Part shown: positions 1 through 64,000 of the stretch, in pieces
Layout: every line of letters starts with the position of its first letter
Position numbering within the stretch: position 1 is the first letter of the stretch
Assembly: GCA_947628065.1 (NCBI GenBank)
Contig: CANQYK010000001.1
Span: 7,372 to 71,371, forward strand
Reading direction: 5' to 3'
From: an uncultured Bacilli bacterium
GTDB taxonomy: Bacteria; Bacillota_I; Bacilli_A; RF39; UBA660
Length of the DNA stretch: 64,000 nucleotides
Notes under the pieces: model-generated
Told to the model about the DNA's origin: nothing
Database searches by the model: none
What the model saw: the letters and a program-made list of their open reading frames with translations, nothing else
Position numbers and translations under genes: made by a program

Positions 1-443
1 CATTTTCCCATTGTTCAAATAAGTAATTTGAAGTATTTCTGTCTTGTTGTAACATATAATAATCAAGTGCAACCATAGAAAGAATCGAATTTAGTAATTC
101 TTTTTGCTTTTCTATAATATCATCTAATGCATAATCGTCTCGATACAATATTGGTAAAGACTCTAGTGTATAATAATTTTTCTTTTCTTCTTTAAAATCT
201 GTTGACGCAATAGAATAAGATTTTCTTGGAATATTGTAATATATAAAATACTCTGCTGTTTTTATATGATGTTTTTTGGCAAGATATTCCCCAATCATTT
301 CATTCAAATTAAATGGTTTTTGATATACATTTTTCCCATGACAGGTAATGCCTTTTTCCTGATATGATGTTCTTATATCCATATCATAATCTGTTAAAAT
401 AGGCGTATTTTTTGTAATAATAGATGGTACATAAAATTCCATA
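1..443 (-). CDS. hypothetical protein, N-terminal part; the ORF runs off the left window edge
   Basis: There is an ATG at 443 (minus strand) preceded by GGGGGA. My hand translation begins MEFYVPSIITKNTPILTDYDMDIRTSYQEKG and stays open to position 1. The ORF is not in the supplied track, and I recognise no family. Confidence 0.35.
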
Positions 444-516
444 TTATCCCCCTTTTCTTGCCGCATATTATAACACAAATCGGAAAAAATAGCAATGAAA
501 AAGACATCACCATGTC

Positions 517-1686
517 TTATTCTAAATCCTCTAAAATACTTGTTCCAATCTCAGGTGGTGCGACTTCAAAATTATCCGCAATTGTAGCCGCTATTACGGA
601 TAAACTTTCTTGTACAGGAAGTTTTTTTGGATATTTAAAGTTCCTACTATATAAAATTAATGGAACATTTTCTCTTGTATGGTCATTTCCATGAAAGGTT
701 GGATCGTTTCCGTGATCGGCTGTAATAATAAACAAATCATCCATTTCTAGTTTATTTAAAATCATAGAAATTTCAATATCCAACTCTTCAATTGCTTTGG
801 CATATCCCTCAACATCCCTTTGATGTCCATATAAACTATCAAATTCACATAAATTCACCATACAAAGTCCAGTGAATTTTTTATCCATAACAGAAGATAA
901 CTTATTCAAAGCACTTTGATTGGTACTTGCTTTTAATACTTTATTAATTCCTTGTTCTGAGAAAATATCATTGATCTTACCAATTCCAATAACATTATAT
1001 CCTTCTTCATCCAAATAGTCTAAAATCGTCTTTTTTGGGGGCTTTATCGGATAATCCTTTCTTCCAGCTGTATTGACTTTAAACTTTCCATTCACTCCTA
1101 CAAATGGTTTTGCAATAACTCTTCCTACTAACCAATCTTCCCGTTTTGTAAGCTCTCGTACCTTTTCACAATAACTATATAATTGTTCTGCTGAGACAAC
1201 ATCTTCATGAGCTGCGATTTGAAGATCCGAGTCTGCTGAGGTATAAACAATTAAAGATCCATAGTTTAACTGTCTTTCTCCCAATTCTTTTATGATACTA
1301 TCATCATTACTACATTTATTTCCAATGACACGACGACCTGTAATTTTCTCTATTTCATCAATTAATTCAATGGGAAAACCATTTTCATTAAATGTTTGAA
1401 AAGGAATATTAGAAGTAATTCCCATCATTTCATAATGACCTGCTAAACTATCTTTCCCAGCATTGTTTGGTCTTGCAATGGTATAGTAAGCATCAACATC
1501 TTGTTTGTCTTCCATTGTTATCGTATTTAAAAGACCAATCTTCTCAAGATTTGGGACAAACAAATCATAGTTTTCCTTGATATGCCCCAAGGTATTCGAA
1601 CCACTATCTCCATAACTTGCCGCATCGGCTGCTTCCCCTACTCCTAAAGAATCAAGTACCATTAAAAATATTCTTTTAAATTTCAT
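517..1686 (-). CDS. deoB: phosphopentomutase
   Basis: The N-terminus reads RIFLMVLDSLGVGEAADAASYGDSGSNTLGHI and a C-terminal ITADHGNDPT motif is present. Both are typical of DeoB/Drm, and the 389-aa length fits. Confidence 0.9.
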   Translation of the reverse strand: MKFKRIFLMVLDSLGVGEAADAASYGDSGSNTLGHIKENYDLFVPNLEKIGLLNTITMEDKQDVDAYYTIARPNNAGKDSLAGHYEMMGITSNIPFQTFNENGFPIELIDEIEKITGRRVIGNKCSNDDSIIKELGERQLNYGSLIVYTSADSDLQIAAHEDVVSAEQLYSYCEKVRELTKREDWLVGRVIAKPFVGVNGKFKVNTAGRKDYPIKPPKKTILDYLDEEGYNVIGIGKINDIFSEQGINKVLKASTNQSALNKLSSVMDKKFTGLCMVNLCEFDSLYGHQRDVEGYAKAIEELDIEISMILNKLEMDDLFIITADHGNDPTFHGNDHTRENVPLILYSRNFKYPKKLPVQESLSVIAATIADNFEVAPPEIGTSILEDLE

Positions 1687-1687
1687 A

Positions 1688-2590
1688 TTATCTTCCTTTC
1701 TTTGCTCTTGGATGGTATGTATTATAATCTTTTTTCACTTTATCATTGGTAATATGGGTATAGATCTTTGTTGTAGAAATATCAGAATGTCCAAGCATTA
1801 CTTGAATACTTCTAAGATCTGCTCCATTTTCTAATAAATGCGTTGCAAAAGAATGTCTTAGACTGTGCGGTGAAATATCACTTTTTAATCCTTTTTCTTT
1901 TAAGATATTCTTTAAGTTTTTAAAGAACCCTTGTCTTGATATTCCTTCTCCTCTTGCATTTAAAAAGAGCATATCACATGACTTTTTCTTTAATAATTGT
2001 CCTCTTACTTCAAGGTATTGTTTTACATAAGAAAGTGCAACCTCTCCTACTGGAACAATTCTTTCTTTGGATCCTTTTCCTTTGATCCTTAAGATACTAT
2101 TATTAAAATCAATATCATAGACACTAAGAGCAATTAGTTCTGATACTCTAAGACCAGAGCTATACATTAATTCTAACATAGCTTTGTTTCGGTAGTCAAA
2201 TGGTGTCTTTAAAGGGATGTCAAGAAGAATCTCTATTTCTTCACTTGATAAGGTATGGGGAAGTGATTTCCTTAATTTGGGCCGATCAATAAAGGTAACG
2301 GGATTGTTCTTTTCTCCTTCTTCTTTTATAAGGTAACTATGAAAGTTATTGATCGTTGTTATTTTATGCGATACTGTTTTACTATCCTCATCTTTTTGAT
2401 AACAATATTTTAAGTAAGCTTCTACATCTTCTACCTGAATGGTACGAGTATCCATTTTCTTTCTTTTGTCTTTTAAAAAAGCTATATATTCTTTTAATTC
2501 ATAAGAATAACTTTTTCTAGTATTAAGGGATAATCCCTTTTCATATTCACAATAATTAATAAAATCTTCTTTGGCTATATCTAATTTCAT
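1688..2590 (-). CDS. xerD: site-specific tyrosine recombinase XerD
   Basis: The catalytic region HSLRHSFATHLLENGADLRSIQVMLGHSDISTTKIYTH is present in a 300-aa protein. Adjacency to deoB matches the Bacillus ripX-drm arrangement. Confidence 0.8.
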   Translation of the reverse strand: MKLDIAKEDFINYCEYEKGLSLNTRKSYSYELKEYIAFLKDKRKKMDTRTIQVEDVEAYLKYCYQKDEDSKTVSHKITTINNFHSYLIKEEGEKNNPVTFIDRPKLRKSLPHTLSSEEIEILLDIPLKTPFDYRNKAMLELMYSSGLRVSELIALSVYDIDFNNSILRIKGKGSKERIVPVGEVALSYVKQYLEVRGQLLKKKSCDMLFLNARGEGISRQGFFKNLKNILKEKGLKSDISPHSLRHSFATHLLENGADLRSIQVMLGHSDISTTKIYTHITNDKVKKDYNTYHPRAKKGR

Positions 2591-2769
2591 GTTATCACCC
2601 TTATAATGTTAGTATATCACAGAACAGAAAAAAACACTATAAGCGTTCTTTTTCAAAATTGAAAATGAAATATTTGACAAAAGAATGTCAAAGAAATATA
2701 TATTTTAAATAAATTTCTATTTATTGTTACAAATATATGTTAAGATTAAAAAAAGAAGGAGGAAGAAAA

Positions 2770-3576
2770 ATGGAAGAAAAAAGAAACGCAAATAAGGGAC
2801 TTATCTTTATTATCGTAATCTTATTGATTGGCTTACTTGGTACGACTGGTTTTATTATTTACGATAAGTTTATAACAAAAGAAGAAGTAAAAGATGAAAA
2901 AATGAAAGAGGAAAACGAAGAAAAAGTTGAGAAAGAAGAAAGTGAAATTGTAGATATTAACAGCGATTTAGTACAAAATCTATATAGTATTTTTCGGTTT
3001 GATAGATCCTGTTATATGACAGCAGATGATTTAAACAATAATAATTTAGTGAAATTAAGACTAGCTTATGAAAATATAGCAAAACTAGATATGGAACCCA
3101 TTGAATGTTCAAAGCTAGAATTATCCGATTTAGGTTATTGTGGCATTGAGATGAACTATTTGATGGAGGAAGCATACATGGCAAATGACATGGTAAAATT
3201 TAAAGAATATGAACAACTAAATTATACAGATTCTCTTCGTGAAACTTTAATGACTGCAAAAGTACATGAATTATTTGGAAGTGATACGATTGTAAAGCAT
3301 GAATCGTTTGGAACAGGTCATATAGTAGATGCAAATTGTAATTTTATGAAATATGATGCAACAAACCATTTATATGCACAATTTAGTTGTGAAGGTGGTG
3401 GTATTTGTTCTGGTCGAAGTCAAGAATTAATATCAGCTTCCAAAGAAAAGGATAAACTATATATTGTAACAAAACTTTCTTATCCAAGTGATAATACAAC
3501 TACAACTGTAACTTATACATTTAAGACGGATTCAATAAATAATAACTATGTGTTTGAAAACGTAGTGGAACAGTAA
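2770..3576 (+). CDS. membrane-anchored hypothetical protein
   Basis: An AAGGAGG RBS precedes the ATG at 2770. The protein has an N-terminal TM helix (LIFIIVILLIGLLGTTGFIIY) followed by a Lys/Glu-rich linker. I recognise no family. Confidence 0.5.
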   Translation: MEEKRNANKGLIFIIVILLIGLLGTTGFIIYDKFITKEEVKDEKMKEENEEKVEKEESEIVDINSDLVQNLYSIFRFDRSCYMTADDLNNNNLVKLRLAYENIAKLDMEPIECSKLELSDLGYCGIEMNYLMEEAYMANDMVKFKEYEQLNYTDSLRETLMTAKVHELFGSDTIVKHESFGTGHIVDANCNFMKYDATNHLYAQFSCEGGGICSGRSQELISASKEKDKLYIVTKLSYPSDNTTTTVTYTFKTDSINNNYVFENVVEQ

Positions 3577-3692
3577 AGCTGTAATGAAATTACTTCATTA
3601 TGGTTTTTCTTTTTTTGATTGCAACAACTTTTTATAGAAAAAATAGAAAACTTATGTTATACTTAGTCTAATTTATAGAAAGGAGACCTTTT

Positions 3693-4859
3693 ATGAAATC
3701 TGTTGGTATTATTGCAGAATACAATCCATTTCATAATGGACATCTTTACCATTTAAATGAGGTAAAAAAGATGTTTCCTGATTCTGTTATTGTTTTAATA
3801 TTGGGTGGTAATTTTACAGAACGTGGGGATCTATCGATTTTAAACAAATGGGAAAAAACAGAAATCGCACTACACTTTGGAGTGGACTTAGTTGTCTTAC
3901 TCCCCTTCCCTTATGCGACAGCATCTAGTGATATCTTTGCGGAAGGTGCGATTGAATTATGTCATGAATTAGGGGTTTCCGATCTTGTTTTTGGTAGTGA
4001 AACAGATGATATAAAAGGTATGGAATTACTTGTTGATACCCAATTACACCACCCTGATTTTAATGCTTTGGTACAAGTCTATTTACGAATGGGTAAGAAT
4101 TATCCAACGGCTCTATCACTTGCTTTAAAAGAGTTAACCGGCTTATCCTATAGTCTTCCAAATGATTTATTAGGAATTAGTTACATAAAAGCAATAAAAA
4201 AGAATCATTATAATATCAAAGCCCATACTATTAAAAGAGAGAACAATTATCATGATAAAACATTACAAGATAACATATCCAGTGCGACAAGTATTAGAGA
4301 AGCCCTATTAAAGAAAGAAGATATAACAAATCAAGTACCATCTTTTGTTCTTCCTTATTTAAAAAAAGAAAGAAAAACGATCAATGATTACTTCCCTTAT
4401 TTAAAATATAAAATTTTAACCGAAGAAAACTTAGAAGATTATCCTTTTATTGATAGTGGTATGAAAAAGAAACTAAAAAAAGAAATTGATTCTGTAGATA
4501 CGATAGATGAGTTAATTCATCATATAAAAAGCAAAAATACAACTTACAATAAACTTTCCCGAATGCTTTTATATTTGTTATGTGGCTATACCAAAAAAAG
4601 GCAAGAAAAAGAGCAAGCAATTACCTATATTCGTCTTCTTGGTTTTAATAAAAAAGGACAACGCTATTTAAAGGAGAAAAAGAAAGAAATAAAACTTCCA
4701 ATTATTAGTAAATTTACAAGAGAACAAGAAAGTATTTTAAATTTTGAATACATAACAACAAAAATTTATGCCCTTGTTCTTCCTTATGAGGAAGGAAAAA
4801 AATTGATCGAAATGGAGTATAAAAGAGCTCCAATACGAAAGGATGATGAAAATGATTAA
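3693..4859 (+). CDS. tmcAL: tRNA(Met) cytidine acetate ligase (YlbM/UPF0348 nucleotidyltransferase)
   Basis: The N-terminus IIAEYNPFHNGHLYHL carries the HxGH nucleotidyltransferase motif. The 388-aa length is typical of TmcAL. Confidence 0.75.
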   Translation: MKSVGIIAEYNPFHNGHLYHLNEVKKMFPDSVIVLILGGNFTERGDLSILNKWEKTEIALHFGVDLVVLLPFPYATASSDIFAEGAIELCHELGVSDLVFGSETDDIKGMELLVDTQLHHPDFNALVQVYLRMGKNYPTALSLALKELTGLSYSLPNDLLGISYIKAIKKNHYNIKAHTIKRENNYHDKTLQDNISSATSIREALLKKEDITNQVPSFVLPYLKKERKTINDYFPYLKYKILTEENLEDYPFIDSGMKKKLKKEIDSVDTIDELIHHIKSKNTTYNKLSRMLLYLLCGYTKKRQEKEQAITYIRLLGFNKKGQRYLKEKKKEIKLPIISKFTREQESILNFEYITTKIYALVLPYEEGKKLIEMEYKRAPIRKDDEND

Positions 4860-5541
4860 AACAAAAAAACAAGGATTATTAATTGTTATTTCTTCCCCTA
4901 GTGGTGGAGGAAAAGGAAGTGTCATTAAAGAATTATTAAAACGAGATCCCAATCGGTGGCTATCGGTTTCTACAACAAGTAGAAAAATAAGAGAGAATGA
5001 TATTCCGGGCGTTACGTATAATTTTGTAACAAAGGAAGAGTTTGAACAAAAAATAGAAGAAGGTTATTTCTTAGAATACACAAACTATGTTGGAAATTAT
5101 TATGGTACTCCAAAAGAGTTTATTGCTGATAAATTAGAAGAAGGAAGAGACGTTATTTTAGAGATTGAAATTGAAGGAGCATCTAACATTAAAAAGTTAA
5201 TACCAGAAGCCCTATTTATCTTTATTATGCCACCTTCTTTAAAAATATTAAAAGAACGACTTGAAAAACGAGGAACGGATTCCAAAGAAAAAATATTAGA
5301 ACGGTTCCAAACGGCTTATAAAGAGATTAATGAAGTTAGTAAATATAATTATGTTGTTGTAAATGACGATTTAAATCTAGCCGTTGATAAGGTAGAAGCA
5401 ATACTAATGGCAGAGCGTCTTCGGGTTGATAGAATTGAAGAGGTCTTTTTGGATACGGTAGAAGAAGATATTCATGAAGAATTACTCCCTGATAAAGAAT
5501 TACCAAACATTGATATCAAAGACAAAATAAAAGAGCAATAA
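4852..5541 (+). CDS. gmk: guanylate kinase
   Basis: A P-loop (ISSPSGGGKG) and downstream YYGTP are present. The ORF opens at 4843, but ATG 4852 has better RBS spacing (AAGGA plus 8 nt). Confidence 0.9.
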   Translation: MIKTKKQGLLIVISSPSGGGKGSVIKELLKRDPNRWLSVSTTSRKIRENDIPGVTYNFVTKEEFEQKIEEGYFLEYTNYVGNYYGTPKEFIADKLEEGRDVILEIEIEGASNIKKLIPEALFIFIMPPSLKILKERLEKRGTDSKEKILERFQTAYKEINEVSKYNYVVVNDDLNLAVDKVEAILMAERLRVDRIEEVFLDTVEEDIHEELLPDKELPNIDIKDKIKEQ

Positions 5542-5550
5542 GCTCTTTTT
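5530..5550. terminator. bidirectional intrinsic terminator hairpin between convergent genes
   Basis: The hairpin is AAAGAGC-aataa-GCTCTTT followed by a T-run. It lies between the gmk stop and the stop of 5551..6807. Confidence 0.55.
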
Positions 5551-6807
5551 CTATGCCTCTTTTAGACTGTTTTCATTTAATAAAAAGTCATAAATACTCA
5601 TATATATAATTCCATCTTCATCTTGCCATTTGATAAAGTGATCATATACAATAATTATTTTTTTAAAATTATCTCCTATATTTAAAAGTGATTGTGTTTC
5701 TTGCTCTTTCTTTTCTTTCTCTTCGATACTATATGCAGATTGAATATAATATTTTTCATTTCCCTTATTAACGACAAAATCTACTTCCAATTGTTTATAA
5801 CTCTTCTTTCCACTATTTGTATGATTTCTTTTTTCTACAACACCTACATCGACATTAAAGTTTCTTCTTCGTAATTCCGTATAAATTATATTCTCCATAA
5901 TATGATTTTTTTCTATTTGTCTAAAATTAATCAAACTATTTCTAATTCCGATATCTACAAAATAATATTTTATTGGTGTTTCAATATATTTTTTTCCTTT
6001 TACATCAAATCTTTTGGATTTCTCAATTAAGAAAGCTTCTTCTAAATATTTTAAATAGGATGAAATAGTTTTATCTGTAATGTTTTTGCATCCTTTACTA
6101 AGGAAAGTATTATATAATTTCGTAGGATTCGTAAGTGAACCTATACTGGATGATATAATTTCAATTAAAGTTCTTAATTCTTCATCATTTTTGATATCAT
6201 GTCTTTCAATAACATCATTTATGTATACATTATCTTTTTGATAGTTTAAATATTCTATTTTTTCATCCATTGTTTTTAACGTAGCAATAAAAGGTAGACC
6301 ACCAAAGTTGATATATTCATCAAGCCCTTTTATTTTATCACCATCATAAACTGACATAAATTCTTTAAAGCTTAAAGGGTATACTTTTATTTCATCTCCA
6401 CGTCCTCGAAACTCTGTAATAATATCAGATGATAAAAATTTTGAATTACTTCCTGTTACGTATACATCCAAATTAGGTTTTCTTAAAAAACTATTTAATA
6501 CACTTTCAAATTGATCGACTTTTTGTATTTCATCCAGAATAATATAATACATTTTATCATCTGTTACTTTACTTATAATGTATTCATAAAGTTTTTTGGG
6601 ATTTGTATATTCTTCGTTCTCTATTGAATCTAATTCTAATTTAATGATATGTTTTTTATCTACACCATTTTCCAATAAATAATTTTTAAATATTGGATCC
6701 AATAAATAAGATTTTCCACATCTCCTAATACCTGTCACTATTTTAATCAGTTTATTTTCTTTTTTTGTTATCAATTTATTCAAATAATAATTTCTTTCAA
6801 TCTCCAT
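5551..6807 (-). CDS. AAA-family ATPase with C-terminal DUF4143-like region
   Basis: Walker A is GIRRCGKSYL and Walker B-like is YIILDEIQ. The N-terminus MEIERNYYLNKL is typical of this family. I moved the start to ATG 6807, which follows AGGAAAGG. Confidence 0.65.
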   Translation of the reverse strand: MEIERNYYLNKLITKKENKLIKIVTGIRRCGKSYLLDPIFKNYLLENGVDKKHIIKLELDSIENEEYTNPKKLYEYIISKVTDDKMYYIILDEIQKVDQFESVLNSFLRKPNLDVYVTGSNSKFLSSDIITEFRGRGDEIKVYPLSFKEFMSVYDGDKIKGLDEYINFGGLPFIATLKTMDEKIEYLNYQKDNVYINDVIERHDIKNDEELRTLIEIISSSIGSLTNPTKLYNTFLSKGCKNITDKTISSYLKYLEEAFLIEKSKRFDVKGKKYIETPIKYYFVDIGIRNSLINFRQIEKNHIMENIIYTELRRRNFNVDVGVVEKRNHTNSGKKSYKQLEVDFVVNKGNEKYYIQSAYSIEEKEKKEQETQSLLNIGDNFKKIIIVYDHFIKWQDEDGIIYMSIYDFLLNENSLKEA

Positions 6808-7128
6808 AATAACCTTTCCTTTCCATTTGTTATTAATAGTATATACCAAATAAAATTGTTTATCAATAGTCATTCCGAAAAAATTGTCCTTTTCCACTTT
6901 TTCCGTAATAAAACAAAATTACAAAAAGATAGTGAAAGAATTAATATAAAAAGTTGAATGTGTTTGTATTTGGAAAATATTACTACAAACAAAAAAATTA
7001 GAATGAACTAATCTTTTTAAATCGTCCACTAAGCAGGACCTCGCTCATTTTAACTCATTGCTTTTAGCAATTAATGTATTTATATAGTAACAGTTTTAAT
7101 TATTTTTATCAAGAGTTTTTCTATAATT

Positions 7129-7162
7129 GGACAGTAATAAGTCCACGTTCTCCTACTTTTAT
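7129..7162 (-). repeat. relic copy of the mutM 3' end located just downstream of pyk
   Basis: GGACAGTAATAAGT-CCACGTTCTCCTACTTTTAT here matches 8671..8704 (GGACAGTAATACGTACCACGTCCTCCTACTTTTAT) at about 31 of 34 positions with one 1-nt gap. The same hairpin motif AAAAAAATTAGAATGAACTAAT also occurs at about 6991..7012 and 8631..8652. Confidence 0.6.
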
Positions 7163-8568
7163 ATTTCTTCTATTTTCATTAAATTGGTTGTTTTGGTCTC
7201 CATATTGTTTGGAAAACCACCTGTTAAGATAACAATATCTTTTTCTTCTAATTTCATAAACTCTTTGGCTTTTTCTACACTTTGCATTAAGATCTCATCG
7301 GTTGAATTAATGATTGGTAAAATACTAGGATAAACACCCCAATTAAGGGCAAGTTGTCTTCCTGTTTTTTCTGTTGGAGCAAGAGCAAGAATTGGTGCCT
7401 TAGGTTTTAAATTACTAATTTGTCTTGCAGTATATCCACTGATTGTGGCAGCACATATAAGTTTTGCATCTAATAAGTTCGCACTTTCTACAACGTTCGT
7501 AGCAATCGCTTCTGTAATTTTATCAAGATGTTTTTGATGCTTGATATAATCAAAAGTAGCATATTCTTCTGTTACTTCACAAATACGAGCCATAGCTGCG
7601 ACAGTTTCAACTGGATGCTTTCCAACGGTTGTTTCCCCACTTAACATAACAGCATCGGTTCCATCTAAAACAGCATTGGCAATATCACTTGTCTCGGCTC
7701 TTTTTGGACGATTATTTTCCATCATGGTTTCAAGCATTTCTGTCGCAACAACACAAATTTTTCCCATTTTACGACACGTTTTAATGATTTGTTTTTGAAC
7801 AACAGGAAGTTTTTCACTTTCCATTTCTGTTCCAAGATCTCCCCTTGCCACCATAATACCATCAGATACTTCCAAAATTTCTTCTAAATTTTTGATACCT
7901 AACTCACTTTCAATTTTACAAATGATTTGTAAGTCTTCTCGGTTATAAGCTTTTAATAATTTCTTAATTTCTAAAACATCTTCTTTTTTTGATACAAAAG
8001 AAATTGCAAGAAATTCTCCTCCGTTTTCACAAGCATATTTAATATCTTCCCTATCAAGTTCACTAACATAAGGAATAGCAAGATTAATTCCTGGTACACT
8101 GATACTTTTTTTGTTTCCTAAGACTCCACCTGCTACAATATTACAAGTAACACCATCTTCTTCTATCGTTTTGACAACAAGCTTCATTTTGGCATTTTCA
8201 AGTAAAATGGTATCACCAACACTTAAACTATCAAGAGCATTTGGATGATTGACAGAAAAAGCATCTTGATTTCCTAGGATTTCTTCTTTTACAATTCGAA
8301 TGCTTTTTCCTTTTTTTAGTTCTACTTTATCCCCTTCAAACATTCCCGTTCGAAACTCTGGCCCTTTTGTATCCCATAGGATTGCAACAGAACAACCTGT
8401 TTTTTCTCTTACCTCTCGAACGGTATCAATTGCTTGTTTTCGCTCATCAAGCGTTGCATGTGTAAAGTTAATACGCGCTACATTCATTCCAGCTAAAACC
8501 ATCTTTTCCATAACATTTACAGTATTGCTAGCTGGTCCAATACTACAAATGATTTTCGTTTTTTTCAT
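7159..8568 (-). CDS. pyk: pyruvate kinase
   Basis: Motifs KIICSIGPAS, MNVARINFTH and MVARGDLG are present. The start is placed at ATG 8568 after GGGAGGAAAAAG. Confidence 0.92.
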   Translation of the reverse strand: MKKTKIICSIGPASNTVNVMEKMVLAGMNVARINFTHATLDERKQAIDTVREVREKTGCSVAILWDTKGPEFRTGMFEGDKVELKKGKSIRIVKEEILGNQDAFSVNHPNALDSLSVGDTILLENAKMKLVVKTIEEDGVTCNIVAGGVLGNKKSISVPGINLAIPYVSELDREDIKYACENGGEFLAISFVSKKEDVLEIKKLLKAYNREDLQIICKIESELGIKNLEEILEVSDGIMVARGDLGTEMESEKLPVVQKQIIKTCRKMGKICVVATEMLETMMENNRPKRAETSDIANAVLDGTDAVMLSGETTVGKHPVETVAAMARICEVTEEYATFDYIKHQKHLDKITEAIATNVVESANLLDAKLICAATISGYTARQISNLKPKAPILALAPTEKTGRQLALNWGVYPSILPIINSTDEILMQSVEKAKEFMKLEEKDIVILTGGFPNNMETKTTNLMKIEEI

Positions 8569-8654
8569 TCTTTTTCCTCCCTTTCGCAAACAGATATCAT
8601 TATACTATAATAGTGCGTTTGTTGTAAAGAAAAAAATTAGAATGAACTAATTTT

Positions 8655-9473
8655 TTATTTTTGACAATTCGGACAGTAATACGTACCACGTCCTCCTACT
8701 TTTATTTTTTTAATTTTTCCCTTACAAATTGGACAAATTCCATCTTTCTTTCCATGAACCGATAATTCATTTTGAAACCTTCCGTGAACACCTTCACTAG
8801 AGGTAAAACTTTTAATGGTAGTACCTCCCATCGTAATTGCCTTGTCTAATACTTCTTTAGTATAAAAAATGATAGATTCTAATTCGCATCTTTTCATGTT
8901 TTTTGCTTTCCTTAATGGAGAAATATGACTTAAGAATAAAATCTCATCATCATAGATATTACCAATTCCTGCAATAATACTTTGATCAAGTAATACGGTT
9001 TTAATTGGTAAGGTTTTATTTTTAAAACGATTTCTTAAATAGGATACCGTTAATCTTTCATCGTTATACTCGTATCCTAATAGTGATAAAGGTGGTAGCT
9101 CATATATTTCATTCTTTGGTAACAACATCATTTTACCAAACTTTCTTACATCATGAAATCGTAGTTCCATTCCATCATCCAAAAGGAAGATAACATGTTC
9201 GTGTTTTTCTCTTTTTGTACCCTTTTCCCGAAAGAAAAACTTTCCTTCCATTCTTAGATGCACCAAAAGTGCCTTTGATGTAAGATAGAAAACAAGCCAT
9301 TTTCCACGGGTTGTAATCTTTTCTATTTTCTGATTCTTTATCTCTTTTATAAAAGCATCTTTATCCCCCATGATAATAGAGTCCCAATAAACATCACAGG
9401 ACTTAATTTCTTTTCCAATGAGCCTATTCTCAAGTGTTTTCGCAACCGTTACAACTTCTGGTTTTTCTGGCAT
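8655..9473 (-). CDS. mutM: formamidopyrimidine-DNA glycosylase
   Basis: The N-terminus is MPEKPEV, and the C-terminus has the zinc finger CPICKGKIKKIKVGGRGTYYCPNCQ. The protein is 272 aa. Confidence 0.85.
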   Translation of the reverse strand: MPEKPEVVTVAKTLENRLIGKEIKSCDVYWDSIIMGDKDAFIKEIKNQKIEKITTRGKWLVFYLTSKALLVHLRMEGKFFFREKGTKREKHEHVIFLLDDGMELRFHDVRKFGKMMLLPKNEIYELPPLSLLGYEYNDERLTVSYLRNRFKNKTLPIKTVLLDQSIIAGIGNIYDDEILFLSHISPLRKAKNMKRCELESIIFYTKEVLDKAITMGGTTIKSFTSSEGVHGRFQNELSVHGKKDGICPICKGKIKKIKVGGRGTYYCPNCQK

Positions 9474-9490
9474 AAGATCCTCCTTGTAAA

Positions 9491-12109
9491 TTATTTTGCT
9501 TCATACCAATTTTTTCCTTTCTCAATGTCAACTTTCAAAGGAACACTTAAAGATACAACATGTTCCATTTTCTCTTTTACTAAAGCTTCTAGTTCTTCTA
9601 ATTCCTCTTGATAGACATTAAAGACTAATTCATCGTGTACTTGAATTAACATTTTACTTCTCATATTACGACGTTTCATCTCTTGATATAACTCTACCAT
9701 TGCTTTCTTTAAAATATCCGCTGCACTACCTTGTACTGGCGTATTCAGTGCCATTCTCTCTCCACTTGATCGAACCATATAATTTTTACTAGCAAGTTCT
9801 GGTATTACTCTTCTTCTATTCATGATTGTTGTAACATACCCATTTTGATAAGCCTCTCTTTTTTCTTTGTCCATGTATTCTTTGATACCAGGGTATGTTT
9901 CTAAATAATTATTAATAAATTGTTTTGCTTCACTTACATCAATGTTTAAATCCTCACTAAGACCAAAACTACTAATCCCATATAAAATACCAAAATTAAC
10001 TGCTTTTGCCGTTCTTCTCATGCCCTTATCCACCTCTTCCATTGGAACATGGAAAATATCGGATGCGGTTTGACTATGAATGTCTTCATCTTTTAAAAAG
10101 GCTTGTTGTAAGTTGGTAGCATTTGATAAATGAGCAAAGATTCGTAATTCTACTTGACTATAATCGGAACTTAATAACAGAGAATCTTCTTCTGGTATAA
10201 AAGCTTTTCGTACCAATCTTGAAAAATCGGTTCGAATGGGTATATTTTGAAGATTTGGTTTACTACTGGATAGTCTTCCTGTTCTTGTTAAACATTGGTT
10301 AAAGATTGTATGAATCTTTCCATCTTCTCTTATTTCATCTAAAAGCCCTACAGCATAGTTTGTATAGATTTTAGCAAGATTTCGGTATTCTAATACATTA
10401 TCAACAATGGGATGGAAAAGATGTATTTTATCTAAGATTTCTTTGCTCGTAGAATAACTCATATCCCCTTTCTTTCTTTTTTTCGGATATGGGAGTTCTA
10501 GTGTTACAAAAAGGACATCAGCAAGCTGTTTTGGAGATAATATATTAAAAGTACACCCTGCTTGTTCATAAATTACTTTCTCCATCTCTTGCATCTTCTC
10601 TTCTAATTCTGTTTTAAGATTCAATAAATAATTGCGATCTACTCTTATTCCTGTTATTTCCATATCCGCAAGAACAAAAGCCAAAGGCATCTCAATATTA
10701 GAAAACAAATCCATCTCACCCCACTCTTCTACTTCTTTTAATAACAATTCTCTTGTCTGATAGATAAAGTCACTTTTTTTAATGGTTTGTTCTTTTGTTA
10801 CTAAGGAATCAACTTCTTTTCTTCTTCTTTCTGTACCATACGTATCTTCATAACTTTCACAGTCATACTCTAATTGGCTCATAAGAAGGGTAATATCATC
10901 ACTTAATTTATAATCAAGTAGATAGGTTGCAATCATCGCATCATACTCACAATTTTTTAATGAAATACCATAATGATGAAGTAAAATAATAGCTTTTTTT
11001 ACATCATAGGTATATTTTATGGTATCGTTTTCAAATAACTCTTTGTGCTTTAATAACTCTTCTTTTTCAAAATATAAAACACCACTTTCATTCGCAAAAG
11101 ATGCCCCTAATATTTCACTTTTACTATAAGTATAACCATCAATTTCCAAATAAAAGGAATAAGGTTTATTTTTATCAAAATGAGAAAAGTCTACTTCTTC
11201 TCGTTTTTCATAGCTACGTCTTGTAACCGATAGATTATCTTCTTTTTGTTCTTTTATTTTTTTAAGAAGGGATTTAAATTCTAATTCTTCTAATATTTTA
11301 ATATATTCTTCCTTTTTCATTCCATTATAAATACAGTCTTCCAAAGAAAATGGAATGGGAACGGCACGGTATATTGTTGCAAGATCATAACTCATATAAG
11401 CTTTTTCTTTGTCTCGTTCTAGTTTTTCTTGTGTTTTGGGACTTAATTCATCCAAATGTTGATATAAGCTATCAAGTGTTTGGTATTTACTTAATAGTTT
11501 AATAGCAGTTACTTCCCCTATTCCTGTAACGCCTGGAATGTTATCACTAGAATCCCCCATTAAAGCTTTTAAATCAATCATATGAATAGGAGTAACACCA
11601 TAAGTTTTTTTAAATTCTTCTTCATCAAAACGAATGGATCCTTTTTGTTTTAAGAGTTTCACATCTACTTCTTTACTGATTAATTGTAATAAATCTTTAT
11701 CACTTGAGATAATCGTTGCGATAAATTCATCTTCTTCATCTACCATTTTAGAAAGAGTTCCAATAATATCATCTGCTTCATAATTTTCAATCTCAAAGTA
11801 TTTAATACCCATCGCATCAAGTACTTCTTTTGCCTTTGGAAATTGATCTTTTAACTCTTGTGGCATCTCTTTCCTTCCTGCTTTATAATCATCGTATTTC
11901 TCATGTCGAAAGGTTTTTCCTTTGTCAAAAGCAACCATAATATAACTAGGATTTTCTTCTTCAATAATTTTATTCATCATATTAATAAAACCATACAAAG
12001 CATTGGTTGGAAAACCAGAACTATTTTTCATAATAACGCCATTATAGCTTGTTGCATAAAAGCTTCGAAACAATAAGTTATTTCCATCTACTAATATAAT
12101 TTTTTTCAT
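9491..12109 (-). CDS. polA: DNA polymerase I
   Basis: This 872-aa protein has a 5'-nuclease N-terminus (ILVDGNNLLFRSFYA), polymerase motifs DYSQVELRIFAH and QVHDELVF, and RRTAKAVNFGILYG. Confidence 0.95.
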   Translation of the reverse strand: MKKIILVDGNNLLFRSFYATSYNGVIMKNSSGFPTNALYGFINMMNKIIEEENPSYIMVAFDKGKTFRHEKYDDYKAGRKEMPQELKDQFPKAKEVLDAMGIKYFEIENYEADDIIGTLSKMVDEEDEFIATIISSDKDLLQLISKEVDVKLLKQKGSIRFDEEEFKKTYGVTPIHMIDLKALMGDSSDNIPGVTGIGEVTAIKLLSKYQTLDSLYQHLDELSPKTQEKLERDKEKAYMSYDLATIYRAVPIPFSLEDCIYNGMKKEEYIKILEELEFKSLLKKIKEQKEDNLSVTRRSYEKREEVDFSHFDKNKPYSFYLEIDGYTYSKSEILGASFANESGVLYFEKEELLKHKELFENDTIKYTYDVKKAIILLHHYGISLKNCEYDAMIATYLLDYKLSDDITLLMSQLEYDCESYEDTYGTERRRKEVDSLVTKEQTIKKSDFIYQTRELLLKEVEEWGEMDLFSNIEMPLAFVLADMEITGIRVDRNYLLNLKTELEEKMQEMEKVIYEQAGCTFNILSPKQLADVLFVTLELPYPKKRKKGDMSYSTSKEILDKIHLFHPIVDNVLEYRNLAKIYTNYAVGLLDEIREDGKIHTIFNQCLTRTGRLSSSKPNLQNIPIRTDFSRLVRKAFIPEEDSLLLSSDYSQVELRIFAHLSNATNLQQAFLKDEDIHSQTASDIFHVPMEEVDKGMRRTAKAVNFGILYGISSFGLSEDLNIDVSEAKQFINNYLETYPGIKEYMDKEKREAYQNGYVTTIMNRRRVIPELASKNYMVRSSGERMALNTPVQGSAADILKKAMVELYQEMKRRNMRSKMLIQVHDELVFNVYQEELEELEALVKEKMEHVVSLSVPLKVDIEKGKNWYEAK

Positions 12110-12386
12110 CGTATCACTCTTCTTTCTTCTTTTATTATAGCAAGAATTTAAAAACTTTCAAAGAAAAAAGGTGGAAAAACACACCTTATCTTATTCAAAA
12201 ACAAAAGGATGTAAATGTCAACATAAAAATTTAAAAAAATGTCAAAGTAAAAATCTTATAGTTTAACCTGCCGGTGGCTTTCCTTCTTTTATGAAAAAGA
12301 AGGAAAACAAGAAACCAGGAAGGTTTGTAGTTCATCTCGCCGATGGGCTTTCTTTCTTATAAGAAAGAAACAAAGAATTTTTAATA

Positions 12387-13151
12387 TTATTCATTATATT
12401 CATTACTTCTAGAATCACTATCTACTATTTTATCTTTTATTCTATATGAATTACCAGTTATTCTTATAATATGCGAATAATGTAGTAATCTATCTAAAAC
12501 AGCACTAGCTAGAGTATTATCACTAAAAACTTCTCCCCATCTTGAAAAGGGCATATTAGTAGTTACTATTGTTGATTTTGTCATATATCTTTTTGCTATC
12601 AATTGAAAGAATAAATTAGATCCTTGATGATCTACCGGTAAGTATCCTATTTCATCAATTATTAAAACTTTATATTGTGCTAGATGTTGAAGTTGTTTAT
12701 CTAATCTATTTTCTTTTTGTGCCTTATTTAATTTTTGCATTAAATTATGACAAGTAATAAAATATACACTATTTCTATGCTTAGCTGCTTCTATTCCTAA
12801 AGCAACAGCTAAGTGTGTTTTTCCTACTCCAGAATTACCTATAAATATTATATTTTCATGTTCATTTATAAAACCTAAATTACTTAATTCTCTTATTTGA
12901 TTTTCACTGACGGATGGTTGAAAGGAAAAATCATAATCATCTAAAGTTTTCCTAAAAGGAAAATTAGCAGCTTTGATGATACCTTCAGCAGCACGTTCAT
13001 CTTTAAAATTAATTTCGCAACCTAATAAATAATTTAAACTATCACTTAAAGGTGGCATCTCTTTGTTATGTTTATGTATATAATCTGGCAGTATTTCTTT
13101 TACTTTTTCTAATTCTAATAAATCCAATTTTTCATTTAATTCTTCTATCAT
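12387..13151 (-). CDS. istB: IS21-family helper ATPase IstB
   Basis: Walker A is GNSGVGKTHLA and Walker B is LIIDEIGY. The 254-aa protein overlaps the end of istA. Confidence 0.9.
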   Translation of the reverse strand: MIEELNEKLDLLELEKVKEILPDYIHKHNKEMPPLSDSLNYLLGCEINFKDERAAEGIIKAANFPFRKTLDDYDFSFQPSVSENQIRELSNLGFINEHENIIFIGNSGVGKTHLAVALGIEAAKHRNSVYFITCHNLMQKLNKAQKENRLDKQLQHLAQYKVLIIDEIGYLPVDHQGSNLFFQLIAKRYMTKSTIVTTNMPFSRWGEVFSDNTLASAVLDRLLHYSHIIRITGNSYRIKDKIVDSDSRSNEYNE

Positions 13152-14388
13152 TTTGATTTTCTCCTTTATCTATATATATTCCATCTAAAGAGTATAAATT
13201 TTTATTAATATATTCCATTAATTCTTTTTCTGTTTTATCATTGAAACTACTATGTTTTAATATATCTATATAATCTTTTTCTTTATAGTTATATTTACTA
13301 TTAGTATTTTTTTCATATGAATGAATCAATTTTGAGTTATAATATAAGTAGATGAATTTATCATCTTCTGATACAGTTATTGATTTTCCTACATACTGTA
13401 TTGGTACAGAATATTTAATTCCTTTATATTTAATCATTGATTCATTAGATACTTTATATATTTTTGACTGATTACAATAAGTTTCTAATAATTCATAGGT
13501 TACTGGAATTAGATATTCTTTTTCTTTTTCGAATAAGACTATTGGTATTTCATTTGTTGCTTGTGATTTTTCTTCATAATTTAAATTATAATTTAAATCT
13601 GATACTATTTTCTTAAGTTCTTTTAAGTCTTTAAATTCGAAATCAAATGCTTTAAGTCTATCCATAATTTTAGCTAAAGTTTCCACTTTTCCTTTGGTTT
13701 TTGGCCTATATGGTCTACAAGTTATTATTTTGAATCCAGCATCTTTTGAAAATTGCAAAGTTTTCGTATTAATTACAACATCTGTGTAACTACTTTTTGT
13801 ATGGTCTACTATTGTTTTCATATTATCAAACAATATTTCTCTTGTTGTTCCCCCGAAATATTTAAATGCTTCGGTTAAGCTTTTAAATAAAGTTATTTGA
13901 GTTTGATCTGTTGTTAACTTTATAAATTTAAATCTTGAATTTCCTAAAACGATTAGAAAAATACTTACTACATATTCATTTCCGTATATATCGTGTAATT
14001 TTAATTTTTCTTTCCAATCAACTTGCGCTTGATATCCTTTTATAGTTTCAAACCTAATTGTTAAATTAGAAATTATTTTTTCTTTTTTAGAAGCTACATA
14101 TTTTCTAACTATTCCATATTTTCCCATATAATCATATTTTTCTTTTAAGAGATAATATATTCCTGTTGCTGGAATATTATTATTTTCTATTTTCTCATCA
14201 ATAATTTGTTTATATGGATCTAATATAGAATGATATTCCCTCTTTTTTCTTTCTCTTTCATATTTTTTTGGGTTTAATCTTCTATCAATTGTTTCCCAAC
14301 AACAATTGAATTGTCTTGCCAAAGCTGATTTATTCACCTTTACTCCTCCTTCTTTTTCTAATAACTTTCTTGTTATTTCTTGTCTCAT
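13132..14388 (-). CDS. istA: IS21-family transposase IstA
   Basis: This 418-aa protein has an N-terminal HTH-like region and an integrase-core-like middle (QVDWKE...). It is followed by an overlapping istB. Confidence 0.85.
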   Translation of the reverse strand: MRQEITRKLLEKEGGVKVNKSALARQFNCCWETIDRRLNPKKYERERKKREYHSILDPYKQIIDEKIENNNIPATGIYYLLKEKYDYMGKYGIVRKYVASKKEKIISNLTIRFETIKGYQAQVDWKEKLKLHDIYGNEYVVSIFLIVLGNSRFKFIKLTTDQTQITLFKSLTEAFKYFGGTTREILFDNMKTIVDHTKSSYTDVVINTKTLQFSKDAGFKIITCRPYRPKTKGKVETLAKIMDRLKAFDFEFKDLKELKKIVSDLNYNLNYEEKSQATNEIPIVLFEKEKEYLIPVTYELLETYCNQSKIYKVSNESMIKYKGIKYSVPIQYVGKSITVSEDDKFIYLYYNSKLIHSYEKNTNSKYNYKEKDYIDILKHSSFNDKTEKELMEYINKNLYSLDGIYIDKGENQNDRRIK

Positions 14389-14725
14389 ACTTTTATCATC
14401 TCCTTCTATTTATGAGATAACAAAAGTATATCATACCCACTAAAAAACTGATAAAAAGTCTCAGTTTTTTACTTTAACATTTTTATCAGTTTCTATTTTA
14501 ACATTTATATCTTTTTTTCAGGGAGTTTATGAAAATTTTTTTCGCGTGCTATTATTTTCCTTATTTCTCCCCACTTTCTTCGCCTTTTTACTTTGATTTC
14601 TCAAAATGGTACTTTTTGATTGATTTCCGGACGTACTTTTTCACCTATTTTTACCTTATTTTTCAACGGTTTACGAAAAACTGTCCGTAGCTAAGCTTGT
14701 TACCTTAATTTAGATAATAATTGCG

Positions 14726-14760
14726 GGGTGCCCGGAAGACGTTGCCTTCCGGGGGCACCT
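14726..14760 (-). terminator. GC-rich hairpin immediately downstream of the 14776..16404 gene, with no clean U-tract
   Basis: GGTGCCCGGAAG-acgttgc-CTTCCGGG(G)GCACC forms a stem of about 12 bp with one bulge. On the sense strand it is followed by GCAATTATTATC rather than a U-run, and it is very GC-rich for this genome. Confidence 0.45.
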
Positions 14761-14775
14761 CTTACGTTAACGACT

Positions 14776-16404
14776 TTAAAGCCCAAACTCAAATGGATCA
14801 TCCACCGCTCCTGTACCTTTTAGCAATTGGATATTAGATACTAGATATACGACTGGGCGGACGCCGAACGTATTGCGCACGAGGTAGCCGTTTTCGACAC
14901 CCCCCGTGTTGCTCACAGCGAACGCACGGTACGAACGGTCGGAGTACGGGGCGATTGTCCATTGATATTTATTATTAACAAAGAGCCAGTCATTATTCTT
15001 ACAATCGGGTATCCCTCCATCACTACTGTACCAGTGATACAAATCTTTTGCTAAACAGGTTACTCTATTTGCTGTTGCTCCTCCACTTGTCGCATATCCA
15101 TAATCGCTAGGGTACATTAATCCTACTTTCCCTGTCCAGTTTGTTTTTCTTGGATGCGCACTACTACTATATACTGTTTCGCTTCTTTCAAACTTATAAT
15201 ATGCTTCTGTTAATACTCCGCTTGATGTACTATTTCCACCCAAGTACCATTTCGCATCTCCTATCATTGCTTGTGCCTCCGGTAACAGTCCTGTTTCTTC
15301 AAAATTACAAGTTGTTGATGCATTACTACTTCCACTTGGACAACTTCCACTTTGTCGATTCCAGTATAAACTTCCTTTTCCTCCTGTTGCATTTGCTTCT
15401 TCATCATATCCGGGATTCAGTATCATCATCAATCTTGAATCGGTCCAATCATTACTTCCGCGATCATCCTCTGATGACCCTGTCCCACTTGGCTTATTAT
15501 CAAATGATATAGTATTATCTGTTCCTACTGGTAATGGATCTTTTCTTATTAATTTAATTCTTTTTTCCCTCTTTCCTTCTCCATCATCTACTGTCTCAAT
15601 TCCAATAATCCTCCATCCTGCTTCTTCATTATTGAATGTTACATAATTATTTGGGTCAGCTCCTATATATCTATAATCTTTTAGTTCTTCTTCACTCCAA
15701 TCACTTTGTTGTGTTCCTCTACTACTTGCATGATTAAACACATACATCTTATTCTCTTTTGCATTTGCATCATCTTTACTATAATTTATATCATAATCTT
15801 GTACATCCTCACTATTGGTATAATTTGCAAGTAACTTTTCTACTGCTGATGTTGATTGCTTGTTACTATATCCTTTTACCAATACTTTCATCTTATATAT
15901 TGTTCCTTGCGCACTATTATCTGCTGTATCACTTAACCACAATCTTAAGGTATAAACTATCTTTTTATCATCTTCACTTGTTCCTAAAGTATCTTCATCC
16001 TTTACTATGAATGTTCCATTTCCAACTTCCTTCATTACTTTGATTCCAGAATCATATCCTTTATCACTTGTTAACTTATATTTTACAAAATTCGTATCTA
16101 ATGTATTATTATCCGTATCTTCTTGGAACGATATCATATAATATGCCGTAATGTCTCCACTATTTGTTATGGTAAAGGTATAAGGCTTACTTTCTAATCC
16201 TTCTTCATCACTTAAAGTACCAGTATTTTCTAAATTAATAGTATCTCCTTCTTCAAAATCTATTTTTAAGGTACCAGATTCGATACTTAAAGTTTTATCA
16301 CCTTTTAATGTTTTCGAAAATAAAGCAAACGTTGTTCCTAGTAATGATAAAACACTAAAACTAACGGATATTACAATAATTGCAATTAACTTTTTCTTAC
16401 TCAT
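14776..16404 (-). CDS. secreted surface protein with a TasA/camelysin-like N-terminal domain and a C-terminal lectin-like (DUF6273/DUF1566-like) domain
   Basis: The signal region LLGTTFALFSKTLKGDKTLSIESGTLKIDF resembles the SipW-type TasA N-terminus (GGGTWAAFND...ASGTLDL). The C-terminal half is paralogous to 60248..64000: DYRYIGADPNNYVTFN, WRIIG, RIKLIR, SRLMMILNPGY, LYWNRQSG, GLMYPSDYGYATSGG, and VRPVVYL followed by GTG..DPF. Confidence 0.7.
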   Translation of the reverse strand: MSKKKLIAIIVISVSFSVLSLLGTTFALFSKTLKGDKTLSIESGTLKIDFEEGDTINLENTGTLSDEEGLESKPYTFTITNSGDITAYYMISFQEDTDNNTLDTNFVKYKLTSDKGYDSGIKVMKEVGNGTFIVKDEDTLGTSEDDKKIVYTLRLWLSDTADNSAQGTIYKMKVLVKGYSNKQSTSAVEKLLANYTNSEDVQDYDINYSKDDANAKENKMYVFNHASSRGTQQSDWSEEELKDYRYIGADPNNYVTFNNEEAGWRIIGIETVDDGEGKREKRIKLIRKDPLPVGTDNTISFDNKPSGTGSSEDDRGSNDWTDSRLMMILNPGYDEEANATGGKGSLYWNRQSGSCPSGSSNASTTCNFEETGLLPEAQAMIGDAKWYLGGNSTSSGVLTEAYYKFERSETVYSSSAHPRKTNWTGKVGLMYPSDYGYATSGGATANRVTCLAKDLYHWYSSDGGIPDCKNNDWLFVNNKYQWTIAPYSDRSYRAFAVSNTGGVENGYLVRNTFGVRPVVYLVSNIQLLKGTGAVDDPFEFGL

Positions 16405-16489
16405 CTTACATCACCTAAAAAAGAATAGAATTAACCTATTCTATCCTTTCTTCCACGCTTAAAAGAATTTAGATAACTATCTAAAGCTA

Positions 16490-16499
16490 CCCCCCCCCC
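16490..16499 (-). repeat. C10 (G10 on the coding strand) homopolymer in the upstream region of 14776..16404
   Basis: I counted ten consecutive C residues, 86 to 95 nt upstream of the start codon at 16404. On the sense strand the tract lies between a -35-like TTTACG and a -10-like GATAGT. Confidence 0.9.
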
Positions 16500-16700
16500 G
16501 TAAACAATTTGTAAACTTTACAACATTTGACATTTTGATCAACTACCTTTCTTTTTTGTAGATTTGGAAATTATTTGATATCACTTTTTCCTTTTTATTT
16601 AAGATAATATTACTACCTTTCCTATATCCATATTACAATACTTTCGTCTATTTTGCAAGATAGAAATATCTTTTTCATTAATGTCGAATGAAAAAAAGAG

Positions 16701-16868
16701 CTAAATCACTCCCATTACGACATTTTCGTTTTGAATTTGTCTATCCTCCTTACTTTCTATTCCATAAAAATTATGACATAAATATAAACTGATTAAGACT
16801 GCCACAATATAAATAATTACCACCCCCAATGCTGTTTTTGCGATTTCCATTACTTTTTCTTTTACCAT
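16701..16868 (-). CDS. small (55 aa) membrane protein divergent from lexA; candidate SOS-induced cell-division inhibitor
   Basis: My translation is MVKEKVMEIAKTALGVVIIYIVAVLISLYLCHNFYGIESKEDRQIQNENVVMGVI. A GGAGG RBS lies 7 nt upstream. The ORF has a consensus promoter with a LexA box in the spacer. It falls below the length cutoff of the ORF track. Confidence 0.6.
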   Translation of the reverse strand: MVKEKVMEIAKTALGVVIIYIVAVLISLYLCHNFYGIESKEDRQIQNENVVMGVI

Positions 16869-16895
16869 ATTACATTCCTCCTTCTTGATAATACT

Positions 16896-16924
16896 ATTAT
16901 ATTATCGAACAGATGTTTTGTCAA
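16896..16924 (-). promoter_or_regulatory. sigma-A-type promoter of the small ORF, with a LexA box in its spacer
   Basis: The minus-strand sequence reads TTGACA (16919..16924), a 17-nt spacer, then TATAAT (16896..16901). The spacer contains AAAACATCTGTTCG. Confidence 0.6.
16906..16919. promoter_or_regulatory. LexA (Cheo/SOS) box 1
   Basis: CGAACAGATGTTTT matches the Firmicute consensus CGAACRNRYGTTYC at 13 of 14 positions. Confidence 0.65.
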
Positions 16925-16943
16925 TCGTATTTTAACTATTTTT

Positions 16944-16957
16944 CGAATTTTTGTTTG
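16944..16957. promoter_or_regulatory. weaker LexA-box-like site overlapping the lexA -35
   Basis: CGAATTTTTGTTTG overlaps the putative lexA promoter, which reads TTGACA (16955..16960), a 17-nt spacer, then TAAACT. Confidence 0.4.
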
Positions 16958-17006
16958 ACAATTGACAAGCATCATGGTAAACTTAAGAAAAGAAAGGATG
17001 AGAGTT

Positions 17007-17624
17007 ATGGAAAAACTTACGGAACGTCAATATGACATTTTACAAGTTATTAAAAAATTAAAAGCAAAGAAAGGATATCCACCTACAGTAAGAGAAATTG
17101 GAGATGAAGCACATCTTAGTTCTCCTGCTACGATCCACTTTCACATCAAACAACTAGTAAAAAAAGGATACATAAAAAAAGAAGATGGAAACAATCGTAC
17201 GATTGAAATCCTTGTTCCTAACGAATTTGAAGATGTGAAAGAAGATATTGTAAAGGTTCCTCTTCTTGGAAAAGTAACAGCAGGAACACCAATTGAAGCA
17301 ATTGAACGACCAAATGAAACGTTTAGTCTACCAATTGAACTGGTTAATAACAAAAAAGAAGTCTTTACTTTAACAGTCAGTGGAGAATCGATGATTAATG
17401 TTGGTATTTATGATGGTGATATTTTAATTGTTGAGAGAACAAGTACTGCAAGAAATGGGGAAACTGTTGTTGCGATGAACAAAGACAACGAAGCAACGGT
17501 TAAAACCTTTTATAAAGAAAATGGATACTTCCGCTTACAACCAGAAAACGATACCATGGAACCAATTATTTTGGATCAAGTTACCATTCTTGGTAAAGTA
17601 ATTGGACTTTACCGAAAATTATAA
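17007..17624 (+). CDS. lexA: LexA repressor
   Basis: The protein has LTERQYDILQVIKKLKAKKGYPPTVREIG (winged HTH), a VAAG-type cleavage region (KVTAGTPIEA), and the S24 peptidase motifs GESM and VKTF. The start is placed at ATG 17007, giving 205 aa. Confidence 0.9.
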   Translation: MEKLTERQYDILQVIKKLKAKKGYPPTVREIGDEAHLSSPATIHFHIKQLVKKGYIKKEDGNNRTIEILVPNEFEDVKEDIVKVPLLGKVTAGTPIEAIERPNETFSLPIELVNNKKEVFTLTVSGESMINVGIYDGDILIVERTSTARNGETVVAMNKDNEATVKTFYKENGYFRLQPENDTMEPIILDQVTILGKVIGLYRKL

Positions 17625-17631
17625 AAGAGCC

Positions 17632-19206
17632 TTACGACTCTTTTTTTTGTAGGACTACATTCATCTTTTGATCAAGAAAAATTCTTTTGTCCATCTCTTT
17701 TAAATTCTTACTAATTTTAGGACGAAATGCCATATGGGATAGAATATCTTTTTCTAAATCAATACCTGGTGCAATTTCGATTAGTTCAATTCCATCATCT
17801 ACAAGACCGAACACTGCACGCTCTGTAACATATAAGATTTCTTGTTTGTTTTTTCTTGCTTGTTTGGCAGAGAAAGTTATTTGTTCTACTGTATCAACAA
17901 ACTTACATTTCTTTCCTTCTTGAAGAATGGATAAAGCCCCATCTTTTACTAAGAATTTCTCATCTACTGTTGTAAAGGTTCCAATAAAGACAATCTTTTT
18001 GGTTGACTGCGTAATATTAATAAAACCACCTGGTCCTGTTACTCTTGTTCTAAATTTAGATACATTAACATTCCCCTCTTTATCTACTTCTGCAAGACCT
18101 AAAACTGCCATATTAAGGCATCCTCCATTATAAGCATCAAATTGAGAAGCAGTATCAATCACAGAATCCGGGTTAATACTAGCACCAAAAACAATACCAC
18201 CAATTGGTACTCCCCCTGTCGGACCAGACTCTACCGATAAATATAAGTCATCACTGCATCCTTCTTCTGCTGCGACTGCCGCTACAGAATCTGGCATTCC
18301 AACACCAAGGTTTACAACATCCCCCTTTTTTAGTTCAAAGAAAGCACGCCTTCCACAAACCTTTCTCTCATCAAGAGGCCTAGGTGGAATCTTTTCAAGT
18401 TCGATTCTTTTATCCCCTGTTACTTCAGGACGATAAAAAGGAATATTATATTCACCCAATGAAGCATCTGGTTCTGCTACTAAAACATAATCAACGTACG
18501 ATGAATGAATTAATACATCCCGTGCTCGAATACTTTTTCTTGGTACAATTTTTTCAACTTGGGCAATTACAATACCACCAGAATTATGAGCTGCAATTGC
18601 CATATTATATTGTTCCCCAATTACTCCTTCATGTTCCAAAGATAAATTCCCATCCTCATCCGCATACGTTGCTTTAATAACAGCAACTTGAATGGGAAAA
18701 CTCTTATATAAAAGTTGTTCTTTTCCATCAATGGTAAGAAGCGATACAATGTCTTCTTCCTCTTTCGTGACTTCATTCGCCCTACATCCACCATATCTAG
18801 GATCTGCAAAAGTATTAAGACCAATGTGTGTTAAAACTCCAATCTCTCCCCCTGCAATGGCACGATATAAATGATTGATAACACCAAGAGGAACCGCAAA
18901 GGCTTTTATTTTATTTTCACCAATTTTATTTCCAAAAATTTTTCCCATTCCAAGATGCGCACATATAGCGTATGATACCAACCCATCTTTCGCAAGCATA
19001 TTCATTCCAACATCATCATCCGTTAAATTACCTGGACTAATCCCACATGTTACTTTTAAATCCCTCGGATGCCCGGTTTCTAAAAAAGAATTCATAATGC
19101 CTTTTAAAATGGCTTCACAAGATCCACTTCCTCCACTTCCAGAGATTGCTACCATATCTTGATCATGAATTAAATTTCTTAAATCTTTTTCTGTAATAAT
19201 TTTCAT
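17632..19206 (-). CDS. family I acyl-CoA:carboxylate CoA-transferase (Pct/YdiF-like)
   Basis: Over the N-terminal roughly 150 aa the sequence is collinear with my recollection of propionate CoA-transferase (DMVAISGSGGSG..., LETGHPRDL, GLNTFADPRYGG). The protein is 524 aa. Confidence 0.7.
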   Translation of the reverse strand: MKIITEKDLRNLIHDQDMVAISGSGGSGSCEAILKGIMNSFLETGHPRDLKVTCGISPGNLTDDDVGMNMLAKDGLVSYAICAHLGMGKIFGNKIGENKIKAFAVPLGVINHLYRAIAGGEIGVLTHIGLNTFADPRYGGCRANEVTKEEEDIVSLLTIDGKEQLLYKSFPIQVAVIKATYADEDGNLSLEHEGVIGEQYNMAIAAHNSGGIVIAQVEKIVPRKSIRARDVLIHSSYVDYVLVAEPDASLGEYNIPFYRPEVTGDKRIELEKIPPRPLDERKVCGRRAFFELKKGDVVNLGVGMPDSVAAVAAEEGCSDDLYLSVESGPTGGVPIGGIVFGASINPDSVIDTASQFDAYNGGCLNMAVLGLAEVDKEGNVNVSKFRTRVTGPGGFINITQSTKKIVFIGTFTTVDEKFLVKDGALSILQEGKKCKFVDTVEQITFSAKQARKNKQEILYVTERAVFGLVDDGIELIEIAPGIDLEKDILSHMAFRPKISKNLKEMDKRIFLDQKMNVVLQKKES

Positions 19207-19262
19207 ACTTCACCATCCTAATTAAATTATACCAAGAAAAAAGCGATATCGTCAAATATCAC

Positions 19263-20501
19263 TTAAGCTTTTTTCTTTTTATAAATTGTACTATCTAGAA
19301 TAAGCTTTAATACAACGGAGAAGATAATTGTTAACAACACCGTTGGAATAAAGACAATCCAGAAAGAATAAATTGTTGCTTTTGTATTTTCTCCAAGCAT
19401 CCGAAGTACAAGAATTGCAATTGGATAATGAAGCATATAAATATAAAGTGATAAGCTTCCCAAACATTCTAGTAGTTTATTGGTTACTTTATTGTTTAAT
19501 GCTTTTGTTAAGGCATCTTTGTTTAAAAGCGATAGACCAATGACTAAGATACAAAGTAGTGCAACGGTCCAACGATCAAGATTAAACCAGGTTGGTTGAT
19601 ATACGGTGTACCAAATCAATAGTATGGCAGATACTAGATTAAGAATGGTTAATAAAGTTTCACCAAAATATGTAAATTCATGATCTTTGATTTTTTGAAT
19701 CAAATAGTATAAAAGCATACCACCAAGCATTCCTAACATAACATACAAAAGTCCATTGTTAAATCCAATAAAGGCCGTCGCATCTGTTGCAGATCCTCCC
19801 ATACCATTGGTAGATGCTGTTTGAAGTCCTAGTGTAGACCATGCAGTTTGTGCTGCTCTTGTTCCAGTAAAAGCCCACCATCCACTTAAGAAAACAAAAA
19901 TAAATGGTGCGATAATACCAGCCATGAAATCTTCATTTTTACAAAGTCCCCAATATAGGAAATATCCAACAATAATAATAGCTGAAATAAACCAAAGAGT
20001 TCCATTTAAATTAAAGAATTCACCACCAGCGCTACGAAGTCCAACCGAATGGAAACCTAAAAATTCCCAAGCACTATTAATAATCATACTGCATACTTGT
20101 TGGAAACTATAATCTGGATAAAAGAATTTGGTAGAAATAATAACACCTAATACATATCCGATGATTAAAACTGGCATTAATCCTTTGATTCGTGACCAAG
20201 TATATTCACACGCTCTAGAACTTGCACTCCTTTCTAAATATTTTTTGTCTTGGCTTCTTTTCTTGAAGTGCGATACCATAAAATATCCAGCAGTTAATGT
20301 AAAGATTAATAGCACTTCACTAGATCCAAAAAACCAATTTGATGTTTCCATATAAAATCCATTTTTACCATTGCAACTTCTTGCAATAATCCAACCAGTA
20401 TGGAAACCAATAATAGCAATTGCGATTAAAAATCGCCAAAACTCAATTGCAACATTTTTCTCTTTTGCAACTTCTTTCTTTGCCTTTGGCAAGATGAACA
20501 C
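19263..20501 (-). CDS. integral-membrane acyltransferase (acyltransferase_3-like)
   Basis: This polytopic 412-aa protein has about 10 hydrophobic segments. The N-terminus EFWRFLIAIAIIGFHTG resembles the acyltransferase-3 family. Confidence 0.5.
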   Translation of the reverse strand: MFILPKAKKEVAKEKNVAIEFWRFLIAIAIIGFHTGWIIARSCNGKNGFYMETSNWFFGSSEVLLIFTLTAGYFMVSHFKKRSQDKKYLERSASSRACEYTWSRIKGLMPVLIIGYVLGVIISTKFFYPDYSFQQVCSMIINSAWEFLGFHSVGLRSAGGEFFNLNGTLWFISAIIIVGYFLYWGLCKNEDFMAGIIAPFIFVFLSGWWAFTGTRAAQTAWSTLGLQTASTNGMGGSATDATAFIGFNNGLLYVMLGMLGGMLLYYLIQKIKDHEFTYFGETLLTILNLVSAILLIWYTVYQPTWFNLDRWTVALLCILVIGLSLLNKDALTKALNNKVTNKLLECLGSLSLYIYMLHYPIAILVLRMLGENTKATIYSFWIVFIPTVLLTIIFSVVLKLILDSTIYKKKKA

Positions 20502-20700
20502 TCCTTTCTCACATAGCCTTCCCCTATGCTACGATATCATTATATCACCGAAAGAATAATAATGTCAATTTTGTTTTTATTCTAACTTAAAATCAATGTA
20601 TAATAAGCCAAATCAATACCATACTATATAGTGTAAAAAAAATACATTTGTGTTGCAAAAAAACTACAAAGGAGATATAATTGATATGGAAGTGAGGCTT

Positions 20701-21804
20701 ATGTTAAAAAGATTTAGTGTTAAAAATTTCAAAAATTTTAAAGAACGAATTGTTTTAGATTTTTCCAAAATAAGAGAATATGGATTCAATCAATACTTAA
20801 TAAAAAATAATTTGGTAAATAAAATGCTTATTTATGGACCAAACAATTCTGGAAAAAGTAACTTAGGTGCAGCCATCATGGATATTACAACACATCTTAC
20901 GGATAATGTGGGAACAAATAATATCTTATATGCTTATTATTTGAATGGTGATTATATGGATGAAGTTGTTGAATTTAAATATGAATTTTTATTTCATGAG
21001 AAGGAAATTACTTATTTGTATAAAAAAGATGCACAAGCAAAATTGCTTTCTGAAGAATTATACGAAAACGAGAAATTATTGTTTCAATATAATTATAAAA
21101 CAAATAAATTTGATAATAATATCAAAGAAGCTCAAACCATTGATATTTTAAAAAGGACAAATAAAGAAATGTCAGTATTAAAATTCATATATAATAATAC
21201 CTTATATTGGCCGGAGGATAGTTCAATTAAAGTTTTTATAGAATTTGTTAATAATATGTTATGGTTTCGAAGCCTAAAATCAAATGAATTTATGGGGGTA
21301 ATGGCAACCAAAGAAAATATGAACGATTTTATTATTAATAATGGATTACTAAAGGCATTTGAAAAATTTCTAAAAGAATGTGGACAAAATTATAATTTAT
21401 GTGAAATAAATGATCTTGGTAAAAAAGTAATTGGAGTTAAATATAAAAATTATACTGCAAGATTTGATATTGTTGCTTCCACTGGGACAAAATCCCTATG
21501 GCTTTTCTTTTATTGGATGAATCGAACCAATAATATATCATTTATATATTTAGATGAATTTGATGCGTTTTACCATTATGAATTATCCGCATACATACTA
21601 AAATATTTAAACAATAGAACAGAATTTCAAACAGTAATAACATCACATAACACATTCTTAATAACCAATGATTTAATGAGACCCGATTGTTATTGCATAT
21701 TGAAAAATGGTAAGATTACTAGTTTTGCCGATAGTACCTCAAAAACGATTCGACAAGCTCACAACTTAGAAAAAATGATGTTAGGAGGAGAATTTGAGAA
21801 GTAA
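20701..21804 (+). CDS. AAA/ABC-type ATPase (AAA_15/21-like), first gene of an AbiL/PARIS-like pair
   Basis: The N-terminus is MLKRFSVKNFKNF. Walker A is YGPNNSGKSNL, Walker B is IYLDEFDAFYH, and the H-loop is ITSHN. The start is placed at ATG 20701. Confidence 0.7.
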   Translation: MLKRFSVKNFKNFKERIVLDFSKIREYGFNQYLIKNNLVNKMLIYGPNNSGKSNLGAAIMDITTHLTDNVGTNNILYAYYLNGDYMDEVVEFKYEFLFHEKEITYLYKKDAQAKLLSEELYENEKLLFQYNYKTNKFDNNIKEAQTIDILKRTNKEMSVLKFIYNNTLYWPEDSSIKVFIEFVNNMLWFRSLKSNEFMGVMATKENMNDFIINNGLLKAFEKFLKECGQNYNLCEINDLGKKVIGVKYKNYTARFDIVASTGTKSLWLFFYWMNRTNNISFIYLDEFDAFYHYELSAYILKYLNNRTEFQTVITSHNTFLITNDLMRPDCYCILKNGKITSFADSTSKTIRQAHNLEKMMLGGEFEK

Positions 21805-22555
21805 AATTTTATTAATTGTAGAAGGAAAAAAAGATGAACCAAGAATATTAGGAAATGAAAGTCATGGACTATTATCTCTTATTGGTGGAAATTATGAAAT
21901 AGTACCATTTTCAAATCCAATTTATGAATTATATGATGCATATATTAATGGTGAATATGATGATTTGGTTGCTTATTTAAGATGTGAAAAAGGTTTAAAA
22001 ATTGCAGAAGAAACATTGTCTAAAAGTGCTTTTAGTGCTATTTATTTGGTATTTGATTATGAACCACAAGATCATAAATATTCCGATAAGAAAATTAAAA
22101 AATTATTGTCTATTTTTGATAACGAAACAGAATTAGGAAAACTCTATATTAATTATCCTATGGTAGAAGCATATTATCATCTTTATTCTTTGCCAGATCC
22201 TAAATATTATAATAGAACAATTTCGTTAAAAAATTTAAATGGAAAGAAATATAAAAAATTGGTTAATGAAACTACATGTTTGCGGAAAAATAAAATAACA
22301 AAAAAAGATTTATGCTATATAATCATGCACAATTATAAGAAAGCGCAAAAAATTACAAAATCGAAAAATCTAACTGTAAATCATAATAAAATATTAGATG
22401 CACAATTAAAATTAAAAAAGGAAAAGAATGAAATTTATGTTTTAAGTACTTTCCCACTTATTACAATAGACTATAATTATGAAAAGACAATAGAGATATT
22501 AAAATTTAAATTAAAAGAAGATTTTACAGACTATAAAAAAATGAAAAATTCTTAA
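21794..22555 (+). CDS. RloB-like / TOPRIM-like protein, second gene of the pair
   Basis: A TTG start overlaps the ATPase stop and follows TAGGAGGAG. ILLIVEGKKDEP resembles the TOPRIM Glu motif. LVFDYEPQD is DxD-like, and YINYPMVEAYYHL resembles the RloB SNPCFELWLLLH motif. Confidence 0.55.
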   Translation: MRSKILLIVEGKKDEPRILGNESHGLLSLIGGNYEIVPFSNPIYELYDAYINGEYDDLVAYLRCEKGLKIAEETLSKSAFSAIYLVFDYEPQDHKYSDKKIKKLLSIFDNETELGKLYINYPMVEAYYHLYSLPDPKYYNRTISLKNLNGKKYKKLVNETTCLRKNKITKKDLCYIIMHNYKKAQKITKSKNLTVNHNKILDAQLKLKKEKNEIYVLSTFPLITIDYNYEKTIEILKFKLKEDFTDYKKMKNS

Positions 22556-22574
22556 CTAAAAAAATGAAACTATG

Positions 22575-23189
22575 TTACAATGTTTCATTTTTAATTTTAG
22601 AATACATACACCCACAGTAATTTTGTCTGTAAAGATTATACTTTTTTGCTAATATAATACTTCTTTTATATCCTTCTTTTTTCTTAAAATCACTATACAA
22701 ATAACGAACTTGATGGACTTCTTCTTCCTCTTTTCCAATTTCATTTAACCATTTGGCATTCTTATGGGGACTAATGGACAATGTTGTTGTAAAGTAGTCA
22801 AAATGATATTTTTTTGCTATTTCTGCTGTTTTCTTAAGTCTTAACTGATAACACAAATAGCACCTTTTTCCTCCTTCTTTTTCTTTTTCGAATCCTCTTG
22901 TTTCTTTCAAAAATTCTTCTTTCTCATAAGAACAAGGAAATAATTTTATTTGATACTTTGCTTCCTTTAAAAAGCGCTCTAATTCTTCTTTTCTTTTTTG
23001 ATATTCCTCCTCATCAGTAATATTTGGATTATAAAACAGAATCGTAATATCAAAAAAAGAAGAAAGACGCTCTAATACTGCACTTGAACAAGGCGCACAG
23101 CAAGCATGCAACAACAATTTTGGTTTGTCTTTCGTTTTTATTTGTTCTATTATTTGATCACATATTTTATCATAGTTCATATTTTTCAC
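22575..23189 (-). CDS. queH: epoxyqueuosine reductase QueH
   Basis: Motifs LLLHACCAPCSS, YNPNI, CYLCYQLRL, TTTLSISPHKN and QNYCGC form the DUF208/QueH signature. Confidence 0.85.
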   Translation of the reverse strand: MKNMNYDKICDQIIEQIKTKDKPKLLLHACCAPCSSAVLERLSSFFDITILFYNPNITDEEEYQKRKEELERFLKEAKYQIKLFPCSYEKEEFLKETRGFEKEKEGGKRCYLCYQLRLKKTAEIAKKYHFDYFTTTLSISPHKNAKWLNEIGKEEEEVHQVRYLYSDFKKKEGYKRSIILAKKYNLYRQNYCGCMYSKIKNETL

Positions 23190-23677
23190 CTAATCTTTAA
23201 TCTTTTTTGTTTGCATCGCTCTTTTTCTATTTTTTTTGCTATTTCTTCATAGTTATCTTTATGTGTTTCATAAAATTCTTCTAAATAGTCTTTATTTTCC
23301 ATACAAAAGGAAATCCCTTCCTGATAATTTTTTATAATTTCTCTTTGTTTTTCTTTTTTGATTGGTTGATAAAATTCATCTTTTAATTCTACATAACAGT
23401 TATCGAAATAAAAAAAGAAAATAGGAAGATGAATCGTTTGATCAAAACTTTCTAAGGTGTGTTTATTCAAACATTGAAAAAAAATTTTATTGGTAATATC
23501 AAATAAGAATTCTTCTTCCATCGAAAAAAAATAATTCATAACATGATTCATTCCACCACGATATGCATCCTTATAAAATTTTGCTAAAAATAACCATATT
23601 TCATTCAAATTATCGTCTTTTTTACAAGGAGAATATCTTGTAAAAACCTTCATAGAAAAGCGAGGAAATACATCCAT
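23186..23677 (-). CDS. hypothetical protein; possibly the 3' part of a frameshifted gene
   Basis: This 163-aa ORF overlaps 23650..24000 by 28 nt in another frame. I recognise no family. Confidence 0.35.
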   Translation of the reverse strand: MDVFPRFSMKVFTRYSPCKKDDNLNEIWLFLAKFYKDAYRGGMNHVMNYFFSMEEEFLFDITNKIFFQCLNKHTLESFDQTIHLPIFFFYFDNCYVELKDEFYQPIKKEKQREIIKNYQEGISFCMENKDYLEEFYETHKDNYEEIAKKIEKERCKQKRLKIR

Positions 23678-24000
23678 TGCAAGCGATGCTTCGTTTCTCT
23701 ACAAACACCAAAAGAAGAAATTACTGACATTCCTTGCAAAAAGGTAGGTAAAACAATTTGTTTTTTCCCATTGTACTCATATTTATGCTGATCGGATAAA
23801 TAACCATTTTCTAACATATAAGTAAAAATACCGACTTGCATACTTAACTTATTTGAAACACTATTTAAAACATCAGATAAATCCTTAGTTATGGCAGCAT
23901 ATTTTTCATAATAAGAAGAATTCTTTAATTCACATAATGATTTATAATAAAGAGCAATTAGCCTTTTTTCTTTCGTTTGTGGAATTGTTATCATTTTCAC
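23650..24000 (-). CDS. hypothetical protein; possibly the 5' part of a frameshifted gene
   Basis: This 116-aa ORF overlaps the tcdA 3' end by 59 nt and runs into 23186..23677. Confidence 0.3.
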   Translation of the reverse strand: MKMITIPQTKEKRLIALYYKSLCELKNSSYYEKYAAITKDLSDVLNSVSNKLSMQVGIFTYMLENGYLSDQHKYEYNGKKQIVLPTFLQGMSVISSFGVCRETKHRLQWMYFLAFL

Positions 24001-24676
24001 CCTCCAATAAATCGCTTATCACTTTACTTGCTATTAATAATCCTGCACTACCAGGAACAAAAATAGAGGAAGCAATTTCTTTTCCATCGCTTTTCTTCGG
24101 AAGTTCTAAAGAAGTACAAACAACTATTTTTTTCCCTTTTTCTTTTAATTTTCTTCTTAATATTCGAGCAAGTGGATCCCCTCGTGTTTTATCAAGCGTT
24201 GTAATAAGTAGCTTGCTAGGATCTATCCTCTTTCCTGTTCCCATACAAGAAATGAAAGGAATAGAATTAGTAAGACAATAAGACATAATACCTTCTTTTA
24301 CCAAAATATCATCACAAGCATCTACAACATAAGATACTTCTTTGGAAAGATAAGAAGAAAGATTTTCTTTCGTTAATTTTATAGGATAACAAATAACATT
24401 ACAATTCTTATTAATATCTTGAATTCTCTTTTTAAAAGCTTCTGTTTTTAACATTCCAAGAGTCGAATCCATCGCAATAATCTGTCGATTACAATTGGAT
24501 AATTCTACTTTATCATAATCAATTAAAATAAGATTTAAAATATTACATCTTACAAGAGCTTCTATTACATATCCACCTACGCCACCACAACCAACAACTA
24601 CTATGGTATGCTTTTTAATAGAAGACACTTGTTTTTTTCCTACTAATTTTTCAAAACGATCAAATTTTTCCATCAC
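23942..24676 (-). CDS. tcdA: tRNA threonylcarbamoyladenosine dehydratase (ThiF/E1-like)
   Basis: The sequence VVGCGGVGGYVIEALVRCNILNLILIDYDKVELSNCNRQ shows a Rossmann GxGxxG motif plus NRQ. The 244-aa length fits. Confidence 0.75.
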   Translation of the reverse strand: MMEKFDRFEKLVGKKQVSSIKKHTIVVVGCGGVGGYVIEALVRCNILNLILIDYDKVELSNCNRQIIAMDSTLGMLKTEAFKKRIQDINKNCNVICYPIKLTKENLSSYLSKEVSYVVDACDDILVKEGIMSYCLTNSIPFISCMGTGKRIDPSKLLITTLDKTRGDPLARILRRKLKEKGKKIVVCTSLELPKKSDGKEIASSIFVPGSAGLLIASKVISDLLEGENDNNSTNERKKANCSLL

Positions 24677-25488
24677 ATAACATCCTTATAATATACTTTA
24701 GGTACATTATTTTCTTTTGTAAACATTGGTAAATAAAGAGGCTCATCCAAAATATTTTCCTTAACGCTAGAAAGGAGGAGAAAACAAGATGCATTTTCTT
24801 CACATTGTTTCATATAATGGACTAAACTATTTTTAATCTTAATATTAGATATTTCAAAAGAAGAAGCAATTGTTTCCAAGTCTTTATAATTTCGAATACT
24901 ATCTTCGATTGCTTCTATTTTTAAAGTATTAAAAAACTCAACAAAGGATAGTGTAAGACCTAAATTCTCTTTCTTTAACAAAGAGAAAAAATGTTCTTTG
25001 TTAAAACTATTTTCTTTTAATTCCCCTATTTTTTTAGCTATATCGCGATTCATAAGAGACAACATCCCACAATCCATTAAAGAGATAACCTTTGGTTTAT
25101 TTTGTCCATTTTTTTGATACCGTAAATCATTAACAAGAGAGCCATATAAATAATCAATAGCAGCATTTTCCATAACAGGTGGTACTGGTATTGTATAAAC
25201 ATCATAAAAATCAGTATTTGGATAATTATAACTTGTAATTTTGATCTCTTCTACATTTTCATAGGCAGCTTGCTTTCGAATCATAGAAGTTAGTTCCTTG
25301 GGAAAATTATTATAATAAGAGTCTTCCACTGGAAAAGAATACTTAGTTTTCCCTATTTCAATACTACCAGCTTCTTTTTTTCGATTTTCCGGTTTTAAAA
25401 CTTTTTCTTCTTTTTTCATATGTTTAAAAGAAAGCAATAAATCATATGAGATATCATCAACAACAAAAGGTAATACTACCATAAACAT
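24673..25488 (-). CDS. hypothetical protein
   Basis: This 271-aa ORF is translationally coupled to tcdA by a 4-nt overlap. I recognise no motifs. Confidence 0.45.
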   Translation of the reverse strand: MFMVVLPFVVDDISYDLLLSFKHMKKEEKVLKPENRKKEAGSIEIGKTKYSFPVEDSYYNNFPKELTSMIRKQAAYENVEEIKITSYNYPNTDFYDVYTIPVPPVMENAAIDYLYGSLVNDLRYQKNGQNKPKVISLMDCGMLSLMNRDIAKKIGELKENSFNKEHFFSLLKKENLGLTLSFVEFFNTLKIEAIEDSIRNYKDLETIASSFEISNIKIKNSLVHYMKQCEENASCFLLLSSVKENILDEPLYLPMFTKENNVPKVYYKDVM

Positions 25489-25587
25489 CCTCCTTTCGTT
25501 AGGAAGAGTAGTATATCATATTTTTTAGAAAAAAACAAGGTTTTCTTTCTCATTTTTTTTTGTTATGATGATACTAGAGGTGATTTT

Positions 25588-26280
25588 ATGTTAACAAAAG
25601 AAAAAACAATAAAAATAATCAAAGCTTGTCTTGTTTTCGTTATTTTTTTCCTATCGGGCCATATACAAGGTATCCTTGCATTGCTTCTTCATATTAATGT
25701 TAAGAAAATAACTGGATTTGAAAGCATTTTATTAACTTTTTTAGCTGATATAATTATTATTTTTCTAATTGTTCTTATCTATTTTGAAGACTTAAAAAAA
25801 GAATGGAAAAATTACAAAAAAAATTTTTCTACCTGTTTTGATACCGGTCTAAAATATTGGTTAATAGGTCTTTTCATTATGATCGTATCCAATATATTAA
25901 TTAGTAATTTTACCAACCTTGCAACAAGTGAAAATGAAACTGCTGTACAATCGTTAATTTCAGCATCTCCCCTTTTCATGATTTTAGTAGCAGGTATTTT
26001 AGCACCTTTCGTAGAAGAGATAACATTTCGAAAAAACTTTCAAGAAATTTTCTCCAATAAATGGGTTGCAGCAATAGTTTCTTTTTTGGTTTTTGGATTC
26101 ATTCATGTGGCAGGTGCCAAAAATCCACTAGAATATCTTTATATCATACCATATGGAGCCCTAGGATTTTTCTTCTCTCTTTCTTATAGTGAAACAAAAA
26201 CAGTTTTTACATCTTATACTATGCATGCACTTCATAACAGCATTCTCATTATACTACCTATCGTAATAGCAAGAGTTTAA
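25588..26280 (+). CDS. CPBP-family intramembrane glutamic endopeptidase (CAAX protease-like)
   Basis: The polytopic protein has the motifs PFVEEITFR, FGFIHV and MHALHN. Confidence 0.8.
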   Translation: MLTKEKTIKIIKACLVFVIFFLSGHIQGILALLLHINVKKITGFESILLTFLADIIIIFLIVLIYFEDLKKEWKNYKKNFSTCFDTGLKYWLIGLFIMIVSNILISNFTNLATSENETAVQSLISASPLFMILVAGILAPFVEEITFRKNFQEIFSNKWVAAIVSFLVFGFIHVAGAKNPLEYLYIIPYGALGFFFSLSYSETKTVFTSYTMHALHNSILIILPIVIARV

Positions 26281-26292
26281 ACTCTTTTTTTT
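26271..26292 (+). terminator. intrinsic terminator
   Basis: The hairpin AAGAGTTTAAACTCTT is followed by T8 and overlaps the stop codon. Confidence 0.55.
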
Positions 26293-26334
26293 CATATTTC
26301 TTTTTTTTAAAAGTATACTTTACTAGGTGATCAT

Positions 26335-27684
26335 ATGAAAAAAATAATCGTTTGTTTTTTCTTTCTTCTTTTTATAATAAGTTGTTTTGTTAGTATGACG
26401 TACTACAAAGAAAATAGAAAAACAAGTATTTTAAAAGGATCCATTCTATCACAAAATCAAAAAGAAACAACCATACAAGATGAGAAAAATATTATTTATA
26501 CCATAAAAGAACAAATAGACGCTGAAGTTGGAGATTTTATTACAATGGAATATATGGAAAGAAAAAAGACAGCAAAAGAAATAGAAAAACAAGATATTGT
26601 AAAATATGAGATAACACCAGTCATTAGTCAAACTACAATAAAAGAAACTTTTCAAGATAATGGTATTTTTTCCAATTATTATACACTAGCCGAAGAAAAA
26701 TTAAAGACATTATCGCTTGATGAGAAAATTGATCAAATATTATTAGTAAGGTATCCAGAAGATGGTGTATCCATATTAAAAAAACATCAATTTGGAGGAT
26801 ATTTATTTTTTGAAAACGATTTTAAAGACAAAACGAGAGAACAAGTACAATCGATGATGTTAAGTCTACAGGAAAGTGTTAAAATACCTATTTTAACTGC
26901 AGTAGACGAAGAAGGTGGTAGTGTCGTTCGAATTAGTAGTAATAAAAATTTAAGAAAAGAAAAATTTAAATCGCCAAGTGAACTATACAAAGAAGGAAAA
27001 ATGGCAGCAATTGAATTTGATACTATTGAAAAAAGTGCTTTATTAAATGAATTAGGATTAAATGTTAATCTTGCTCCAGTTGTAGATGTGTCAACTGCAA
27101 AAGATGATTATATTTATGATCGAGCTTTAGGAGAAGATACCGAAACAACAAGTGAATATGCAAAAACAGTTATAAGAGCAAGCAAAGATATGAAAGTATC
27201 TTACGTTTTAAAACACTTTCCAGGATATGGAAATAATAAAGATTCACATGAAACAAAAGTAGAAGATACAAGGCCTTTTGAGGAAATAAAGAAAACAGAT
27301 CTACCACCTTTTGAAACGGGAATAAAAGAAGGAGCAGAAGCTATTTTAATAAATCACAACATCATTAAAAATATCGATGATAAAAATCCAGCATCTTTAT
27401 CTAGTAGTATTCATAATCTTTTAAGAAGCGATTTAGGTTTTACTGGTATTATTATAACGGATGATCTTGCAATGAATTCTCTAAATGATATTGAAAACAA
27501 AACAGTAAAAGCAGTGCAAGCGGGAAATGACTTGATTATAACAACAGATTATGATACCAGTGAAAAAGAAATAAAAGATGCAATTAATAACAAAACTATA
27601 AGTGAATCGACACTAGATAAGATGGTATTTCGTATTCTTGCATGGAAGTATTATAAAGGATTATTGTTTGATATAATAAAATAA
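26335..27684 (+). CDS. glycoside hydrolase family 3 beta-N-acetylhexosaminidase-like, membrane-anchored
   Basis: The protein has an N-terminal TM segment and the GH3 N-domain motifs AVDEEGG, NLAPVVDV and KHFPGYG. Confidence 0.75.
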   Translation: MKKIIVCFFFLLFIISCFVSMTYYKENRKTSILKGSILSQNQKETTIQDEKNIIYTIKEQIDAEVGDFITMEYMERKKTAKEIEKQDIVKYEITPVISQTTIKETFQDNGIFSNYYTLAEEKLKTLSLDEKIDQILLVRYPEDGVSILKKHQFGGYLFFENDFKDKTREQVQSMMLSLQESVKIPILTAVDEEGGSVVRISSNKNLRKEKFKSPSELYKEGKMAAIEFDTIEKSALLNELGLNVNLAPVVDVSTAKDDYIYDRALGEDTETTSEYAKTVIRASKDMKVSYVLKHFPGYGNNKDSHETKVEDTRPFEEIKKTDLPPFETGIKEGAEAILINHNIIKNIDDKNPASLSSSIHNLLRSDLGFTGIIITDDLAMNSLNDIENKTVKAVQAGNDLIITTDYDTSEKEIKDAINNKTISESTLDKMVFRILAWKYYKGLLFDIIK

Positions 27685-27705
27685 AAGCTGTATAAAACAG
27701 CTTTT
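27684..27705. terminator. bidirectional terminator between convergent genes
   Basis: AAAAGCTGT-ataaa-ACAGCTTTT lies between the GH3 stop and the stop of 27704..30616. Confidence 0.6.
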
Positions 27706-30607
27706 ATTCTTCCGTTCCTTTTTGACTCATATACTCATGATAACAATTATCTTTTGTTGGAACTTTACTTTTCGCAGAACAACTATTACCAGTTGCATTA
27801 TTACATCCAATTACCCCACGTTTTATAATGATATCCTTGAATTCATTTAAGAAGGGACTCTTATAAACTGTTAAACCATCCTGTTCTTGTGTACTGTTTC
27901 CTTTGGTTTGTAAGAACGTACCATTTTCTTCGTTGTATTTTCTAATCCTTTCAAGATCATTCACATCTAAGTGAAATTTATAATCCAATTCATTGGAATC
28001 TGAGTAAATACTATCACCTTTTTTCTCAATATCAGTGATTAAAGATGACGGCTGTACCAAATATTCACTATTTTCTAAGTTTGTTCCATTACAATTCCAA
28101 TTGAACCTAGGATCTTTTATAAAGACATGATTTAAGTCAATCGTTCGGAAAATTAAATCATTGGTTACTGGTGTAATATCATCTGGATCACTTGGCTGTG
28201 GATCATCTGGTGAAGGCGTAGTATCATCTGGATTTGGATTATGCGGTTCTTTTGGATCCGGGTCATCCGGTGGACAAGTTCCTAATTCTTCACATGGACA
28301 AGTACCAGTCTCTTCACATAGTGGATTTTGAATCAAAGCATAAAAACAGCTAATATCAAAATTCCAACCAAAGTAACCATAGTTTTGAACTTTTACATTA
28401 ATATTCATTTTTGTATTGCTTTCAATCGCACTTTTCTCTTCTCCTGTTGGAAGGCTTCCATCACCATAAACTTTCCAGTCATACCAATCAACATTTGTAT
28501 TAACGGTAGTTAATTTTGTACAATATTGTTCTCCAACTTCAGTCACACCAATATCAGAACTTGGAGTATGTGTTGTTTGACCAGACTTATTATTAATATA
28601 ATTTTTAGGGAAAGTAAGTAAATCACGATAGTCATAACAGGTACAAGAATCATCGCCTTGCAACATAGCTTGATTATCAGTTTTACAATCTTCTTGTTCT
28701 TTTTGTGTTTCTGCCGTACAACTGCCTTCTTCACCAACATAAGTATTTCCCATACAGATACCAGTTGTATCTTTTACTATACTACCTTTATGCAATCCTT
28801 TATCCATACTTTCGCCATTCCAGAAATTATCCGTTACATTCTCACTATTTTGGCGTTGTTTTGCATCGTATAGATTTTGTGCTTCTGTTTCTTTACCAGC
28901 ATATTTTGTTTTATCATCAACTGTTATTTCATATGTTCCAACCGAATCATTACACTCTTTCATTACACCAGAACATTTAGTTTGATCGGCCAAACAAGCT
29001 TCTACTTGCTCATCAGATAAGCCGCAACCTCTAGCATCCGCTTTCCACTGATCCATTGCTTGATTATAATCATCTACTCTTTCTTTATAACTAGTAGTAG
29101 AATCATCACAAAGATTAAATTTACAATCGGCTCCACAATTTCCTAGTTTTATAAATCCATTTTCTGCATGCCAATTAACCTCATCACTCTGTAATAGTGA
29201 TAATGTACTTGTTGCTTGCGATACATCTTGAAAATAGAAAATAGCTACATTACTAGGACAAGTTCCTGCACTAACCCATTGTAACGTTTTTTTATCAACA
29301 TATCCACCTGGGTTCTGTTGTTTGAATTTAACAAGAGCATCCACTAAAACTGGATCATTATAAGGTACTTTTTTATCAATATATTTGTCACCACCCGCAT
29401 AACCAATAGTACATCCATCTACTACTACTTCTTCTCCTGCTAAGCGCTTAACATAATTATTTTCTTTCTTTTGATATGACAACAAATTATTGGTACTTAC
29501 TTTTTGATCTTTAAAAACTTTATCTACATAAACTTTCTTATAGCAACTATCAATACATTTTTGAGAATATTTTCCATTGTCACATTGATTAATACATTGA
29601 TCAAACTCTTCATTTGGACCTGCTTGTGGACCTACTGTGGCATCTTTGTGTCTACATTCTGGTTGATCATAACATGCGATTGGCTCTGCTGGGGGTGCTT
29701 TCAAAAATTCTGTAACACACTCAACCGTTGATTTTATCTCCGTAACATATTGAAAACACATACCAGATTGTGTCTCAATTGGAGGATCAAATGTAACAGT
29801 AATTGCTTCTTTACATTTCTTATAACAATAATTTTCTGTTTTTTCATCTACGTGTGTTTTTGTTACTGATTTTTTTTCATCGCTATAATAATCACATTGT
29901 AATGCGCCTGGATTCTTTACATCTTCTGTTGTCTGTTCATCACTAAAAAGATTTTGAAGTCTACCAGAAGGTTTTCCAGATAATTGTCTTTCAAATCGTT
30001 CCTGTTGTTCACGAATCGTATCAAACGTAACGTTACCAAAGTTTGTAGCCTGTTTTACATAACAAGCAGGAACAACTAATTGTGCTTCTTTTTGACGACT
30101 TTTATATTTTTCACGAAAGGTTGTACAAATTGAATTAGAATAAAAAGCATTATCTTCTCCTGCTTGATAGTGTATACTTAATTCTCCTATTTTTGCACCT
30201 GCATAACACGTAACACCATTAATATCTACATCTTCTTTCAAACGAACATCAACTACTATAATTTTTCCTGGCGCATTTTGAAATTTACTTGGATGAATTA
30301 CCCATGGATGTTTTTCAGCTGAAGATTGATAAGCAGGATCACCAATTTTTAAATGTGAATCAACATTTTGAAATTCATAAAACGCTTGATCTTCATCTAA
30401 AGCTTTAATCTTTCTCCAACTAATACTATCAAAGTTAAAAAAATCAGATACTTCTTGAGCAGATATATTTTTCTCACATTCACATTCTTTATTTTTTATT
30501 TGTTCTTCTGTACATCTTTTTATAGCAAACACATCAATATCAGAGGAAATAATTACAGATAGTATAAATAGAAATAAAATCATTTTTCCCATCTTTTTAT
30601 ATCTCAT
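27704..30607 (-). CDS. large secreted cysteine-rich protein with a Pro/Asp-rich linker
   Basis: A signal-like N-terminus (MGKMILFLFILSVIISSDIDVFA) is present, and dozens of Cys residues are spread over about 970 aa. The linker reads CPCEELGTCPPDDPDPKEPHNPNPDDTTPSPDDPQPSDPDDITP. There is no C-terminal sorting signal or TM segment. The start is ambiguous (30616, 30607 or 30592), and I prefer 30607 on GAGG spacing. Confidence 0.6.
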   Translation of the reverse strand: MRYKKMGKMILFLFILSVIISSDIDVFAIKRCTEEQIKNKECECEKNISAQEVSDFFNFDSISWRKIKALDEDQAFYEFQNVDSHLKIGDPAYQSSAEKHPWVIHPSKFQNAPGKIIVVDVRLKEDVDINGVTCYAGAKIGELSIHYQAGEDNAFYSNSICTTFREKYKSRQKEAQLVVPACYVKQATNFGNVTFDTIREQQERFERQLSGKPSGRLQNLFSDEQTTEDVKNPGALQCDYYSDEKKSVTKTHVDEKTENYCYKKCKEAITVTFDPPIETQSGMCFQYVTEIKSTVECVTEFLKAPPAEPIACYDQPECRHKDATVGPQAGPNEEFDQCINQCDNGKYSQKCIDSCYKKVYVDKVFKDQKVSTNNLLSYQKKENNYVKRLAGEEVVVDGCTIGYAGGDKYIDKKVPYNDPVLVDALVKFKQQNPGGYVDKKTLQWVSAGTCPSNVAIFYFQDVSQATSTLSLLQSDEVNWHAENGFIKLGNCGADCKFNLCDDSTTSYKERVDDYNQAMDQWKADARGCGLSDEQVEACLADQTKCSGVMKECNDSVGTYEITVDDKTKYAGKETEAQNLYDAKQRQNSENVTDNFWNGESMDKGLHKGSIVKDTTGICMGNTYVGEEGSCTAETQKEQEDCKTDNQAMLQGDDSCTCYDYRDLLTFPKNYINNKSGQTTHTPSSDIGVTEVGEQYCTKLTTVNTNVDWYDWKVYGDGSLPTGEEKSAIESNTKMNINVKVQNYGYFGWNFDISCFYALIQNPLCEETGTCPCEELGTCPPDDPDPKEPHNPNPDDTTPSPDDPQPSDPDDITPVTNDLIFRTIDLNHVFIKDPRFNWNCNGTNLENSEYLVQPSSLITDIEKKGDSIYSDSNELDYKFHLDVNDLERIRKYNEENGTFLQTKGNSTQEQDGLTVYKSPFLNEFKDIIIKRGVIGCNNATGNSCSAKSKVPTKDNCYHEYMSQKGTEE

Positions 30608-31379
30608 TTTTATCATCCTCGCTTTCTTCCATTCTGGCTTTTATTTTTTCATAGTTTTTTGCTACCTTCACGTTTGCTAACGTTTGCTTTTCCATAGACC
30701 TCATCTTTCTTGCTTCTACAATAAAAGAATAACTAACTTTATTTCCATAAAATCGAGTACAAGTAAGAAGTGATAAAAGTTGATCACTTTCTTCTACTTC
30801 CGTATCAATAGAAAAAAGAGTTTCTTTCTTCGCATTTTCAATATAATCTTTTAATTCTTCTTTGGTATATTCATTTTTCGATAACAATCTAGCTTCTTGA
30901 TTGCCTATTAAATTAATAGCATAAATTCGATATATCTCTGTTTTTCCTTCTGCATTCGTATAAGCAATAAACTGATGTTTTTTTACAAAATCAGGATAGA
31001 TAAAAGACAGTAATTGTTCAAAATTTTTCATAGTGTTATCACCAACAATAGGATTTTTGGAAACATTTCGAATATTATGAGATGCAAAACTAATGTGATT
31101 GCTCTTATTACTTATTGTTGCCATAGTCCAAGCATATTGATCCTCTTCTGTATAATCCGGTTGATTCATCGATACAATTGTAAGAGGCAAATCAATATTG
31201 GTACCTTCTACTTGAATCCATCCTGCCACAATTGCTCCTTTTTTTTCAAATTTTTTCATCTGCTCTACTCTATCTTCCCCACGATATACAGTATGCTTTC
31301 TTTCTTTCATAAAAAAGAAGAAAGAAAGAGAAAGAAAGAAAACACTTAAAATAATCAAAACTATTTTCTTCTTTTTCAT
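30597..31379 (-). CDS. class B sortase-like transpeptidase
   Basis: The protein has an N-terminal TM anchor. It is collinear with my recollection of S. aureus SrtB: IVAGWIQVEGTNIDLPL vs IVGWIKLSGTSLNYPV, ASHN...GDNTMKNF vs YGHHVGDNTMF, LLSLLTCTR vs IMTLSTC, and SFIVEARK vs RIVVVAK. Candidate His, Cys and Arg catalytic residues are present. Confidence 0.75.
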   Translation of the reverse strand: MKKKKIVLIILSVFFLSLSFFFFMKERKHTVYRGEDRVEQMKKFEKKGAIVAGWIQVEGTNIDLPLTIVSMNQPDYTEEDQYAWTMATISNKSNHISFASHNIRNVSKNPIVGDNTMKNFEQLLSFIYPDFVKKHQFIAYTNAEGKTEIYRIYAINLIGNQEARLLSKNEYTKEELKDYIENAKKETLFSIDTEVEESDQLLSLLTCTRFYGNKVSYSFIVEARKMRSMEKQTLANVKVAKNYEKIKARMEESEDDKNEI

Positions 31380-31392
31380 TTTATTGCCTCCT

Positions 31393-33225
31393 CTATTTTG
31401 AAACTACAAAAGGAGATTCTATAGTACCTTGTCCTTCTTTAATTATAATATTATCATCAAAATAAGCTCTTATTTTTACTGCTGCTTTTATTTGTGGATC
31501 CAATTCATCAAGATAAGGAACCGTTCCACTATAATACACTAAATAACGTCGATTATTATTTTTTGAAGATTCCAATAACCAATAAGCATTCGTAGTAGTA
31601 TCATTTGATTTGGCACTAAAAATAGTGAAAGTAGAAGGAGCACTTAATCTTACTTTGTATTTTTTCACTTCTTTATTTCCATTATAAACAACTTTATCTT
31701 TATAAATTGGTACTTCTATTTCTTGATTTTTTAACAATGACGTATCCATATATTTTGTCATATTTTGATTAATTTTATAACCAATACTATTTTTATTTTT
31801 TGGATCATAAATAGATGTATTCTTATAATTAATTTCTTCTATTACACCATCACTTGCAAGTATATCTACCATCGTTATTTCTGTCGTATTATCTTTTATA
31901 CCAGAAATTCGAAATAAATAGCTAGAATAGCGAACATATTCTCCAATTTGACGTGTATTAATTTTACTATTTCTCTTTACTTTCTCCTTTGTTTTTAATA
32001 TATAAGGATCCGTTTTTGTTCCAGTACCACTTACGATTCTTGTATTATTTTTTAATACAAGAGCTGGTTTTACATTAAATATTTTATCCGTCTCCATTTC
32101 ATATATTGTATTTTCTAAAGTGGAACCTTCAATCAAAGTATAGGGTAGTTTTTCATCTGAAAAATTACTATACCATGTAAGAGCAGAAGATGATAAATAA
32201 CTTTTGTTGTAAGAATCTAACGTACTAATATAATCTTGAATGGATAATATACCAACTTTTCTCTCATCACTATAGCGATCACAAGTTTCTTTTTTTAGAT
32301 TACTTTTTGGAACAATATCATCACACCATTTATTTTCCATAATCATTTTTTGATAATCTTCTTCTAATAAATTATAAAAATATTGATTTAACCATTGATC
32401 AAGACTACTGCCAGCAAAACGACCATTTTTATCACTATAGTCAACATTAGCAAGGGAATCATTACTAACGATTAAAACAGTACCATTTTCATTTACTTTT
32501 ACAATACGAAATAACATATTATTAAACAATACATAATTTTCTAAACTACTCCCGACATAAATATTTCCCGTTTGTTCTGTTGCTTTTTTTATCGTATCCG
32601 ATAATTTTTCAATTACCTCCACCGTTCGTTCTACTGTTGTTTTATTATCAAGACTATCTTTTGCAGTATATGAAATTGTATAAACACCAACTTTATTGGT
32701 ATCTACACTTCCTTTCGTAATAACACTACTAGTACTAATTACCCCATCAATATTATCTTTTACACTTTTAATACCAGCATCTTGATAGTTACTTCCTCGA
32801 CTAATAACCATATTTTCTTCTCCATTCATTTCAATCGTTGGTCCTTCATGATCGATATCACTTTCGAAAGAAGCACATTTTAGATAAGTATAATATTTCT
32901 GTCCATTTTTTGTATTTTTGGCTCTTACTGTTGATTTTTTAATATCACAATCTACTGTTCCATTAGAAATTGTTAATTCTCGGTCCAAATATTTCTGTTT
33001 TACAAGTGTTTCCATAGAAACAGAAAGAATTCTATTTTCATCCTTTGGCAGACTATTTTGATTTACTTCAAAATATTTTTTACCTGCTTGAAAAAAGATT
33101 TCTTCATTCTTTTTAAAAGCACGCATCGGAGAAAAATAGCCAAACCAAACAAATACGAAAACGAATACTGCAATACATAAAATAAGACTCCATTTCAATA
33201 TTTTATTTTTTAACTCTTTTGTCAT
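31393..33225 (-). CDS. membrane-anchored surface protein with a DUF5011-like Ig domain and a C-terminal lectin-like (DUF6273-like) domain
   Basis: An N-terminal TM segment (WSLILCIAVFVFVFVWFGYF) is present. GPTIEMNGEENMVISRGSNYQDAGIKSVKDNIDG...VGVYTISYTAKDSLDNKTTVERTVEV fits the DUF5011 pattern. NYVLFNNMLFRIVKVN, SSLDQWLN, VGILSIQDY, YWLLESS, and VKPALVL followed by GTGTKTDPY parallel the C-domain of 14776..16404. Confidence 0.6.
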   Translation of the reverse strand: MTKELKNKILKWSLILCIAVFVFVFVWFGYFSPMRAFKKNEEIFFQAGKKYFEVNQNSLPKDENRILSVSMETLVKQKYLDRELTISNGTVDCDIKKSTVRAKNTKNGQKYYTYLKCASFESDIDHEGPTIEMNGEENMVISRGSNYQDAGIKSVKDNIDGVISTSSVITKGSVDTNKVGVYTISYTAKDSLDNKTTVERTVEVIEKLSDTIKKATEQTGNIYVGSSLENYVLFNNMLFRIVKVNENGTVLIVSNDSLANVDYSDKNGRFAGSSLDQWLNQYFYNLLEEDYQKMIMENKWCDDIVPKSNLKKETCDRYSDERKVGILSIQDYISTLDSYNKSYLSSSALTWYSNFSDEKLPYTLIEGSTLENTIYEMETDKIFNVKPALVLKNNTRIVSGTGTKTDPYILKTKEKVKRNSKINTRQIGEYVRYSSYLFRISGIKDNTTEITMVDILASDGVIEEINYKNTSIYDPKNKNSIGYKINQNMTKYMDTSLLKNQEIEVPIYKDKVVYNGNKEVKKYKVRLSAPSTFTIFSAKSNDTTTNAYWLLESSKNNNRRYLVYYSGTVPYLDELDPQIKAAVKIRAYFDDNIIIKEGQGTIESPFVVSK

Positions 33226-33254
33226 ACATATCTCCTATTCTTATCCTCTATTTA

Positions 33255-33283
33255 ATTATATAAAAAGTTAAAATCACTGTCAA
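33255..33283 (-). promoter_or_regulatory. sigma-A-type promoter for the 31393..33225 / sortase / 970-aa unit
   Basis: The minus strand reads TTGACA (33278..33283), a 17-nt spacer, then TATAAT (33255..33260), about 30 nt upstream of the start codon. Confidence 0.5.
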
Positions 33284-33334
33284 GAAATAACCAATTAAAA
33301 ATACTTTTTAATAAAAATAATTTCATAACAGAAA

Positions 33335-33360
33335 AGAAAATAAGTTTGTTCTTATTTTCT
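33335..33360 (-). terminator. possible terminator after the 59-aa ORF
   Basis: AGAAAATAAG-6-nt loop-CTTATTTTCT forms a 10-bp stem, followed on the minus strand by TTTCTGTT. Confidence 0.4.
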
Positions 33361-33388
33361 ATAGATTTTTCTTTCTTTAAAAGATGTA

Positions 33389-33568
33389 TTAACAATTTCC
33401 ATTTTGTACACAATTATTTAAATCCTTCGCAATTTCTTTTCCAAAGTCAGTGGAAGAATCATGTTCAAAGCTAATCGTTCCTAACAATAAAAATAACATT
33501 AAACTTCCCATTAGCAATAAACCATATAAAATTGTCGAAATTGCAAATCCTTTTTCTCCTAATTTCAT
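33389..33568 (-). CDS. 59-aa pilin/pseudopilin-like small protein (not in the ORF track)
   Basis: My translation is MKLGEKGFAISTILYGLLLMGSLMLFLLLGTISFEHDSSTDFGKEIAKDLNNCVQNGNC. The ATG directly abuts the stop of 33569..34132 (TAAATG). The N-terminus resembles a class III prepilin signal (EKG/F plus a hydrophobic helix) but has Thr where Glu5 is expected. A C-terminal Cys-x5-Cys is present. Confidence 0.5.
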   Translation of the reverse strand: MKLGEKGFAISTILYGLLLMGSLMLFLLLGTISFEHDSSTDFGKEIAKDLNNCVQNGNC

Positions 33569-34123
33569 TTATTCCTCCACAACCTCAATATTTGCATGAA
33601 AATGATTGGTTTTATCAACGATAAAATTGCTATTCATTGCCCAAATCCGAATCGAATAATCTTCTTGCTCCCCTGCTTTTAATATATCTTCATGAATCAT
33701 ACCACCATCATATTCTGATAATACAAAAGCATCCGGTGCCAAATGATCTTTTCTTAAGCTTAATTTTAATAGTTCCATTGGAATCTTTTTCTCACTACAA
33801 CCACACGCTTCTATTTCTTCCTCATTTTCTTTTATCATAATTTTATATTTTATATCCTTTAAAGTATTATTATGAACCGTAAACGAATATGCTGGAGAGG
33901 TAAGCCCAACAGCATCACTTACTGGTTGAAACTTCTTCATCGTAATTTGATTCCCACTTTTGGTATGAAATACAACTTCCATTTCGCCAACATCGTAATC
34001 CTTCTCACTTTGTTTTGCAAATTTTTGATAAATAAAATAAGTTGAAAAAATAGCAAAGGCTAGTAAAAAGAAAATAGTAACAGTACTTTTTAATAGATGC
34101 TTTTTATAACCATTTAAATTCAT
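33569..34123 (-). CDS. membrane-anchored protein with a TasA/camelysin-like beta-sandwich domain
   Basis: A TM segment (VTIFFLLAFAIFSTYFIY) is present. GEMEVVFHTKSGNQITMKKFQPVSDAVGLTSPAYSFTVHNNTLKDIKYKIMI parallels residues of about 40 to 100 of 14776..16404 (GTLKIDFEEGDTINLENTGTLSDEEGLESKPYTFTITNSGDITAYYMISF). The ORF opens at GTG 34132, and ATG 34123 is preferred. Confidence 0.55.
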   Translation of the reverse strand: MNLNGYKKHLLKSTVTIFFLLAFAIFSTYFIYQKFAKQSEKDYDVGEMEVVFHTKSGNQITMKKFQPVSDAVGLTSPAYSFTVHNNTLKDIKYKIMIKENEEEIEACGCSEKKIPMELLKLSLRKDHLAPDAFVLSEYDGGMIHEDILKAGEQEDYSIRIWAMNSNFIVDKTNHFHANIEVVEE

Positions 34124-34269
34124 TTTCTCCACCTCTTCTTCATTGTAAAGCTTGTTTTTTAATTCGTCAATGAAAAATAGGCTCTTTTACAACTTATTTT
34201 GTAAAGATTTATAAAAAAACTCTTGCATATCTTTCTTTTTTGTTATATAGTTATATTGCACTTATAAAT

Positions 34270-34346
34270 GTCCGCGTAGCTCAGCTGGATAGAGCAATCG
34301 CCTTCTAAGCGATCGGTCGCGTGTTCGAATCACGCCGTGGACACCA
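34270..34346 (+). tRNA. tRNA-Arg (anticodon TCT)
   Basis: A cloverleaf is readable by eye: acceptor GTCCGCG/CGTGGAC, D-arm TAGCTCAGCTGGATAGAGC, anticodon stem ATCGC/GCGAT with loop CTTCTAA, and T-arm GTGTTCGAATCACGC. The 3' CCA is encoded. Confidence 0.9.
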
Positions 34347-34355
34347 CTTAAAAAT

Positions 34356-34376
34356 AACGACTTTGAAAGTCGTTTT
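34356..34376. terminator. hairpin after the tRNA
   Basis: The hairpin is AACGACT-ttgaa-AGTCGTT, flanked by A and T runs. Confidence 0.45.
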
Positions 34377-34641
34377 AAAAAAAGAAAGAATTGATCGGAA
34401 AAGATTCTTTCTTTTTTTCTACATTACTGCCTCTTCTAAGGTTGCCGAATTATGGAATTACCAAAGACTATAAGACAGTAAGGGCTGTTCCATTACATGG
34501 TAGTATTAAGACTAAAATTTTACTAACCGACTCGTTTCAGAAGAGGTTAACTAAAATGTATATCTGATATCCACCGATGTATACCAATGGTAATCCCTAT
34601 AAAATTTTACCTTATTACTAAGGGTAAGAATATTTTCTTAC
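34376..34641 (-). ncRNA. candidate non-coding RNA of about 265 nt, class unknown
   Basis: The minus strand carries the promoter TTGACA (34672..34677), an 18-nt spacer, then TGcTAGAAT (34648..34653). No ORF follows. There are internal hairpins, including CCUUA-GUAA-UAAGG, and long-range pairing of CCUCUUCU with AGAAGAGG (34430..34437 and 34539..34546). The transcript ends at the 34383..34418 terminator. Confidence 0.4.
34383..34418. terminator. bidirectional intrinsic terminator
   Basis: AGAAAGAAT-tgatcggaaaag-ATTCTTTCT is flanked by A7 upstream and T7 downstream, so it can terminate in both orientations. Confidence 0.55.
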
Positions 34642-34753
34642 AATCCCATTCTAGCACGTTTTGTCGATTTTTGTCAATTTTTATCTGCTAATTTTAAGAA
34701 AATCTTTTTTTTTCTATTTCTTTTTGTTATGATTATAAAAAGGTGGGATTGCA

Positions 34754-35080
34754 ATGTTTCTCAAAGTAGGAAAGAAAAAAATTAAAATTAAAACCCTAAA
34801 TACTTTTTTAGAACGCATCAAAAGTTTTCGCTTTCAACTAGAGCCGATTACAACAGGATTATATTTTCCAAAGAAAAAGGGAATTAACACCTACTTTTTT
34901 TGTCAACGCGTTGATATTATTTTAACGGATGAGAACAATAAAATTTTATATTTGTATCCTTCTTGTAAAAGTGAAAAAATTATTTTTCACAAACGAAAAG
35001 CAAAACAAATTTATCTTTTTCCTATTGGGGTTTCCAAAGTTTATAAAGTTGGAGATACTCTAAAAATAGAAGAAAACTAA
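34754..35080 (+). CDS. small hypothetical protein (possibly DUF192-like)
   Basis: This is a 108-aa ORF preceded by AAAGGTGGG. The family assignment is only a weak pattern impression. Confidence 0.35.
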   Translation: MFLKVGKKKIKIKTLNTFLERIKSFRFQLEPITTGLYFPKKKGINTYFFCQRVDIILTDENNKILYLYPSCKSEKIIFHKRKAKQIYLFPIGVSKVYKVGDTLKIEEN

Positions 35081-35976
35081 TTTCTTCTATTTTTGCTAAT
35101 AAGAGCCATTGGGATCGATAATTGATTGATGCGCTCTATAATTCTTTTTGCTTTTACTTTATCATAATTAGTAATACTTAAATTATTTTCTAATTCATCC
35201 ATCGTTAAATTAGAAGTAAAAAATGTTGGTAAGTGTTCATCCATCCGATATTGTAGGATAGGACCTAAGACTTCATCCCTACTCCAAGCGGTTGTGTTTT
35301 CTGCTCCAATATCATCCAAAAGTAGTAAAGGAGCTTTTTTTATAAACTCATACTTTTCATCATAATCGGATCCAAACGATGCTTTTAAGCTTCTTAATAG
35401 TTCTGGATAATAAACTAAAACACTTGATACTTCCTTTTTGGCAAGCTCATTAAAAAGCGCTGCTATTAAATAGGTTTTCCCACTTCCAAACGAACCATGT
35501 AAATAGATTCCTTTTTTTCTTTCTCCTTTTTCATAAGAATCAATAAATTCCTTAAAATATTTAATAATAGGAAGGCGATTCTTATCATCTTTATAAACAT
35601 CTTTAAATGATGCCTTTTTGATCTCTTTTGGTAAATCAAAACAAGTAATATTGTGCTGATAAGCATATTTTTTTTCTTGGCTCTTATAATACGGGCAAGC
35701 CTCATAAGAAAAGTTAAGTCCCTTCCCTTCTATTTTGGAAGAAAGAACATGACCTTTTAATAAATTCTTACACTCTTCGATGGAAGAACAATTTCTACAG
35801 TGAACATATTCTTCCTTTGCTTCCTCTAGTCTTGTCGTATAATTTTGTAATGCTTCATCACTTAGATCAATCTTTTCTACATATTCTCTAAAATCTTTAT
35901 CACTACAAGCATCCATATAAGCTTGTTTTAATTTGATTTGATTTTCTTTTGGTAATGTTTTTCCAACTTGTATCAC
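35077..35976 (-). CDS. dnaI: primosomal helicase loader DnaI
   Basis: The N-terminus is Cys/His-rich (HCRNCSS...ECKN...CPYY). The AAA+ core has the motifs LHGSFGSGKTYL and LLLLDDIGAE. The protein is 299 aa. Confidence 0.7.
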   Translation of the reverse strand: MIQVGKTLPKENQIKLKQAYMDACSDKDFREYVEKIDLSDEALQNYTTRLEEAKEEYVHCRNCSSIEECKNLLKGHVLSSKIEGKGLNFSYEACPYYKSQEKKYAYQHNITCFDLPKEIKKASFKDVYKDDKNRLPIIKYFKEFIDSYEKGERKKGIYLHGSFGSGKTYLIAALFNELAKKEVSSVLVYYPELLRSLKASFGSDYDEKYEFIKKAPLLLLDDIGAENTTAWSRDEVLGPILQYRMDEHLPTFFTSNLTMDELENNLSITNYDKVKAKRIIERINQLSIPMALISKNRRN

Positions 35977-35985
35977 GTTATCACC

Positions 35986-38139
35986 TCATCTCTTTTCATT
36001 ATAAGGTGCCTTTATTTTTTTTTCAATTCCTTTTTGATAACTTTTTACACTTCCCTTTTGAAAATCAAAACAAACCATACCACTAGAACTTGTATTATAA
36101 AGAATACTACCTTCCTTTTTTAAAGCATCTACCACTTCTTTATGTGGATGGCCAAATTTATTGTCTTTCCCACTTGATATTAACGCATAACGTGGCCTTA
36201 CCATGTCTAAAAAGGCTTTACTACTACTTGTTTTCGAACCATGATGACCAACTTTTAAAATGGTAACTGGTAAAAGTTCATATTCCTTTAAGAGTTCCTC
36301 TTCACTCTTTTTACTGGCGTCTCCCATAAATAACATCTTATATTGAAAGATCGTCGCATATAAAATGAGACTTGAATCGTTTTCATCGTTTAAATCTTTA
36401 CTTAATACTTGAAAATGATAATTAGAAAGTGTAAAAGTATCGTTATGATAGAGCTTTCTTACAGGAATCTTTTTCTCTTTGGCTTTCTTTTTAATTTGTT
36501 GTTCCAAAGAATTTTCTTTGTTTTCATTTAGAAAGACACTTCCTACCTTAATATTGTCCAAAAGGGTAAGCGCTTCCATCGCATGATCAGCATCCCCATG
36601 TGTTAAGAGTAATACATCAATTTTTTTAATTCCTCTTTGATAAAGAAAAGAAATGGTATAAGTACCAAGAGATGTTTTTTCAACTCCTTTTTCCCACGCC
36701 TCTTGTTTGTATTCCATCTTTCCTCCTGTATCAATTAACATACTCTTCCCATTTGAGGTTAATAAAAAGCTATCGCCCTGCCCTACATCGATCATATAAA
36801 GCCTATCTTCTTTTATAATCGATGGTAGAATATAATGAAAAGACAAAAGAGCAAGAAGAAAGAGGAAATACTTCTTTTTCTTCTTGAAAAGAAAAAGAAA
36901 AATAGGAACAAAAAGGAAAAAATAATACCAAAGAGGAAGTCTTTTAAAAATCAAAATACCAACGGGAATCTTGGCAAGAGATAAAACACTTTTTTCTAAG
37001 ATAAGAAGAAAGAATGCAAAAATAGATTTTAAAAAAGGACAAAAAAAAGTTGCTATGGAAAGAGGAAAAACAATGATATTAATAAAAGGAACATAAAATA
37101 AATTATAGAAAATACTAAGAGGATTAAGATAGCTAAAATGATAAAGAGAAATGGGAAGAGATACCAAAAAAGATAAGAATGATACCTCTAATAAGCTTTT
37201 AAGAAAGTTTTTTTCTTTTCCCTTTTCTCTTTCATAATATAAAATTAAACTTACCGTAATTACTGTCGCATATTGAAATCCAATATCCAAAACATAATAA
37301 GGATTTAAAAACAGTAGTGTGGCAAGGGAAATACAAATTAATTGAAAAGGAGAGACGAAGAAATCAAAGGCTTTGTTGATTTCGAAATAGAAAAAGAAAA
37401 CAAGAGCCCGATCGACTGCTGCACAAGAGTCGATCATAGCATAATAACAAAGTAAGATACAAAAGGTTTCAAAAAAGATCGTTCTAGCGGTTTGTTTTCT
37501 TTTTTGTAAGAGAAATAATAAAATAGATGCAAGAAAGGTTATTTGTGTTCCAGATAAGGCGAATAGATGAGAGATTCCTAATTTTTGGAAAGCACTTTTC
37601 ACATCCTTCTTAATATCATCATCTTGACCTAAGAAAAAGCAATTAATATAGCAAGCTACTGTATCAAAGGAGGCGATATAGCGTCTTACTTTGTCTCGAA
37701 GGAAAAGAATAACATTTCTATTTTCTCTTACTTTCTCCATCTCATCGATTTGAAGAAAATGATAGATGCCTTTCTGCCTTAAATATAAGGGATATGAAAA
37801 ACTACCAAAATTTTTCGTCGAAGTTGGGGTTTTAAGACTTCCACTTACTCTAACCAGATCACCAAGATGAAAATTGGATGCCAATTCTTTTTCTTGTTTC
37901 GTTTTAAAATAGTAAGAGGCTTGTAGTTTTTCATCTGCTTCTAATTGTAACGTAAATTGATTCCCAGATAGATGCAACTGAATAATTTTTGCTGTTAATT
38001 CCACCTTTCCATCTCTATATTTTGCATTCCTGGAAACTAAGGTAAGGGTAAAGGTAGTATAAATGAAACTAAATACAATAAGAAATAAGTATAGTTTTTT
38101 AGACAGTAATATTTTCCTTAATCTTAGCAAAAAGGGCAT
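35986..38139 (-). CDS. comEC: DNA internalization competence protein ComEC/Rec2
   Basis: A polytopic competence domain is followed by a C-terminal metallo-beta-lactamase domain (MIDVGQGDSFLL, LLLTHGDADH, KVGHHGS). The protein is 717 aa. Confidence 0.88.
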   Translation of the reverse strand: MPFLLRLRKILLSKKLYLFLIVFSFIYTTFTLTLVSRNAKYRDGKVELTAKIIQLHLSGNQFTLQLEADEKLQASYYFKTKQEKELASNFHLGDLVRVSGSLKTPTSTKNFGSFSYPLYLRQKGIYHFLQIDEMEKVRENRNVILFLRDKVRRYIASFDTVACYINCFFLGQDDDIKKDVKSAFQKLGISHLFALSGTQITFLASILLFLLQKRKQTARTIFFETFCILLCYYAMIDSCAAVDRALVFFFYFEINKAFDFFVSPFQLICISLATLLFLNPYYVLDIGFQYATVITVSLILYYEREKGKEKNFLKSLLEVSFLSFLVSLPISLYHFSYLNPLSIFYNLFYVPFINIIVFPLSIATFFCPFLKSIFAFFLLILEKSVLSLAKIPVGILIFKRLPLWYYFFLFVPIFLFLFKKKKKYFLFLLALLSFHYILPSIIKEDRLYMIDVGQGDSFLLTSNGKSMLIDTGGKMEYKQEAWEKGVEKTSLGTYTISFLYQRGIKKIDVLLLTHGDADHAMEALTLLDNIKVGSVFLNENKENSLEQQIKKKAKEKKIPVRKLYHNDTFTLSNYHFQVLSKDLNDENDSSLILYATIFQYKMLFMGDASKKSEEELLKEYELLPVTILKVGHHGSKTSSSKAFLDMVRPRYALISSGKDNKFGHPHKEVVDALKKEGSILYNTSSSGMVCFDFQKGSVKSYQKGIEKKIKAPYNEKR

Positions 38140-38821
38140 CTCCTATTCCACTTACATTTTTGATTTCTTCAATGGTTTGAAAAGGACCTTTTTCCTCTCG
38201 ATACGAAAGAATGGCTTTGGCTTTGGCTTCTCCGATTCCAGGTAATGTCATCAACTCTTCTAATGTTGCTGTATTAAGGGATAGTTTTCCTTCGATCACC
38301 ACACTCGATTGCGTTTTCTTTTCTTCTGTTGTACTATCTTTGATGCAAGCATCGTTTTCGAGTGCTTCTTCACTTGGCTTTACACATGCTTCTTGTTGTT
38401 GTTCTTCCGTCTCTTTGGTCTTGGTAAAGTCCTCTACCTCTTTTTTACTATAAACGACAATAACCATCTCGTCTTTCACTTTCTTTGAAAGATTCAAAAC
38501 AGAGGTATCCGCATTTACAGTAAGATCTCCTGCTAGTCGAATGACATCAATCACTCTGCTTCCTTCGGTAACAGAATAAATTCCAGGATTCATAACTTCA
38601 CCTTTTATATCCACTTGAAAATAAACTTCCTCTTTTTCAACTGACGAGGACTTATCCTCTTTCTCTTCTTTCTTTTTGGCACTCAAAACAACAGGGGTGT
38701 TTTCTTTTTTTGTCTTTTTTTGAAAACCACTTCGAAAAAGAAAGACAAGTCCCAAAACTAGCAAACAAAAGAGAAAAAGAGCAAGAATAATTTGTTTTCG
38801 ATGTCGATAAGTAAAGGTCAT
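38099..38821 (-). CDS. comEA: competence DNA receptor ComEA
   Basis: The protein has a TM anchor, an SLBB-like region (GEVMNPGIYSV) and C-terminal tandem HhH motifs (LNTATLEELMTLPGIGEAKAKAILSYREEKGPFQTIEEIKNVSGIG). The start is placed at ATG 38821 after GGAGGAGG. Confidence 0.88.
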   Translation of the reverse strand: MTFTYRHRKQIILALFLFCLLVLGLVFLFRSGFQKKTKKENTPVVLSAKKKEEKEDKSSSVEKEEVYFQVDIKGEVMNPGIYSVTEGSRVIDVIRLAGDLTVNADTSVLNLSKKVKDEMVIVVYSKKEVEDFTKTKETEEQQQEACVKPSEEALENDACIKDSTTEEKKTQSSVVIEGKLSLNTATLEELMTLPGIGEAKAKAILSYREEKGPFQTIEEIKNVSGIGDALFAKIKENITV

Positions 38822-38847
38822 TTCGCACCTCCTCCTTTCCGACAAGC

Positions 38848-38876
38848 ACTATAGCAGATATTAAAAAATGTGTCAA
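38848..38876 (-). promoter_or_regulatory. sigma-A-type promoter of comEA-comEC
   Basis: The minus strand reads TTGACA (38871..38876), a 17-nt spacer, then TATAGT (38848..38853). Confidence 0.55.
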
Positions 38877-38877
38877 A

Positions 38878-38981
38878 AGGGGAATTTTGCAAATTCCGGC
38901 ACTTTTTTGGGGGAAAATTGCAAATTCCCCGGGGGAAAATGCAAAATTCAGCCGAAAATGGGGCTGAATTTGCAAAATTCA
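38878..38981. promoter_or_regulatory. array of four 15-nt imperfect palindromes (GAATTTTGCAAATTC-like, each flanked by a G/C run) directly upstream of the comEA -35
   Basis: The copies lie at about 38882..38896, 38913..38927, 38936..38950 and 38966..38980. The two distal copies can also pair with each other as a hairpin downstream of the SEDS gene. Confidence 0.6.
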
Positions 38982-38998
38982 CTTTTTTTTACTTTTTT

Positions 38999-40171
38999 TC
39001 ATTTTTTTCGTTTTTTGGGGGTTTCGTTCCGAATTCCTGTCTCTATTTTTACCCGTTGTACAAAGGTTAAAGCGACCATCAAGCAAAGTGTAAAGCTTCC
39101 TCCATAACTAATAAAAGGAAGAGGAATTCCAGTAATTGGAATAAGTCCTAAAATACCTAAGAGATTAATACTGATATGAAGAAAGAGATAGAAAAAGATT
39201 CCATAACAAATCATCGCACCTCGGTTCGTATAACTTTTCTTTCCAATAAAATAAATACGAGATAAAACAACAATATAACAAAGAATTAAAAGAATACCTG
39301 TTACAAGACCTAATTCTTCTACTACAATAGCAAAGATAAAATCTGTATATGGCTCTGGCAAATACAAATATTTTTGAGTGGAATTACCAAGACCAACCCC
39401 TGTTAATCCCCCATTGTTAATCGCAATATAACCATTACATACTTGATTCCCTTCATCTAGTAATTTCTCACATGGATTTCCGAAAGAAGAAAGACGTTCT
39501 TTCTGTCTTGCATGAAGAAGTTCAAAACCACAAAGTTGTAGTGTCCCAAGAAGAGCAAGAGCTATTAAACCACCAAAAAAGACAATTTTAATTTTTCGTA
39601 TTAAAGTAATGGGAACGAGAAAGAAAACAAACAAAACAATAACAGTATAAATAAGAGCGGTTCCATAATCATTTTGTAATACAATTAAAATAGCAGGCAA
39701 AGCACCAATACAAAGAGGAAGCGCCGCAACAAACCAATGATCAAGATGCTTCTCATATACTTCATAGAAGCGTGCCATCCAAACAATAATAATTATTTTG
39801 GCAAACTCACTTGGTTGGAACATAAAAGGACCAATGGGAAACCAACTTTTCGCATCATTGGTTACTTTTCCATAAACAAGAAGCAAAAATAAGATAACGG
39901 TAATAGCAATCAATAAAAGCGATGAAAACATTCCATATGCTTTGGTATTAAACCGAATCATAACAGAACACAAAAGAAAACTAATAACTAAAAAAATACC
40001 TTGTTTAAAAAAATATCCATAAAAACTTTTTCCGTTCATATAAGCCGTTACATTACTAGCCGATAATACCATAATAAGTCCAAAGATAAAAAGAGCGGCC
40101 GTTAAAACAAAAAGAATTTTATCCATATGTTTGATCATTTGGGCAGTTTTCTTCAAAGTATCACGCTCCAT
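38999..40171 (-). CDS. SEDS-family peptidoglycan glycosyltransferase (FtsW/RodA/SpoVE)
   Basis: This 390-aa protein has about 10 TM segments. Characteristic segments include FQPSEFAKI, NDYGTAL and LPFISYGGS. Confidence 0.85.
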   Translation of the reverse strand: MERDTLKKTAQMIKHMDKILFVLTAALFIFGLIMVLSASNVTAYMNGKSFYGYFFKQGIFLVISFLLCSVMIRFNTKAYGMFSSLLLIAITVILFLLLVYGKVTNDAKSWFPIGPFMFQPSEFAKIIIIVWMARFYEVYEKHLDHWFVAALPLCIGALPAILIVLQNDYGTALIYTVIVLFVFFLVPITLIRKIKIVFFGGLIALALLGTLQLCGFELLHARQKERLSSFGNPCEKLLDEGNQVCNGYIAINNGGLTGVGLGNSTQKYLYLPEPYTDFIFAIVVEELGLVTGILLILCYIVVLSRIYFIGKKSYTNRGAMICYGIFFYLFLHISINLLGILGLIPITGIPLPFISYGGSFTLCLMVALTFVQRVKIETGIRNETPKKRKK

Positions 40172-40281
40172 TCTCTTTTCATCATACCATAATTTTTTTC
40201 TTTAAAAAAGAGAAATAGATGATTTCATTAACCATTTGACACCTACTTTCATATTTTATACTAGATAAAGGAGGAATTATT

Positions 40282-40449
40282 ATGTATTATTATGGTGGCG
40301 GAAGCTGTGGCTGCAACCAAGGTTCTTACTATCCAATGTATGGATATGGATGGGGCTACGGAAGTAACCAAAACAATAGTAATTATGCAATTATTTTAGT
40401 ATTATTTATCTTACTTGTAATCGTTATCGGTGCAAGATATGCAAGATAG
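40282..40449 (+). CDS. tiny Gly/Tyr-rich membrane protein (YjcZ-like family)
   Basis: My translation is MYYYGGGSCGCNQGSYYPMYGYGWGYGSNQNNSNYAIILVLFILLVIVIGARYAR. It has an AAGGAGG RBS and is followed by a terminator. It is not in the ORF track. Confidence 0.6.
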   Translation: MYYYGGGSCGCNQGSYYPMYGYGWGYGSNQNNSNYAIILVLFILLVIVIGARYAR

Positions 40450-40472
40450 AAAGGTTTAGCCTTTCTTTTTTT
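40448..40472 (+). terminator. intrinsic terminator
   Basis: The hairpin GAAAGG-tttag-CCTTTC is followed by a T-run. Confidence 0.55.
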
Positions 40473-40513
40473 ATAAAAATATGATAAAATAGGCATGAAA
40501 CGGATGTGGTAGT

Positions 40514-41062
40514 ATGTTAAAAACAAAGAATATTTTAGATGAAAAGGATAAACGGCTTCGTCTTGTTAGCAAAGAGGTTACCTTTCCTCTTGAGAAAAAA
40601 GATTTGGATATGATTGATTTAATGGTAGAATATTTAACCAATAGTCAAATTGATGATTTAGCAGAAAAATATGATTTAAGACCTGGTATGGGAATGGCAG
40701 CAATACAACTTGGGGTTGCGAAACGCTTTCTTACCATTGTTCATGAAATTGGAGAAGAAGAATTTGATACTTATGTGATATGCAATCCAAAATTAACTAG
40801 AACTTCAGAAGAGATGATCTATGTTGAAGACGGGGAAGGATGCCTTTCGGTAAACCGTGATGTTACTGGTATTGTTCCAAGACATGCAAGAGTTACCGTT
40901 GAAGGATATGATGTTAATGGAAACAAAATAAAAATTAGAGCAAGAGAAGAACTTGCTATTGCTTTTCAACATGAACTAGACCACTTAGATGGAATTCTTT
41001 TTACCGATCGCATAGATAAGAAAAATCCATACAAAGGAAAAGACCAAATGCGCTCCATTTAG
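40514..41062 (+). CDS. def: peptide deformylase
   Basis: The motifs GMGMAAIQLG, EGCLS and QHELDHLDG are present. Confidence 0.92.
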   Translation: MLKTKNILDEKDKRLRLVSKEVTFPLEKKDLDMIDLMVEYLTNSQIDDLAEKYDLRPGMGMAAIQLGVAKRFLTIVHEIGEEEFDTYVICNPKLTRTSEEMIYVEDGEGCLSVNRDVTGIVPRHARVTVEGYDVNGNKIKIRAREELAIAFQHELDHLDGILFTDRIDKKNPYKGKDQMRSI

Positions 41063-41484
41063 TCTTTTTTCTTTTGTTTGATATATTGATTATTGGCTTC
41101 TCTTATTATACCAAGTCGAAATAAATTTTGTTCTTTTTCCCTCATACTTTGGTATACATAGCTTAATTGTGCGATTTCTTTTAACACTGTTATTTTATCT
41201 CCAAGAGCTTTATTTTCAAAAAGAGGCGCTGCTTGATGATAACAATCAATGGTAAAAATTTTTCCAGACACATAGAAAATTCTTTCTTCCTTGGATAAAT
41301 CTTCTTTTTCGAAATAAGATTCTATTACTTTTTCCATAGCAAATTGATATTCTTCTTTTCCTCGCCCTATTTCAAAGTTTTGAACAAAAAACTCTGTCTC
41401 TCTTAAGAGAATACTTAAATTCATTGTATTTTTTACCTTCGCAATTGTATCAAATAACTCCAATCGCATATCATCCACTCTCAT
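41059..41484 (-). CDS. hypothetical protein
   Basis: This 141-aa ORF converges on def with a 4-nt overlap. I recognise no family. Confidence 0.4.
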   Translation of the reverse strand: MRVDDMRLELFDTIAKVKNTMNLSILLRETEFFVQNFEIGRGKEEYQFAMEKVIESYFEKEDLSKEERIFYVSGKIFTIDCYHQAAPLFENKALGDKITVLKEIAQLSYVYQSMREKEQNLFRLGIIREANNQYIKQKKKD

Positions 41485-41540
41485 AGTACATCTCCTTTAA
41501 ATGTCCTTATTATAACAAAAACAAAGAAAAAAAGAAAGTA

Positions 41541-44489
41541 TTATAAATACTCTTCTTTGTTTTCTAGTTTTACACTTACAAGCTTGGAAACACCAGACTC
41601 TTGCATGGTAATACCATATAAAGTATCGGCATACTCCATTGTTTTCTTTTTATGGGTAATAATTAAAAACTGTGTTTTGTTCTTATAATGATCCAAATAT
41701 TTACCAAACTGATCAACATTTGCTTCATCAAGTGCCGCTTCCACCTCATCAAAAATACAAAATGGAACTTTTCTGACATTTAAAATAGCAAAGAGAAGAC
41801 TAATGGCAGTCAAGGTTTTCTCTCCACCCGATAGTAAATGAATCGTTGTTAGTCTTTTTCCTGGTGGACTTGCAATAATATCAATTCCTGTTGTTAATAA
41901 ATCATCTGGACTTGTTAGTTCAAGGGTTGCATGACCCCCATGGAAGAGTTCTTGAAAAACTTGTTCAAATTCTATTTTAATTGCATCATAAGTCTTTTTA
42001 AATTCTTCTTTCATCACTTCATCCATCTCATCCATAATCGTAAGGAGTGTTCCTTCTGCTGTTAGTAAATCTTCTTTTTGATGAAGTAAAAATTCATACC
42101 TTGTACTTACTCTATCATACTCTTCAATAGCAGCAAGGTTTACCATACCAAGATCTTTGATTACAGTTTTATATTTTTCTACTTTTTTTCTTGCTTCCTT
42201 ATCTTCGATCTCAAGGATATAATCACGTCTTGCCTTCTCATATGTCATACTATATTCTGTTGTTAAGGTATCTAACATACTATCTAGTTTTACATCGATT
42301 CTAGAATGTTTAATTTCAAGTTCTTTTATTTGTTCTTCTTTTTTCCGAAGGATACTATTTTGATATTTCTCATTTTCTTCTAACGTATCAATTTTTTGTC
42401 TTTCTTCTTCTACTTCTTTTTGAAGACTCTTTTTCTTTTGCTCTAGTTTTTCTTTATACGATGCTTTCGCATAAAACGAATCAATTAAATTCTTTTCTTT
42501 CTCATCTAATACATCACTATTATCTTCTAATGTAGATAAATGGTCTTCTACTTGTTTGATTTCTTTTTCTAATTGTTTGATTTCTCCTTGTGTTTTTTCT
42601 TCCTCTTCTTTTAAATATTCAATGGATTTTGTAAGATGGAAAACATCTTCTTCTAAGGTACTTATTTTGGTTGTGATTAACTTAAGATCTTCTAAATACT
42701 TTTTACTCGAATTTTGAAGGGAGGAAATTGTATTTTTATAAGATGTTATTTCTTGTTGTATCATAACCCCACTTCGTCCTTTGTAACTTGCACCACCGGT
42801 CATAGAACCACCAACATTAATGACATCACCACCCAAGGTAATGACTTTGTATTTCCTATTTACTTGCTTACTGATTAGAAGGGCACTATCAACATCTTCT
42901 GCTAGAAGAGTAAGACCAAATTGGTTATCAATAATATTTTGATATTTTTCTTCTGTTTTGATATGACTTGCTAAAACACCATGAAATCCTTCAATGTGTT
43001 CTAATTCTTTTAACGTACTCTGAGCTATTTTTCTAGGTTCAATTACAGTGAGCGGAAAAAAGGTAGCTCTTCCTAAATTTTTGTTTTTCAAATAAGAAAT
43101 GGCTTCTTTGGCACTTTTTTCATCTTTTACAATAATAAAGTTTTTACTTGAAGCAATCGCAACTTCCAAAGCCTTTCCATAAATCTCTTTGGTTTTTACA
43201 ACATTTCCAATAATATCATAAATACCAGTTAATTTTTCACATGTTAAAACCTTCTTTACACTAGGAGGTAGACCACTTCCTTTTTCTTGTTCTAATTGAA
43301 GAAGTTCAATTTTATGTTTATAAGATAATAAATCTCTTTCCATCTTACTATATTCTTGTTCAAACGTATATTTTTCTTGTTTTTCTTTCTCTATTTCTTT
43401 CTTTTTCCGCGTCCAAAGTGCAGTATCATCTTTTCCTTTTACTTGAAGATTTAAAAGACTATTTTTTATGTTACTAAGATTTTTTCTTAATTCTCCTTGT
43501 TTGGTATGAAGGCTTCTTGCCTCTTCTTCCCTCTTATCTTTCGTTTTCTCTTTTCGCATCATTCGTAATACTTGTAACTCTCCATCTAGTCGTGTTACTT
43601 CTTCTGTAGCACGAAGAAGTTCATTTTGGGTAAAATCCAAATCTTTCTCTAGTTCTAATAAACTTCCTTTTTCTTTTAGGATCTCACTACTAGAAATAGA
43701 ATTTTTCGAAGATAAAAGTGTGGCTTCTTTTTTTATTTCTTCTTTTTCGGTATCTAATAACTTTAATTCACTATTTAAATTATATATATCATAAGCAAGA
43801 AGGGAAACTTCTAACACCTCAAGAGCCTTTTTGTTTTCCAAATAAATTTTTGCTTTTTCACTTTGTTCTTTTAAAGGTGTTACTTGCTTTTCTAATTCTA
43901 AAATAATGTCTTCCAAACGTTCTAAGGAAGCATGGGTTCGATCTAACTTTCTTAAAGCTTCTTCTTTCCTTTTTTTGTACTTTAAAATGCCTGCTGCTTC
44001 TTCAAAAACAACTCTTCTATCTTCTTTCCCATCACTTAAAATACGATCAACTTCCCCTTGTCCAATGATATTAAAAGATTCTTTTCCAATTCCACTATCC
44101 AAAAATAAATCCGTAATATCTTTTAATCGGCATTTTTCATTGTTTAAAAAATATTCATTTTCCCCACTTCGATATACACGACGTTTTACAGATACTTCGG
44201 TATAGTTAATGTTTAAATAATGATCATGATTATCAAAAATTAATTCAACACTCGCAGCATTTTTACTTTTTCTTGAAGCACTTCCTGCAAAAATAACATC
44301 ACTCATAGAACCTTCTCCACGAAGACTTTTAACGGATTGCTCTCCTAAAACCCAACGAACGGCATCCACAATATTACTCTTTCCACTTCCATTGGGACCT
44401 ACAATACAAGTTGTCTCATCGTTTAATACAATGTTCATTTTCTCAGCAAATGATTTAAAACCACTTGTTACAATTTCTTTTAAATACAT
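41541..44489 (-). CDS. smc: chromosome segregation protein SMC
   Basis: This 982-aa protein has the N-terminal Walker A GPNGSGKSNIVDA, long coiled coils, a hinge region, and the C-terminal motifs LSGGEKTLTAISLLFA and FCIFDEVEAALD. Confidence 0.95.
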   Translation of the reverse strand: MYLKEIVTSGFKSFAEKMNIVLNDETTCIVGPNGSGKSNIVDAVRWVLGEQSVKSLRGEGSMSDVIFAGSASRKSKNAASVELIFDNHDHYLNINYTEVSVKRRVYRSGENEYFLNNEKCRLKDITDLFLDSGIGKESFNIIGQGEVDRILSDGKEDRRVVFEEAAGILKYKKRKEEALRKLDRTHASLERLEDIILELEKQVTPLKEQSEKAKIYLENKKALEVLEVSLLAYDIYNLNSELKLLDTEKEEIKKEATLLSSKNSISSSEILKEKGSLLELEKDLDFTQNELLRATEEVTRLDGELQVLRMMRKEKTKDKREEEARSLHTKQGELRKNLSNIKNSLLNLQVKGKDDTALWTRKKKEIEKEKQEKYTFEQEYSKMERDLLSYKHKIELLQLEQEKGSGLPPSVKKVLTCEKLTGIYDIIGNVVKTKEIYGKALEVAIASSKNFIIVKDEKSAKEAISYLKNKNLGRATFFPLTVIEPRKIAQSTLKELEHIEGFHGVLASHIKTEEKYQNIIDNQFGLTLLAEDVDSALLISKQVNRKYKVITLGGDVINVGGSMTGGASYKGRSGVMIQQEITSYKNTISSLQNSSKKYLEDLKLITTKISTLEEDVFHLTKSIEYLKEEEEKTQGEIKQLEKEIKQVEDHLSTLEDNSDVLDEKEKNLIDSFYAKASYKEKLEQKKKSLQKEVEEERQKIDTLEENEKYQNSILRKKEEQIKELEIKHSRIDVKLDSMLDTLTTEYSMTYEKARRDYILEIEDKEARKKVEKYKTVIKDLGMVNLAAIEEYDRVSTRYEFLLHQKEDLLTAEGTLLTIMDEMDEVMKEEFKKTYDAIKIEFEQVFQELFHGGHATLELTSPDDLLTTGIDIIASPPGKRLTTIHLLSGGEKTLTAISLLFAILNVRKVPFCIFDEVEAALDEANVDQFGKYLDHYKNKTQFLIITHKKKTMEYADTLYGITMQESGVSKLVSVKLENKEEYL

Positions 44490-44510
44490 ATCTTACTCAC
44501 TCACTTTACT

Positions 44511-44914
44511 ATAAACATTTTATCAAAAATTACAAAATTAGACAAGGCAAAGAAATTTAAGTTGTTTTGGCCTTCCTTTTGATATAAAAAAATGAATCTG
44601 TAAATAAAACAACTTCATTTTTTATCGGAATTAAAATCAGAATATTAACGCTATTTTTAAAGTGATTATAAAACCTACTAAAATAATGGTAGTGATCACT
44701 ACACCTAAAATTAAACCAGCGATTGCCATTGGTAATCCTCGTTCTTTTGTTTTTCTAATTTGAATGATACTGATTATTGAAAAAATGATTGCTAAAAGAC
44801 TAAGAATTAGTAACATAATTACCTCCTTTATGTTAAAAAGAATATCATATTATTTCAAAATGTCAAGAAAAATTAAAAGGCCATAGAAAATTCTTCTTTT
44901 CTATGGCTTCTTCC
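44511..44914. repeat. copy 1 of a segmental direct duplication (shorter copy)
   Basis: This copy is near-collinear with 45242..45759. The shared content includes the terminator hairpin CCATAGAAAA...TTTTCTATGG, a small gene and a downstream hairpin. Relative to copy 2 it lacks roughly 100 bp inside the small gene. Confidence 0.8.
44637..44816 (-). CDS. truncated paralog (59 aa) of the DUF4190-like small membrane protein
   Basis: My translation is MLLILSLLAIIFSIISIIQIRKTKERGLPMAIAGLILGVVITTIILVGFIITLKIALIF. It matches the C-terminal two thirds of 45387..45659 and has a GGAGG RBS. It is not in the ORF track. Confidence 0.5.
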   Translation of the reverse strand: MLLILSLLAIIFSIISIIQIRKTKERGLPMAIAGLILGVVITTIILVGFIITLKIALIF

Positions 44915-44915
44915 G

Positions 44916-45238
44916 GAGTTTGGCAGTTGACACAAACTAAAATATAGCGTAAGCCCTTTTATAATAAGGAGTTCATATGTCAAATTTTCATCATTTTATT
45001 GTTGTATATCCGTTGTATATAATTTTTTTGATGTTACCCCTTTTTATAAATTCTATATTATGATACACTTATTACATGAAGTAAAATAATTGTAGAAATC
45101 CTTATAAAAGCTTACGATTATTGGTATTTACATATCTAAAAAATTTTAAACTTTTGAAAATAAGGTTGGATATACAACAAACAAAAAATGAGCTAGCCCT
45201 TGTTCTATATAGGTTTGCTCATTTTTACTGCCAAAGTC
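44916..45238. other. roughly 320-bp unique spacer between the duplicated copies, bounded by 12-nt inverted repeats (MITE-like)
   Basis: GAGTTTGGCAGT (44916..44927) matches the reverse complement of ACTGCCAAAGTC (45227..45238) at 11 of 12 positions. An inner inverted repeat pairs GTTGTATATCC (45001..45011) with GGATATACAAC (45168..45178). The spacer contains an RBS-preceded 28-codon hydrophobic ORF at 44977. Confidence 0.4.
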
Positions 45239-45241
45239 AAG

Positions 45242-45759
45242 ATAAACATTTTATCAAAAATAACAAATTTAGACAAGGCAAAGAAATTTGAGTTGTTTTG
45301 CCCTTTCTTTTATATAAAAAAATGAATCTGTGAATAAAACAAATTCATTTTTTTATCAAAACTAAAATCAGAATATTAACTTTATTTTAAAGGGAAAAGA
45401 TTATAAGGTATATTAAAAGAATGGTAGTGATCAATACTCCTAAAATTAAACCAGCGATTGCTATTGGTAATCCTCGTTCTTTTGTTTTTCTAATTTGAAT
45501 GATACTGATTATTGAAAAAATGATTGTTAAAAGACTAAGAATTCCTAAAAAATTCAGTTTTAATGAAACAATTCCTAAAATTAAACTAACTATGGACATT
45601 TTGTTAATGGGTTTCTTTTCGGTAACGTTACTTTCATTGGTTTTTAAAGTCTTTTGCATAATTACCTCCTTTTCTTTAAAAGAATATCATATTATTTCAA
45701 AATGTCAAGAAAAATTAAAAAGTCATAGAAAATATTTCTTCTTTTCTATGACTTCTTCC
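45242..45759. repeat. copy 2 of the segmental direct duplication (longer copy)
   Basis: See copy 1 (44511..44914). Confidence 0.8.
45387..45659 (-). CDS. small membrane protein (DUF4190-like)
   Basis: This 90-aa protein has hydrophobic segments flanking QIRKTKERGLPIAIAGLILG, and an AGGAGG RBS. Confidence 0.6.
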   Translation of the reverse strand: MQKTLKTNESNVTEKKPINKMSIVSLILGIVSLKLNFLGILSLLTIIFSIISIIQIRKTKERGLPIAIAGLILGVLITTILLIYLIIFSL

Positions 45760-45766
45760 TGCTATT

Positions 45767-46678
45767 TTATCTTTTTTTCGAAAAAGATATACCGGTGGCT
45801 TTTTCTATAATCTCAGGTGAAACATGAAGGCTTTTTAATATTTCAGCCGTTTTTTGATTCGCATTTTCTTCGCCTCGTTCATATCCTCTATCATATCCCG
45901 CTGAGTTTGCACGATATTCTATCGTTCTTGTATTTTCATAAATATCACCCAACATTACTTCTACATTATCATGGTATAAATCTTCCATTATTTCACTTCC
46001 TTTCGCTACTTTTAAAGCATCTTTTCTTTTATCTGTATAAGCTACAAATAAAAACTTTTCATATTCTGTCAGTTCTTTGTCTTTATTATAATACTTTAAC
46101 CAAACATTCGGAAGATAGATATCTACGATTTGTACTTTTTTCGTATATAAATTCTTCTCATCGTTTTGGATATAGTAAACATCTTCTATTTTTTCTTCTT
46201 TCCCGCGAACTCCAAAATTATTGAAGTTAATAAGAACTGCTCGCTCTACTTCCCTCTTTATTTTCTCTTTTTCATCTGCTTTTATCTTCCTACTTTGATA
46301 TTCCATATCAAAATGCATCATATTGATATTTACATAGGATAAATTTCGCATCCGATCGTCTTTTTTTGTAGAATCATTAAACTCAATTTGATAAAGGACC
46401 TTTTTATAAATCACAGCAATATCACAACAATAAGCTTTTTCTTCTATTTTTGTTTTTCCAATGATGTTTTTATAAAACCTTATTTTATCAATGTTTTCTA
46501 TAATATGATACCCTGCATAAGGAAATAACAAATAAGCAATATACTTCTTTCCCTTTTCCGTTAAAAAGATTGCTTTGCTTACAGTATCAGCAAAAGCTGG
46601 TACTTTTTCTGTTTTCCCATATTCTTTTCTTCCATATAGAAGTGCATATTTTTTTGTTTTCATTGTCTCTGTTGGCAT
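45767..46678 (-). CDS. Rpn/YhgA-like PD-(D/E)XK recombination-promoting nuclease (putative transposase family)
   Basis: CDIAVIYKKVLYQIEFN is a D...E-x-(Q/N)-type nuclease core. The segment VLINFNNF is present, and the C-terminal AGYDRGYERGEENANQKTAEILKSLHVSPEIIEKATGIS tail is typical of this family. The call rests on pattern memory only. Confidence 0.55.
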   Translation of the reverse strand: MPTETMKTKKYALLYGRKEYGKTEKVPAFADTVSKAIFLTEKGKKYIAYLLFPYAGYHIIENIDKIRFYKNIIGKTKIEEKAYCCDIAVIYKKVLYQIEFNDSTKKDDRMRNLSYVNINMMHFDMEYQSRKIKADEKEKIKREVERAVLINFNNFGVRGKEEKIEDVYYIQNDEKNLYTKKVQIVDIYLPNVWLKYYNKDKELTEYEKFLFVAYTDKRKDALKVAKGSEIMEDLYHDNVEVMLGDIYENTRTIEYRANSAGYDRGYERGEENANQKTAEILKSLHVSPEIIEKATGISFSKKR

Positions 46679-46798
46679 TTTCTTCCTCCTTTCGATTTAT
46701 TATTTTTGAGAACCTCTATTACTTATATAAACCAAAAAGGAAGAATCTTTCGCAAAAAAACAAAAAAAAGAAAGTTTTTACTTTTTCGTAAATCCTTT

Positions 46799-47482
46799 CT
46801 ACTGCATAATTTGAAAATGATTTCCAGAATCCAAATAAAGGTATCCTTTCTTTCCTCCTAATTGTGGTAATACTTCATTATAATAATTAATCATTTTAAA
46901 CTTTGTTAAGGTTAAATAAACACTATTGCCATCATCCATATAAAGAAGAAAACGATCCTTATCAAATTCATTTGGAACATAACTAATTTCACTAATACTC
47001 GTTCGAACATCAGCATTAATTTTTAACATTGCTTTTATAAACTTATCATATTTAGTATTGGGTACATAATTGATTAATTTTGGAACACTATAAGAAATAT
47101 CATGATTGGTCGCAAGCTCGTCTTTGTTGTCCAAAACAAGCTTTCCGCTATCCTCTTTTTTTACTAAAACTTTGTATTCTGATACATTTATTGTTATTAC
47201 ATGGTAAAAACTTTTTTTGACCGTAACCTTCTTAATAAAAGGACTCTTCTCTAAAGTTTTTTTGATCTTACTTGAGGACGTTTTATAAAAACTAGGATAA
47301 TATTCAAGTCCTGTTAACTCTAGTATTTCATCATCGGTAATATTCACATTTCCTTTGATAATGATATTTTGAACTTTCGTATCCAAAAATACATCCACTA
47401 GAAAAACAACTCCAGCAATCACTAGAATAAAAAGAAAAAATGGTAAAATTTTTATTTTTTTCTTTTTGACGACTTTTGACAT
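46799..47482 (-). CDS. divIB: cell division protein DivIB/FtsQ
   Basis: The protein has a basic N-terminus, a single TM segment, and POTRA-like (VQNIIIKGNVNITDDEILELTGL) and FtsQ-like regions. Its position downstream of murG-murB fits. Confidence 0.7.
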   Translation of the reverse strand: MSKVVKKKKIKILPFFLFILVIAGVVFLVDVFLDTKVQNIIIKGNVNITDDEILELTGLEYYPSFYKTSSSKIKKTLEKSPFIKKVTVKKSFYHVITINVSEYKVLVKKEDSGKLVLDNKDELATNHDISYSVPKLINYVPNTKYDKFIKAMLKINADVRTSISEISYVPNEFDKDRFLLYMDDGNSVYLTLTKFKMINYYNEVLPQLGGKKGYLYLDSGNHFQIMQ

Positions 47483-48393
47483 GTTTCCTTCTCCCAATTT
47501 ACAAATTCTTGTTCTATTTTTAATTTTATTCCATAGTGCTCATAAACTTTATCTTGTACATATAAAATTAAATCGTGAATATCTTTCGCACTTGCTCGAT
47601 TTTTGTTTACAATAAAATTTGCATGTTTTAAGCTAACCTCTGCCCCACCTTTCCTTTTTCCTTTTAAACCAATATCTTCAATTAACTTTCCAGCATACAT
47701 CCCATCTGGATTTCTAAAAACACTTCCAGCTGACGGATATTCCAAGGGCTGGCTTTCCATTCTTCTAGCCCTTCTTTCTTTTACAATGGCATCTAGCTCT
47801 TTCTTATCACCTTTCGCAAGTTTTAAGACAGCTTCTAAACATATATAATTCTCATGACTTTGTAAGAAAGAGGTACGATAGTGAAAATCCATTTCTTTGT
47901 TGGTTAGTGTAATAATACGAAGATCATCGGTTACAACCGTTACGGACTGTACAATATAGCCCATATCACTATTATAAGCACCAGCATTCATATAGATCGC
48001 ACCACCAATGGTTCCTGGGATTCCACTTGCAAACTCCAAACCACACAAACCTCTTTTTACGGCTTCTTTTGCTACTTTCATTAAAGACACACCGGCACCA
48101 CAAATAACTTTATTTCGAACAAACGTCATGGTATCAAAACAATCAAGTTTAATTAAAACACCATCATACGTTTGATCACTAAAAAGTAAGTTACTACCAT
48201 TGCCTAATATTTTATACTTTAAATCATATTTTCTTATTAACTTTAACAAAGAAACAAGCTTTCCTTTGTTTTTTGGATAGATGATAACGGGTGCGATTCC
48301 TCCTACCTTATACGTCGTATATTTTGATAAAGAGACATCTTGAACGATTTTCCCGATTTCTTTTTTTTCCACTTCTTTTATAAATTCTTGCAT
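47452..48393 (-). CDS. murB: UDP-N-acetylenolpyruvoylglucosamine reductase
   Basis: The motifs YTTYKVGG, ILGNGSNLLF, GIPGTIGGAIYMNAGAY and PSAGSVFRNP are present. Confidence 0.92.
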   Translation of the reverse strand: MQEFIKEVEKKEIGKIVQDVSLSKYTTYKVGGIAPVIIYPKNKGKLVSLLKLIRKYDLKYKILGNGSNLLFSDQTYDGVLIKLDCFDTMTFVRNKVICGAGVSLMKVAKEAVKRGLCGLEFASGIPGTIGGAIYMNAGAYNSDMGYIVQSVTVVTDDLRIITLTNKEMDFHYRTSFLQSHENYICLEAVLKLAKGDKKELDAIVKERRARRMESQPLEYPSAGSVFRNPDGMYAGKLIEDIGLKGKRKGGAEVSLKHANFIVNKNRASAKDIHDLILYVQDKVYEHYGIKLKIEQEFVNWEKETCQKSSKRKK

Positions 48394-49476
48394 CTAATCA
48401 TTCCTTACTAATTTTTTGCATTCCAAATATATTTTTGTCGCACTATCTTGAACAGAGCGTTGTTTTAAAGCTTTTTTCATACTTTTTTGTTTTTCTTCAT
48501 CCAATAAGATCAAATCAATCTTTTTAAGTAGTATATCTTCCTTAAAATCTTTCTCTTCGATTATTAGGGCTGCCCCATCTTTTTCTAAAGCCATGGCATT
48601 TTTCATTTGATGATTATGGGTAACATAAGGACTTGGTACCATAATCGAAGGAAGACAAATGGATGTAATCTCAGCAATCGTGGATGCTCCACTTCTTGTT
48701 ACAATTAAATCTGCATCCTTCATAAGACGGATTAAGTCTTGATAAAATGGAACAATCTTTACATTTTTTGGTATTTCTACTTTTTGATATGATTCGTAAT
48801 AGTCCTTTCCAGTAATAAATAAAACTTGATAGTCCTTATCTTTAAAGGAAGGTATCATTTCTTTTAATTTTTGATTCATCGTCATGGAACCAAGACTTCC
48901 CATAACAATAATAACAAGTTTTTTCTCATCTTGAAAGCCTAAAGTACTTTTTTTTATCTTTTTTATTGTGGCAATCTCTTCACTTCTAGGGTTTCCTGTA
49001 TAAATTGTTTTCTTTTGGGGAAACTTTTTCTTGCTTTCTTCAAACGATACAAAAATAAGATCGACAAAATGACTTAAAAATTGATTGGATAAGCCAGGGA
49101 TCGAGTTTTGTTCATGAATTGCCGTTTTGATTCCTAACTTGCTAGCAGCATACAAAACAGGAGCCGTGATATAACCACCGACACCAATTACCAAATCAGG
49201 TTTAAATTTTTGAAGGTGTTCTTTGGCTATTTTAATGGCTCTCTTATAGATCTTTAATACTTCTATATTATTGAATACATGACTTCGGTCAAAACCTTTC
49301 ATTTCAATTCCAAGATAAGGTATCTTTTCCTTTGGTATCATATCCTTTTCCATTCTATCAGTCGTACCAATATATAAGATTTCCAAATTTTTCTCTTTTT
49401 CTTGGAACTTATGAATAATCGCCAAAGCAGGAAAAATATGTCCTCCTGTCCCACCAGCAGTAACCACAATTTTCAT
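48394..49476 (-). CDS. murG: UDP-N-acetylglucosamine--N-acetylmuramyl-(pentapeptide) pyrophosphoryl-undecaprenol GlcNAc transferase
   Basis: The motifs TAGGTGGHIFPALA and RSGASTIAEI are present in a 360-aa protein. Confidence 0.92.
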   Translation of the reverse strand: MKIVVTAGGTGGHIFPALAIIHKFQEKEKNLEILYIGTTDRMEKDMIPKEKIPYLGIEMKGFDRSHVFNNIEVLKIYKRAIKIAKEHLQKFKPDLVIGVGGYITAPVLYAASKLGIKTAIHEQNSIPGLSNQFLSHFVDLIFVSFEESKKKFPQKKTIYTGNPRSEEIATIKKIKKSTLGFQDEKKLVIIVMGSLGSMTMNQKLKEMIPSFKDKDYQVLFITGKDYYESYQKVEIPKNVKIVPFYQDLIRLMKDADLIVTRSGASTIAEITSICLPSIMVPSPYVTHNHQMKNAMALEKDGAALIIEEKDFKEDILLKKIDLILLDEEKQKSMKKALKQRSVQDSATKIYLECKKLVRND

Positions 49477-49491
49477 AAGAATCGATCCTTT

Positions 49492-50865
49492 CTACTTATT
49501 ATATTCTTCTATGATCTTTTGAAATTCCTCCTTGATAAGAAGAAGCCTTTCTTTTGTTTTTGCTTCAAAACGGGCAGTAATATTGGGTCCTGTATTACTA
49601 TAACGTACACTTGCCCATCCATCCTCAAAGGTTACGCGAACACCATCAATGGTATTGATATCATAGTCTTTTTCTTTGCAGTATTCAAGTACTTTCTCTA
49701 CAACAAAAGCTTTCTTTTCATCGGTGGATGGATATTTTATTTCTGGTGTTGCAACATATCTTGTAATTCCATCTAGCAGTTCATCTACACTCTTATTGGT
49801 ATGGGATAAAAGTTCTAAAAGGCGAAGTCCTGCATAAAGACCACTATCAAAACCTAAGAAGCGATCACGAAAATAAATATGACCGGATAACTCTCCTCCA
49901 AAAGCAAGATCCAACTCTTGTACTTTGGCTTTGGTATAAGAATTACCTGTTCGATAACAATAAGGTGTTCCTCCTAGTTTTTTTATCTCATCTTCTAGTG
50001 ACTTACTACATTTTACATCATAAAGAAATGTTTTATTCCTAACTTTCGAAATCAAATCTCGAATCATAATAATCATATAATAATCCATGGGAATAAATGT
50101 TCCACTGTTTGATATTACCCCTACCCGGTCACCATCACCATCAAAGGAAAGTCCAACATCTGCTTTTTCTTTTACGACTTCTTTTTTTAACTCTGTTAAG
50201 TTTTCTTCGATGCTAGGATCGGGATGATGGTTTGGAAAATTACCATCGCTTTCTTTGTTGATTATTTTATATTTTATAGGGAATTTGGAATAAAGTTCTT
50301 CAAGAAGAATTGCTGTTGTACCATTGGCAGGATCAAGAACAACAGAAATCTCACGATCTCCAAAGGAAAGACCATCTGAAATTGCTTTAAAATAAGCATC
50401 TTTTACGTCCCTTTTTTGAATACTACCAGATCCACTTTTAAAGTTTCCTTCCATGATATACTGGTAAAAATCTTCTATCTCTTTTCCTTTCGCATTTTGA
50501 TAAGTAGAAAAAGCAAATTTAAAACCATTCTCATCTTTTGGATTATGACTTGCTGTTATCATCATTCCACAATCAATTTTGAAATAAAGGCAAGCAAAAT
50601 AATACATTGGTGTCGTAGTTAACCCAAGATCAATGATATCAACTCCGGTATCGGTTATTCCCTTGATTAAAGTCTTATGAATTCTAGGACTCGAAATACG
50701 GTTATCATGCCCTACAACACAACAAGTTTTACCAAGCTCTTGTATTTTACTACCAAAACCAAGACCAATGGTATAGACTACATCGTCCAAAAGGTCAACA
50801 TCTGCAATCCCTCTAATGTCATATCCTCGAAAAATATTTTTATTTATCTTATTTGTTATCTTCAT
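49492..50865 (-). CDS. alpha-D-phosphohexomutase (phosphomannomutase/phosphoglucomutase type)
   Basis: The motifs FRGYDIRG, TASHNPKDENGFK (active-site Ser loop), FDGDGDR and GGELSGH are present. It does not look like GlmM, which has an FGTDGVRG N-terminus. Confidence 0.85.
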   Translation of the reverse strand: MKITNKINKNIFRGYDIRGIADVDLLDDVVYTIGLGFGSKIQELGKTCCVVGHDNRISSPRIHKTLIKGITDTGVDIIDLGLTTTPMYYFACLYFKIDCGMMITASHNPKDENGFKFAFSTYQNAKGKEIEDFYQYIMEGNFKSGSGSIQKRDVKDAYFKAISDGLSFGDREISVVLDPANGTTAILLEELYSKFPIKYKIINKESDGNFPNHHPDPSIEENLTELKKEVVKEKADVGLSFDGDGDRVGVISNSGTFIPMDYYMIIMIRDLISKVRNKTFLYDVKCSKSLEDEIKKLGGTPYCYRTGNSYTKAKVQELDLAFGGELSGHIYFRDRFLGFDSGLYAGLRLLELLSHTNKSVDELLDGITRYVATPEIKYPSTDEKKAFVVEKVLEYCKEKDYDINTIDGVRVTFEDGWASVRYSNTGPNITARFEAKTKERLLLIKEEFQKIIEEYNK

Positions 50866-50948
50866 TTTTATCACTCTCTTTTGAGCTTATTATACCATGA
50901 TTTTCTTTTTTCTTAATAGTTACCTTACACAATTTTACAGAAGAAAAA

Positions 50949-50968
50949 ACATTTGACACTATTTGTCA
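50949..50968. repeat. direct repeat A flanking the 1524-aa gene
   Basis: ACATTTGACACTATTTGTCA here matches 55615..55637, which reads ACATTTTTTGACACTATTTGTCA. The shared 17-nt core is TTTGACACTATTTGTCA. Confidence 0.75.
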
Positions 50969-50983
50969 TGCAAAAAAGAAAAG

Positions 50984-53900
50984 CTATTTTGCTTTTCCTT
51001 CTAACGTTTGTTTTTTCTCTTGTTCCATTACATACTTGTTAAGTGCTTCTACCATATTGGAGTAACCTAACGCATTCATATTATCGGCAATAAAATTATC
51101 GTGTAAATATCCTCTTTTCTCTTCTATTGTTTTCTCTTTGTTTCGCTCTGCAAAATGATTCTCTCCAAAATCCCATACGGTATAAGATGCTTTAAATTCA
51201 TCAAAATTCTTATTCTTACTTGCTTCTACAAAACTTTTCGCAGCATCATAGAAAGATCCACCATGTTGTAAAATCCAATTTTCAATACCAGAGCCTCCCA
51301 TTCCTCCTTGTGTTTCATCACTTCGTTTTGGTTTATAAATATGATTTTCTTTAAAGAATTGTTTGGCAAGTAATATATTTCCTACTACATACTGATACTT
51401 TTCTTCATCCTGACTTTTTATCGTATCAAGCCGATCTTTCAAACAAGCATCGGTAGAATAAGCTATTTTATTTGTTTTAACTGCAAAGGAAATATCTACA
51501 TCAAGCGAAGTTCCATCTTCTGTTTCTACTCCTTTATAACGAAAATCACCACCATTTGTCTCAACCATTTGTTCTGTTTTATATTTGGTAAGTTCTTCTC
51601 TTAATGTACCTTTAAATATCTTATATTTTTCTTCGTCTTGCATTAGCTCTCTATCAACGCGCAGTAGGAAATCAAAATCCCCTTCCCCTAATGAATTGGT
51701 AGATCTTCCCGTTGATCCTGTATCGATTAATTCAACAGAAGAAGGTGTTAAGTCTCCATCGATTTCTCTTTTTAAGGTCAGAGAAGATCCTGTTTTCTCA
51801 TTATAAACCGATAAAGCATTTTCTATCATTGCATCTATTTTTTCTCTTTTTTCTTTCGTTTTTTCTTCGTTTTCTTTTAAATGTCCAACAATTTCTTCTA
51901 TTTCCTCATTTACAAGATGACTTGAAAAATGATATTCTTTGGTACCATAATAAGAAAGTCCATCCATTTTCTCTCTTAAATCTTGATACTCTTCTTCGGT
52001 ATAAATAAGATTTCCACTAAAATCAACCACTGGAATATAAAGACCATTTCGAGCAAGTTCAAACTTTATGGTATTTAAATCATCATAACGTCCAGCCTCA
52101 CTTTCAAGGTAACAAACATTCCCCGATACGTCATATGGTTGGTCTTTGTTAATGGTTAGATTTTTCTTATATAAAATATAGTCTACATCGGTAAAAGAAA
52201 ATCCTGTTCGGATACCATAATGATTATCATAACCAGTTTGAAACATTTCAAGTTTCTTGGGATCGTATTTTGTAACCACCTCTTCTTGATCTTTTTCTCT
52301 TGTTATAACAAGATTGGGATTATCCTTTCGTAATACAACATAAACATTTCCAAAACCAAAACCAGTTGGTGTTCCCTTTATCGCATCATATATATTTTTA
52401 TTCTCTTTTATCCTCGTAAAGTCAACATCCAAAGGTGTTGTATCCGATTCACTGCGATTGGTAAAAGTTGCCAAATACTCTTTGCTATAATTTCCTGTAT
52501 TAAGAGAACTTCCTAATACTTTAAAGTCCCCAATTGACCGTAGAAAGTCTCCTTCTTCCAATTGAAATTTTTTTGTTTTTAATTCTTCTGCTCTTTCTTT
52601 ATTTCTTCGGTTCGCATCCTTTATCGTATTTTTGATATCTTCTTTCATACTAGCATAAGAAGGGTATCCTGCAAAATAAGCAAAACTTCGAACAATTCGG
52701 TCTTTTAAATCATAACGACTGGTCACTTCCATTTTTTGTTTATAATAAGATAATTTTTCTTCCAAGCTTTCTTCCTTTCTTGCATCTTTTTTCCCTTTTT
52801 CCGTATTTTGATAAAGTGTTTCTAGATGTGATAAGAACAAAGTAAGTGTAGATTTTTCTTCCTTACTAAGCGTTGATACTTGTTGTTCTCCCCTTTCTAT
52901 TTTCTCAAGTAAGGTATTTCCTTCTTCTAGATTGGAAAGATAAGAAAGCAAATCTCTACTTCCTGATTTTACAGCATTTCTTATCATATCATTATAAAGA
53001 ATCATAAACCGGTAATCCGTAGGACTTCCATTTTTTAAACCAACATGTGGAAGATAAGAATTTTGTAACATTGGTGCCATTCTACTGTGATCCGTAAAAT
53101 TAAACTCTTCTAAGTTTGGGTATAGTATTTGAAAACAACGAAACATTTTCCCAACCATGGGCAAATTATTTTTTATAAATACTTCTTCCATTTGTTCTAG
53201 ACTATCCATAGGAGCATCTGATTTTAGTAGTTGTTTGGCGAAAGAGTTACAGAAGGTATTCATCTCACTCGCATTGGATAGGGTAATTTGTTTTAAAATA
53301 GTAACCAAATCGTCCATCTTATCAACATCAACTTCATAGTTTTCCTCTTTAAGATAATCATTAAAAACATCTTCCAACTCCATATTTAAAACTCTATCAT
53401 AGATCGATACTGCTTTTAGATATTTTGTATTCCTAAGAACAAAATTGGTATCACTTTGAAATAATTTCGTAAGACCCAAAAATTGAGATGGAAAACCATA
53501 AAGGATATTGGTGTGATCAAATTGTTCTAATAAATCCATATTCTTCTCAAAGTCTTCTAAGGTAAGTTCTTTTTTATAAAATTTTTCTTTTATAGCATCT
53601 TTTAGATGCTCCTTTACAAAAAGATTGGGATAACGATTTTTAAAGTGGGTTGGCATACTACTATCATACTTCATTCCCTTATCGATTGCATTTTTTATTT
53701 TCTCATCTATTTGTGTTAGTAGTTCTTCTTTGGTTAAATTTTCTCCTTCTATTCTTTCTATTTTAGCTCCTGTTATATAGCTTTCATAAAGAAGTAAAAA
53801 ATCAAAACCTTCTTTTTGTCCAAAAACATCATAAATAGAGTTTAACAACCCATTTGGTAGTTCATCAAAAACAACACGAAGATCTTTTTCTCTTAATAAG

Positions 53901-63200: not shown

Positions 63201-64000
63201 TCCTGTTCTACTCCATTAAAAGTTGCAGCAAGAGAACAAGCTTTTTCTGTTTCATCAATTACATTGTTATTGGCATCAAACTTTACAGTATAATCTACTT
63301 TCTCTTTTGTTGTTTGTGCATAATAGGTCGTTTCATTGTTTGATTCATTTACTGTTAAAGATTCCTTACTTCCTACTATTTTGGTATGATCATCTGTTTT
63401 TGTACTATAACCTATAATTGTTGGTGTATTTGAATTAATGGATATCGTTGGTGTTTCAATATTACATGATGTTTGTTGTTTTGTTGTATTATACGCAACG
63501 GGTAACACACATGTTTTTTCTGTCGCATCAATAACATTACCATTTTCATTAAAACTTACTTGATAAGTAATGGCATTCTTATAACTAATGGAATAATACG
63601 TTGGTGCTTCTTCTTTTGATAAAGTAATCTTTGCTCCTACTGCTATTCCTGCTGTATCATCTTTGTTTTCACTCCATCCTACTTTCGTATATCCTTCTAA
63701 TACCGTAATATCTGGGGCATCTACGGTACAACTAGTCTCTTGTATTGCCCCATTATAAACAGCTGATATCTCACAACTATCACTTTCTTTTCCTATCGCT
63801 GTTACTCCTATTCCTTGTTTGGAATAATTTACTTCTCTATTGACTGCATCTTTTCTTGTTATTGCATAATAAGTCTTTCCATTATTATTCTCATTTACTT
63901 CTAATTCACTTTTATGATCGACTTCTTTTTCTGTTGCTTGTTGATTTTGACTAAAGCCAATGATAGTTGGTGTATTTGGATTAACGGATATCGTTGGAGT
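60248..64000 (-). CDS. very large repeat-containing surface protein, partial; the N-terminus lies beyond the right window edge
   Basis: By my hand translation the reading frame stays open upstream of the track's GTG at 63508 through to 64000 (...DITVLEGYTKVGWSENKDDTAGIAVGAKITLSKEEAPTYYSISYKNAITYQVSFNENGNVIDATEKTCVLPVAYN...). It has tandem repeats resembling Listeria-Bacteroides (Flg_new) repeats, each with a conserved Cys pair. These are followed by the lectin-like domain paralogous to 14776..16404, an Ig-like segment, and a Gly/Pro-rich C-terminus. Confidence 0.7.
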   Translation of the reverse strand, partial: TPTISVNPNTPTIIGFSQNQQATEKEVDHKSELEVNENNNGKTYYAITRKDAVNREVNYSKQGIGVTAIGKESDSCEISAVYNGAIQETSCTVDAPDITVLEGYTKVGWSENKDDTAGIAVGAKITLSKEEAPTYYSISYKNAITYQVSFNENGNVIDATEKTCVLPVAYNTTKQQTSCNIETPTISINSNTPTIIGYSTKTDDHTKIVGSKESLTVNESNNETTYYAQTTKEKVDYTVKFDANNNVIDETEKACSLAATFNGVEQETTCTVITPTITAPANTKVIVGYHQDKASHIAEVGSNQELIVSAENHNKTYYAITKSEAITRNVNYSMQGLGVTAIGKEKDSCTIGETYNNEKQDTSCMVDAPDITVSEGYTKVGWNENKEETTGVAVGANITLSKEEAPTYYSISYKNEITYKVNFDENGNTIDATEKTCTIGKAYNTTPQGTTCNIETPTISVNANTPTIIGYSTTAEDHTKTVGSKENLIVDSNINGKTYYAQTTAPAITHTITFNKNGAKSQTDSNNVAQTAETVTRSCTRDATFNGVEQAATCSVTSPTIVGTDITPTVTGYSDAAGNHTNGWSHNSPKEISGNATWYAQTTKAAVTKNVSYQKTTGVTSIGKESDSCTIAAIYNNNNGKAQDISCTVQAPTIKAASGYEAIGWNTSNVATTGTKPGENLTLTDASTTYYALVKKLAPTAGENAVTSLLDFYTNEASLQDYQASTETQQKNMYVFTHTAGEQQSNYTSEELTDYRYIGADPNNYVTFNDETWRIIGIFTVEDANGKKEKRIKLIRNEPLNSLNDATYISWDNKPNGTGSSESLYGSNWWGDSRLMMVLNPGYETEQTGVSGSIYWNRQSGKCPLYLNNETTDCNFATTGLTSTSQKMIGNTKWYLSGLSTSETSVSELYQNERGKTVYGVNATNVNATSKEVKKDSIIESIAQPMINAIANTTGGISWTGPVGLMYPSDYGYATSGGTSQTRDFCISMDGSGGPLSWYYTDECKIGDWLFNDEHFNNYYHEWLITQYSGSNDEVLTIDTLGFLTSGNVGDSDNKIVRPSVYLKASTLYKSGDGSQGSPFVFTSDPNVDDEAPVCKLTSSSITTDTYKKGGEGTISIECTDNSGTLKNDLTPDQIGFTYKICENDENEKEKNYDITINLSKTETIENGKRYTFTMNANNSTIWFDHCNEIHFMEIKGGAISDNSNNQNEKSQYEIEVSEYFSGSPGAAAPVCNVATCGGPGGLKPVVPTG

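Follow-up and report, generated by a model that had tools for sequence, protein, structure and literature searches.

A GC-rich, adenine-poor patch in a surface-protein gene of a low-GC Bacilli genome as a probable cassette-distal DGR variable region

The target gene, its putative variable region and the predicted fold

The DNA analysed here (the window) is a 64,000-nucleotide stretch from an uncultured Bacilli bacterium, with a mean GC content of 30.4%. Among housekeeping genes it carries, on the minus strand, an open reading frame (14776..16404) encoding a protein of 542 amino acids, which we refer to as the target gene. The protein begins with a signal or transmembrane helix (residues 1-25), followed by an N-terminal domain with a beta-sandwich fold (residues ~37-180); its C-terminal module (residues ~240-542) is conserved. 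The AlphaFold2 model had a pLDDT of 92.7. The N-terminal domain showed a weak match to AbpX (E 0.026), and that of one family member a weak match to Peptidase_M73 (camelysin family). Homologs of the protein numbered more than 4340, with 5199 clusters at 50% identity, and the nearest ortholog in the protein collection was 81% identical.

The initial annotation of this DNA had drawn attention to a GC-rich, adenine-depleted patch at 14851-14960, near the 3' end of the gene, and had proposed that it resembles a variable region (VR) of a diversity-generating retroelement (DGR). Its composition was borne out: G and C make up 70 of the 110 nt (63.6%), and the sense (minus) strand holds 19 A (17%), 37 C, 33 G and 21 T. 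The patch is the GC maximum of all 110-nt stretches across the 64 kb, for which the 99.9th percentile was 52.7%, and it lies in the sole cluster of the window with at least 55% GC (14828-14973). The peptide that it encodes, WTIAPYSDRSYRAFAVSNTGGVENGYLVRNTFGVRPVV, was identical to the one given in the annotation. When the 38 VR codons were compared with the remaining 505 codons of the gene, GC3 was 0.76 versus 0.20 and the adenine fraction 0.18 versus 0.40.

The borders of the putative VR (14853..14952, minus strand) were placed according to TR/VR pairs of relatives, where TR designates the template repeat; these are homologous genes adjoining DGR cassettes, in which the TR/VR homology runs from (A/T)GC CCG or TCG CCT codons to CCAG. 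On the sense strand the window VR reads GCC CCG ... CGC CCA G, that is, 33 codons plus 1 nt, encoding APYSDRSYRAFAVSNTGGVENGYLVRNTFGVRP. It could be aligned codon for codon with the VRs of the relatives, and its 33-codon architecture is also that of the TRs at two loci (L026 and L080). About 17 of its codons have the form NNY, as expected from AAY template codons, and the others are nearly free of A; of the third positions, no more than two are A. With its reading frame uninterrupted, the VR is intact and shows no visible AT-decay, and its GC content (0.65, with 0.16-0.18 A) was the highest among all VRs collected.

We have used Foldseek to examine the C-terminal module (14779..15687, minus strand), which is predicted to adopt a DUF6273-like, ligand-binding fold. 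The sole significant match to a solved structure was 9qa6, the IgA peptidase of Thomasclavelia ramosa (E 1.3e-9; E 1.5e-7 and a query-normalised TM score of 0.52 with a domain-only model; sequence identity 15-16%). The N-terminal domain of this peptidase is annotated as DUF6273 (PMC12402451). Five phage proteins named "DUF6273 domain-containing" also matched the window model, with E values from 1.6e-7 to 3.2e-4. At the sequence level, no Pfam family matched the window protein at E <= 1, so that the gathering score of DUF6273 (PF19789) was not reached; the same Pfam model matched 9 of 90 family members at E <= 0.01 and exceeded its gathering cut-off in distant DGR targets of loci L077 and L073. 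Canonical C-type lectins appeared at E > 6 only, that is, without significant similarity, and the C-type-lectin-like label given earlier to this domain thus did not receive direct confirmation. Published work has already identified DUF6273 as a domain targeted by DGRs, in which the VR occupies the C-terminal end (PMC11792537, PMC10743442). In the model, the VR would likewise form the last beta-hairpins of the DUF6273-type binding module (strands 480-487, 493-497, 503-507 and 518-521), at the end of a predicted secreted protein with a TasA-like N-terminal domain.

A paralog of 1086 amino acids is encoded elsewhere in the window (60248-63508). Its VR-equivalent segment (60812..60937, minus strand) has 41% GC and is devoid of the patch composition, as the initial annotation had stated.

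Variable regions of related genes beside DGR cassettes

The prototype DGR is that of Bordetella phage BPP-1, with the VR and TR of Mtd, the reverse transcriptase Brt and Avd. Homologs of the window gene at 47-50% identity were found to adjoin RVT_1 and bAvd genes together with a TR. In relatives with a cassette, VR/TR mismatches fell almost entirely at template adenines, with the following counts at A and at other bases: 12 and 0 in L002, 16 and 0 in L038, 21 and 2 in L077, and 16 and 2 in L090. The same pattern extended to targets distant from their TR. At L041, a target lying ~57 kb from the L038 TR on one contig, 18 mismatches were at A and none elsewhere, and a second VR of L090, ~7 kb from the TR, had 23 and 6, respectively. 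A single MAG, UBG167, holds 10 loci of the target paralog family. The presence of homologs beside RT, bAvd and TR, with mismatches solely at template A in L002, L038 and L041, supported the reading of the patch as a DGR-type variable region. It also supported the proposed location in the terminal part of a ligand-binding domain: the GC-rich patch corresponds exactly to the TR-homologous part of the relatives' genes.

Variation in a sister lineage (proteins of 503 aa) is concentrated in the same segment. Among 53 proteins, 52 distinct VRs were counted, and of 450 protein pairs with an identity of 98% or more outside the VR, just 1 had the VR in common; the column entropy was 1.57 bits within the VR versus 0.09 bits outside. 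The confirmed VRs have a GC content of 0.48-0.56 and an A content of 0.15-0.22, in loci with a GC content of 0.26-0.31, and the corresponding TRs have 0.40-0.44 GC and 0.32-0.38 A.

Searches for a cassette, neighbouring elements and rival explanations

The earlier statement that the window contains no TR, Avd or RT held. An A-tolerant scan of both strands of the window found no TR, the sole match being the VR itself, and tblastn searches of the window with the RT, the bAvd and two accessory ORFs of L002 gave nothing better than E 0.06. That one RT-like match, at 53.3 kb, was rejected as a chance similarity inside an unrelated ORF of 1524 amino acids. Rfam annotated one tRNA only in the window. 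An A-tolerant pattern built on the middle 48 nt of the VR had 0 matches in 185,579 species-representative genomes and 0 in IMG/VR; since the VR itself was missed, the source genome is absent from that genome collection. Nine TR types from relatives were compared with the window VR and each showed at least 17 non-A mismatches, so none is cognate; following the RT homologs P0130, P0132, P0131 and P0206 had added four TR types, again with no cognate among them. The conserved TR tail CCAGCCGATWAATTTWGGT was found neither in the window nor in IMG/VR, and its 24 loci in metagenome contigs comprised three known TR types and chance matches only. A blastn search of the phage collection yielded no match, and IMG/VR contained no protein relative.

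Past the 3' end of the gene, the hairpin announced by the initial annotation was recovered by RNA folding as a GC-rich stem-loop at 14728..14760 (minus strand), 16 nt past the stop codon and beginning 93 nt beyond the end of the patch. It has a 14-bp stem with a 2-nt bulge and a dG of -21.8 kcal/mol (z -2.85; 1 of 200 shuffles was as stable), and, as had been noted, no T-run follows it. Hairpins or cruciforms directly 3' of the VR are known in the BPP-1 class and are not universal. The proposed role as a DGR cruciform was rejected here: the stem-loop lies past the stop codon and away from the VR, it is kept only in L001, the closest ortholog in the tail, where it is then followed by UCGUGUUUU, and the sequence beyond the VR of L002, a confirmed DGR target, showed no significant structure (z +0.70). 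In L003 the terminator stem is a different one, and L004 lacks a comparable stem. Most simply, the stem-loop is the stem of the gene's transcription terminator.

About 210 nt past the hairpin, between the target gene and polA (9491-12109), sits the IS21-family insertion sequence that had been reported at this place (12203..14516, minus strand). It is bounded by 62-nt terminal inverted repeats (12203-12264 and 14455-14516; 79% complementarity) and contains the overlapping ORFs istA (13132-14388, 418 aa) and istB (12387-13151, 254 aa), the DNA of the latter being 66-68% identical to IstB genes annotated as IS21-like. No target-site duplication was recognised for this element. The IS21 is a neighbour of the DGR target and lies outside it.

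According to an earlier suggestion, the TR, Avd and RT had been located immediately 3' of the target gene until this IS21 destroyed or displaced them. In some relatives the cassette begins 340-400 nt past the target stop codon, the IS21 lies close to the hairpin, and the window and L001 sequences part immediately 3' of the stem-loop, all of which would be compatible with such a disruption. Against it, the non-IS DNA between hairpin and polA amounts to only ~210 nt plus ~93 nt, and no TR tail (allowing up to 3 mismatches), no RT or Avd remnant and no similarity to cassette loci was seen there. L001 itself retains tail and hairpin, yet has no cassette within 3.8 kb downstream, and L003, L004 and L086, which lie among housekeeping genes, are also without one. 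We consider a disrupted cassette very unlikely. An origin of the patch outside any DGR, either as a tract acquired from a donor of higher GC by recombination or horizontal transfer, or as an accident of amino-acid composition, is the least likely of the explanations considered. The patch is indeed compositionally foreign, and a TR that would prove templating of the window copy is missing. However, the tract stops at the TR-homology borders of the relatives, between AT-rich flanks conserved with low-GC homologs; all but two of its third positions are non-A and its variable codons are NNY; and every confirmed VR of the family has the same signature. A high-GC donor matching patch and flanks was not seen, whereas TRs of relatives do align with the segment. 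Furthermore, the paralog encodes the same fold at 41% GC, so that high GC is not imposed by the amino-acid sequence.

Two explanations, both of which accept that a DGR wrote the VR, share most of the probability. According to one, a cassette with the cognate TR elsewhere in the genome still rewrites the VR in trans, which we regard as having somewhat less than an even chance; according to the other, which comes close to an even chance, the cassette was lost or its TR diverged, and the VR is now inherited as ordinary sequence. One cassette with several distant targets is the norm in the family, and this argues for continued activity. The absence of AT-decay in the VR favours recent writing, as does the comparison with L001, in which the 3' half of the VR is an island of divergence (47-67% identity) between nearly identical flanks: identity is 93% over the initial 30 nt of the 5' half and 97-100% in the tail. 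Such a 3'-anchored pattern would be expected from partial retrohoming, and a 3' half rewritten after the split from L001 speaks against a fossil, as does so strong a GC-rich, A-poor signature kept without decay in a 30% GC genome. On the other hand, no cognate TR was found in the collections searched, which favours orphaning, and the protein collection holds no close ortholog of the window protein. The VRs of the window gene's own lineage also argue for orphaning. They differ in length and at third codon positions, which account for 7-17 of 31-49 differences, even between L003a and L003b, on one contig, and between L001 and L004, from one assembly, whereas VRs under one common TR show zero third-position differences; it follows that no one TR can be the present source of all the VRs of these sister paralogs. 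The idea that one very A-rich TR serves all of them was considered and judged unlikely, because A would be required at many synonymous third positions, which was seen in 0 of 9 TRs. Moreover, "mutated" codons of the VR 5' half (TAC..TCG TAC C.T) are common to the window, L001 and L003a, although these genes are only 61-84% identical and their flanks have diverged; hence the 5' half was inherited and not rewritten. Similarly, P0008 and P0015 have the same VR, though the preceding 300 amino acids are only 81% identical. VRs of own-lineage paralogs were identical in up to four samples, but these samples carry one clone (0 mismatches in 7-13 kb), and this identity is therefore weak evidence. Orphaning has a precedent in Treponema denticola, with targets lacking RT or TR and a "leftover" remote target (PMC4891356). 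Since the source is probably a fragmented MAG, the absence of a cassette from the genome cannot be shown. Taken together, a cassette still in the genome and a lost one appear about equally probable. The initial proposal of a remote or orphaned target is supported, remote targets being demonstrable in this family by L041 and the L038 TR.

Proposed mechanism and significance

We conclude that the patch is very probably a DGR variable region, distal to its cassette, in a gene for a surface protein, and that it was written from a template elsewhere. The cassette is outside the 64-kb window, with no sign of former adjacency, and the gene is considered a cassette-distal target because, in its family, one cassette serves several distant paralogs. 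From this protein family we infer a mechanism in which a TR of ~100 nt would be transcribed, the TR of the window VR having AAY codons at ~17 positions in an otherwise nearly A-free scaffold. The DGR reverse transcriptase and bAvd would then copy the transcript with misincorporation at template adenines, and the resulting cDNA would take the place of the VR from its 3' end onward (...CGC CCA G). Such A-targeted TR-to-VR rewriting would account for the depletion of A, for the NNY codons and for the large excess of GC over the genome level. The sequence of the cognate TR and the present activity of the window VR are deduced rather than observed. As to function, again deduced, the VR probably serves to adjust the binding of ligands on the cell surface.

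Compared with the BPP-1 system, the window gene shares a ligand-binding domain whose C-terminal end carries the VR and a GC-rich VR 3' end where TR homology stops, and its relatives show A-specific TR-to-VR rewriting and carry bAvd and RVT_1. It differs in lacking an adjacent cassette or a known cognate TR, in its DUF6273-like fold (Mtd was not among the Foldseek matches) and in its GC hairpin, which is separated from the VR by 93 nt and the stop codon instead of following the VR end directly. T. denticola has a chromosomal DGR in which one core cassette serves several distant target paralogs, and some of its genomes have VR targets without RT or TR (PMC4891356). The window gene resembles these as a target without a cassette, whereas target fold and host phylum are different and the paralog family is much larger (the 10 loci of UBG167; the 5199 clusters). 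DUF6273 targets of DGRs have been described in gut phages and prophages, namely the tentaclins (PMC10743442) and proteins of Faecalibacterium prophages (PMC11792537). They have the same domain type with the VR at the C-terminal end, and the window model matches phage DUF6273 proteins structurally. However, they are tail or receptor-binding proteins with the cassette alongside, while the window gene is cellular, with a TasA-like secretion domain and no IMG/VR match. The T. ramosa IgA peptidase (9qa6, PMC12402451), a structural match that is also from a gut member of the Bacillota, differs in carrying DUF6273 within a metallopeptidase, and no sign of DGR diversification was found for it.

The window case leaves the knowledge of the DGR mechanism unchanged. 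It adds DUF6273-tipped secreted proteins, which are cellular and not of phage origin, to the known DGR targets, and it indicates that in a low-GC genome a DGR VR can be recognised by composition alone, even with the cassette off the contig. Standard DGR finders require RT, TR and VR together. Metagenome surveys miss remote targets by their own statement (PMC8144416).

Tentatively, these observations may be drawn into one wider picture. Gut Bacilli with small, low-GC genomes might possess a very large family of paralogous surface proteins of the fibre or pilus type, with TasA-like or type IV pilin-like N-termini. In each genome one DGR cassette would act in trans to write their DUF6273 tips, serving up to about ten targets. 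After loss of the cassette or a change of TR, the VRs would persist as frozen, heritable binding-site diversity, shuffled by recombination among paralogs, and the copy in the window would be an example of such a frozen tip. A leader poly-G tract (16490-16499) may additionally switch expression. For the question of how long diversity written by a retroelement outlasts its writer, the locus is a tangible test case.

Composition and protein family of the GC-rich segment

The segment 14851-14960, described in the initial annotation as GC-rich and adenine-poor, was recounted at 70 G+C in 110 nt (63.6%), with 19 A, 37 C, 33 G and 21 T on the sense (minus) strand, in agreement with that description. 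The window has a mean GC of 30.4%, the 99.9th percentile of its 110-nt stretches is 52.7%, and a single cluster (14828-14973) reaches at least 55%, so the patch is not a chance fluctuation. It is contained in the 542-aa target ORF (14776-16404, minus), where GC at third positions is 0.76 over the 38 codons around the patch vs 0.20 elsewhere in the ORF, and the adenine fraction 0.18 vs 0.40.

The target protein has no Pfam match and belongs to a very large family (>4340 matches in the 90% clustered collection; 5199 clusters at 50% identity). The conserved core is formed by the C-terminal 300 residues, with the consensus RYIG.NPNNYV.FN.E.WRIIGV ... GKVGLMYPSDYGYATSGG ... QWT..P[variable]VRP.VYL. 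In its confident AlphaFold2 model (pLDDT 92.7), the C-terminal module significantly resembled a single solved structure, that of the Thomasclavelia ramosa IgA peptidase (9qa6; E 1.3e-9; 1.5e-7 for the domain-only model), an enzyme with an N-terminal domain annotated as DUF6273 (PMC12402451). Several phage proteins named DUF6273 likewise matched the model, and distant family members reached the Pfam DUF6273 cut-off. DUF6273 is a published target domain of diversity-generating retroelements (DGRs), with the variable region (VR) at its C-terminal end (PMC11792537, PMC10743442). Because canonical C-type lectins matched the model at E > 6 only, the lectin-like label of the initial annotation stands on the literature and is unproven by direct comparison. 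The N-terminal part comprises a signal/TM helix and a beta-sandwich domain faintly similar to TasA-type fibre proteins (AbpX, E 0.026); one family member matches Peptidase_M73 there, and in other members a type IV pilin N-terminus takes its place.

A 1086-aa paralog (60248-63508) has the same C-terminal module without the GC-rich composition, as the initial annotation had noted. It also has a C-terminal extension and, internally, repeats of 819 nt (62489-63808) with 77-82% identity. In homologs such as P0002, a VR-like segment occupies the matching position. The leader of the target gene contains a tract of G10 on the sense strand (C10 on the plus strand, 16490-16499), the sole G/C homopolymer of at least 8 nt in the window. 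The tract precedes the ATG by 86-95 nt. Its surrounding leader is conserved in the paralog P0012 (AAGTTTACAAAWTGT..Gn..), and it has counterparts in loci L086 (~9821-9831), L087 (~3775-3784) and L025 (~160 nt upstream of its gene). Two samples otherwise identical over 11.3 kb (0 mismatches) differ in tract length alone, G11 vs G10; this could mean phase variation of the promoter or leader, or an error in assembling the homopolymer. Between the tract and the ribosome-binding site, a small stem (AGAATAG / CTATTCT, then T6; ~16415-16442, minus), kept upstream of P0012, looks like an attenuator or terminator. Elsewhere, the window contains a 71-nt near-palindrome (38860-39002; arms 75% complementary, 1 nt apart), direct repeat units of 730-840 nt with 86-92% identity (44511-45740) and a 1524-aa ORF with no function assigned (50984-55558).

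Template and variable repeats in the family

In the first 30 homologs, the sequence between QWT..P and RPVV was scrambled and its flanks were nearly constant. The gene of the 503-aa homolog P0029 (50% identity over the aligned region) adjoins a DGR cassette in locus L002, which has genes for an RVT_1 reverse transcriptase (RT, 12392-13471) and bAvd (13455-13796). The 97-nt template repeat (TR, 11855-11951), made of AAT/AAC codons set in a nearly adenine-free scaffold, pairs with a VR at 11342-11438, and all 12 mismatches fall at template adenines. A scan of genomes gave 43 loci from gut MAGs; these bear the labels uncultured Bacilli, Clostridium sp. CAG:451, Tenericutes and Erysipelotrichaceae. 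RT matches were present in six, each with a TR and five also with bAvd, and RT homologs yielded 4 further TR types. Mismatches to the own TR at adenines and elsewhere numbered 16 and 0 in L038, 21 and 2 in L077, and 16 and 2 in L090. The CAG:451-type lineage had 52 distinct VRs in 53 proteins; of 450 pairs with at least 98% identity outside the VR, only 1 had it in common, and column entropy was 1.57 bits within vs 0.09 bits outside.

The RT frames of L007 (11779-12863) and L038 (11547-12625) are each split into two overlapping tblastn pieces, through either an error of assembly or a frameshift in a decaying RT; despite this, the L038 TR pairs with two VRs with 0 non-A mismatches. In L073, a 644-aa DUF6273 protein has two VRs (VR/TR coordinates 15657-15735, 16299-16377 and 16556-16634), with 10/11 and 11/11 mismatches at template adenines. 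Its TR lies just downstream of the gene, ~7.5 kb from the sole RT seen on the contig, which is adjoined by a different TR (~9085-9188).

The window patch aligned codon for codon with the relatives' VRs and could be delimited to 14853-14952 (minus; GCC CCG ... CGC CCA G), both ends coinciding with the ends of TR homology in relatives. About 17 codons are NNY, as AAY templates would give, and the scaffold codons are nearly devoid of A. Confirmed VRs of the family have GC 0.48-0.56 and A 0.15-0.22, their TRs 0.40-0.44 and 0.32-0.38, and their loci GC 0.26-0.31; the window VR (GC 0.65, A 0.16) is at the extreme of the VR range, shifted in the same direction. Since confirmed VRs show this shift, the composition is best explained by A-to-N rewriting of template adenines on an adenine-avoiding scaffold, which would leave an A-poor, GC-rich VR. 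The TR/VR pairs of relatives, the borders, the composition and the codon alignment thus bear out the main reading of the initial annotation, and on this sequence evidence we regard the patch as the variable region of a cassette-distal DGR target gene.

Just upstream, 14972-15031 (encoding ...HWYSSDGGIPDCKNNDWLFVNNKY) is a second low-identity island against L001, the closest tail ortholog (57-73%; surroundings 90-100%). It is neither GC-rich nor TR-like; diversifying selection on a surface loop, or recombination, may account for it.

Position of the cassette and downstream elements

In the 64-kb window, an adenine-tolerant scan for a TR recovered the VR itself only, the conserved TR tail (CCAG followed by CCGATWAATTTWGGT) was not found at up to 3 mismatches, and tblastn with RT, bAvd and two accessory ORFs gave no real match, as expected from the first inspection. 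The closest relatives (P0009/L001, P0004/L003, P0017/L004-5 and P0012/L086-89; 53-81% identity) had no cassette within up to 10 kb and are surrounded by housekeeping genes. Judging from TR/VR pairing, remote service by a cassette is real in this family: the L041 VR lies ~57 kb from the L038 TR on one contig with 18/18 differences at template adenines, and in L090 a further VR is ~7 kb away from the TR. These observations led us to place the target away from its cassette. A similar separation is found in Treponema denticola, where remote targets and targets left in cassette-less genomes are both documented (PMC4891356).

In L090 (4576-4696, 4899-5019 and 11766-11886), one TR matches both the adjacent VR (16/18 mismatches at A) and the distant one, in a 726-aa protein (23/29 at A). 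The MAG UBG167 has 10 paralog loci in one genome, and L003 has two paralogous targets (168-278 and 8589-8702) 8 kb apart on one contig amid translation-factor genes, with differing VRs of 37 and 38 codons.

The hairpin and the IS21 element were both present as initially described, and the roles proposed for them were not supported. The stem-loop (14728-14760, dG -21.8 kcal/mol) starts 16 nt past the stop codon and 93 nt past the VR, and the confirmed target L002 has no significant structure 3' of its VR, which argues against a DGR cruciform. It is common to the window and L001 only, which diverge directly 3' of it, and is followed in L001 by a short U-run; the terminator stem of L003 is a different one, and L004 has none comparable. 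It is best read as a terminator stem. The IS21 element (12203-14516) lies between the stem-loop and polA, and its insertion could have destroyed a local cassette; since the ~300 nt of non-IS DNA flanking it held no cassette remnant, we consider this very improbable.

Continued rewriting or orphaning

The pattern for a cognate TR had 0 matches in 185,579 representative genomes and IMG/VR; it also missed the window VR, so the source genome lies outside the collection. A TR-tail scan of metagenome contigs recovered only three already known TR types, none cognate to the window VR, and the best of nine TR types still left 17 non-A mismatches.

Whether a cassette has recently serviced, or still services, the window VR, or whether it is orphaned and no longer rewritten, is roughly an even call. 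Between lineage VRs, 7-17 of the 31-49 differences fall on third codon positions, and length varies as well (37 or 38 codons), even on one contig, whereas TR-sharing VRs differ at positions 1-2 only; "mutated" codons in the VR 5' half are moreover common to the window, L001 and L003a, the genes of which have diverged. All this is suggestive of orphaning. Lineage paralogs were also unchanged across up to four samples, which weighs little because the samples are clonal (0 mismatches in 7-13 kb). Recent or continued service is favoured by the lack of AT-decay of the patch in a 30% GC genome and by the identity profile against L001. The profile dips to 47-67% across the VR 3' half, against 93% over the first 30 nt of the 5' half and 97-100% in the tail. 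Such a 3'-anchored footprint would be expected of partial retrohoming after divergence of the two genes.

DGRs with remote and orphan targets are already known, as are DUF6273 targets. Less charted are a cellular TasA-like or pilin-like carrier family and the apparent trail of frozen VRs.

Follow-up and report, generated by a model that had tools for sequence, protein, structure and literature searches.

Promoter switches in which a homopolymer separates the -35 from the -10 hexamer, and changes the distance between them by gaining or losing residues, are an established mechanism, the tract being found in this position in the poly-A of the Mycoplasma hyorhinis vlp genes, the poly-C/G of Neisseria meningitidis opc and porA, and in Bordetella fim. 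The uspA1 gene of Moraxella catarrhalis has a poly-G tract in its 5' leader, and the cwpV switch of Clostridioides difficile is a site-specific DNA inversion, which does not need a leader peptide.

The intragenic contingency loci of Campylobacter jejuni, Neisseria and Haemophilus are poly-G/C tracts (PMC11955535). The G-repeat in the Helicobacter pylori tlpB leader is the target of the small RNA RepG (PMC8295292). For the pil1 locus of Streptococcus gallolyticus it was demonstrated experimentally that transcription rises when the repeat shifts the leader peptide into a frame with its stop within or after the terminator, and that a stop 39 bp upstream of the terminator leads to low expression (Danne et al. 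2014, PMC3894217).

The locus described here lies in a stretch of 64,000 nucleotides from an uncultured Bacilli bacterium, called the window in the following, to which all positions refer. It contains a tract of ten G residues, by which slipped-strand phase variation very probably switches the surface-protein gene downstream.

The G tract and its downstream gene

The tract appears as C10 on the plus strand and thus as G10 on the coding (minus) strand, 86 to 95 nt upstream of the ATG at position 16404. A sequence-only reading of the window had placed it at these positions and at this distance from the start codon, in agreement with the sequence.

16490 to 16499, minus strand: G10 homopolymer, the proposed slippage site inside a leader ORF, based on run counts and cassette comparison.
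14776 to 16404, minus strand: the putatively regulated gene, whose product is a secreted protein of 542 aa with a signal peptide of the SipW/TasA type (..GTTFALFS..), read from the sequence.

The same reading had called the homopolymer conspicuous for an AT-rich genome, and the counts support this: the whole 1.55-Mb genome (30% GC) has 29 G/C runs of at least 10 nt, against 0.015 expected by chance. The genome-wide length spectrum comprises 29 runs of 6 nt, 1 of 7, 3 of 8, 1 of 9, 27 of 10 and 2 of 11, and one conserved cassette holds 31 of the 34 runs of at least 7. We considered an artefact of gap filling or dark-cycle poly-G as the source of the spike at 10 and rejected it, because the tracts sit in conserved unique flanks, because lengths of 8, 9 and 11 occur too, and because the motif recurs in independently assembled genomes (28 of 36 in the same genus, compared with 0 of 24 beyond it) as well as in 59 metagenome contigs. 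The possibility that the tract belongs to an N-terminal extension of the main coding region was likewise rejected, since each of the three frames meets a stop codon ahead of the main ATG.

The 542-aa protein, for which searches against Pfam, NCBIfam and PDB sequences gave no match, is a member of a family of more than 4000 proteins. The genome has four genes for SipW-type signal peptidases. The closest external homologues (P0004 to P0007, about 80% identity) are found in other contexts without the G tract, and one intergenic region next to them retains the hairpin and T-run alone.

Architecture of the leader cassette

About 31 tracts of the genome share one cassette, composed of a predicted sigma-A promoter, the Shine-Dalgarno sequence (SD) and ATG of a short upstream ORF (uORF) with the tract, a hairpin with a T-run, and the SD and ATG of the gene. 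The genes behind these cassettes encode SipW-type signal peptides. A variant leader fronts at least one sugar-biosynthesis gene, instead of a gene for a SipW-type lectin-like protein. The window copy has the following further features.

16653 to 16658, minus strand: TTGCAA, the predicted -35 hexamer of the cassette, aligning with the conserved cTTGAAA/TTGTCA block of paralogous cassettes.
16630 to 16635, minus strand: predicted -10 hexamer TAATAT, 17 nt past the -35 hexamer, aligning with ATTGTAATAT, TATTAT or TAAGAT.
16552 to 16629, minus strand: conserved 5' leader segment (TATAGGAAAG..TATCAAATAATTTCCAAAT..), from the alignment of paralogous cassettes.
16545 to 16551, minus strand: uORF SD GAAAGGT, at least 90% conserved, which is also in the 5' strand of the P1 helix (16536 to 16563).
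16477 to 16533, minus strand: leader uORF as assembled (G10), translated as MSNVVKFTNCLRGGGSFR, with the stop TAG at 16479 to 16477.
16451 to 16482, minus strand: segment X, rich in pyrimidines (..ATCTAAATTCTTTT..), which according to RNAduplex can form the 3' strand of the P1 helix.
16417 to 16453, minus strand: terminator-like hairpin HP2, with core arms at 16448 to 16438 and 16431 to 16421, loop at 16437 to 16432 and T6 at 16422 to 16417.
16431 to 16433, minus strand: TAA that ends the long frame (G9 or G12), located in the hairpin loop by frame translation.
16411 to 16416, minus strand: SD AGGTGA of the main gene, read from the sequence.

The -35/-10 pair is kept in about 22 of the 28 aligned copies and marks exactly the 5' edge of the cassette homology; from its position, the transcription start is predicted near 16623. 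The leader segment is shorter in some copies (C20, C111, C12 and C116). The SD and ATG of the uORF are conserved in the copies of this genome and in congeners, with 9 to 11 nt between GAAAGGT and ATG across copies and a rather long 11 nt in the window copy.

The sequence-only reading had explained the tract as a promoter spacer (TTTACG-N-GATAGT) with a length that tunes promoter strength. Both hexamers do flank the tract, TTTACG at 16504 to 16499 and GATAGT at 16481 to 16476, and the arrangement TTTACG-17-GATAG(T/C) recurs in the subfamily 1 paralogues. The spacer, however, measures 17 nt (16498 to 16482) rather than the 18 nt that had been counted, so that the loss of one G could not bring it to the optimal 17 nt; it is already optimal at G10, and the promoter-spacer logic is therefore reversed. 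In about half of the subfamily 1 copies, the second hexamer reads GATAGC and lacks the key -7 T, and subfamily 2 and the congeners have no usable -35/-10 pair around the tract, although their cassette is homologous. The spacers of C12 (G8) and C128 (AT plus G11) would be 15 and 20 nt, yet these copies keep the uORF register. Hexamer pairs with 8 of 12 matches are common in the AT-rich DNA of this genome, and a better predicted promoter is conserved 85 to 138 nt upstream of the tract across copies, at about 125 nt in the window copy. In addition, a transcript from the hexamers around the tract would begin some 50 nt ahead of the hairpin with its T-run, without means of passing them. We regard the promoter-spacer explanation as very unlikely.

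Tract length and reading frame

In the window copy, the stop codon of the uORF lies at +10 from the tract with G10, at +0 with G11 and at +56, inside the hairpin loop, with G9. The G9 uORF would encode MSNVVKFTNCLRGGVALDSYLNSFKRGRKDRIG, and the main ATG is only 27 nt past this long-frame stop.

The same layout was found in 62 analysable cassettes, 27 from this genome and 35 from 12 genomes of the same genus. In 61 of the 62, exactly one frame continues without a stop from the tract as far as the hairpin, and the long frame ends in the 5' arm (23 cassettes), the loop (27), the 3' arm (7) or downstream of the hairpin (5). The remaining two frames end 0 to 22 nt past the tract and more than 15 nt before the hairpin. 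Exactly one open frame over 40 to 50 AT-rich nucleotides has a chance of about 0.5 per copy and of about 1e-3 over the 9 sequence clusters, which is only modestly significant, and we therefore do not lean on this test alone.

The register upstream of the tract points in the same direction. The distance from the ATG to the tract is 28, 34 or 37 nt, all 1 mod 3, in every G10 copy with a start codon found. A frame-shifting indel in the 5' part of the uORF (33, 33 and 36 nt) is present in three of the four non-G10 copies and in no G10 copy (Fisher exact p about 0.001), and two of these three, C12 (33+8) and C128 (36+11), thereby have the majority register restored. Insertions between the tract and the hairpin preserve the frame as well, with +39 nt in C95 and +24 nt in L163 compared to L132.

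These frame features bear on a different explanation, in which the G tract is mainly a structural or recognition element of the RNA, pairing in cis with a C- or U-rich part of the leader or with a C/U-rich small RNA. The leader would then attenuate in response to a signal, with no more than a modulatory or incidental part for length changes. In many congeners, the tract is indeed predicted to pair with the C-rich spacer that separates the SD from the ATG of the uORF, as CCCCCUCAUG does with CAUGGGGGGG in L138, and the GTTTAC on the 5' side of the tract is conserved as nucleotides while the frames differ between the two subfamilies. RepG is also a precedent for a small RNA that targets a variable G-repeat in the leader of an mRNA (PMC8295292). 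The copies of this genome, though, have no C-rich partner, and the leader has no Rfam match (Rfam 15 covariance models against window positions 14000 to 19000, both strands, E up to 1). Pairing would leave the three-frame stops, the frame-preserving indels and the compensated registers unexplained, and we judge a primary role as an RNA element to be quite improbable.

By tract length, no cassette in this genome is in the long register. The long frame is found in 9 of the 62 cassettes of the species genomes, compared to 15 of 40 copies (about one third) in the metagenome relatives, and therefore the long state is not depleted in general. The near-uniform G10 fits a consensus OFF state, but this register could also be a selected functional state.

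Terminator-like hairpin and P1 helix

The sequence-only reading mentioned in passing a hairpin with a T-run. The hairpin is present (AGAATAG/CTATTCT plus T6, 16417 to 16448), between the tract and the SD AGGTGA, and it is the key partner of the tract. In the window copy, the extended stem of HP2 has 15 bp, as an A-rich flank pairs with the T-run, and folds with a dG of -14.1 kcal/mol (z = -3.9). The T-run ends 12 nt before the ATG of the main gene.

All of the 62 analysed cassettes have the hairpin followed by a run of at least 5 T, whereas 6 of the 69 extracted copies are without it. The arms covary: the 56 unique segments yield 32 distinct complementary stems, each followed by at least 5 T, with a mean dG of -8.3 compared to -4.4 for shuffles. 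MAFFT with RNAalifold gave no consensus for the hairpin because the alignment is not structural, and stem-level pair counts were used instead.

A second helix, P1, can form between segment X and the SD region of the uORF. In the window copy, it is weak (RNAduplex -12.6 kcal/mol, z = -2.0) and absent from the MFE fold; the family mean is -14.2 compared to -9.0 for shuffled sequences, and the pairing covaries across species.

HP2 is A/U-rich, with 2 G-C pairs in its core, which is below the rule of at least 3 G-C pairs used in the terminator scan. Its weakness by these criteria would suit a model in which the hairpin is not an efficient terminator and the uORF frame acts on translation or mRNA stability, with ribosomes at the loop opening the structure, re-initiating at the main start or protecting the mRNA. 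The short distance between the long-frame stop and the main ATG would allow for this, and the P1 helix, which sequesters the SD of the uORF, indicates that the design includes RNA folding linked to translation. On the other hand, the main SD (16416 to 16411) is outside the hairpin in the predicted folds, the T-run directly after the stem in all analysed copies is the signature of an intrinsic terminator, and the experimental precedent operates via termination (PMC3894217). We consider control through translation or stability instead of termination unlikely.

Natural variation and distribution of the tract

Within the cassette family, the tract shows a natural length polymorphism of 8 to 11 nt among paralogues, among species and between near-identical loci of different human-gut samples, so that it is not invariant among relatives. 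From the earlier reading, the proposal of a phase switch for a surface gene is supported in outline by this variation, while the promoter-spacing mechanism is not, as its hexamers are not conserved. The locus pair L207 (G9) and L217 (G10) represents the same locus in different gut samples, with 6 mismatches and no indel over 600 flanking nucleotides. L186 (G9, stop in the hairpin) and L201 (G8, stop at +5) form another such pair, as do L185 and L208, where the tract is again the sole difference between samples.

Such DNA-level differences between near-identical loci and samples argue against a non-heritable explanation, in which slippage of the RNA polymerase would yield a fixed small frame-shifted fraction in each cell and with it a low constitutive level. 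Transcriptional slippage on long homopolymers is a known process, and 26 of the 31 cassette tracts in this assembly are exactly G10, as such a model would accommodate. The length differences mean that DNA slippage is real in this family, although both processes could coexist; polymerase slippage as the explanation of the tract seems highly improbable to us. Loss of mismatch repair was rejected as a cause of instability, with MutS and MutL being present here and across the genus.

A broad contig scan for GTTTAC..G8 returned mostly unrelated GC-rich genomes, the real cassettes being the AT-rich matches only. These carriers are uncultured Bacilli or "Tenericutes" bins, Candidatus Onthousia faecavium and Clostridium sp. 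CAG:451. The species-specific cassette pattern matched 0 metagenome contigs, an exact-product look-up of the neighbouring LexA gave no match elsewhere, and a search for other assemblies of this species found none.

Proposed attenuator switch

We favour as the probable mechanism a phase-variable transcription attenuator, in which the G10 tract is the slippage-prone element of the leader ORF. Transcription would start from the conserved sigma-A promoter TTGCAA-17-TAATAT (16658 to 16630) and produce a leader of about 220 nt, where the SD and ATG at 16551 to 16531 would open the short uORF across the G tract, followed by the intrinsic-terminator-like hairpin with T6 (16453 to 16417). The tract length would fix the uORF frame. 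With G10, the ribosome would halt 10 nt past the tract, and with G11 or G8 directly past it; these stops are about 30 to 40 nt before the hairpin, which would be free to form, ending most transcripts and leaving the gene OFF or low. With G9 or G12, 33 codons would be read up to the TAA in the loop, and the ribosome on the 5' arm would block termination, turning the gene ON.

The window copy with its G10 is accordingly predicted to be in the short frame and OFF, and G9 or G12 versions are predicted to be ON. The direction of the switch, with the long frame as the ON state, is suggested by analogy to S. gallolyticus pil1. As the length changes are proposed to arise by replication slippage at the tract, the switching would be heritable and reversible, and the presence of the cassette before about 31 genes would make combinatorial surface variation possible. 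In Bacillus subtilis, transcription outruns translation, and antitermination mediated by the ribosome is therefore not guaranteed in Bacilli. The subfamily 2 cassettes have a consensus promoter downstream of the hairpin, and here the switch may not be the sole control.

Possible role as a genome-wide phasome

A wider reading, whose parts we propose jointly and only tentatively, since we hold the whole to be possible rather than probable, regards the cassette as a genome-wide "phasome" of about 30 independent poly-G leader-ORF attenuators per genome, present genus-wide in uncultured human and animal gut Bacilli and of a kind not described in the literature searched. Each switch would gate a secreted lectin-like protein, and some of these proteins might also be rewritten by a diversity-generating retroelement. 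The switch might have more than two states, as the three registers would place the terminating ribosome differently relative to P1 and the terminator, with OFF, leaky and ON as conceivable levels. A default all-OFF state would then be reflected in the near-uniform G10, with rare cells each showing a different protein.

If the attenuator model is right, abundant uncultured gut Bacilli with small genomes would vary their surface by two layers of randomisation. In the first, a slippery G run within a leader mini-gene would decide stochastically which of about 30 secreted binding proteins are on or off, and the second may be a retroelement-driven hypervariation of the tips of some binding proteins. 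The phase switch built from a leader peptide and a terminator would be a portable, genus-wide cassette, beyond a single Streptococcus species. The tract length of each locus in shotgun data would be a directly readable predicted ON/OFF state, making the dynamics of gut surface antigens measurable without culture.

Comparison with known systems

The promoter-spacer switches share with this locus a homopolymer upstream of a surface-protein gene, slipped-strand mispairing and, in Mycoplasma, a multigene family. Here, in contrast, the cassette family does not conserve the candidate hexamers, and the tract is inside an ORF, about 125 nt downstream of a conserved predicted promoter.

The uspA1 and tlpB leaders resemble the locus in having a variable G-repeat in the transcribed leader that controls a surface or chemotaxis protein, but they act through transcript level or small-RNA pairing, without the logic of a uORF and a terminator. 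The frame layout found here points to a ribosome-dependent mechanism.

The cwpV switch is also a phase variation in the leader of a Firmicute surface-protein gene that depends on an intrinsic terminator forming or not, although it is driven by DNA inversion without a leader peptide and not by a change in repeat length. The intragenic contingency loci have in common with this system the G/C homopolymers of 8 to 11 nt, the many loci, the small AT-rich genome of a host-associated bacterium and the frame that sets ON or OFF. Their tract lies in the structural gene and truncates the protein, whereas here it is placed in a separate uORF, leaving the structural gene always intact.

The closest similarity is seen with S. 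gallolyticus pil1 (and pil3; PMC3894217), where, as predicted here, a promoter is followed by an SD and ATG leader ORF with a slippage-prone repeat and, shortly before the structural gene, by a stem-loop terminator, and where the repeat number sets the frame. In pil1, and by prediction here, short peptides stop well before the terminator (39 bp in pil1, about 30 to 40 nt here), the stop of long peptides falls inside the hairpin or past it, and a gut Firmicute controls a surface structure in this way. The pil1 switch is experimentally established, while the one described here is predicted from sequence. The repeat is a G homopolymer of 8 to 11 nt here and consists of about 22 GCAGA pentamers in pil1; one of three registers is long here, whereas out-of-frame additions or deletions give longer peptides in S. 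gallolyticus. The products also differ, being SipW-type secreted lectin-like proteins instead of sortase pili. Furthermore, the cassette has an extra covarying helix that sequesters the SD of the uORF, and it is dispersed over about 31 loci per genome and throughout the genus.

A conserved leader cassette surrounds the G tract

The features of the window copy, all on the minus strand, are as follows.

16658-16653, minus strand: predicted promoter -35, TTGCAA, placed by alignment with the conserved promoter block
16635-16630, minus strand: predicted promoter -10, TAATAT, 17 nt after TTGCAA
16551-16545, minus strand: uORF SD, GAAAGGT
16533, minus strand: uORF ATG, 9-11 nt after GAAAGGT across copies
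16490-16499, minus strand: G10 tract, 86-95 nt upstream of the ATG at 16404
14776..16404, minus strand: putatively regulated gene, 542 aa, SipW/TasA-type signal peptide

The sequence-only reading had placed ten Gs in a promoter spacer, as a candidate phase-variation switch of this surface-protein gene. The tract is present where it was described, as are the flanking TTTACG (16504-16499) and GATAGT (16481-16476) and an AGAATAG/CTATTCT hairpin with a T6 run just 5' of the SD AGGTGA; the observation is real except for the spacer between the two hexamers, given as 18 nt and counted here as 17 nt. The tract is also far above chance expectation, with 29 G/C runs of at least 10 counted against about 0.015 expected in the whole source genome, a 1.55-Mb draft of 29.9% GC in 135 contigs. 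The genome-wide run-length spectrum is nearly empty at length 7 and then spikes (length 6, 29 runs; 7, 1; 8, 3; 9, 1; 10, 27; 11, 2), and of the 34 runs of at least 7, 31 proved from their flanking sequence to lie in one conserved cassette.

An alignment of 28 copies gives the anatomy of this cassette. Homology between copies starts exactly at a sigma-A-type promoter (cTTGAAA-17-TAATAT/TATTAT/TAAGAT), which is separated from the GAAAGGT by about 75 nt of leader, fewer in some copies. The short uORF runs through both a GTTTAC motif, which is conserved, and the G tract; 3' of the tract follow a pyrimidine-rich stretch, a hairpin and at least five T. The SD and ATG of the main gene stand about 10-20 nt past the hairpin and T-run (12 nt in the window), and the genes headed by the cassette encode 350-970-aa proteins with a SipW-type signal peptide. 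The leader matched no Rfam family.

Directly 5' of the tract, GTTTAC(A/C)AA..GT(T/A)(T/A)(A/C)C is conserved at the nucleotide level in all cassette copies (window 16500-16520, minus strand) and forms small inverted repeats; its frame differs, being K-F-T-N-S-L in subfamily 1 and S-L-P-N-V-T in subfamily 2. The motif might play a role in slippage, in pausing or as a binding site.

Reading frames of the uORF

In the window copy at G10, the uORF reads MSNVVKFTNCLRGGGSFR* and stops at 16479-16477. At G11 or G8 the stop is a TAG directly after the tract, and at G9 or G12 the frame runs for 33 codons to the TAA at 16433-16431 in the hairpin loop. The frames were surveyed in 62 cassettes, 27 from the window's own genome and 35 from 12 congeners. 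A single frame is open from tract to hairpin in 61 of the 62. The open frame ends in the 5' arm in 23 copies, in the loop in 27, in the 3' arm in 7 and downstream in 5, and the remaining two frames stop 0-22 nt past the tract, more than 15 nt 5' of the hairpin. A single open frame over 40-50 AT-rich nt is in itself common, being found in about half of shuffles, with a product over nine sequence clusters of about 1e-3.

The ATG-to-tract distance is 28, 34 or 37 nt, all one frame, in every G10 copy with a start codon found. Of the four non-G10 copies, three have an indel that shifts the frame in the 5' portion of the uORF, against none of the G10 copies (Fisher exact p ~0.001), and two of these three, on contigs C12 (33+8) and C128 (36+11) of the window's genome, regain the exact majority register. 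Where sequence is inserted between tract and hairpin, its length is divisible by three (39 nt in C95; 24 nt in L163 versus L132, two loci from relatives). The shared distances, compensating indels and triplet insertions point to a real reading-frame constraint, and the frame features are consistent with a translated uORF and inconsistent with a promoter spacer. A spacer whose length tunes the promoter is thus very unlikely: it measures 17 nt already, its hexamers are unconserved across the cassette family, register is kept instead of spacing (the G8 and AT+G11 copies would have 15- and 20-nt spacers), and transcripts would still meet the blocking hairpin. The phase-variation part of the sequence-only reading is probably right, and its promoter mechanism probably wrong.

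The tract could also be mainly an RNA pairing element or small-RNA target, as in the H. pylori RepG-tlpB G-repeat, a small-RNA-target precedent (PMC8295292). The nucleotide-level conservation of GTTTAC and a G-tract:C-spacer pairing predicted in congeners speak for this, but it leaves the frame features unexplained, and we consider it quite improbable.

The tract of C95:917 is split: G10 is followed by a 33-nt insert (tacttacccagagtagtaattctcggacagtct) and G6 before the usual TAGCTTT, which adds 39 nt in all and so keeps the long frame. The first part of the insert is similar to what follows the tract in the C8 cassettes, a likeness that suggests cassette-to-cassette recombination at the tract.

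The terminator-like hairpin and helix P1

Among the 56 unique hairpin segments, 32 different basal stems occur. Each of the 32 is complementary, with AT, TA, GC and CG as alternatives at several stem levels, and is directly followed by a run of at least five T. The mean folding energy is -8.3 kcal/mol versus -4.4 for shuffles, and the window hairpin, with 15 bp in its stem, reaches -14.1 kcal/mol (z = -3.9); the A/U-rich stem fell short of the three-G-C-pair rule of a simple scan, a caveat in an organism of 30% GC. In the window copy's subfamily, the few nucleotides between the T-run end and the ATG leave no space for a post-hairpin promoter, and therefore every transcript of the gene must cross the hairpin.

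A predicted helix, P1, joins the uORF SD region to the post-tract pyrimidine stretch and is also found in MFE folds. Its mean duplex energy is -14.2 kcal/mol versus -9.0 for shuffles, and its pairs covary across species (AAGAAAGTAG with CTACTTTCTT, GAAAGAAGGTA with TACCTTCTTT, GGAAGAGGTGATTA with TAATCACTTC). P1 covers both SD and AUG in subfamily 2 of the window's own genome; the window copy has a weak P1 (z = -2.0) that is missing from the MFE fold. We infer that P1 could be a lock, confining translation of the uORF to the time of its transcription or reinforcing the OFF state.

Taken from these sequence patterns, the G tract seems rather likely to be a phase-variable leader-ORF attenuator element. 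Tract length would set the uORF frame and hence the position at which the ribosome stops relative to the terminator hairpin. By analogy with pil1 of Streptococcus gallolyticus, the window copy is predicted to be OFF at G10, where the stop lies about 30 nt before the hairpin, and to be ON at G9 or G12, where it lies in the hairpin loop. The same frames could act on translation or mRNA stability and not on termination, which we regard as unlikely.

A metagenome contig from ENA with an ~80% homologue of the gene (L176:5880-6010) carries the 3' part of the cassette only, between tandem paralogues. This remnant is ggaaaggataggatagactagttctattcttttt followed by ATG, without uORF or G tract, and its hairpin sits at the expected terminator position of the upstream gene.

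Tract-length variation and predicted states

We found no other assemblies of the window's species. Among relatives, the tract-length heterogeneity anticipated for a phase-variable element is present: lengths range from 8 to 11 both in congeners (mode 9) and in the window's own genome (mode 10), and 59 cassettes on human-gut metagenome contigs comprise 20 G8, 23 G9, 15 G10 and one G11. Near-identical loci differ at the tract. L207 (G9) and L217 (G10), one locus in different samples, show 6 substitutions and 0 indels over 600 flanking nt, the tract being the only indel difference. The uORF of L186 (G9) stops in the hairpin versus +5 in L201 (G8), and L185 and L208 are a similar allele pair; natural predicted ON/OFF pairs therefore exist. 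Purely transcriptional slippage at the tract is contradicted by this DNA-level polymorphism and is very unlikely, but both processes could coexist. Loss of mismatch repair was rejected as a cause of tract instability, MutS and MutL being present.

By tract length, no copy in the assembly is in the long register: 28 of the 31 share one short register and 2 have the other. Long-frame copies make up about one third among the metagenome relatives. At C39:7817 a TAG-to-CAG change has removed the short-frame stop, and the G10 register reads to a stop in the hairpin 5' arm; this is the only cassette of the assembly predicted to be ON at G10. An all-OFF consensus would be the expectation for a population whose cells each express few family members, and it is possible that the majority short register is itself selected for some other reason.

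The putatively regulated protein and its neighbours

The 542-aa protein has no match in Pfam, NCBIfam or PDB sequences. It has more than 4000 homologues, and its C-terminal region gives many ungapped paralogous matches of 75-81% identity. The genome encodes four SipW-type signal peptidases.

Immediately downstream of the gene lies an IS21-family element (window 12387-14388, minus strand) with istA (rve integrase core and Mu-transposase C domain) and istB (IstB_IS21, E = 5e-77). On the other side, a perfect TTGACA-17-TATAAT promoter (16896-16924, minus strand) precedes a gene for a 55-aa single-helix membrane protein starting MVKEKVMEIAKTALGVVIIYIVAVLISLYL (16701-16868, minus strand), divergent from lexA (16962-17624, plus strand). 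This layout is reminiscent of the lexA-yneA pair in Bacillus subtilis, whose small protein inhibits cell division as part of the SOS response.

Distribution and variant cassettes

Of 36 same-genus species genomes, 28 carry the GTTTAC-N10-13-G8+ motif; it is absent from all 24 genomes of other genera. Named records with real cassettes are uncultured Bacilli/'Tenericutes' bins, Candidatus Onthousia faecavium and Clostridium sp. CAG:451.

Subfamily 2 cassettes (C7:225, C38:11369, C47:2135, C112:1166 and C125:1907) have a near-consensus promoter, TTGACA-17-TAAAAT, conserved between hairpin and gene, and their long uORF frame extends 47-152 nt beyond the hairpin; these genes may own a separate promoter. 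Tandem G10 cassettes at C8:31801 and C8:33128 head two paralogous genes, whose products (354/361 aa) each have a single hydrophobic helix at the N-terminus; being without hairpin and T-run, these cassettes would need a different read-out. In congeners, a sister leader type (L023, L025, L059, L075, L118, L132, L134, L135 and others) keeps the GTTTAC..G-tract, pyrimidine stretch and terminator, with no obvious SD and ATG in its 5' half (ggggtaaattaattcgtcatttttctaaaac), so the uORF model may not apply to this type.

A 100-nt comparison around the tract shows the leader at C9:765 to be identical to that of the window (16405-16630), and the first 45 residues of its downstream ORF also match those of the window protein exactly; the C9 copy is truncated by the contig edge. 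The sequence upstream of the -10 differs, which indicates that the 5' cassette was recently duplicated or gene-converted.

Outside the window, a G10 tract at C3:29988-29997 lies in a differing, cassette-like leader with an SD GAAGGAG and a GTG-started uORF through the tract; a T-run hairpin was not found there. This leader heads a gene for NDP-hexose 2,3-dehydratase (Pfam PF03559, E = 7e-121), a cytoplasmic sugar-biosynthesis enzyme that is not secreted, so surface-glycan synthesis may be phase-variable too.

Comparison with known systems

In our literature search for homopolymer or poly-G repeats in a leader peptide or uORF before a terminator, S. gallolyticus was the only true analogue. In pil1, the number of GCAGA repeats sets the leader-peptide frame: a short peptide, with its stop 39 bp upstream of a stem-loop terminator, gives low expression, and out-of-frame repeat numbers yield longer peptides that end within or after the hairpin and give high expression, a switch proven by ATG, stop and terminator mutants (PMC3894217). 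The cassette layout is the same, known here from sequence. However, the repeat of the cassette is a homopolymer and not a pentanucleotide, its predicted ON state is one long register out of three, and it adds a predicted SD-locking helix, P1. It further differs from pil1 in being portable: it is present at about 31 loci in a genome and spread across uncultured gut Bacilli of one genus.

Follow-up and report, generated by a model that had tools for sequence, protein, structure and literature searches.

The sortase-like enzyme encoded at this locus and the two large proteins encoded on either side of it, p600 (610 aa) and p953 (967 aa), form a triad which, judging from sequence comparison, is the head module of a pilus-like secretion cluster present in ~80 related gut bacteria, and which occurs here as a stray. 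With moderate confidence we favour a reading in which the adjoining 184-aa and 59-aa genes are a separate pair, the triad is a detached surface-protein module of a type IV filament-related (Tad-like) machine, and the sortase acts on a partner protein.

Gene content and organization of the locus

The window, meaning the whole 64-kb stretch of DNA that was analysed, had been described in an earlier note as containing five co-directional minus-strand genes beside a tRNA-Arg gene. All five ORFs were recovered at 27704-34170, as were both promoters (33283..33255 and 34170..34142), and the tRNA gene was identified as tRNA-Arg(tct). The separate promoters support the two adjacent transcription units that had been proposed. 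The triad promoter sits within the 163-bp gap separating the 59-aa and 610-aa genes. Across this AT-rich stretch the total number of promoter-like sites showed no excess over shuffled sequences (42 versus 39.3 ± 6.5), so only the position and quality of the sites are informative.

Table 1. Features of the sortase-like locus, in window coordinates.
Feature	Position	Strand	Details
Promoter-like site, unit 1	34142..34170	-	TTGACG-17-TACAAT, 10/12 matches
184-aa gene	33569..34123	-	ATG at 34123 behind GGTGGAG ribosome-binding site
59-aa gene	33389..33568	-
Sigma-70-type promoter of triad	33255..33283	-	perfect TTGACA-17-TATAAT, 12/12 matches
p600 gene, 610 aa	31393..33225	-
Sortase-like gene, 260 aa	30597..31379	-
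p953 gene, 967 aa	27704..30607	-	start as chosen by public gene callers
tRNA-Arg(tct)	34270..34346	+	neighbour only

The longest ORF of the 184-aa gene begins at a GTG (34132), and the first ATG of the p953 ORF is at 30616. From the start in Table 1, the p953 gene overlaps the end of the sortase-like gene by 11 nt. The same five-gene arrangement was seen in at least four independent assemblies of this species. Compared with a sister species, dN/dS was 0.16 for p600, 0.15 for the sortase-like gene and 0.23 for p953; the triad genes are real and are maintained under purifying selection. No integrase, composition shift, or relatives from phages, plasmids or mobile elements were found by the tRNA gene, and there is no sign of a mobile island at tRNA-Arg.

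The 184-aa and 59-aa pair

The 184-aa protein has an N-terminal TM segment and, from weak Ig-like Pfam hints, possibly a beta-sandwich fold. Its label as TasA/camelysin-like was not borne out, as it matched no TasA or Peptidase_M73 profile; the best match to a solved structure was an archaeal pilin (E 0.042). Its homologs are 184-186 aa long with 54-65% identity, and DUF6273-type surface proteins of 620-680 aa have an N-terminal domain homologous to it as well. The 59-aa peptide has a prepilin-like leader (MKLGEKG/FAISTILY...), a hydrophobic helix and a C-terminal C-x5-C, and its orthologs conserve MxxxN(K/R)GFA(I/V)(S/T)TILY...C-x5-C. Its description as pilin-like is weakly supported: a true prepilin aligned weakly with it over the prepilin's leader and first helix (E 1e-3, small database), but no curated pilin model passed and Thr takes the place of Glu5.

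In relatives, this pair adjoins hrcA-grpE-dnaK with no sortase beside it. In each of the three related lineages examined the pair occurs apart from the triad, and in 79/79 genomic loci the triad occurs without the pair; near four clusters the 184-aa protein has relatives, but these are distant and multidomain. The proposed synteny therefore recurs in two parts, the 610/260/967-aa triad travelling together and the pair separately, and by these comparisons the 184-aa and 59-aa genes are a separate conserved pair, here simply adjacent to the sortase module. The idea that all five genes belong to a single new system for fibre or adhesin assembly, self-contained and centred on the sortase, is suggested by their shared direction and tight packing, by an arrangement that holds in four assemblies of this species, and by pilin-like traits among the membrane-anchored or secreted proteins of both units; however, with separate promoters and with synteny data that already contradict it, we consider this very improbable.

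The cluster led by the triad in related genomes

The enzyme gene had p600 upstream and p953 downstream in 68 of 80 genomic copies, the rest lying mostly at contig ends. Genes for DUF5411, a CpaB-like protein and a secretion ATPase came after the triad in every one of the 65 loci whose downstream sequence reached 6.5 kb or more. In the relatives this cluster is rigid, with ~13 genes (14 counting a divergent thioredoxin, a lipoprotein encoded next to it), and the triad leads. It is followed by DUF5411, a protein resembling CpaB/RcpC, an ATPase of the VirB11/TadA/FlaI family and two polytopic membrane proteins that are conserved, and then by small pilin-like genes, encoding a ~52-aa pilin and a ~150-aa minor pilin with a common six-residue leader, M[KR][ED]AxG; the cluster also carries the conserved p511. 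Profile searches gave matches to T2SSE (95.7 bits), RcpC (31.8 bits against a cut-off of 28.8), SAF and DUF5411 (E 6.5e-48), and the ATPase was closest to the VirB11, TadA and FlaI models. At one locus (L084) the genes for the sortase, p953 and DUF5411 were duplicated as a unit, and in a neighbor-joining tree (unbootstrapped) the stray triad was nested inside the cluster-embedded family. As the triad leads a cluster of machine genes in the relatives, it would naturally belong to a type IV filament-like machine and not to a sortase locus standing on its own. None of the cluster's machine components was found within the window, family HMMs included; this counts against the favoured reading, and any dependence on the machine in this organism would be presumptive.

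The relatives' clusters resemble Tad/Flp (type IVc) pili, and an uncharacterised operon of gut Clostridia, CpaF-PilC-DUF5411, to which Miller et al. (2022; PMC9523054) drew attention, in the ATPase, the CpaB/RcpC-like protein, DUF5411, and two proteins sharing a short leader, one pilin-sized and the other larger and minor-pilin-like. They differ from Tad/Flp systems in that the two polytopic proteins and a 325-aa protein show no detectable similarity to TadB, TadC (T2SSF) or TadZ, the small pilin does not carry the Flp G/XXXXEY motif, and no prepilin peptidase is encoded in the cluster; we therefore base "Tad-like" solely on the ATPase, CpaB, DUF5411 and the pilin-like features. Further conserved genes (p511, p600, the sortase-like enzyme and p953) also set them apart. 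No report of a sortase linked to either type of system was found in the literature searched, nor was any description of this combination of genes, in agreement with the earlier note.

The DUF5011 label given to p600 was confirmed by its match to PF16403, formerly DUF5011 (E 6e-20), and Pfam also returned DUF6273 (E 1e-5). At its N-terminus p600 has a TM helix, which is followed by a globular head resembling that of type IV pilins (~residues 41-119), then by an Ig-like PF16403 domain and finally by DUF6273-type domains that end in G-x-G-T-x4-P-[YF]. The head matched that of a bona fide prepilin (L083 573..1268, borne out as such by PF07963 and TIGR02532) with a phmmer E of 1.5e-8, other family members reaching 5e-12; identity of p600 to cluster-embedded orthologs was 36-43%. 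The hydrophobic helix, prepilin-homologous head and adhesin-type domains are shared with type IV minor pilins and large tip adhesins that have a prepilin N-terminus, but p600 has no G-F-x-x-x-E cleavage/methylation motif and matches no curated pilin model.

As had been proposed, p953 is secreted and cysteine-rich, although its length is 967 rather than 970 aa with the public gene callers' start. It carries a Sec signal peptide and no membrane anchor; the N-terminal region is variable, the core contains ~20 invariant Cys, and GCNN forms a C-terminal motif. The family comprises 693 representative clusters. Profile searches returned no family match for p953, and its structure model (pLDDT 55) gave no structural match to a known fold.

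The sortase-like enzyme and its candidate substrates

From its structure model and sequence alignments, the 260-aa protein is a class B sortase-like enzyme with conserved His and Cys and with predicted activity. The model (pLDDT 90.2) had class B sortases as all of its top 19 Foldseek matches, with a TM-score of up to 0.79-0.81 relative to the target, and comparison with solved SrtB structures gave an E of 4e-19. Besides the fold, the enzyme shares with class B sortases (MEROPS C60B; Spy0129 of S. pyogenes, PDB 3PSQ; clostridial SrtB 5B23 and 4UX7) an N-terminal membrane anchor, an aligned catalytic His and T-C motif Cys, and a gene position among large surface-protein genes. It belongs to a divergent clade (166 homologs), however, with only 14-22% identity to those sortases and scores below the curated cut-offs (Pfam, 24.6 versus 26.6 bits; TIGR03064, 44.5 versus 153.75 bits). 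The family also differs in an 11-residue insertion after the catalytic His (HN-x-x-N-x-S-x-x-P), in a C-terminal extension of ~35 aa, in neighbours without a sorting motif, TM segment or basic tail, and in being set not in a sortase-pilin operon but among the genes of a secretion-ATPase/CpaB cluster.

H101, C207 and R209 (TCTR[FLM]) were invariant in 90/90 copies spanning down to ~33% identity. The catalytic Arg, described as strictly conserved in sortases (PMC3019223), is missing in the alignment from the start of strand beta8, and the family has instead an invariant Arg, R209, at Cys+2. Thus the SrtB-like fold, His101 and Cys207 named earlier hold up, but the Arg that was probably meant, the near-invariant R224, lies off the canonical catalytic position. 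The absence of the beta8 Arg counts against the proposed catalysis. It would fit a sortase-fold protein that is no transpeptidase and that the machine has recruited either as a subunit with a structural or chaperone-like role or simply as a protease; in a comparable case, SipA, which is signal-peptidase-like, serves streptococcal pilus assembly without peptidase activity. The sub-threshold scores, the insertion and extension, and co-conserved partners carrying no sorting signal of any kind point in the same direction, but invariance of His101, Cys207 and TCTR is hard to explain without catalysis, R209 and R224 could supply the missing Arg function, and dN/dS of the enzyme gene is 0.15, so that we think this explanation improbable.

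The earlier observation that none of the five proteins carries a canonical sorting signal was upheld. No window ORF of at least 80 aa, and no ORF of at least 100 aa in the first 89 related loci, had LPXTG, NPQTN or SPXTG ahead of a TM segment and basic tail. Neither the p600 family nor the p953 family (166 sequences) has a family-wide C-terminal motif able to serve as a signal; in the latter, a C-terminal TM segment was found in 0/166 and only 48/166 end in G[GAE]x0-3. This lack counts against either protein as a sorting substrate.

A giant repeat protein encoded 26 kb away (60248..>64000) ends exactly in ...KPVVPTG-stop; TAA TAG and then a terminator-like repeat come after VVPTG, which leaves no room for a TM segment. 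Spy0129, a class B pilus sortase, has (E/Q/V)(V/P)PTG as its recognition consensus, and VVPTG is explicitly included in it (PMC3019223). Such a protein elsewhere in the window is the kind of result set beforehand as weakening the claim of no substrate. The true substrates may then lie outside the triad, as secreted proteins with a short anchorless class B motif that would be cleaved between Thr and Gly and ligated to the wall or to another protein, with p600 and p953 as acceptors or unrelated neighbours. By rough estimate, the chance of the exact C-terminal pentamer among ~60 window proteins is ~1e-4, no second sortase was found within the window, and in one relative (L076) another SrtB-like gene directly precedes that of a secreted 353-aa protein ending in ...IIIPPNTGID-stop, a second example. 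We nevertheless consider this unlikely, since in ~80 genomes it is p600 and p953 that accompany the enzyme, and not homologs of the giant protein, which had no convincing relatives in related loci or JGI metagenomes. In addition, the rest of the genome may encode a canonical sortase, as that of one relative does (L094), and sorting signals that lack an anchor do not form an established class.

Returning to a partner within the triad, p953 is the most likely one, because its gene overlaps that of the enzyme and the two co-duplicate. We infer catalytic activity, a substrate and a physical link to the filament as follows. After Sec export p953 would undergo oxidative folding, while p600 would be seated in the membrane by its pilin-like N-terminus and could load onto the filament as a large tip or minor pilin. 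The sortase-fold enzyme would be anchored with its active site outside the cell, where its His-Cys pair may cleave or ligate p600 or p953 through a signal other than LPXTG-TM-basic tail. The hosts of the machine are a clade of uncultured, small-genome gut Bacilli, and in this species the triad, which has its own perfect promoter and is still under purifying selection, would have become detached.

Two units and their surroundings

All five minus-strand open reading frames (ORFs) that the earlier note had described at the locus were found, with the neighboring tRNA-Arg gene, and both promoters of the locus were located. Promoter-like sites as a class were no commoner in the window than in shuffled sequence, so only the position and quality of these two are informative. 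The genes form an upstream pair, encoding proteins of 184 and 59 aa, and a triad of p600, a sortase-like enzyme and p953. Within the triad the enzyme and p953 genes overlap by 11 nt when p953 is started at ATG 30607, as by public gene callers, or by 20 nt when the first ATG (30616) is used; the overlap is 14 nt in L007, a related locus from another genome.

Features of the locus and of other parts of the window
Feature	Position	Strand	Remark
542-aa surface-protein paralog	14776..16404	minus	
Two-gene candidate anti-phage system	20650..22555	plus	
Interval between p953 stop and GH3 glycosidase gene stop	27685..27703		19 bp
p953, 967-aa ORF	27704..30607	minus	
Sortase-like enzyme, 260-aa ORF	30597..31379	minus	
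p600, 610-aa ORF	31393..33225	minus	
Promoter TTGACA-17-TATAAT	33283..33255	minus	12/12 consensus matches
59-aa ORF	33389..33568	minus	
184-aa ORF	33569..34123	minus	ATG preceded by GGTGGAG ribosome-binding site
Promoter TTGACG-17-TACAAT	34170..34142	minus	
tRNA-Arg(tct)	34270..34346	plus	
DnaI-like gene, ComEC, ComEA, FtsW/RodA	35077..40171		adjoin the locus
1,524-aa ORF	50984..55558	minus	
Site syntenic with the L094 sortase gene	58204..58255		no such gene
Giant repeat protein	60248..64000	minus	open at window end

The window has an even base composition (G+C ~28-34%), and the genes around the locus (a DnaI-like gene, ComEC, ComEA, FtsW/RodA, SMC and PolA) are chromosomal housekeeping genes. 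Given this composition, these neighbors and the lack of a phage match, a mobile island at the tRNA was rejected; no phage relatives were found, and a search for plasmid relatives gave only two distant SrtB-like matches. With ComEC and ComEA nearby, DNA-uptake genes are present. Because a gene for FtsW/RodA, a SEDS protein, adjoins the locus, the gene content suggests that the organism makes peptidoglycan, which bears on any wall-anchoring role for the sortase. Genes for a GH3 glycosidase and a CPBP protease lie on the other flank. The GH3 gene is convergent with p953, and the spacing between their stops is so short that separate terminators do not fit. Elsewhere in the window, the candidate anti-phage genes matched PADLOC PDC-M12A (E 1e-118) and PDC-M12B (E 4e-50), with weaker matches to AbiLi and AbiLii, and the 1,524-aa ORF had no Pfam, NCBIfam or PADLOC match and, by eye, no N-terminal signal peptide.

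The earlier note had read the five genes as one system. They are instead two units, as the pair occurs without the triad and the triad without the pair. Standalone homologs of the 184-aa protein were found at 54-65% identity, and in three lineages (contigs L090/L091, L092/L093 and L094/L095) each homolog is directly followed by a gene of 59-60 aa; in all three the pair adjoins hrcA-grpE-dnaK, with no triad nearby. The triad does recur in related genomes, but the pair stood next to it at 0/79 genomic loci. The overall reading survives as regards a sortase-like enzyme that lacks a classical substrate, whereas the grouping of five genes is a juxtaposition of two units. This five-gene arrangement, together with the GH3 gene, was found in independent assemblies.

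The 184-aa protein resembles the N-terminal domain of DUF6273-type surface proteins of 620-680 aa. It had been labelled TasA/camelysin-like, an identity that was rejected: searches of Pfam and NCBIfam up to E 1 gave no hit for the protein, none of nine members of its family matched Peptidase_M73/TasA at E up to 10, and its profile recovered no TasA among solved structures, the best match being an archaeal pilin at E 0.042. Orthologs of the small gene read MxxxN(K/R)GFA(I/V)(S/T)TILY...C-x5-C, conserving K-G-F-A-I-S-T and a hydrophobic helix of ~22 residues. In these peptides the Glu5 of prepilins is Thr or Ser; the orthologs matched a prepilin model at E 0.028, and the curated pilin models (PF07963/TIGR02532) did not reach E 1 for the window protein.

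The sortase-like enzyme

Against curated models the enzyme scored under cut-off, with 24.6 bits for PF04203 (cut-off 26.6) and 44.5 bits for the class B sortase model TIGR03064 (cut-off 153.75). Its family comprises 166 clusters at 90% identity, with members of ~260 aa that all derive from gut metagenomes; one is annotated 'putative sortase SrtB family [Clostridium sp. CAG:451]'. The family profile matched solved class B SrtB sequences at E 4e-19. An AF2 model built from 84 sequences reached a pLDDT of 90.2 and a pTM of 0.85, and when it was compared with solved structures by Foldseek the best 19 matches were all class B sortases (E 6e-12 to 5e-8). As modelled, the enzyme clearly has a class B sortase fold.

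In the alignment with S. aureus SrtB, whose sequence was checked against PDB 1QWZ, residues H101 and C207 fall on His130 and Cys223; they likewise coincide with the His and Cys of SrtB from C. difficile and C. perfringens. The class B catalytic positions were taken as the His at the end of beta4 and the Cys in T-L-x-T-C at the end of beta7; both residues are invariant in 84 aligned homologs and in 90/90 genomic copies. The catalytic Arg at the start of beta8 has been described as strictly conserved in sortases (PMC3019223), and its expected position was Cys+8 to Cys+10. This canonical Arg is absent: Arg233 of S. aureus aligns to F219 in the HMM alignment or to S218 with MAFFT, both adjoining Tyr217 at the start of the modelled beta8, and none of the three is Arg. 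The SrtB-like label in the earlier note held for the fold, the His and the Cys; the Arg that it probably meant, R224, does not lie at the canonical position, and the curated cut-offs were not reached.

Two other arginines are well conserved. R209 (Cys+2) is invariant in the family, in the motif T-C-T-R-[FLM], and R224 is Arg in 82/82 genomic copies with a matching motif, being Lys in 2/19 aligned metagenome homologs. Position 220 is Arg or Lys in most family copies and Ile in the window enzyme. From these alignments it is possible that R209 or R224 could replace the missing catalytic residue. The family also carries a conserved 11-residue insertion after the His (HN-x-x-N-x-S-x-x-P) and a C-terminal extension of ~35 residues, both specific to it. 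No second sortase was found in the window. Contig L094, one of those carrying the pair, has a canonical class B sortase gene (6069..7004; TIGR03064, 176 bits) between RNase III and RNase J.

The conserved cluster in related genomes

Relatives were sought on contigs encoding homologs and by scanning one genome per species. The species-representative scan gave 286 stretches encoding enzyme relatives, and 79 loci were kept. Nearly all are labelled as uncultured Bacilli or 'Tenericutes' MAGs, two being labelled Muribaculaceae; named examples are Candidatus Onthousia (Bacilli incertae sedis at NCBI), Clostridium sp. CAG:451, Mycoplasma sp. CAG:877 and Candidatus Faecimonas. These relatives are abundant, uncultured gut bacteria with small genomes, their contigs reaching ~1.4-1.5 Mb.

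When every ORF at the related loci was labelled by phmmer, gene order proved nearly identical. A lipoprotein thioredoxin gene in divergent orientation is followed by p511 (a polytopic membrane domain with a weak DUF4352 match), p600, the sortase-like enzyme, p953, a DUF5411 protein, a CpaB/RcpC-like protein and a secretion ATPase; then come two polytopic membrane proteins of 297 and 259 aa, both very conserved, proteins of ~52, ~150 and ~325 aa, and one or two of ~120 aa. Directly flanking genes were p600 upstream and p953 downstream for 68/80 enzyme genes. Six of the remaining 12 lie at contig ends, three have no upstream p600 (L075, L080 and an extra copy in L084), and three had no recognised p953 downstream within the search range. 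Where 6.5 kb or more of sequence lay downstream, DUF5411, CpaB and the ATPase were present in 65/65 loci. In the 64-kb window, BLASTP and 11 family HMMs run with filters off (which gave noise only) found no machine genes beyond the triad. Judged by gene order, the core triad properly belongs with a type IV filament-like machine, and the window lacks that machine. Partial tandem duplications of the head module were also seen, at L084 (2233..6445), at L075/L080/L086 and at L059, L072 and L077: the sortase-p953-DUF5411 unit is duplicated in L084 and apparently in Mycoplasma sp. CAG:877, and p600-p953 without the sortase is duplicated in three other genomes (L059, L072 and L077).

The nature of this machine was assessed from the relatives' proteins. 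The ATPase matched PF00437 (95.7 bits); its closest NCBIfam models were VirB11, TadA-family and FlaI, all under their equivalog cut-offs. The CpaB/RcpC-like protein passed PF16976 (31.8 bits, cut-off 28.8) and SAF (21.5 bits, cut-off 21) and scored 38.8 bits for TIGR03177, under the cut-off of 71, and the DUF5411 protein was recognised at E 6.5e-48. The 297-, 259- and 325-aa proteins had been labelled TadB, TadC and TadZ by position, and these labels were dropped after profile tests failed: no cluster protein had a Pfam or NCBIfam match to T2SSF platform proteins or the TadZ/CpaE ATPase, profile searches of solved structures with the three candidates gave nothing below E 0.4, and the two polytopic families have no detectable relationship to each other (hhalign probability 2%).

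The ~52-aa proteins start MK(E/A)A(T/S)G-EL(N/S)(M/L)T and the ~150-aa proteins MRDA(I/F)G-(G/Q), each followed by a hydrophobic helix; the former matched archaeal Pilin_N weakly (E 0.016). A six-residue leader, M[KR][ED]AxG, is common to both (L007 17980..18656; ~70 loci) and, with the helix, looks like a non-canonical prepilin signal. This shared leader ending in Gly resembles what the substrates of one prepilin peptidase would carry. No gene for such a peptidase (TadV) was found among the genes of the related clusters. Like Tad/Flp type IVc systems, the clusters have a secretion ATPase and a CpaB/RcpC protein; unlike them, they have no detectable TadB/TadC or TadZ/CpaE, and the ~52-aa protein lacks the EY of the Tad/Flp pilin motif G/XXXXEY. 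Because the ATPase, CpaB, DUF5411 and pilin-like features are supported and TadB, TadC and TadZ are not, we describe the predicted machine as divergent and as type IV filament-like or Tad-like. In gut Clostridia, a CpaF-PilC-DUF5411 operon has been flagged as an uncharacterised secretion-related system, and the portions of that article dealing with the operon mention no sortase beside it (Miller et al., 2022, PMC9523054). We found no other literature on DUF5411, and none linking sortase B to Tad or type IV filaments.

Candidate substrates and the detached triad

Of the two proteins encoded beside the enzyme, p600 in the window matched PF16403 (Bact_surface_Ig-like, formerly DUF5011; 71.5 bits, cut-off 27) and DUF6273 (25.8 bits, cut-off 23.5). 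After an N-terminal TM helix, its residues ~41-119 are homologous to the globular head of a protein from L083 (573..1268); the window protein gives E 1.5e-8, and family members reach 5e-12. Since the L083 protein passes PF07963 and TIGR02532 and is thus a genuine prepilin, p600 has the appearance of a very large adhesin with a pilin head and a degenerate leader. Its C-terminus, G-x-G-T-x4-P-[YF], is generic for its domain type.

A Sec-type signal peptide, an N-terminal region of ~240 aa that is variable, a core with ~20 invariant Cys, and a GCNN motif at the C-terminus are found in the window p953. At 50% identity its family falls into 693 representative clusters, 533 of them at E 1e-30; lengths run from 827 to 1166 aa among the 150 top-scoring members listed. 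No match to Pfam or NCBIfam was found; the AF2 model (20 sequences) was poor, with a pLDDT of 55, and in Foldseek that model matched no solved structure below E 1. The extracellular thioredoxin next to the cluster in relatives would fit oxidative folding of p953. The cluster supplies a context for three sizeable unannotated families, p953, p600 and p511.

Class B sortase substrates carry a sorting motif, a hydrophobic segment and a basic tail, and are usually encoded at the same locus. The absence of a sorting signal reported in the earlier note was borne out and extended. By pattern search, no LPXTG-, NPQTN- or SPXTG-like motif with a hydrophobic stretch and basic tail occurs in the five locus proteins; window ORFs of at least 80 aa gave nothing real, the one pattern hit being FtsW/RodA, and ORFs of at least 100 aa in the first 89 related loci gave none. 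Many close relatives of p953 have tails ending ...LKG[AG]x, ...GG[NK] or ...LTGE. As a family-wide signal this tail was rejected, 48/166 (29%) ending so and 0/166 having a C-terminal TM segment.

A giant repeat protein encoded 26 kb away (at least 1,086 aa inside the window, with 21 Cys and a DUF6273-like region) ends exactly ...GGLKPVVPTG, followed by TAA TAG and a terminator-like repeat, with no TM segment or basic tail after VVPTG. The sequence (E/Q/V)(V/P)PTG, including VVPTG, is the recognition consensus of the Spy0129 class B pilus sortase (Kang et al., 2011, PMC3019223). No convincing relatives of this protein were found at the related loci, or of its C-terminus in JGI metagenomes. The 542-aa surface-protein paralog, whose C-terminal part is homologous to the giant protein (E 4e-85), ends in GTGAVDDPFEFGL, and its N-terminal domain resembles the 184-aa protein (…GTTFALFSKT…SGTLKIDF…). 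At related locus L076 (2575..4283), a second gene for an SrtB-like protein (214 aa), which stands apart from the cluster-embedded clade, is directly followed by one for a secreted 353-aa protein ending ...IIIPPNTGID-stop, an anchorless sortase-type motif. Given the VVPTG and L076 termini, this lineage may make use of short C-terminal motifs that have no anchor. Synteny makes p953 or p600 candidate substrates, and the motif does so for the VVPTG protein.

We compared the triad with that of a sister species, L096, whose enzyme is 80% identical; the p600, enzyme and p953 genes gave dN/dS values of 0.16, 0.15 and 0.23, respectively. In a neighbor-joining tree without bootstrap, the window and L096 enzymes share a long branch that is nested within the cluster-embedded family, as sister to the CAG-451/Onthousia group, with canonical SrtBs outside. 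This nesting suggests, as an indication only, that the detached state of the triad is derived. The interval between the p953 and GH3 stops may be the breakpoint where the module parted from the rest of the cluster. The best-supported reading of these comparisons is that the window triad represents a copy of the machine's surface-protein/sortase head module, one that has become detached but remains under selection.

Sortases and type IV filaments are two textbook routes to Gram-positive surface fibers and are treated as separate. In essentially all cases examined here, a distinct clade of sortase-fold proteins is bound up with a filament-type cluster, its conserved partners lack a sorting signal and its third catalytic residue is displaced; we found no published description of such a sortase-like enzyme without a classical substrate. 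A bolder proposal, which we regard as rather unlikely as a whole, is that a sortase-fold cysteine transpeptidase would belong, as a conserved built-in component, to a type IV filament (Tad-like) machine of gut Bacilli, covalently joining the giant disulfide-rich secreted protein and/or the pilin-headed adhesin to the filament or wall with a catalytic Arg that has been relocated and a signal that lacks an anchor and is not of LPXTG type, and that in the window species this ligation module would have become uncoupled from the machine and would work alone. If true, it would be a hybrid of covalent, sortase-driven and non-covalent, ATPase-driven pilus assembly. If the enzyme is active, it would imply a new rule of substrate recognition, and perhaps the covalent decoration of a type IV filament.
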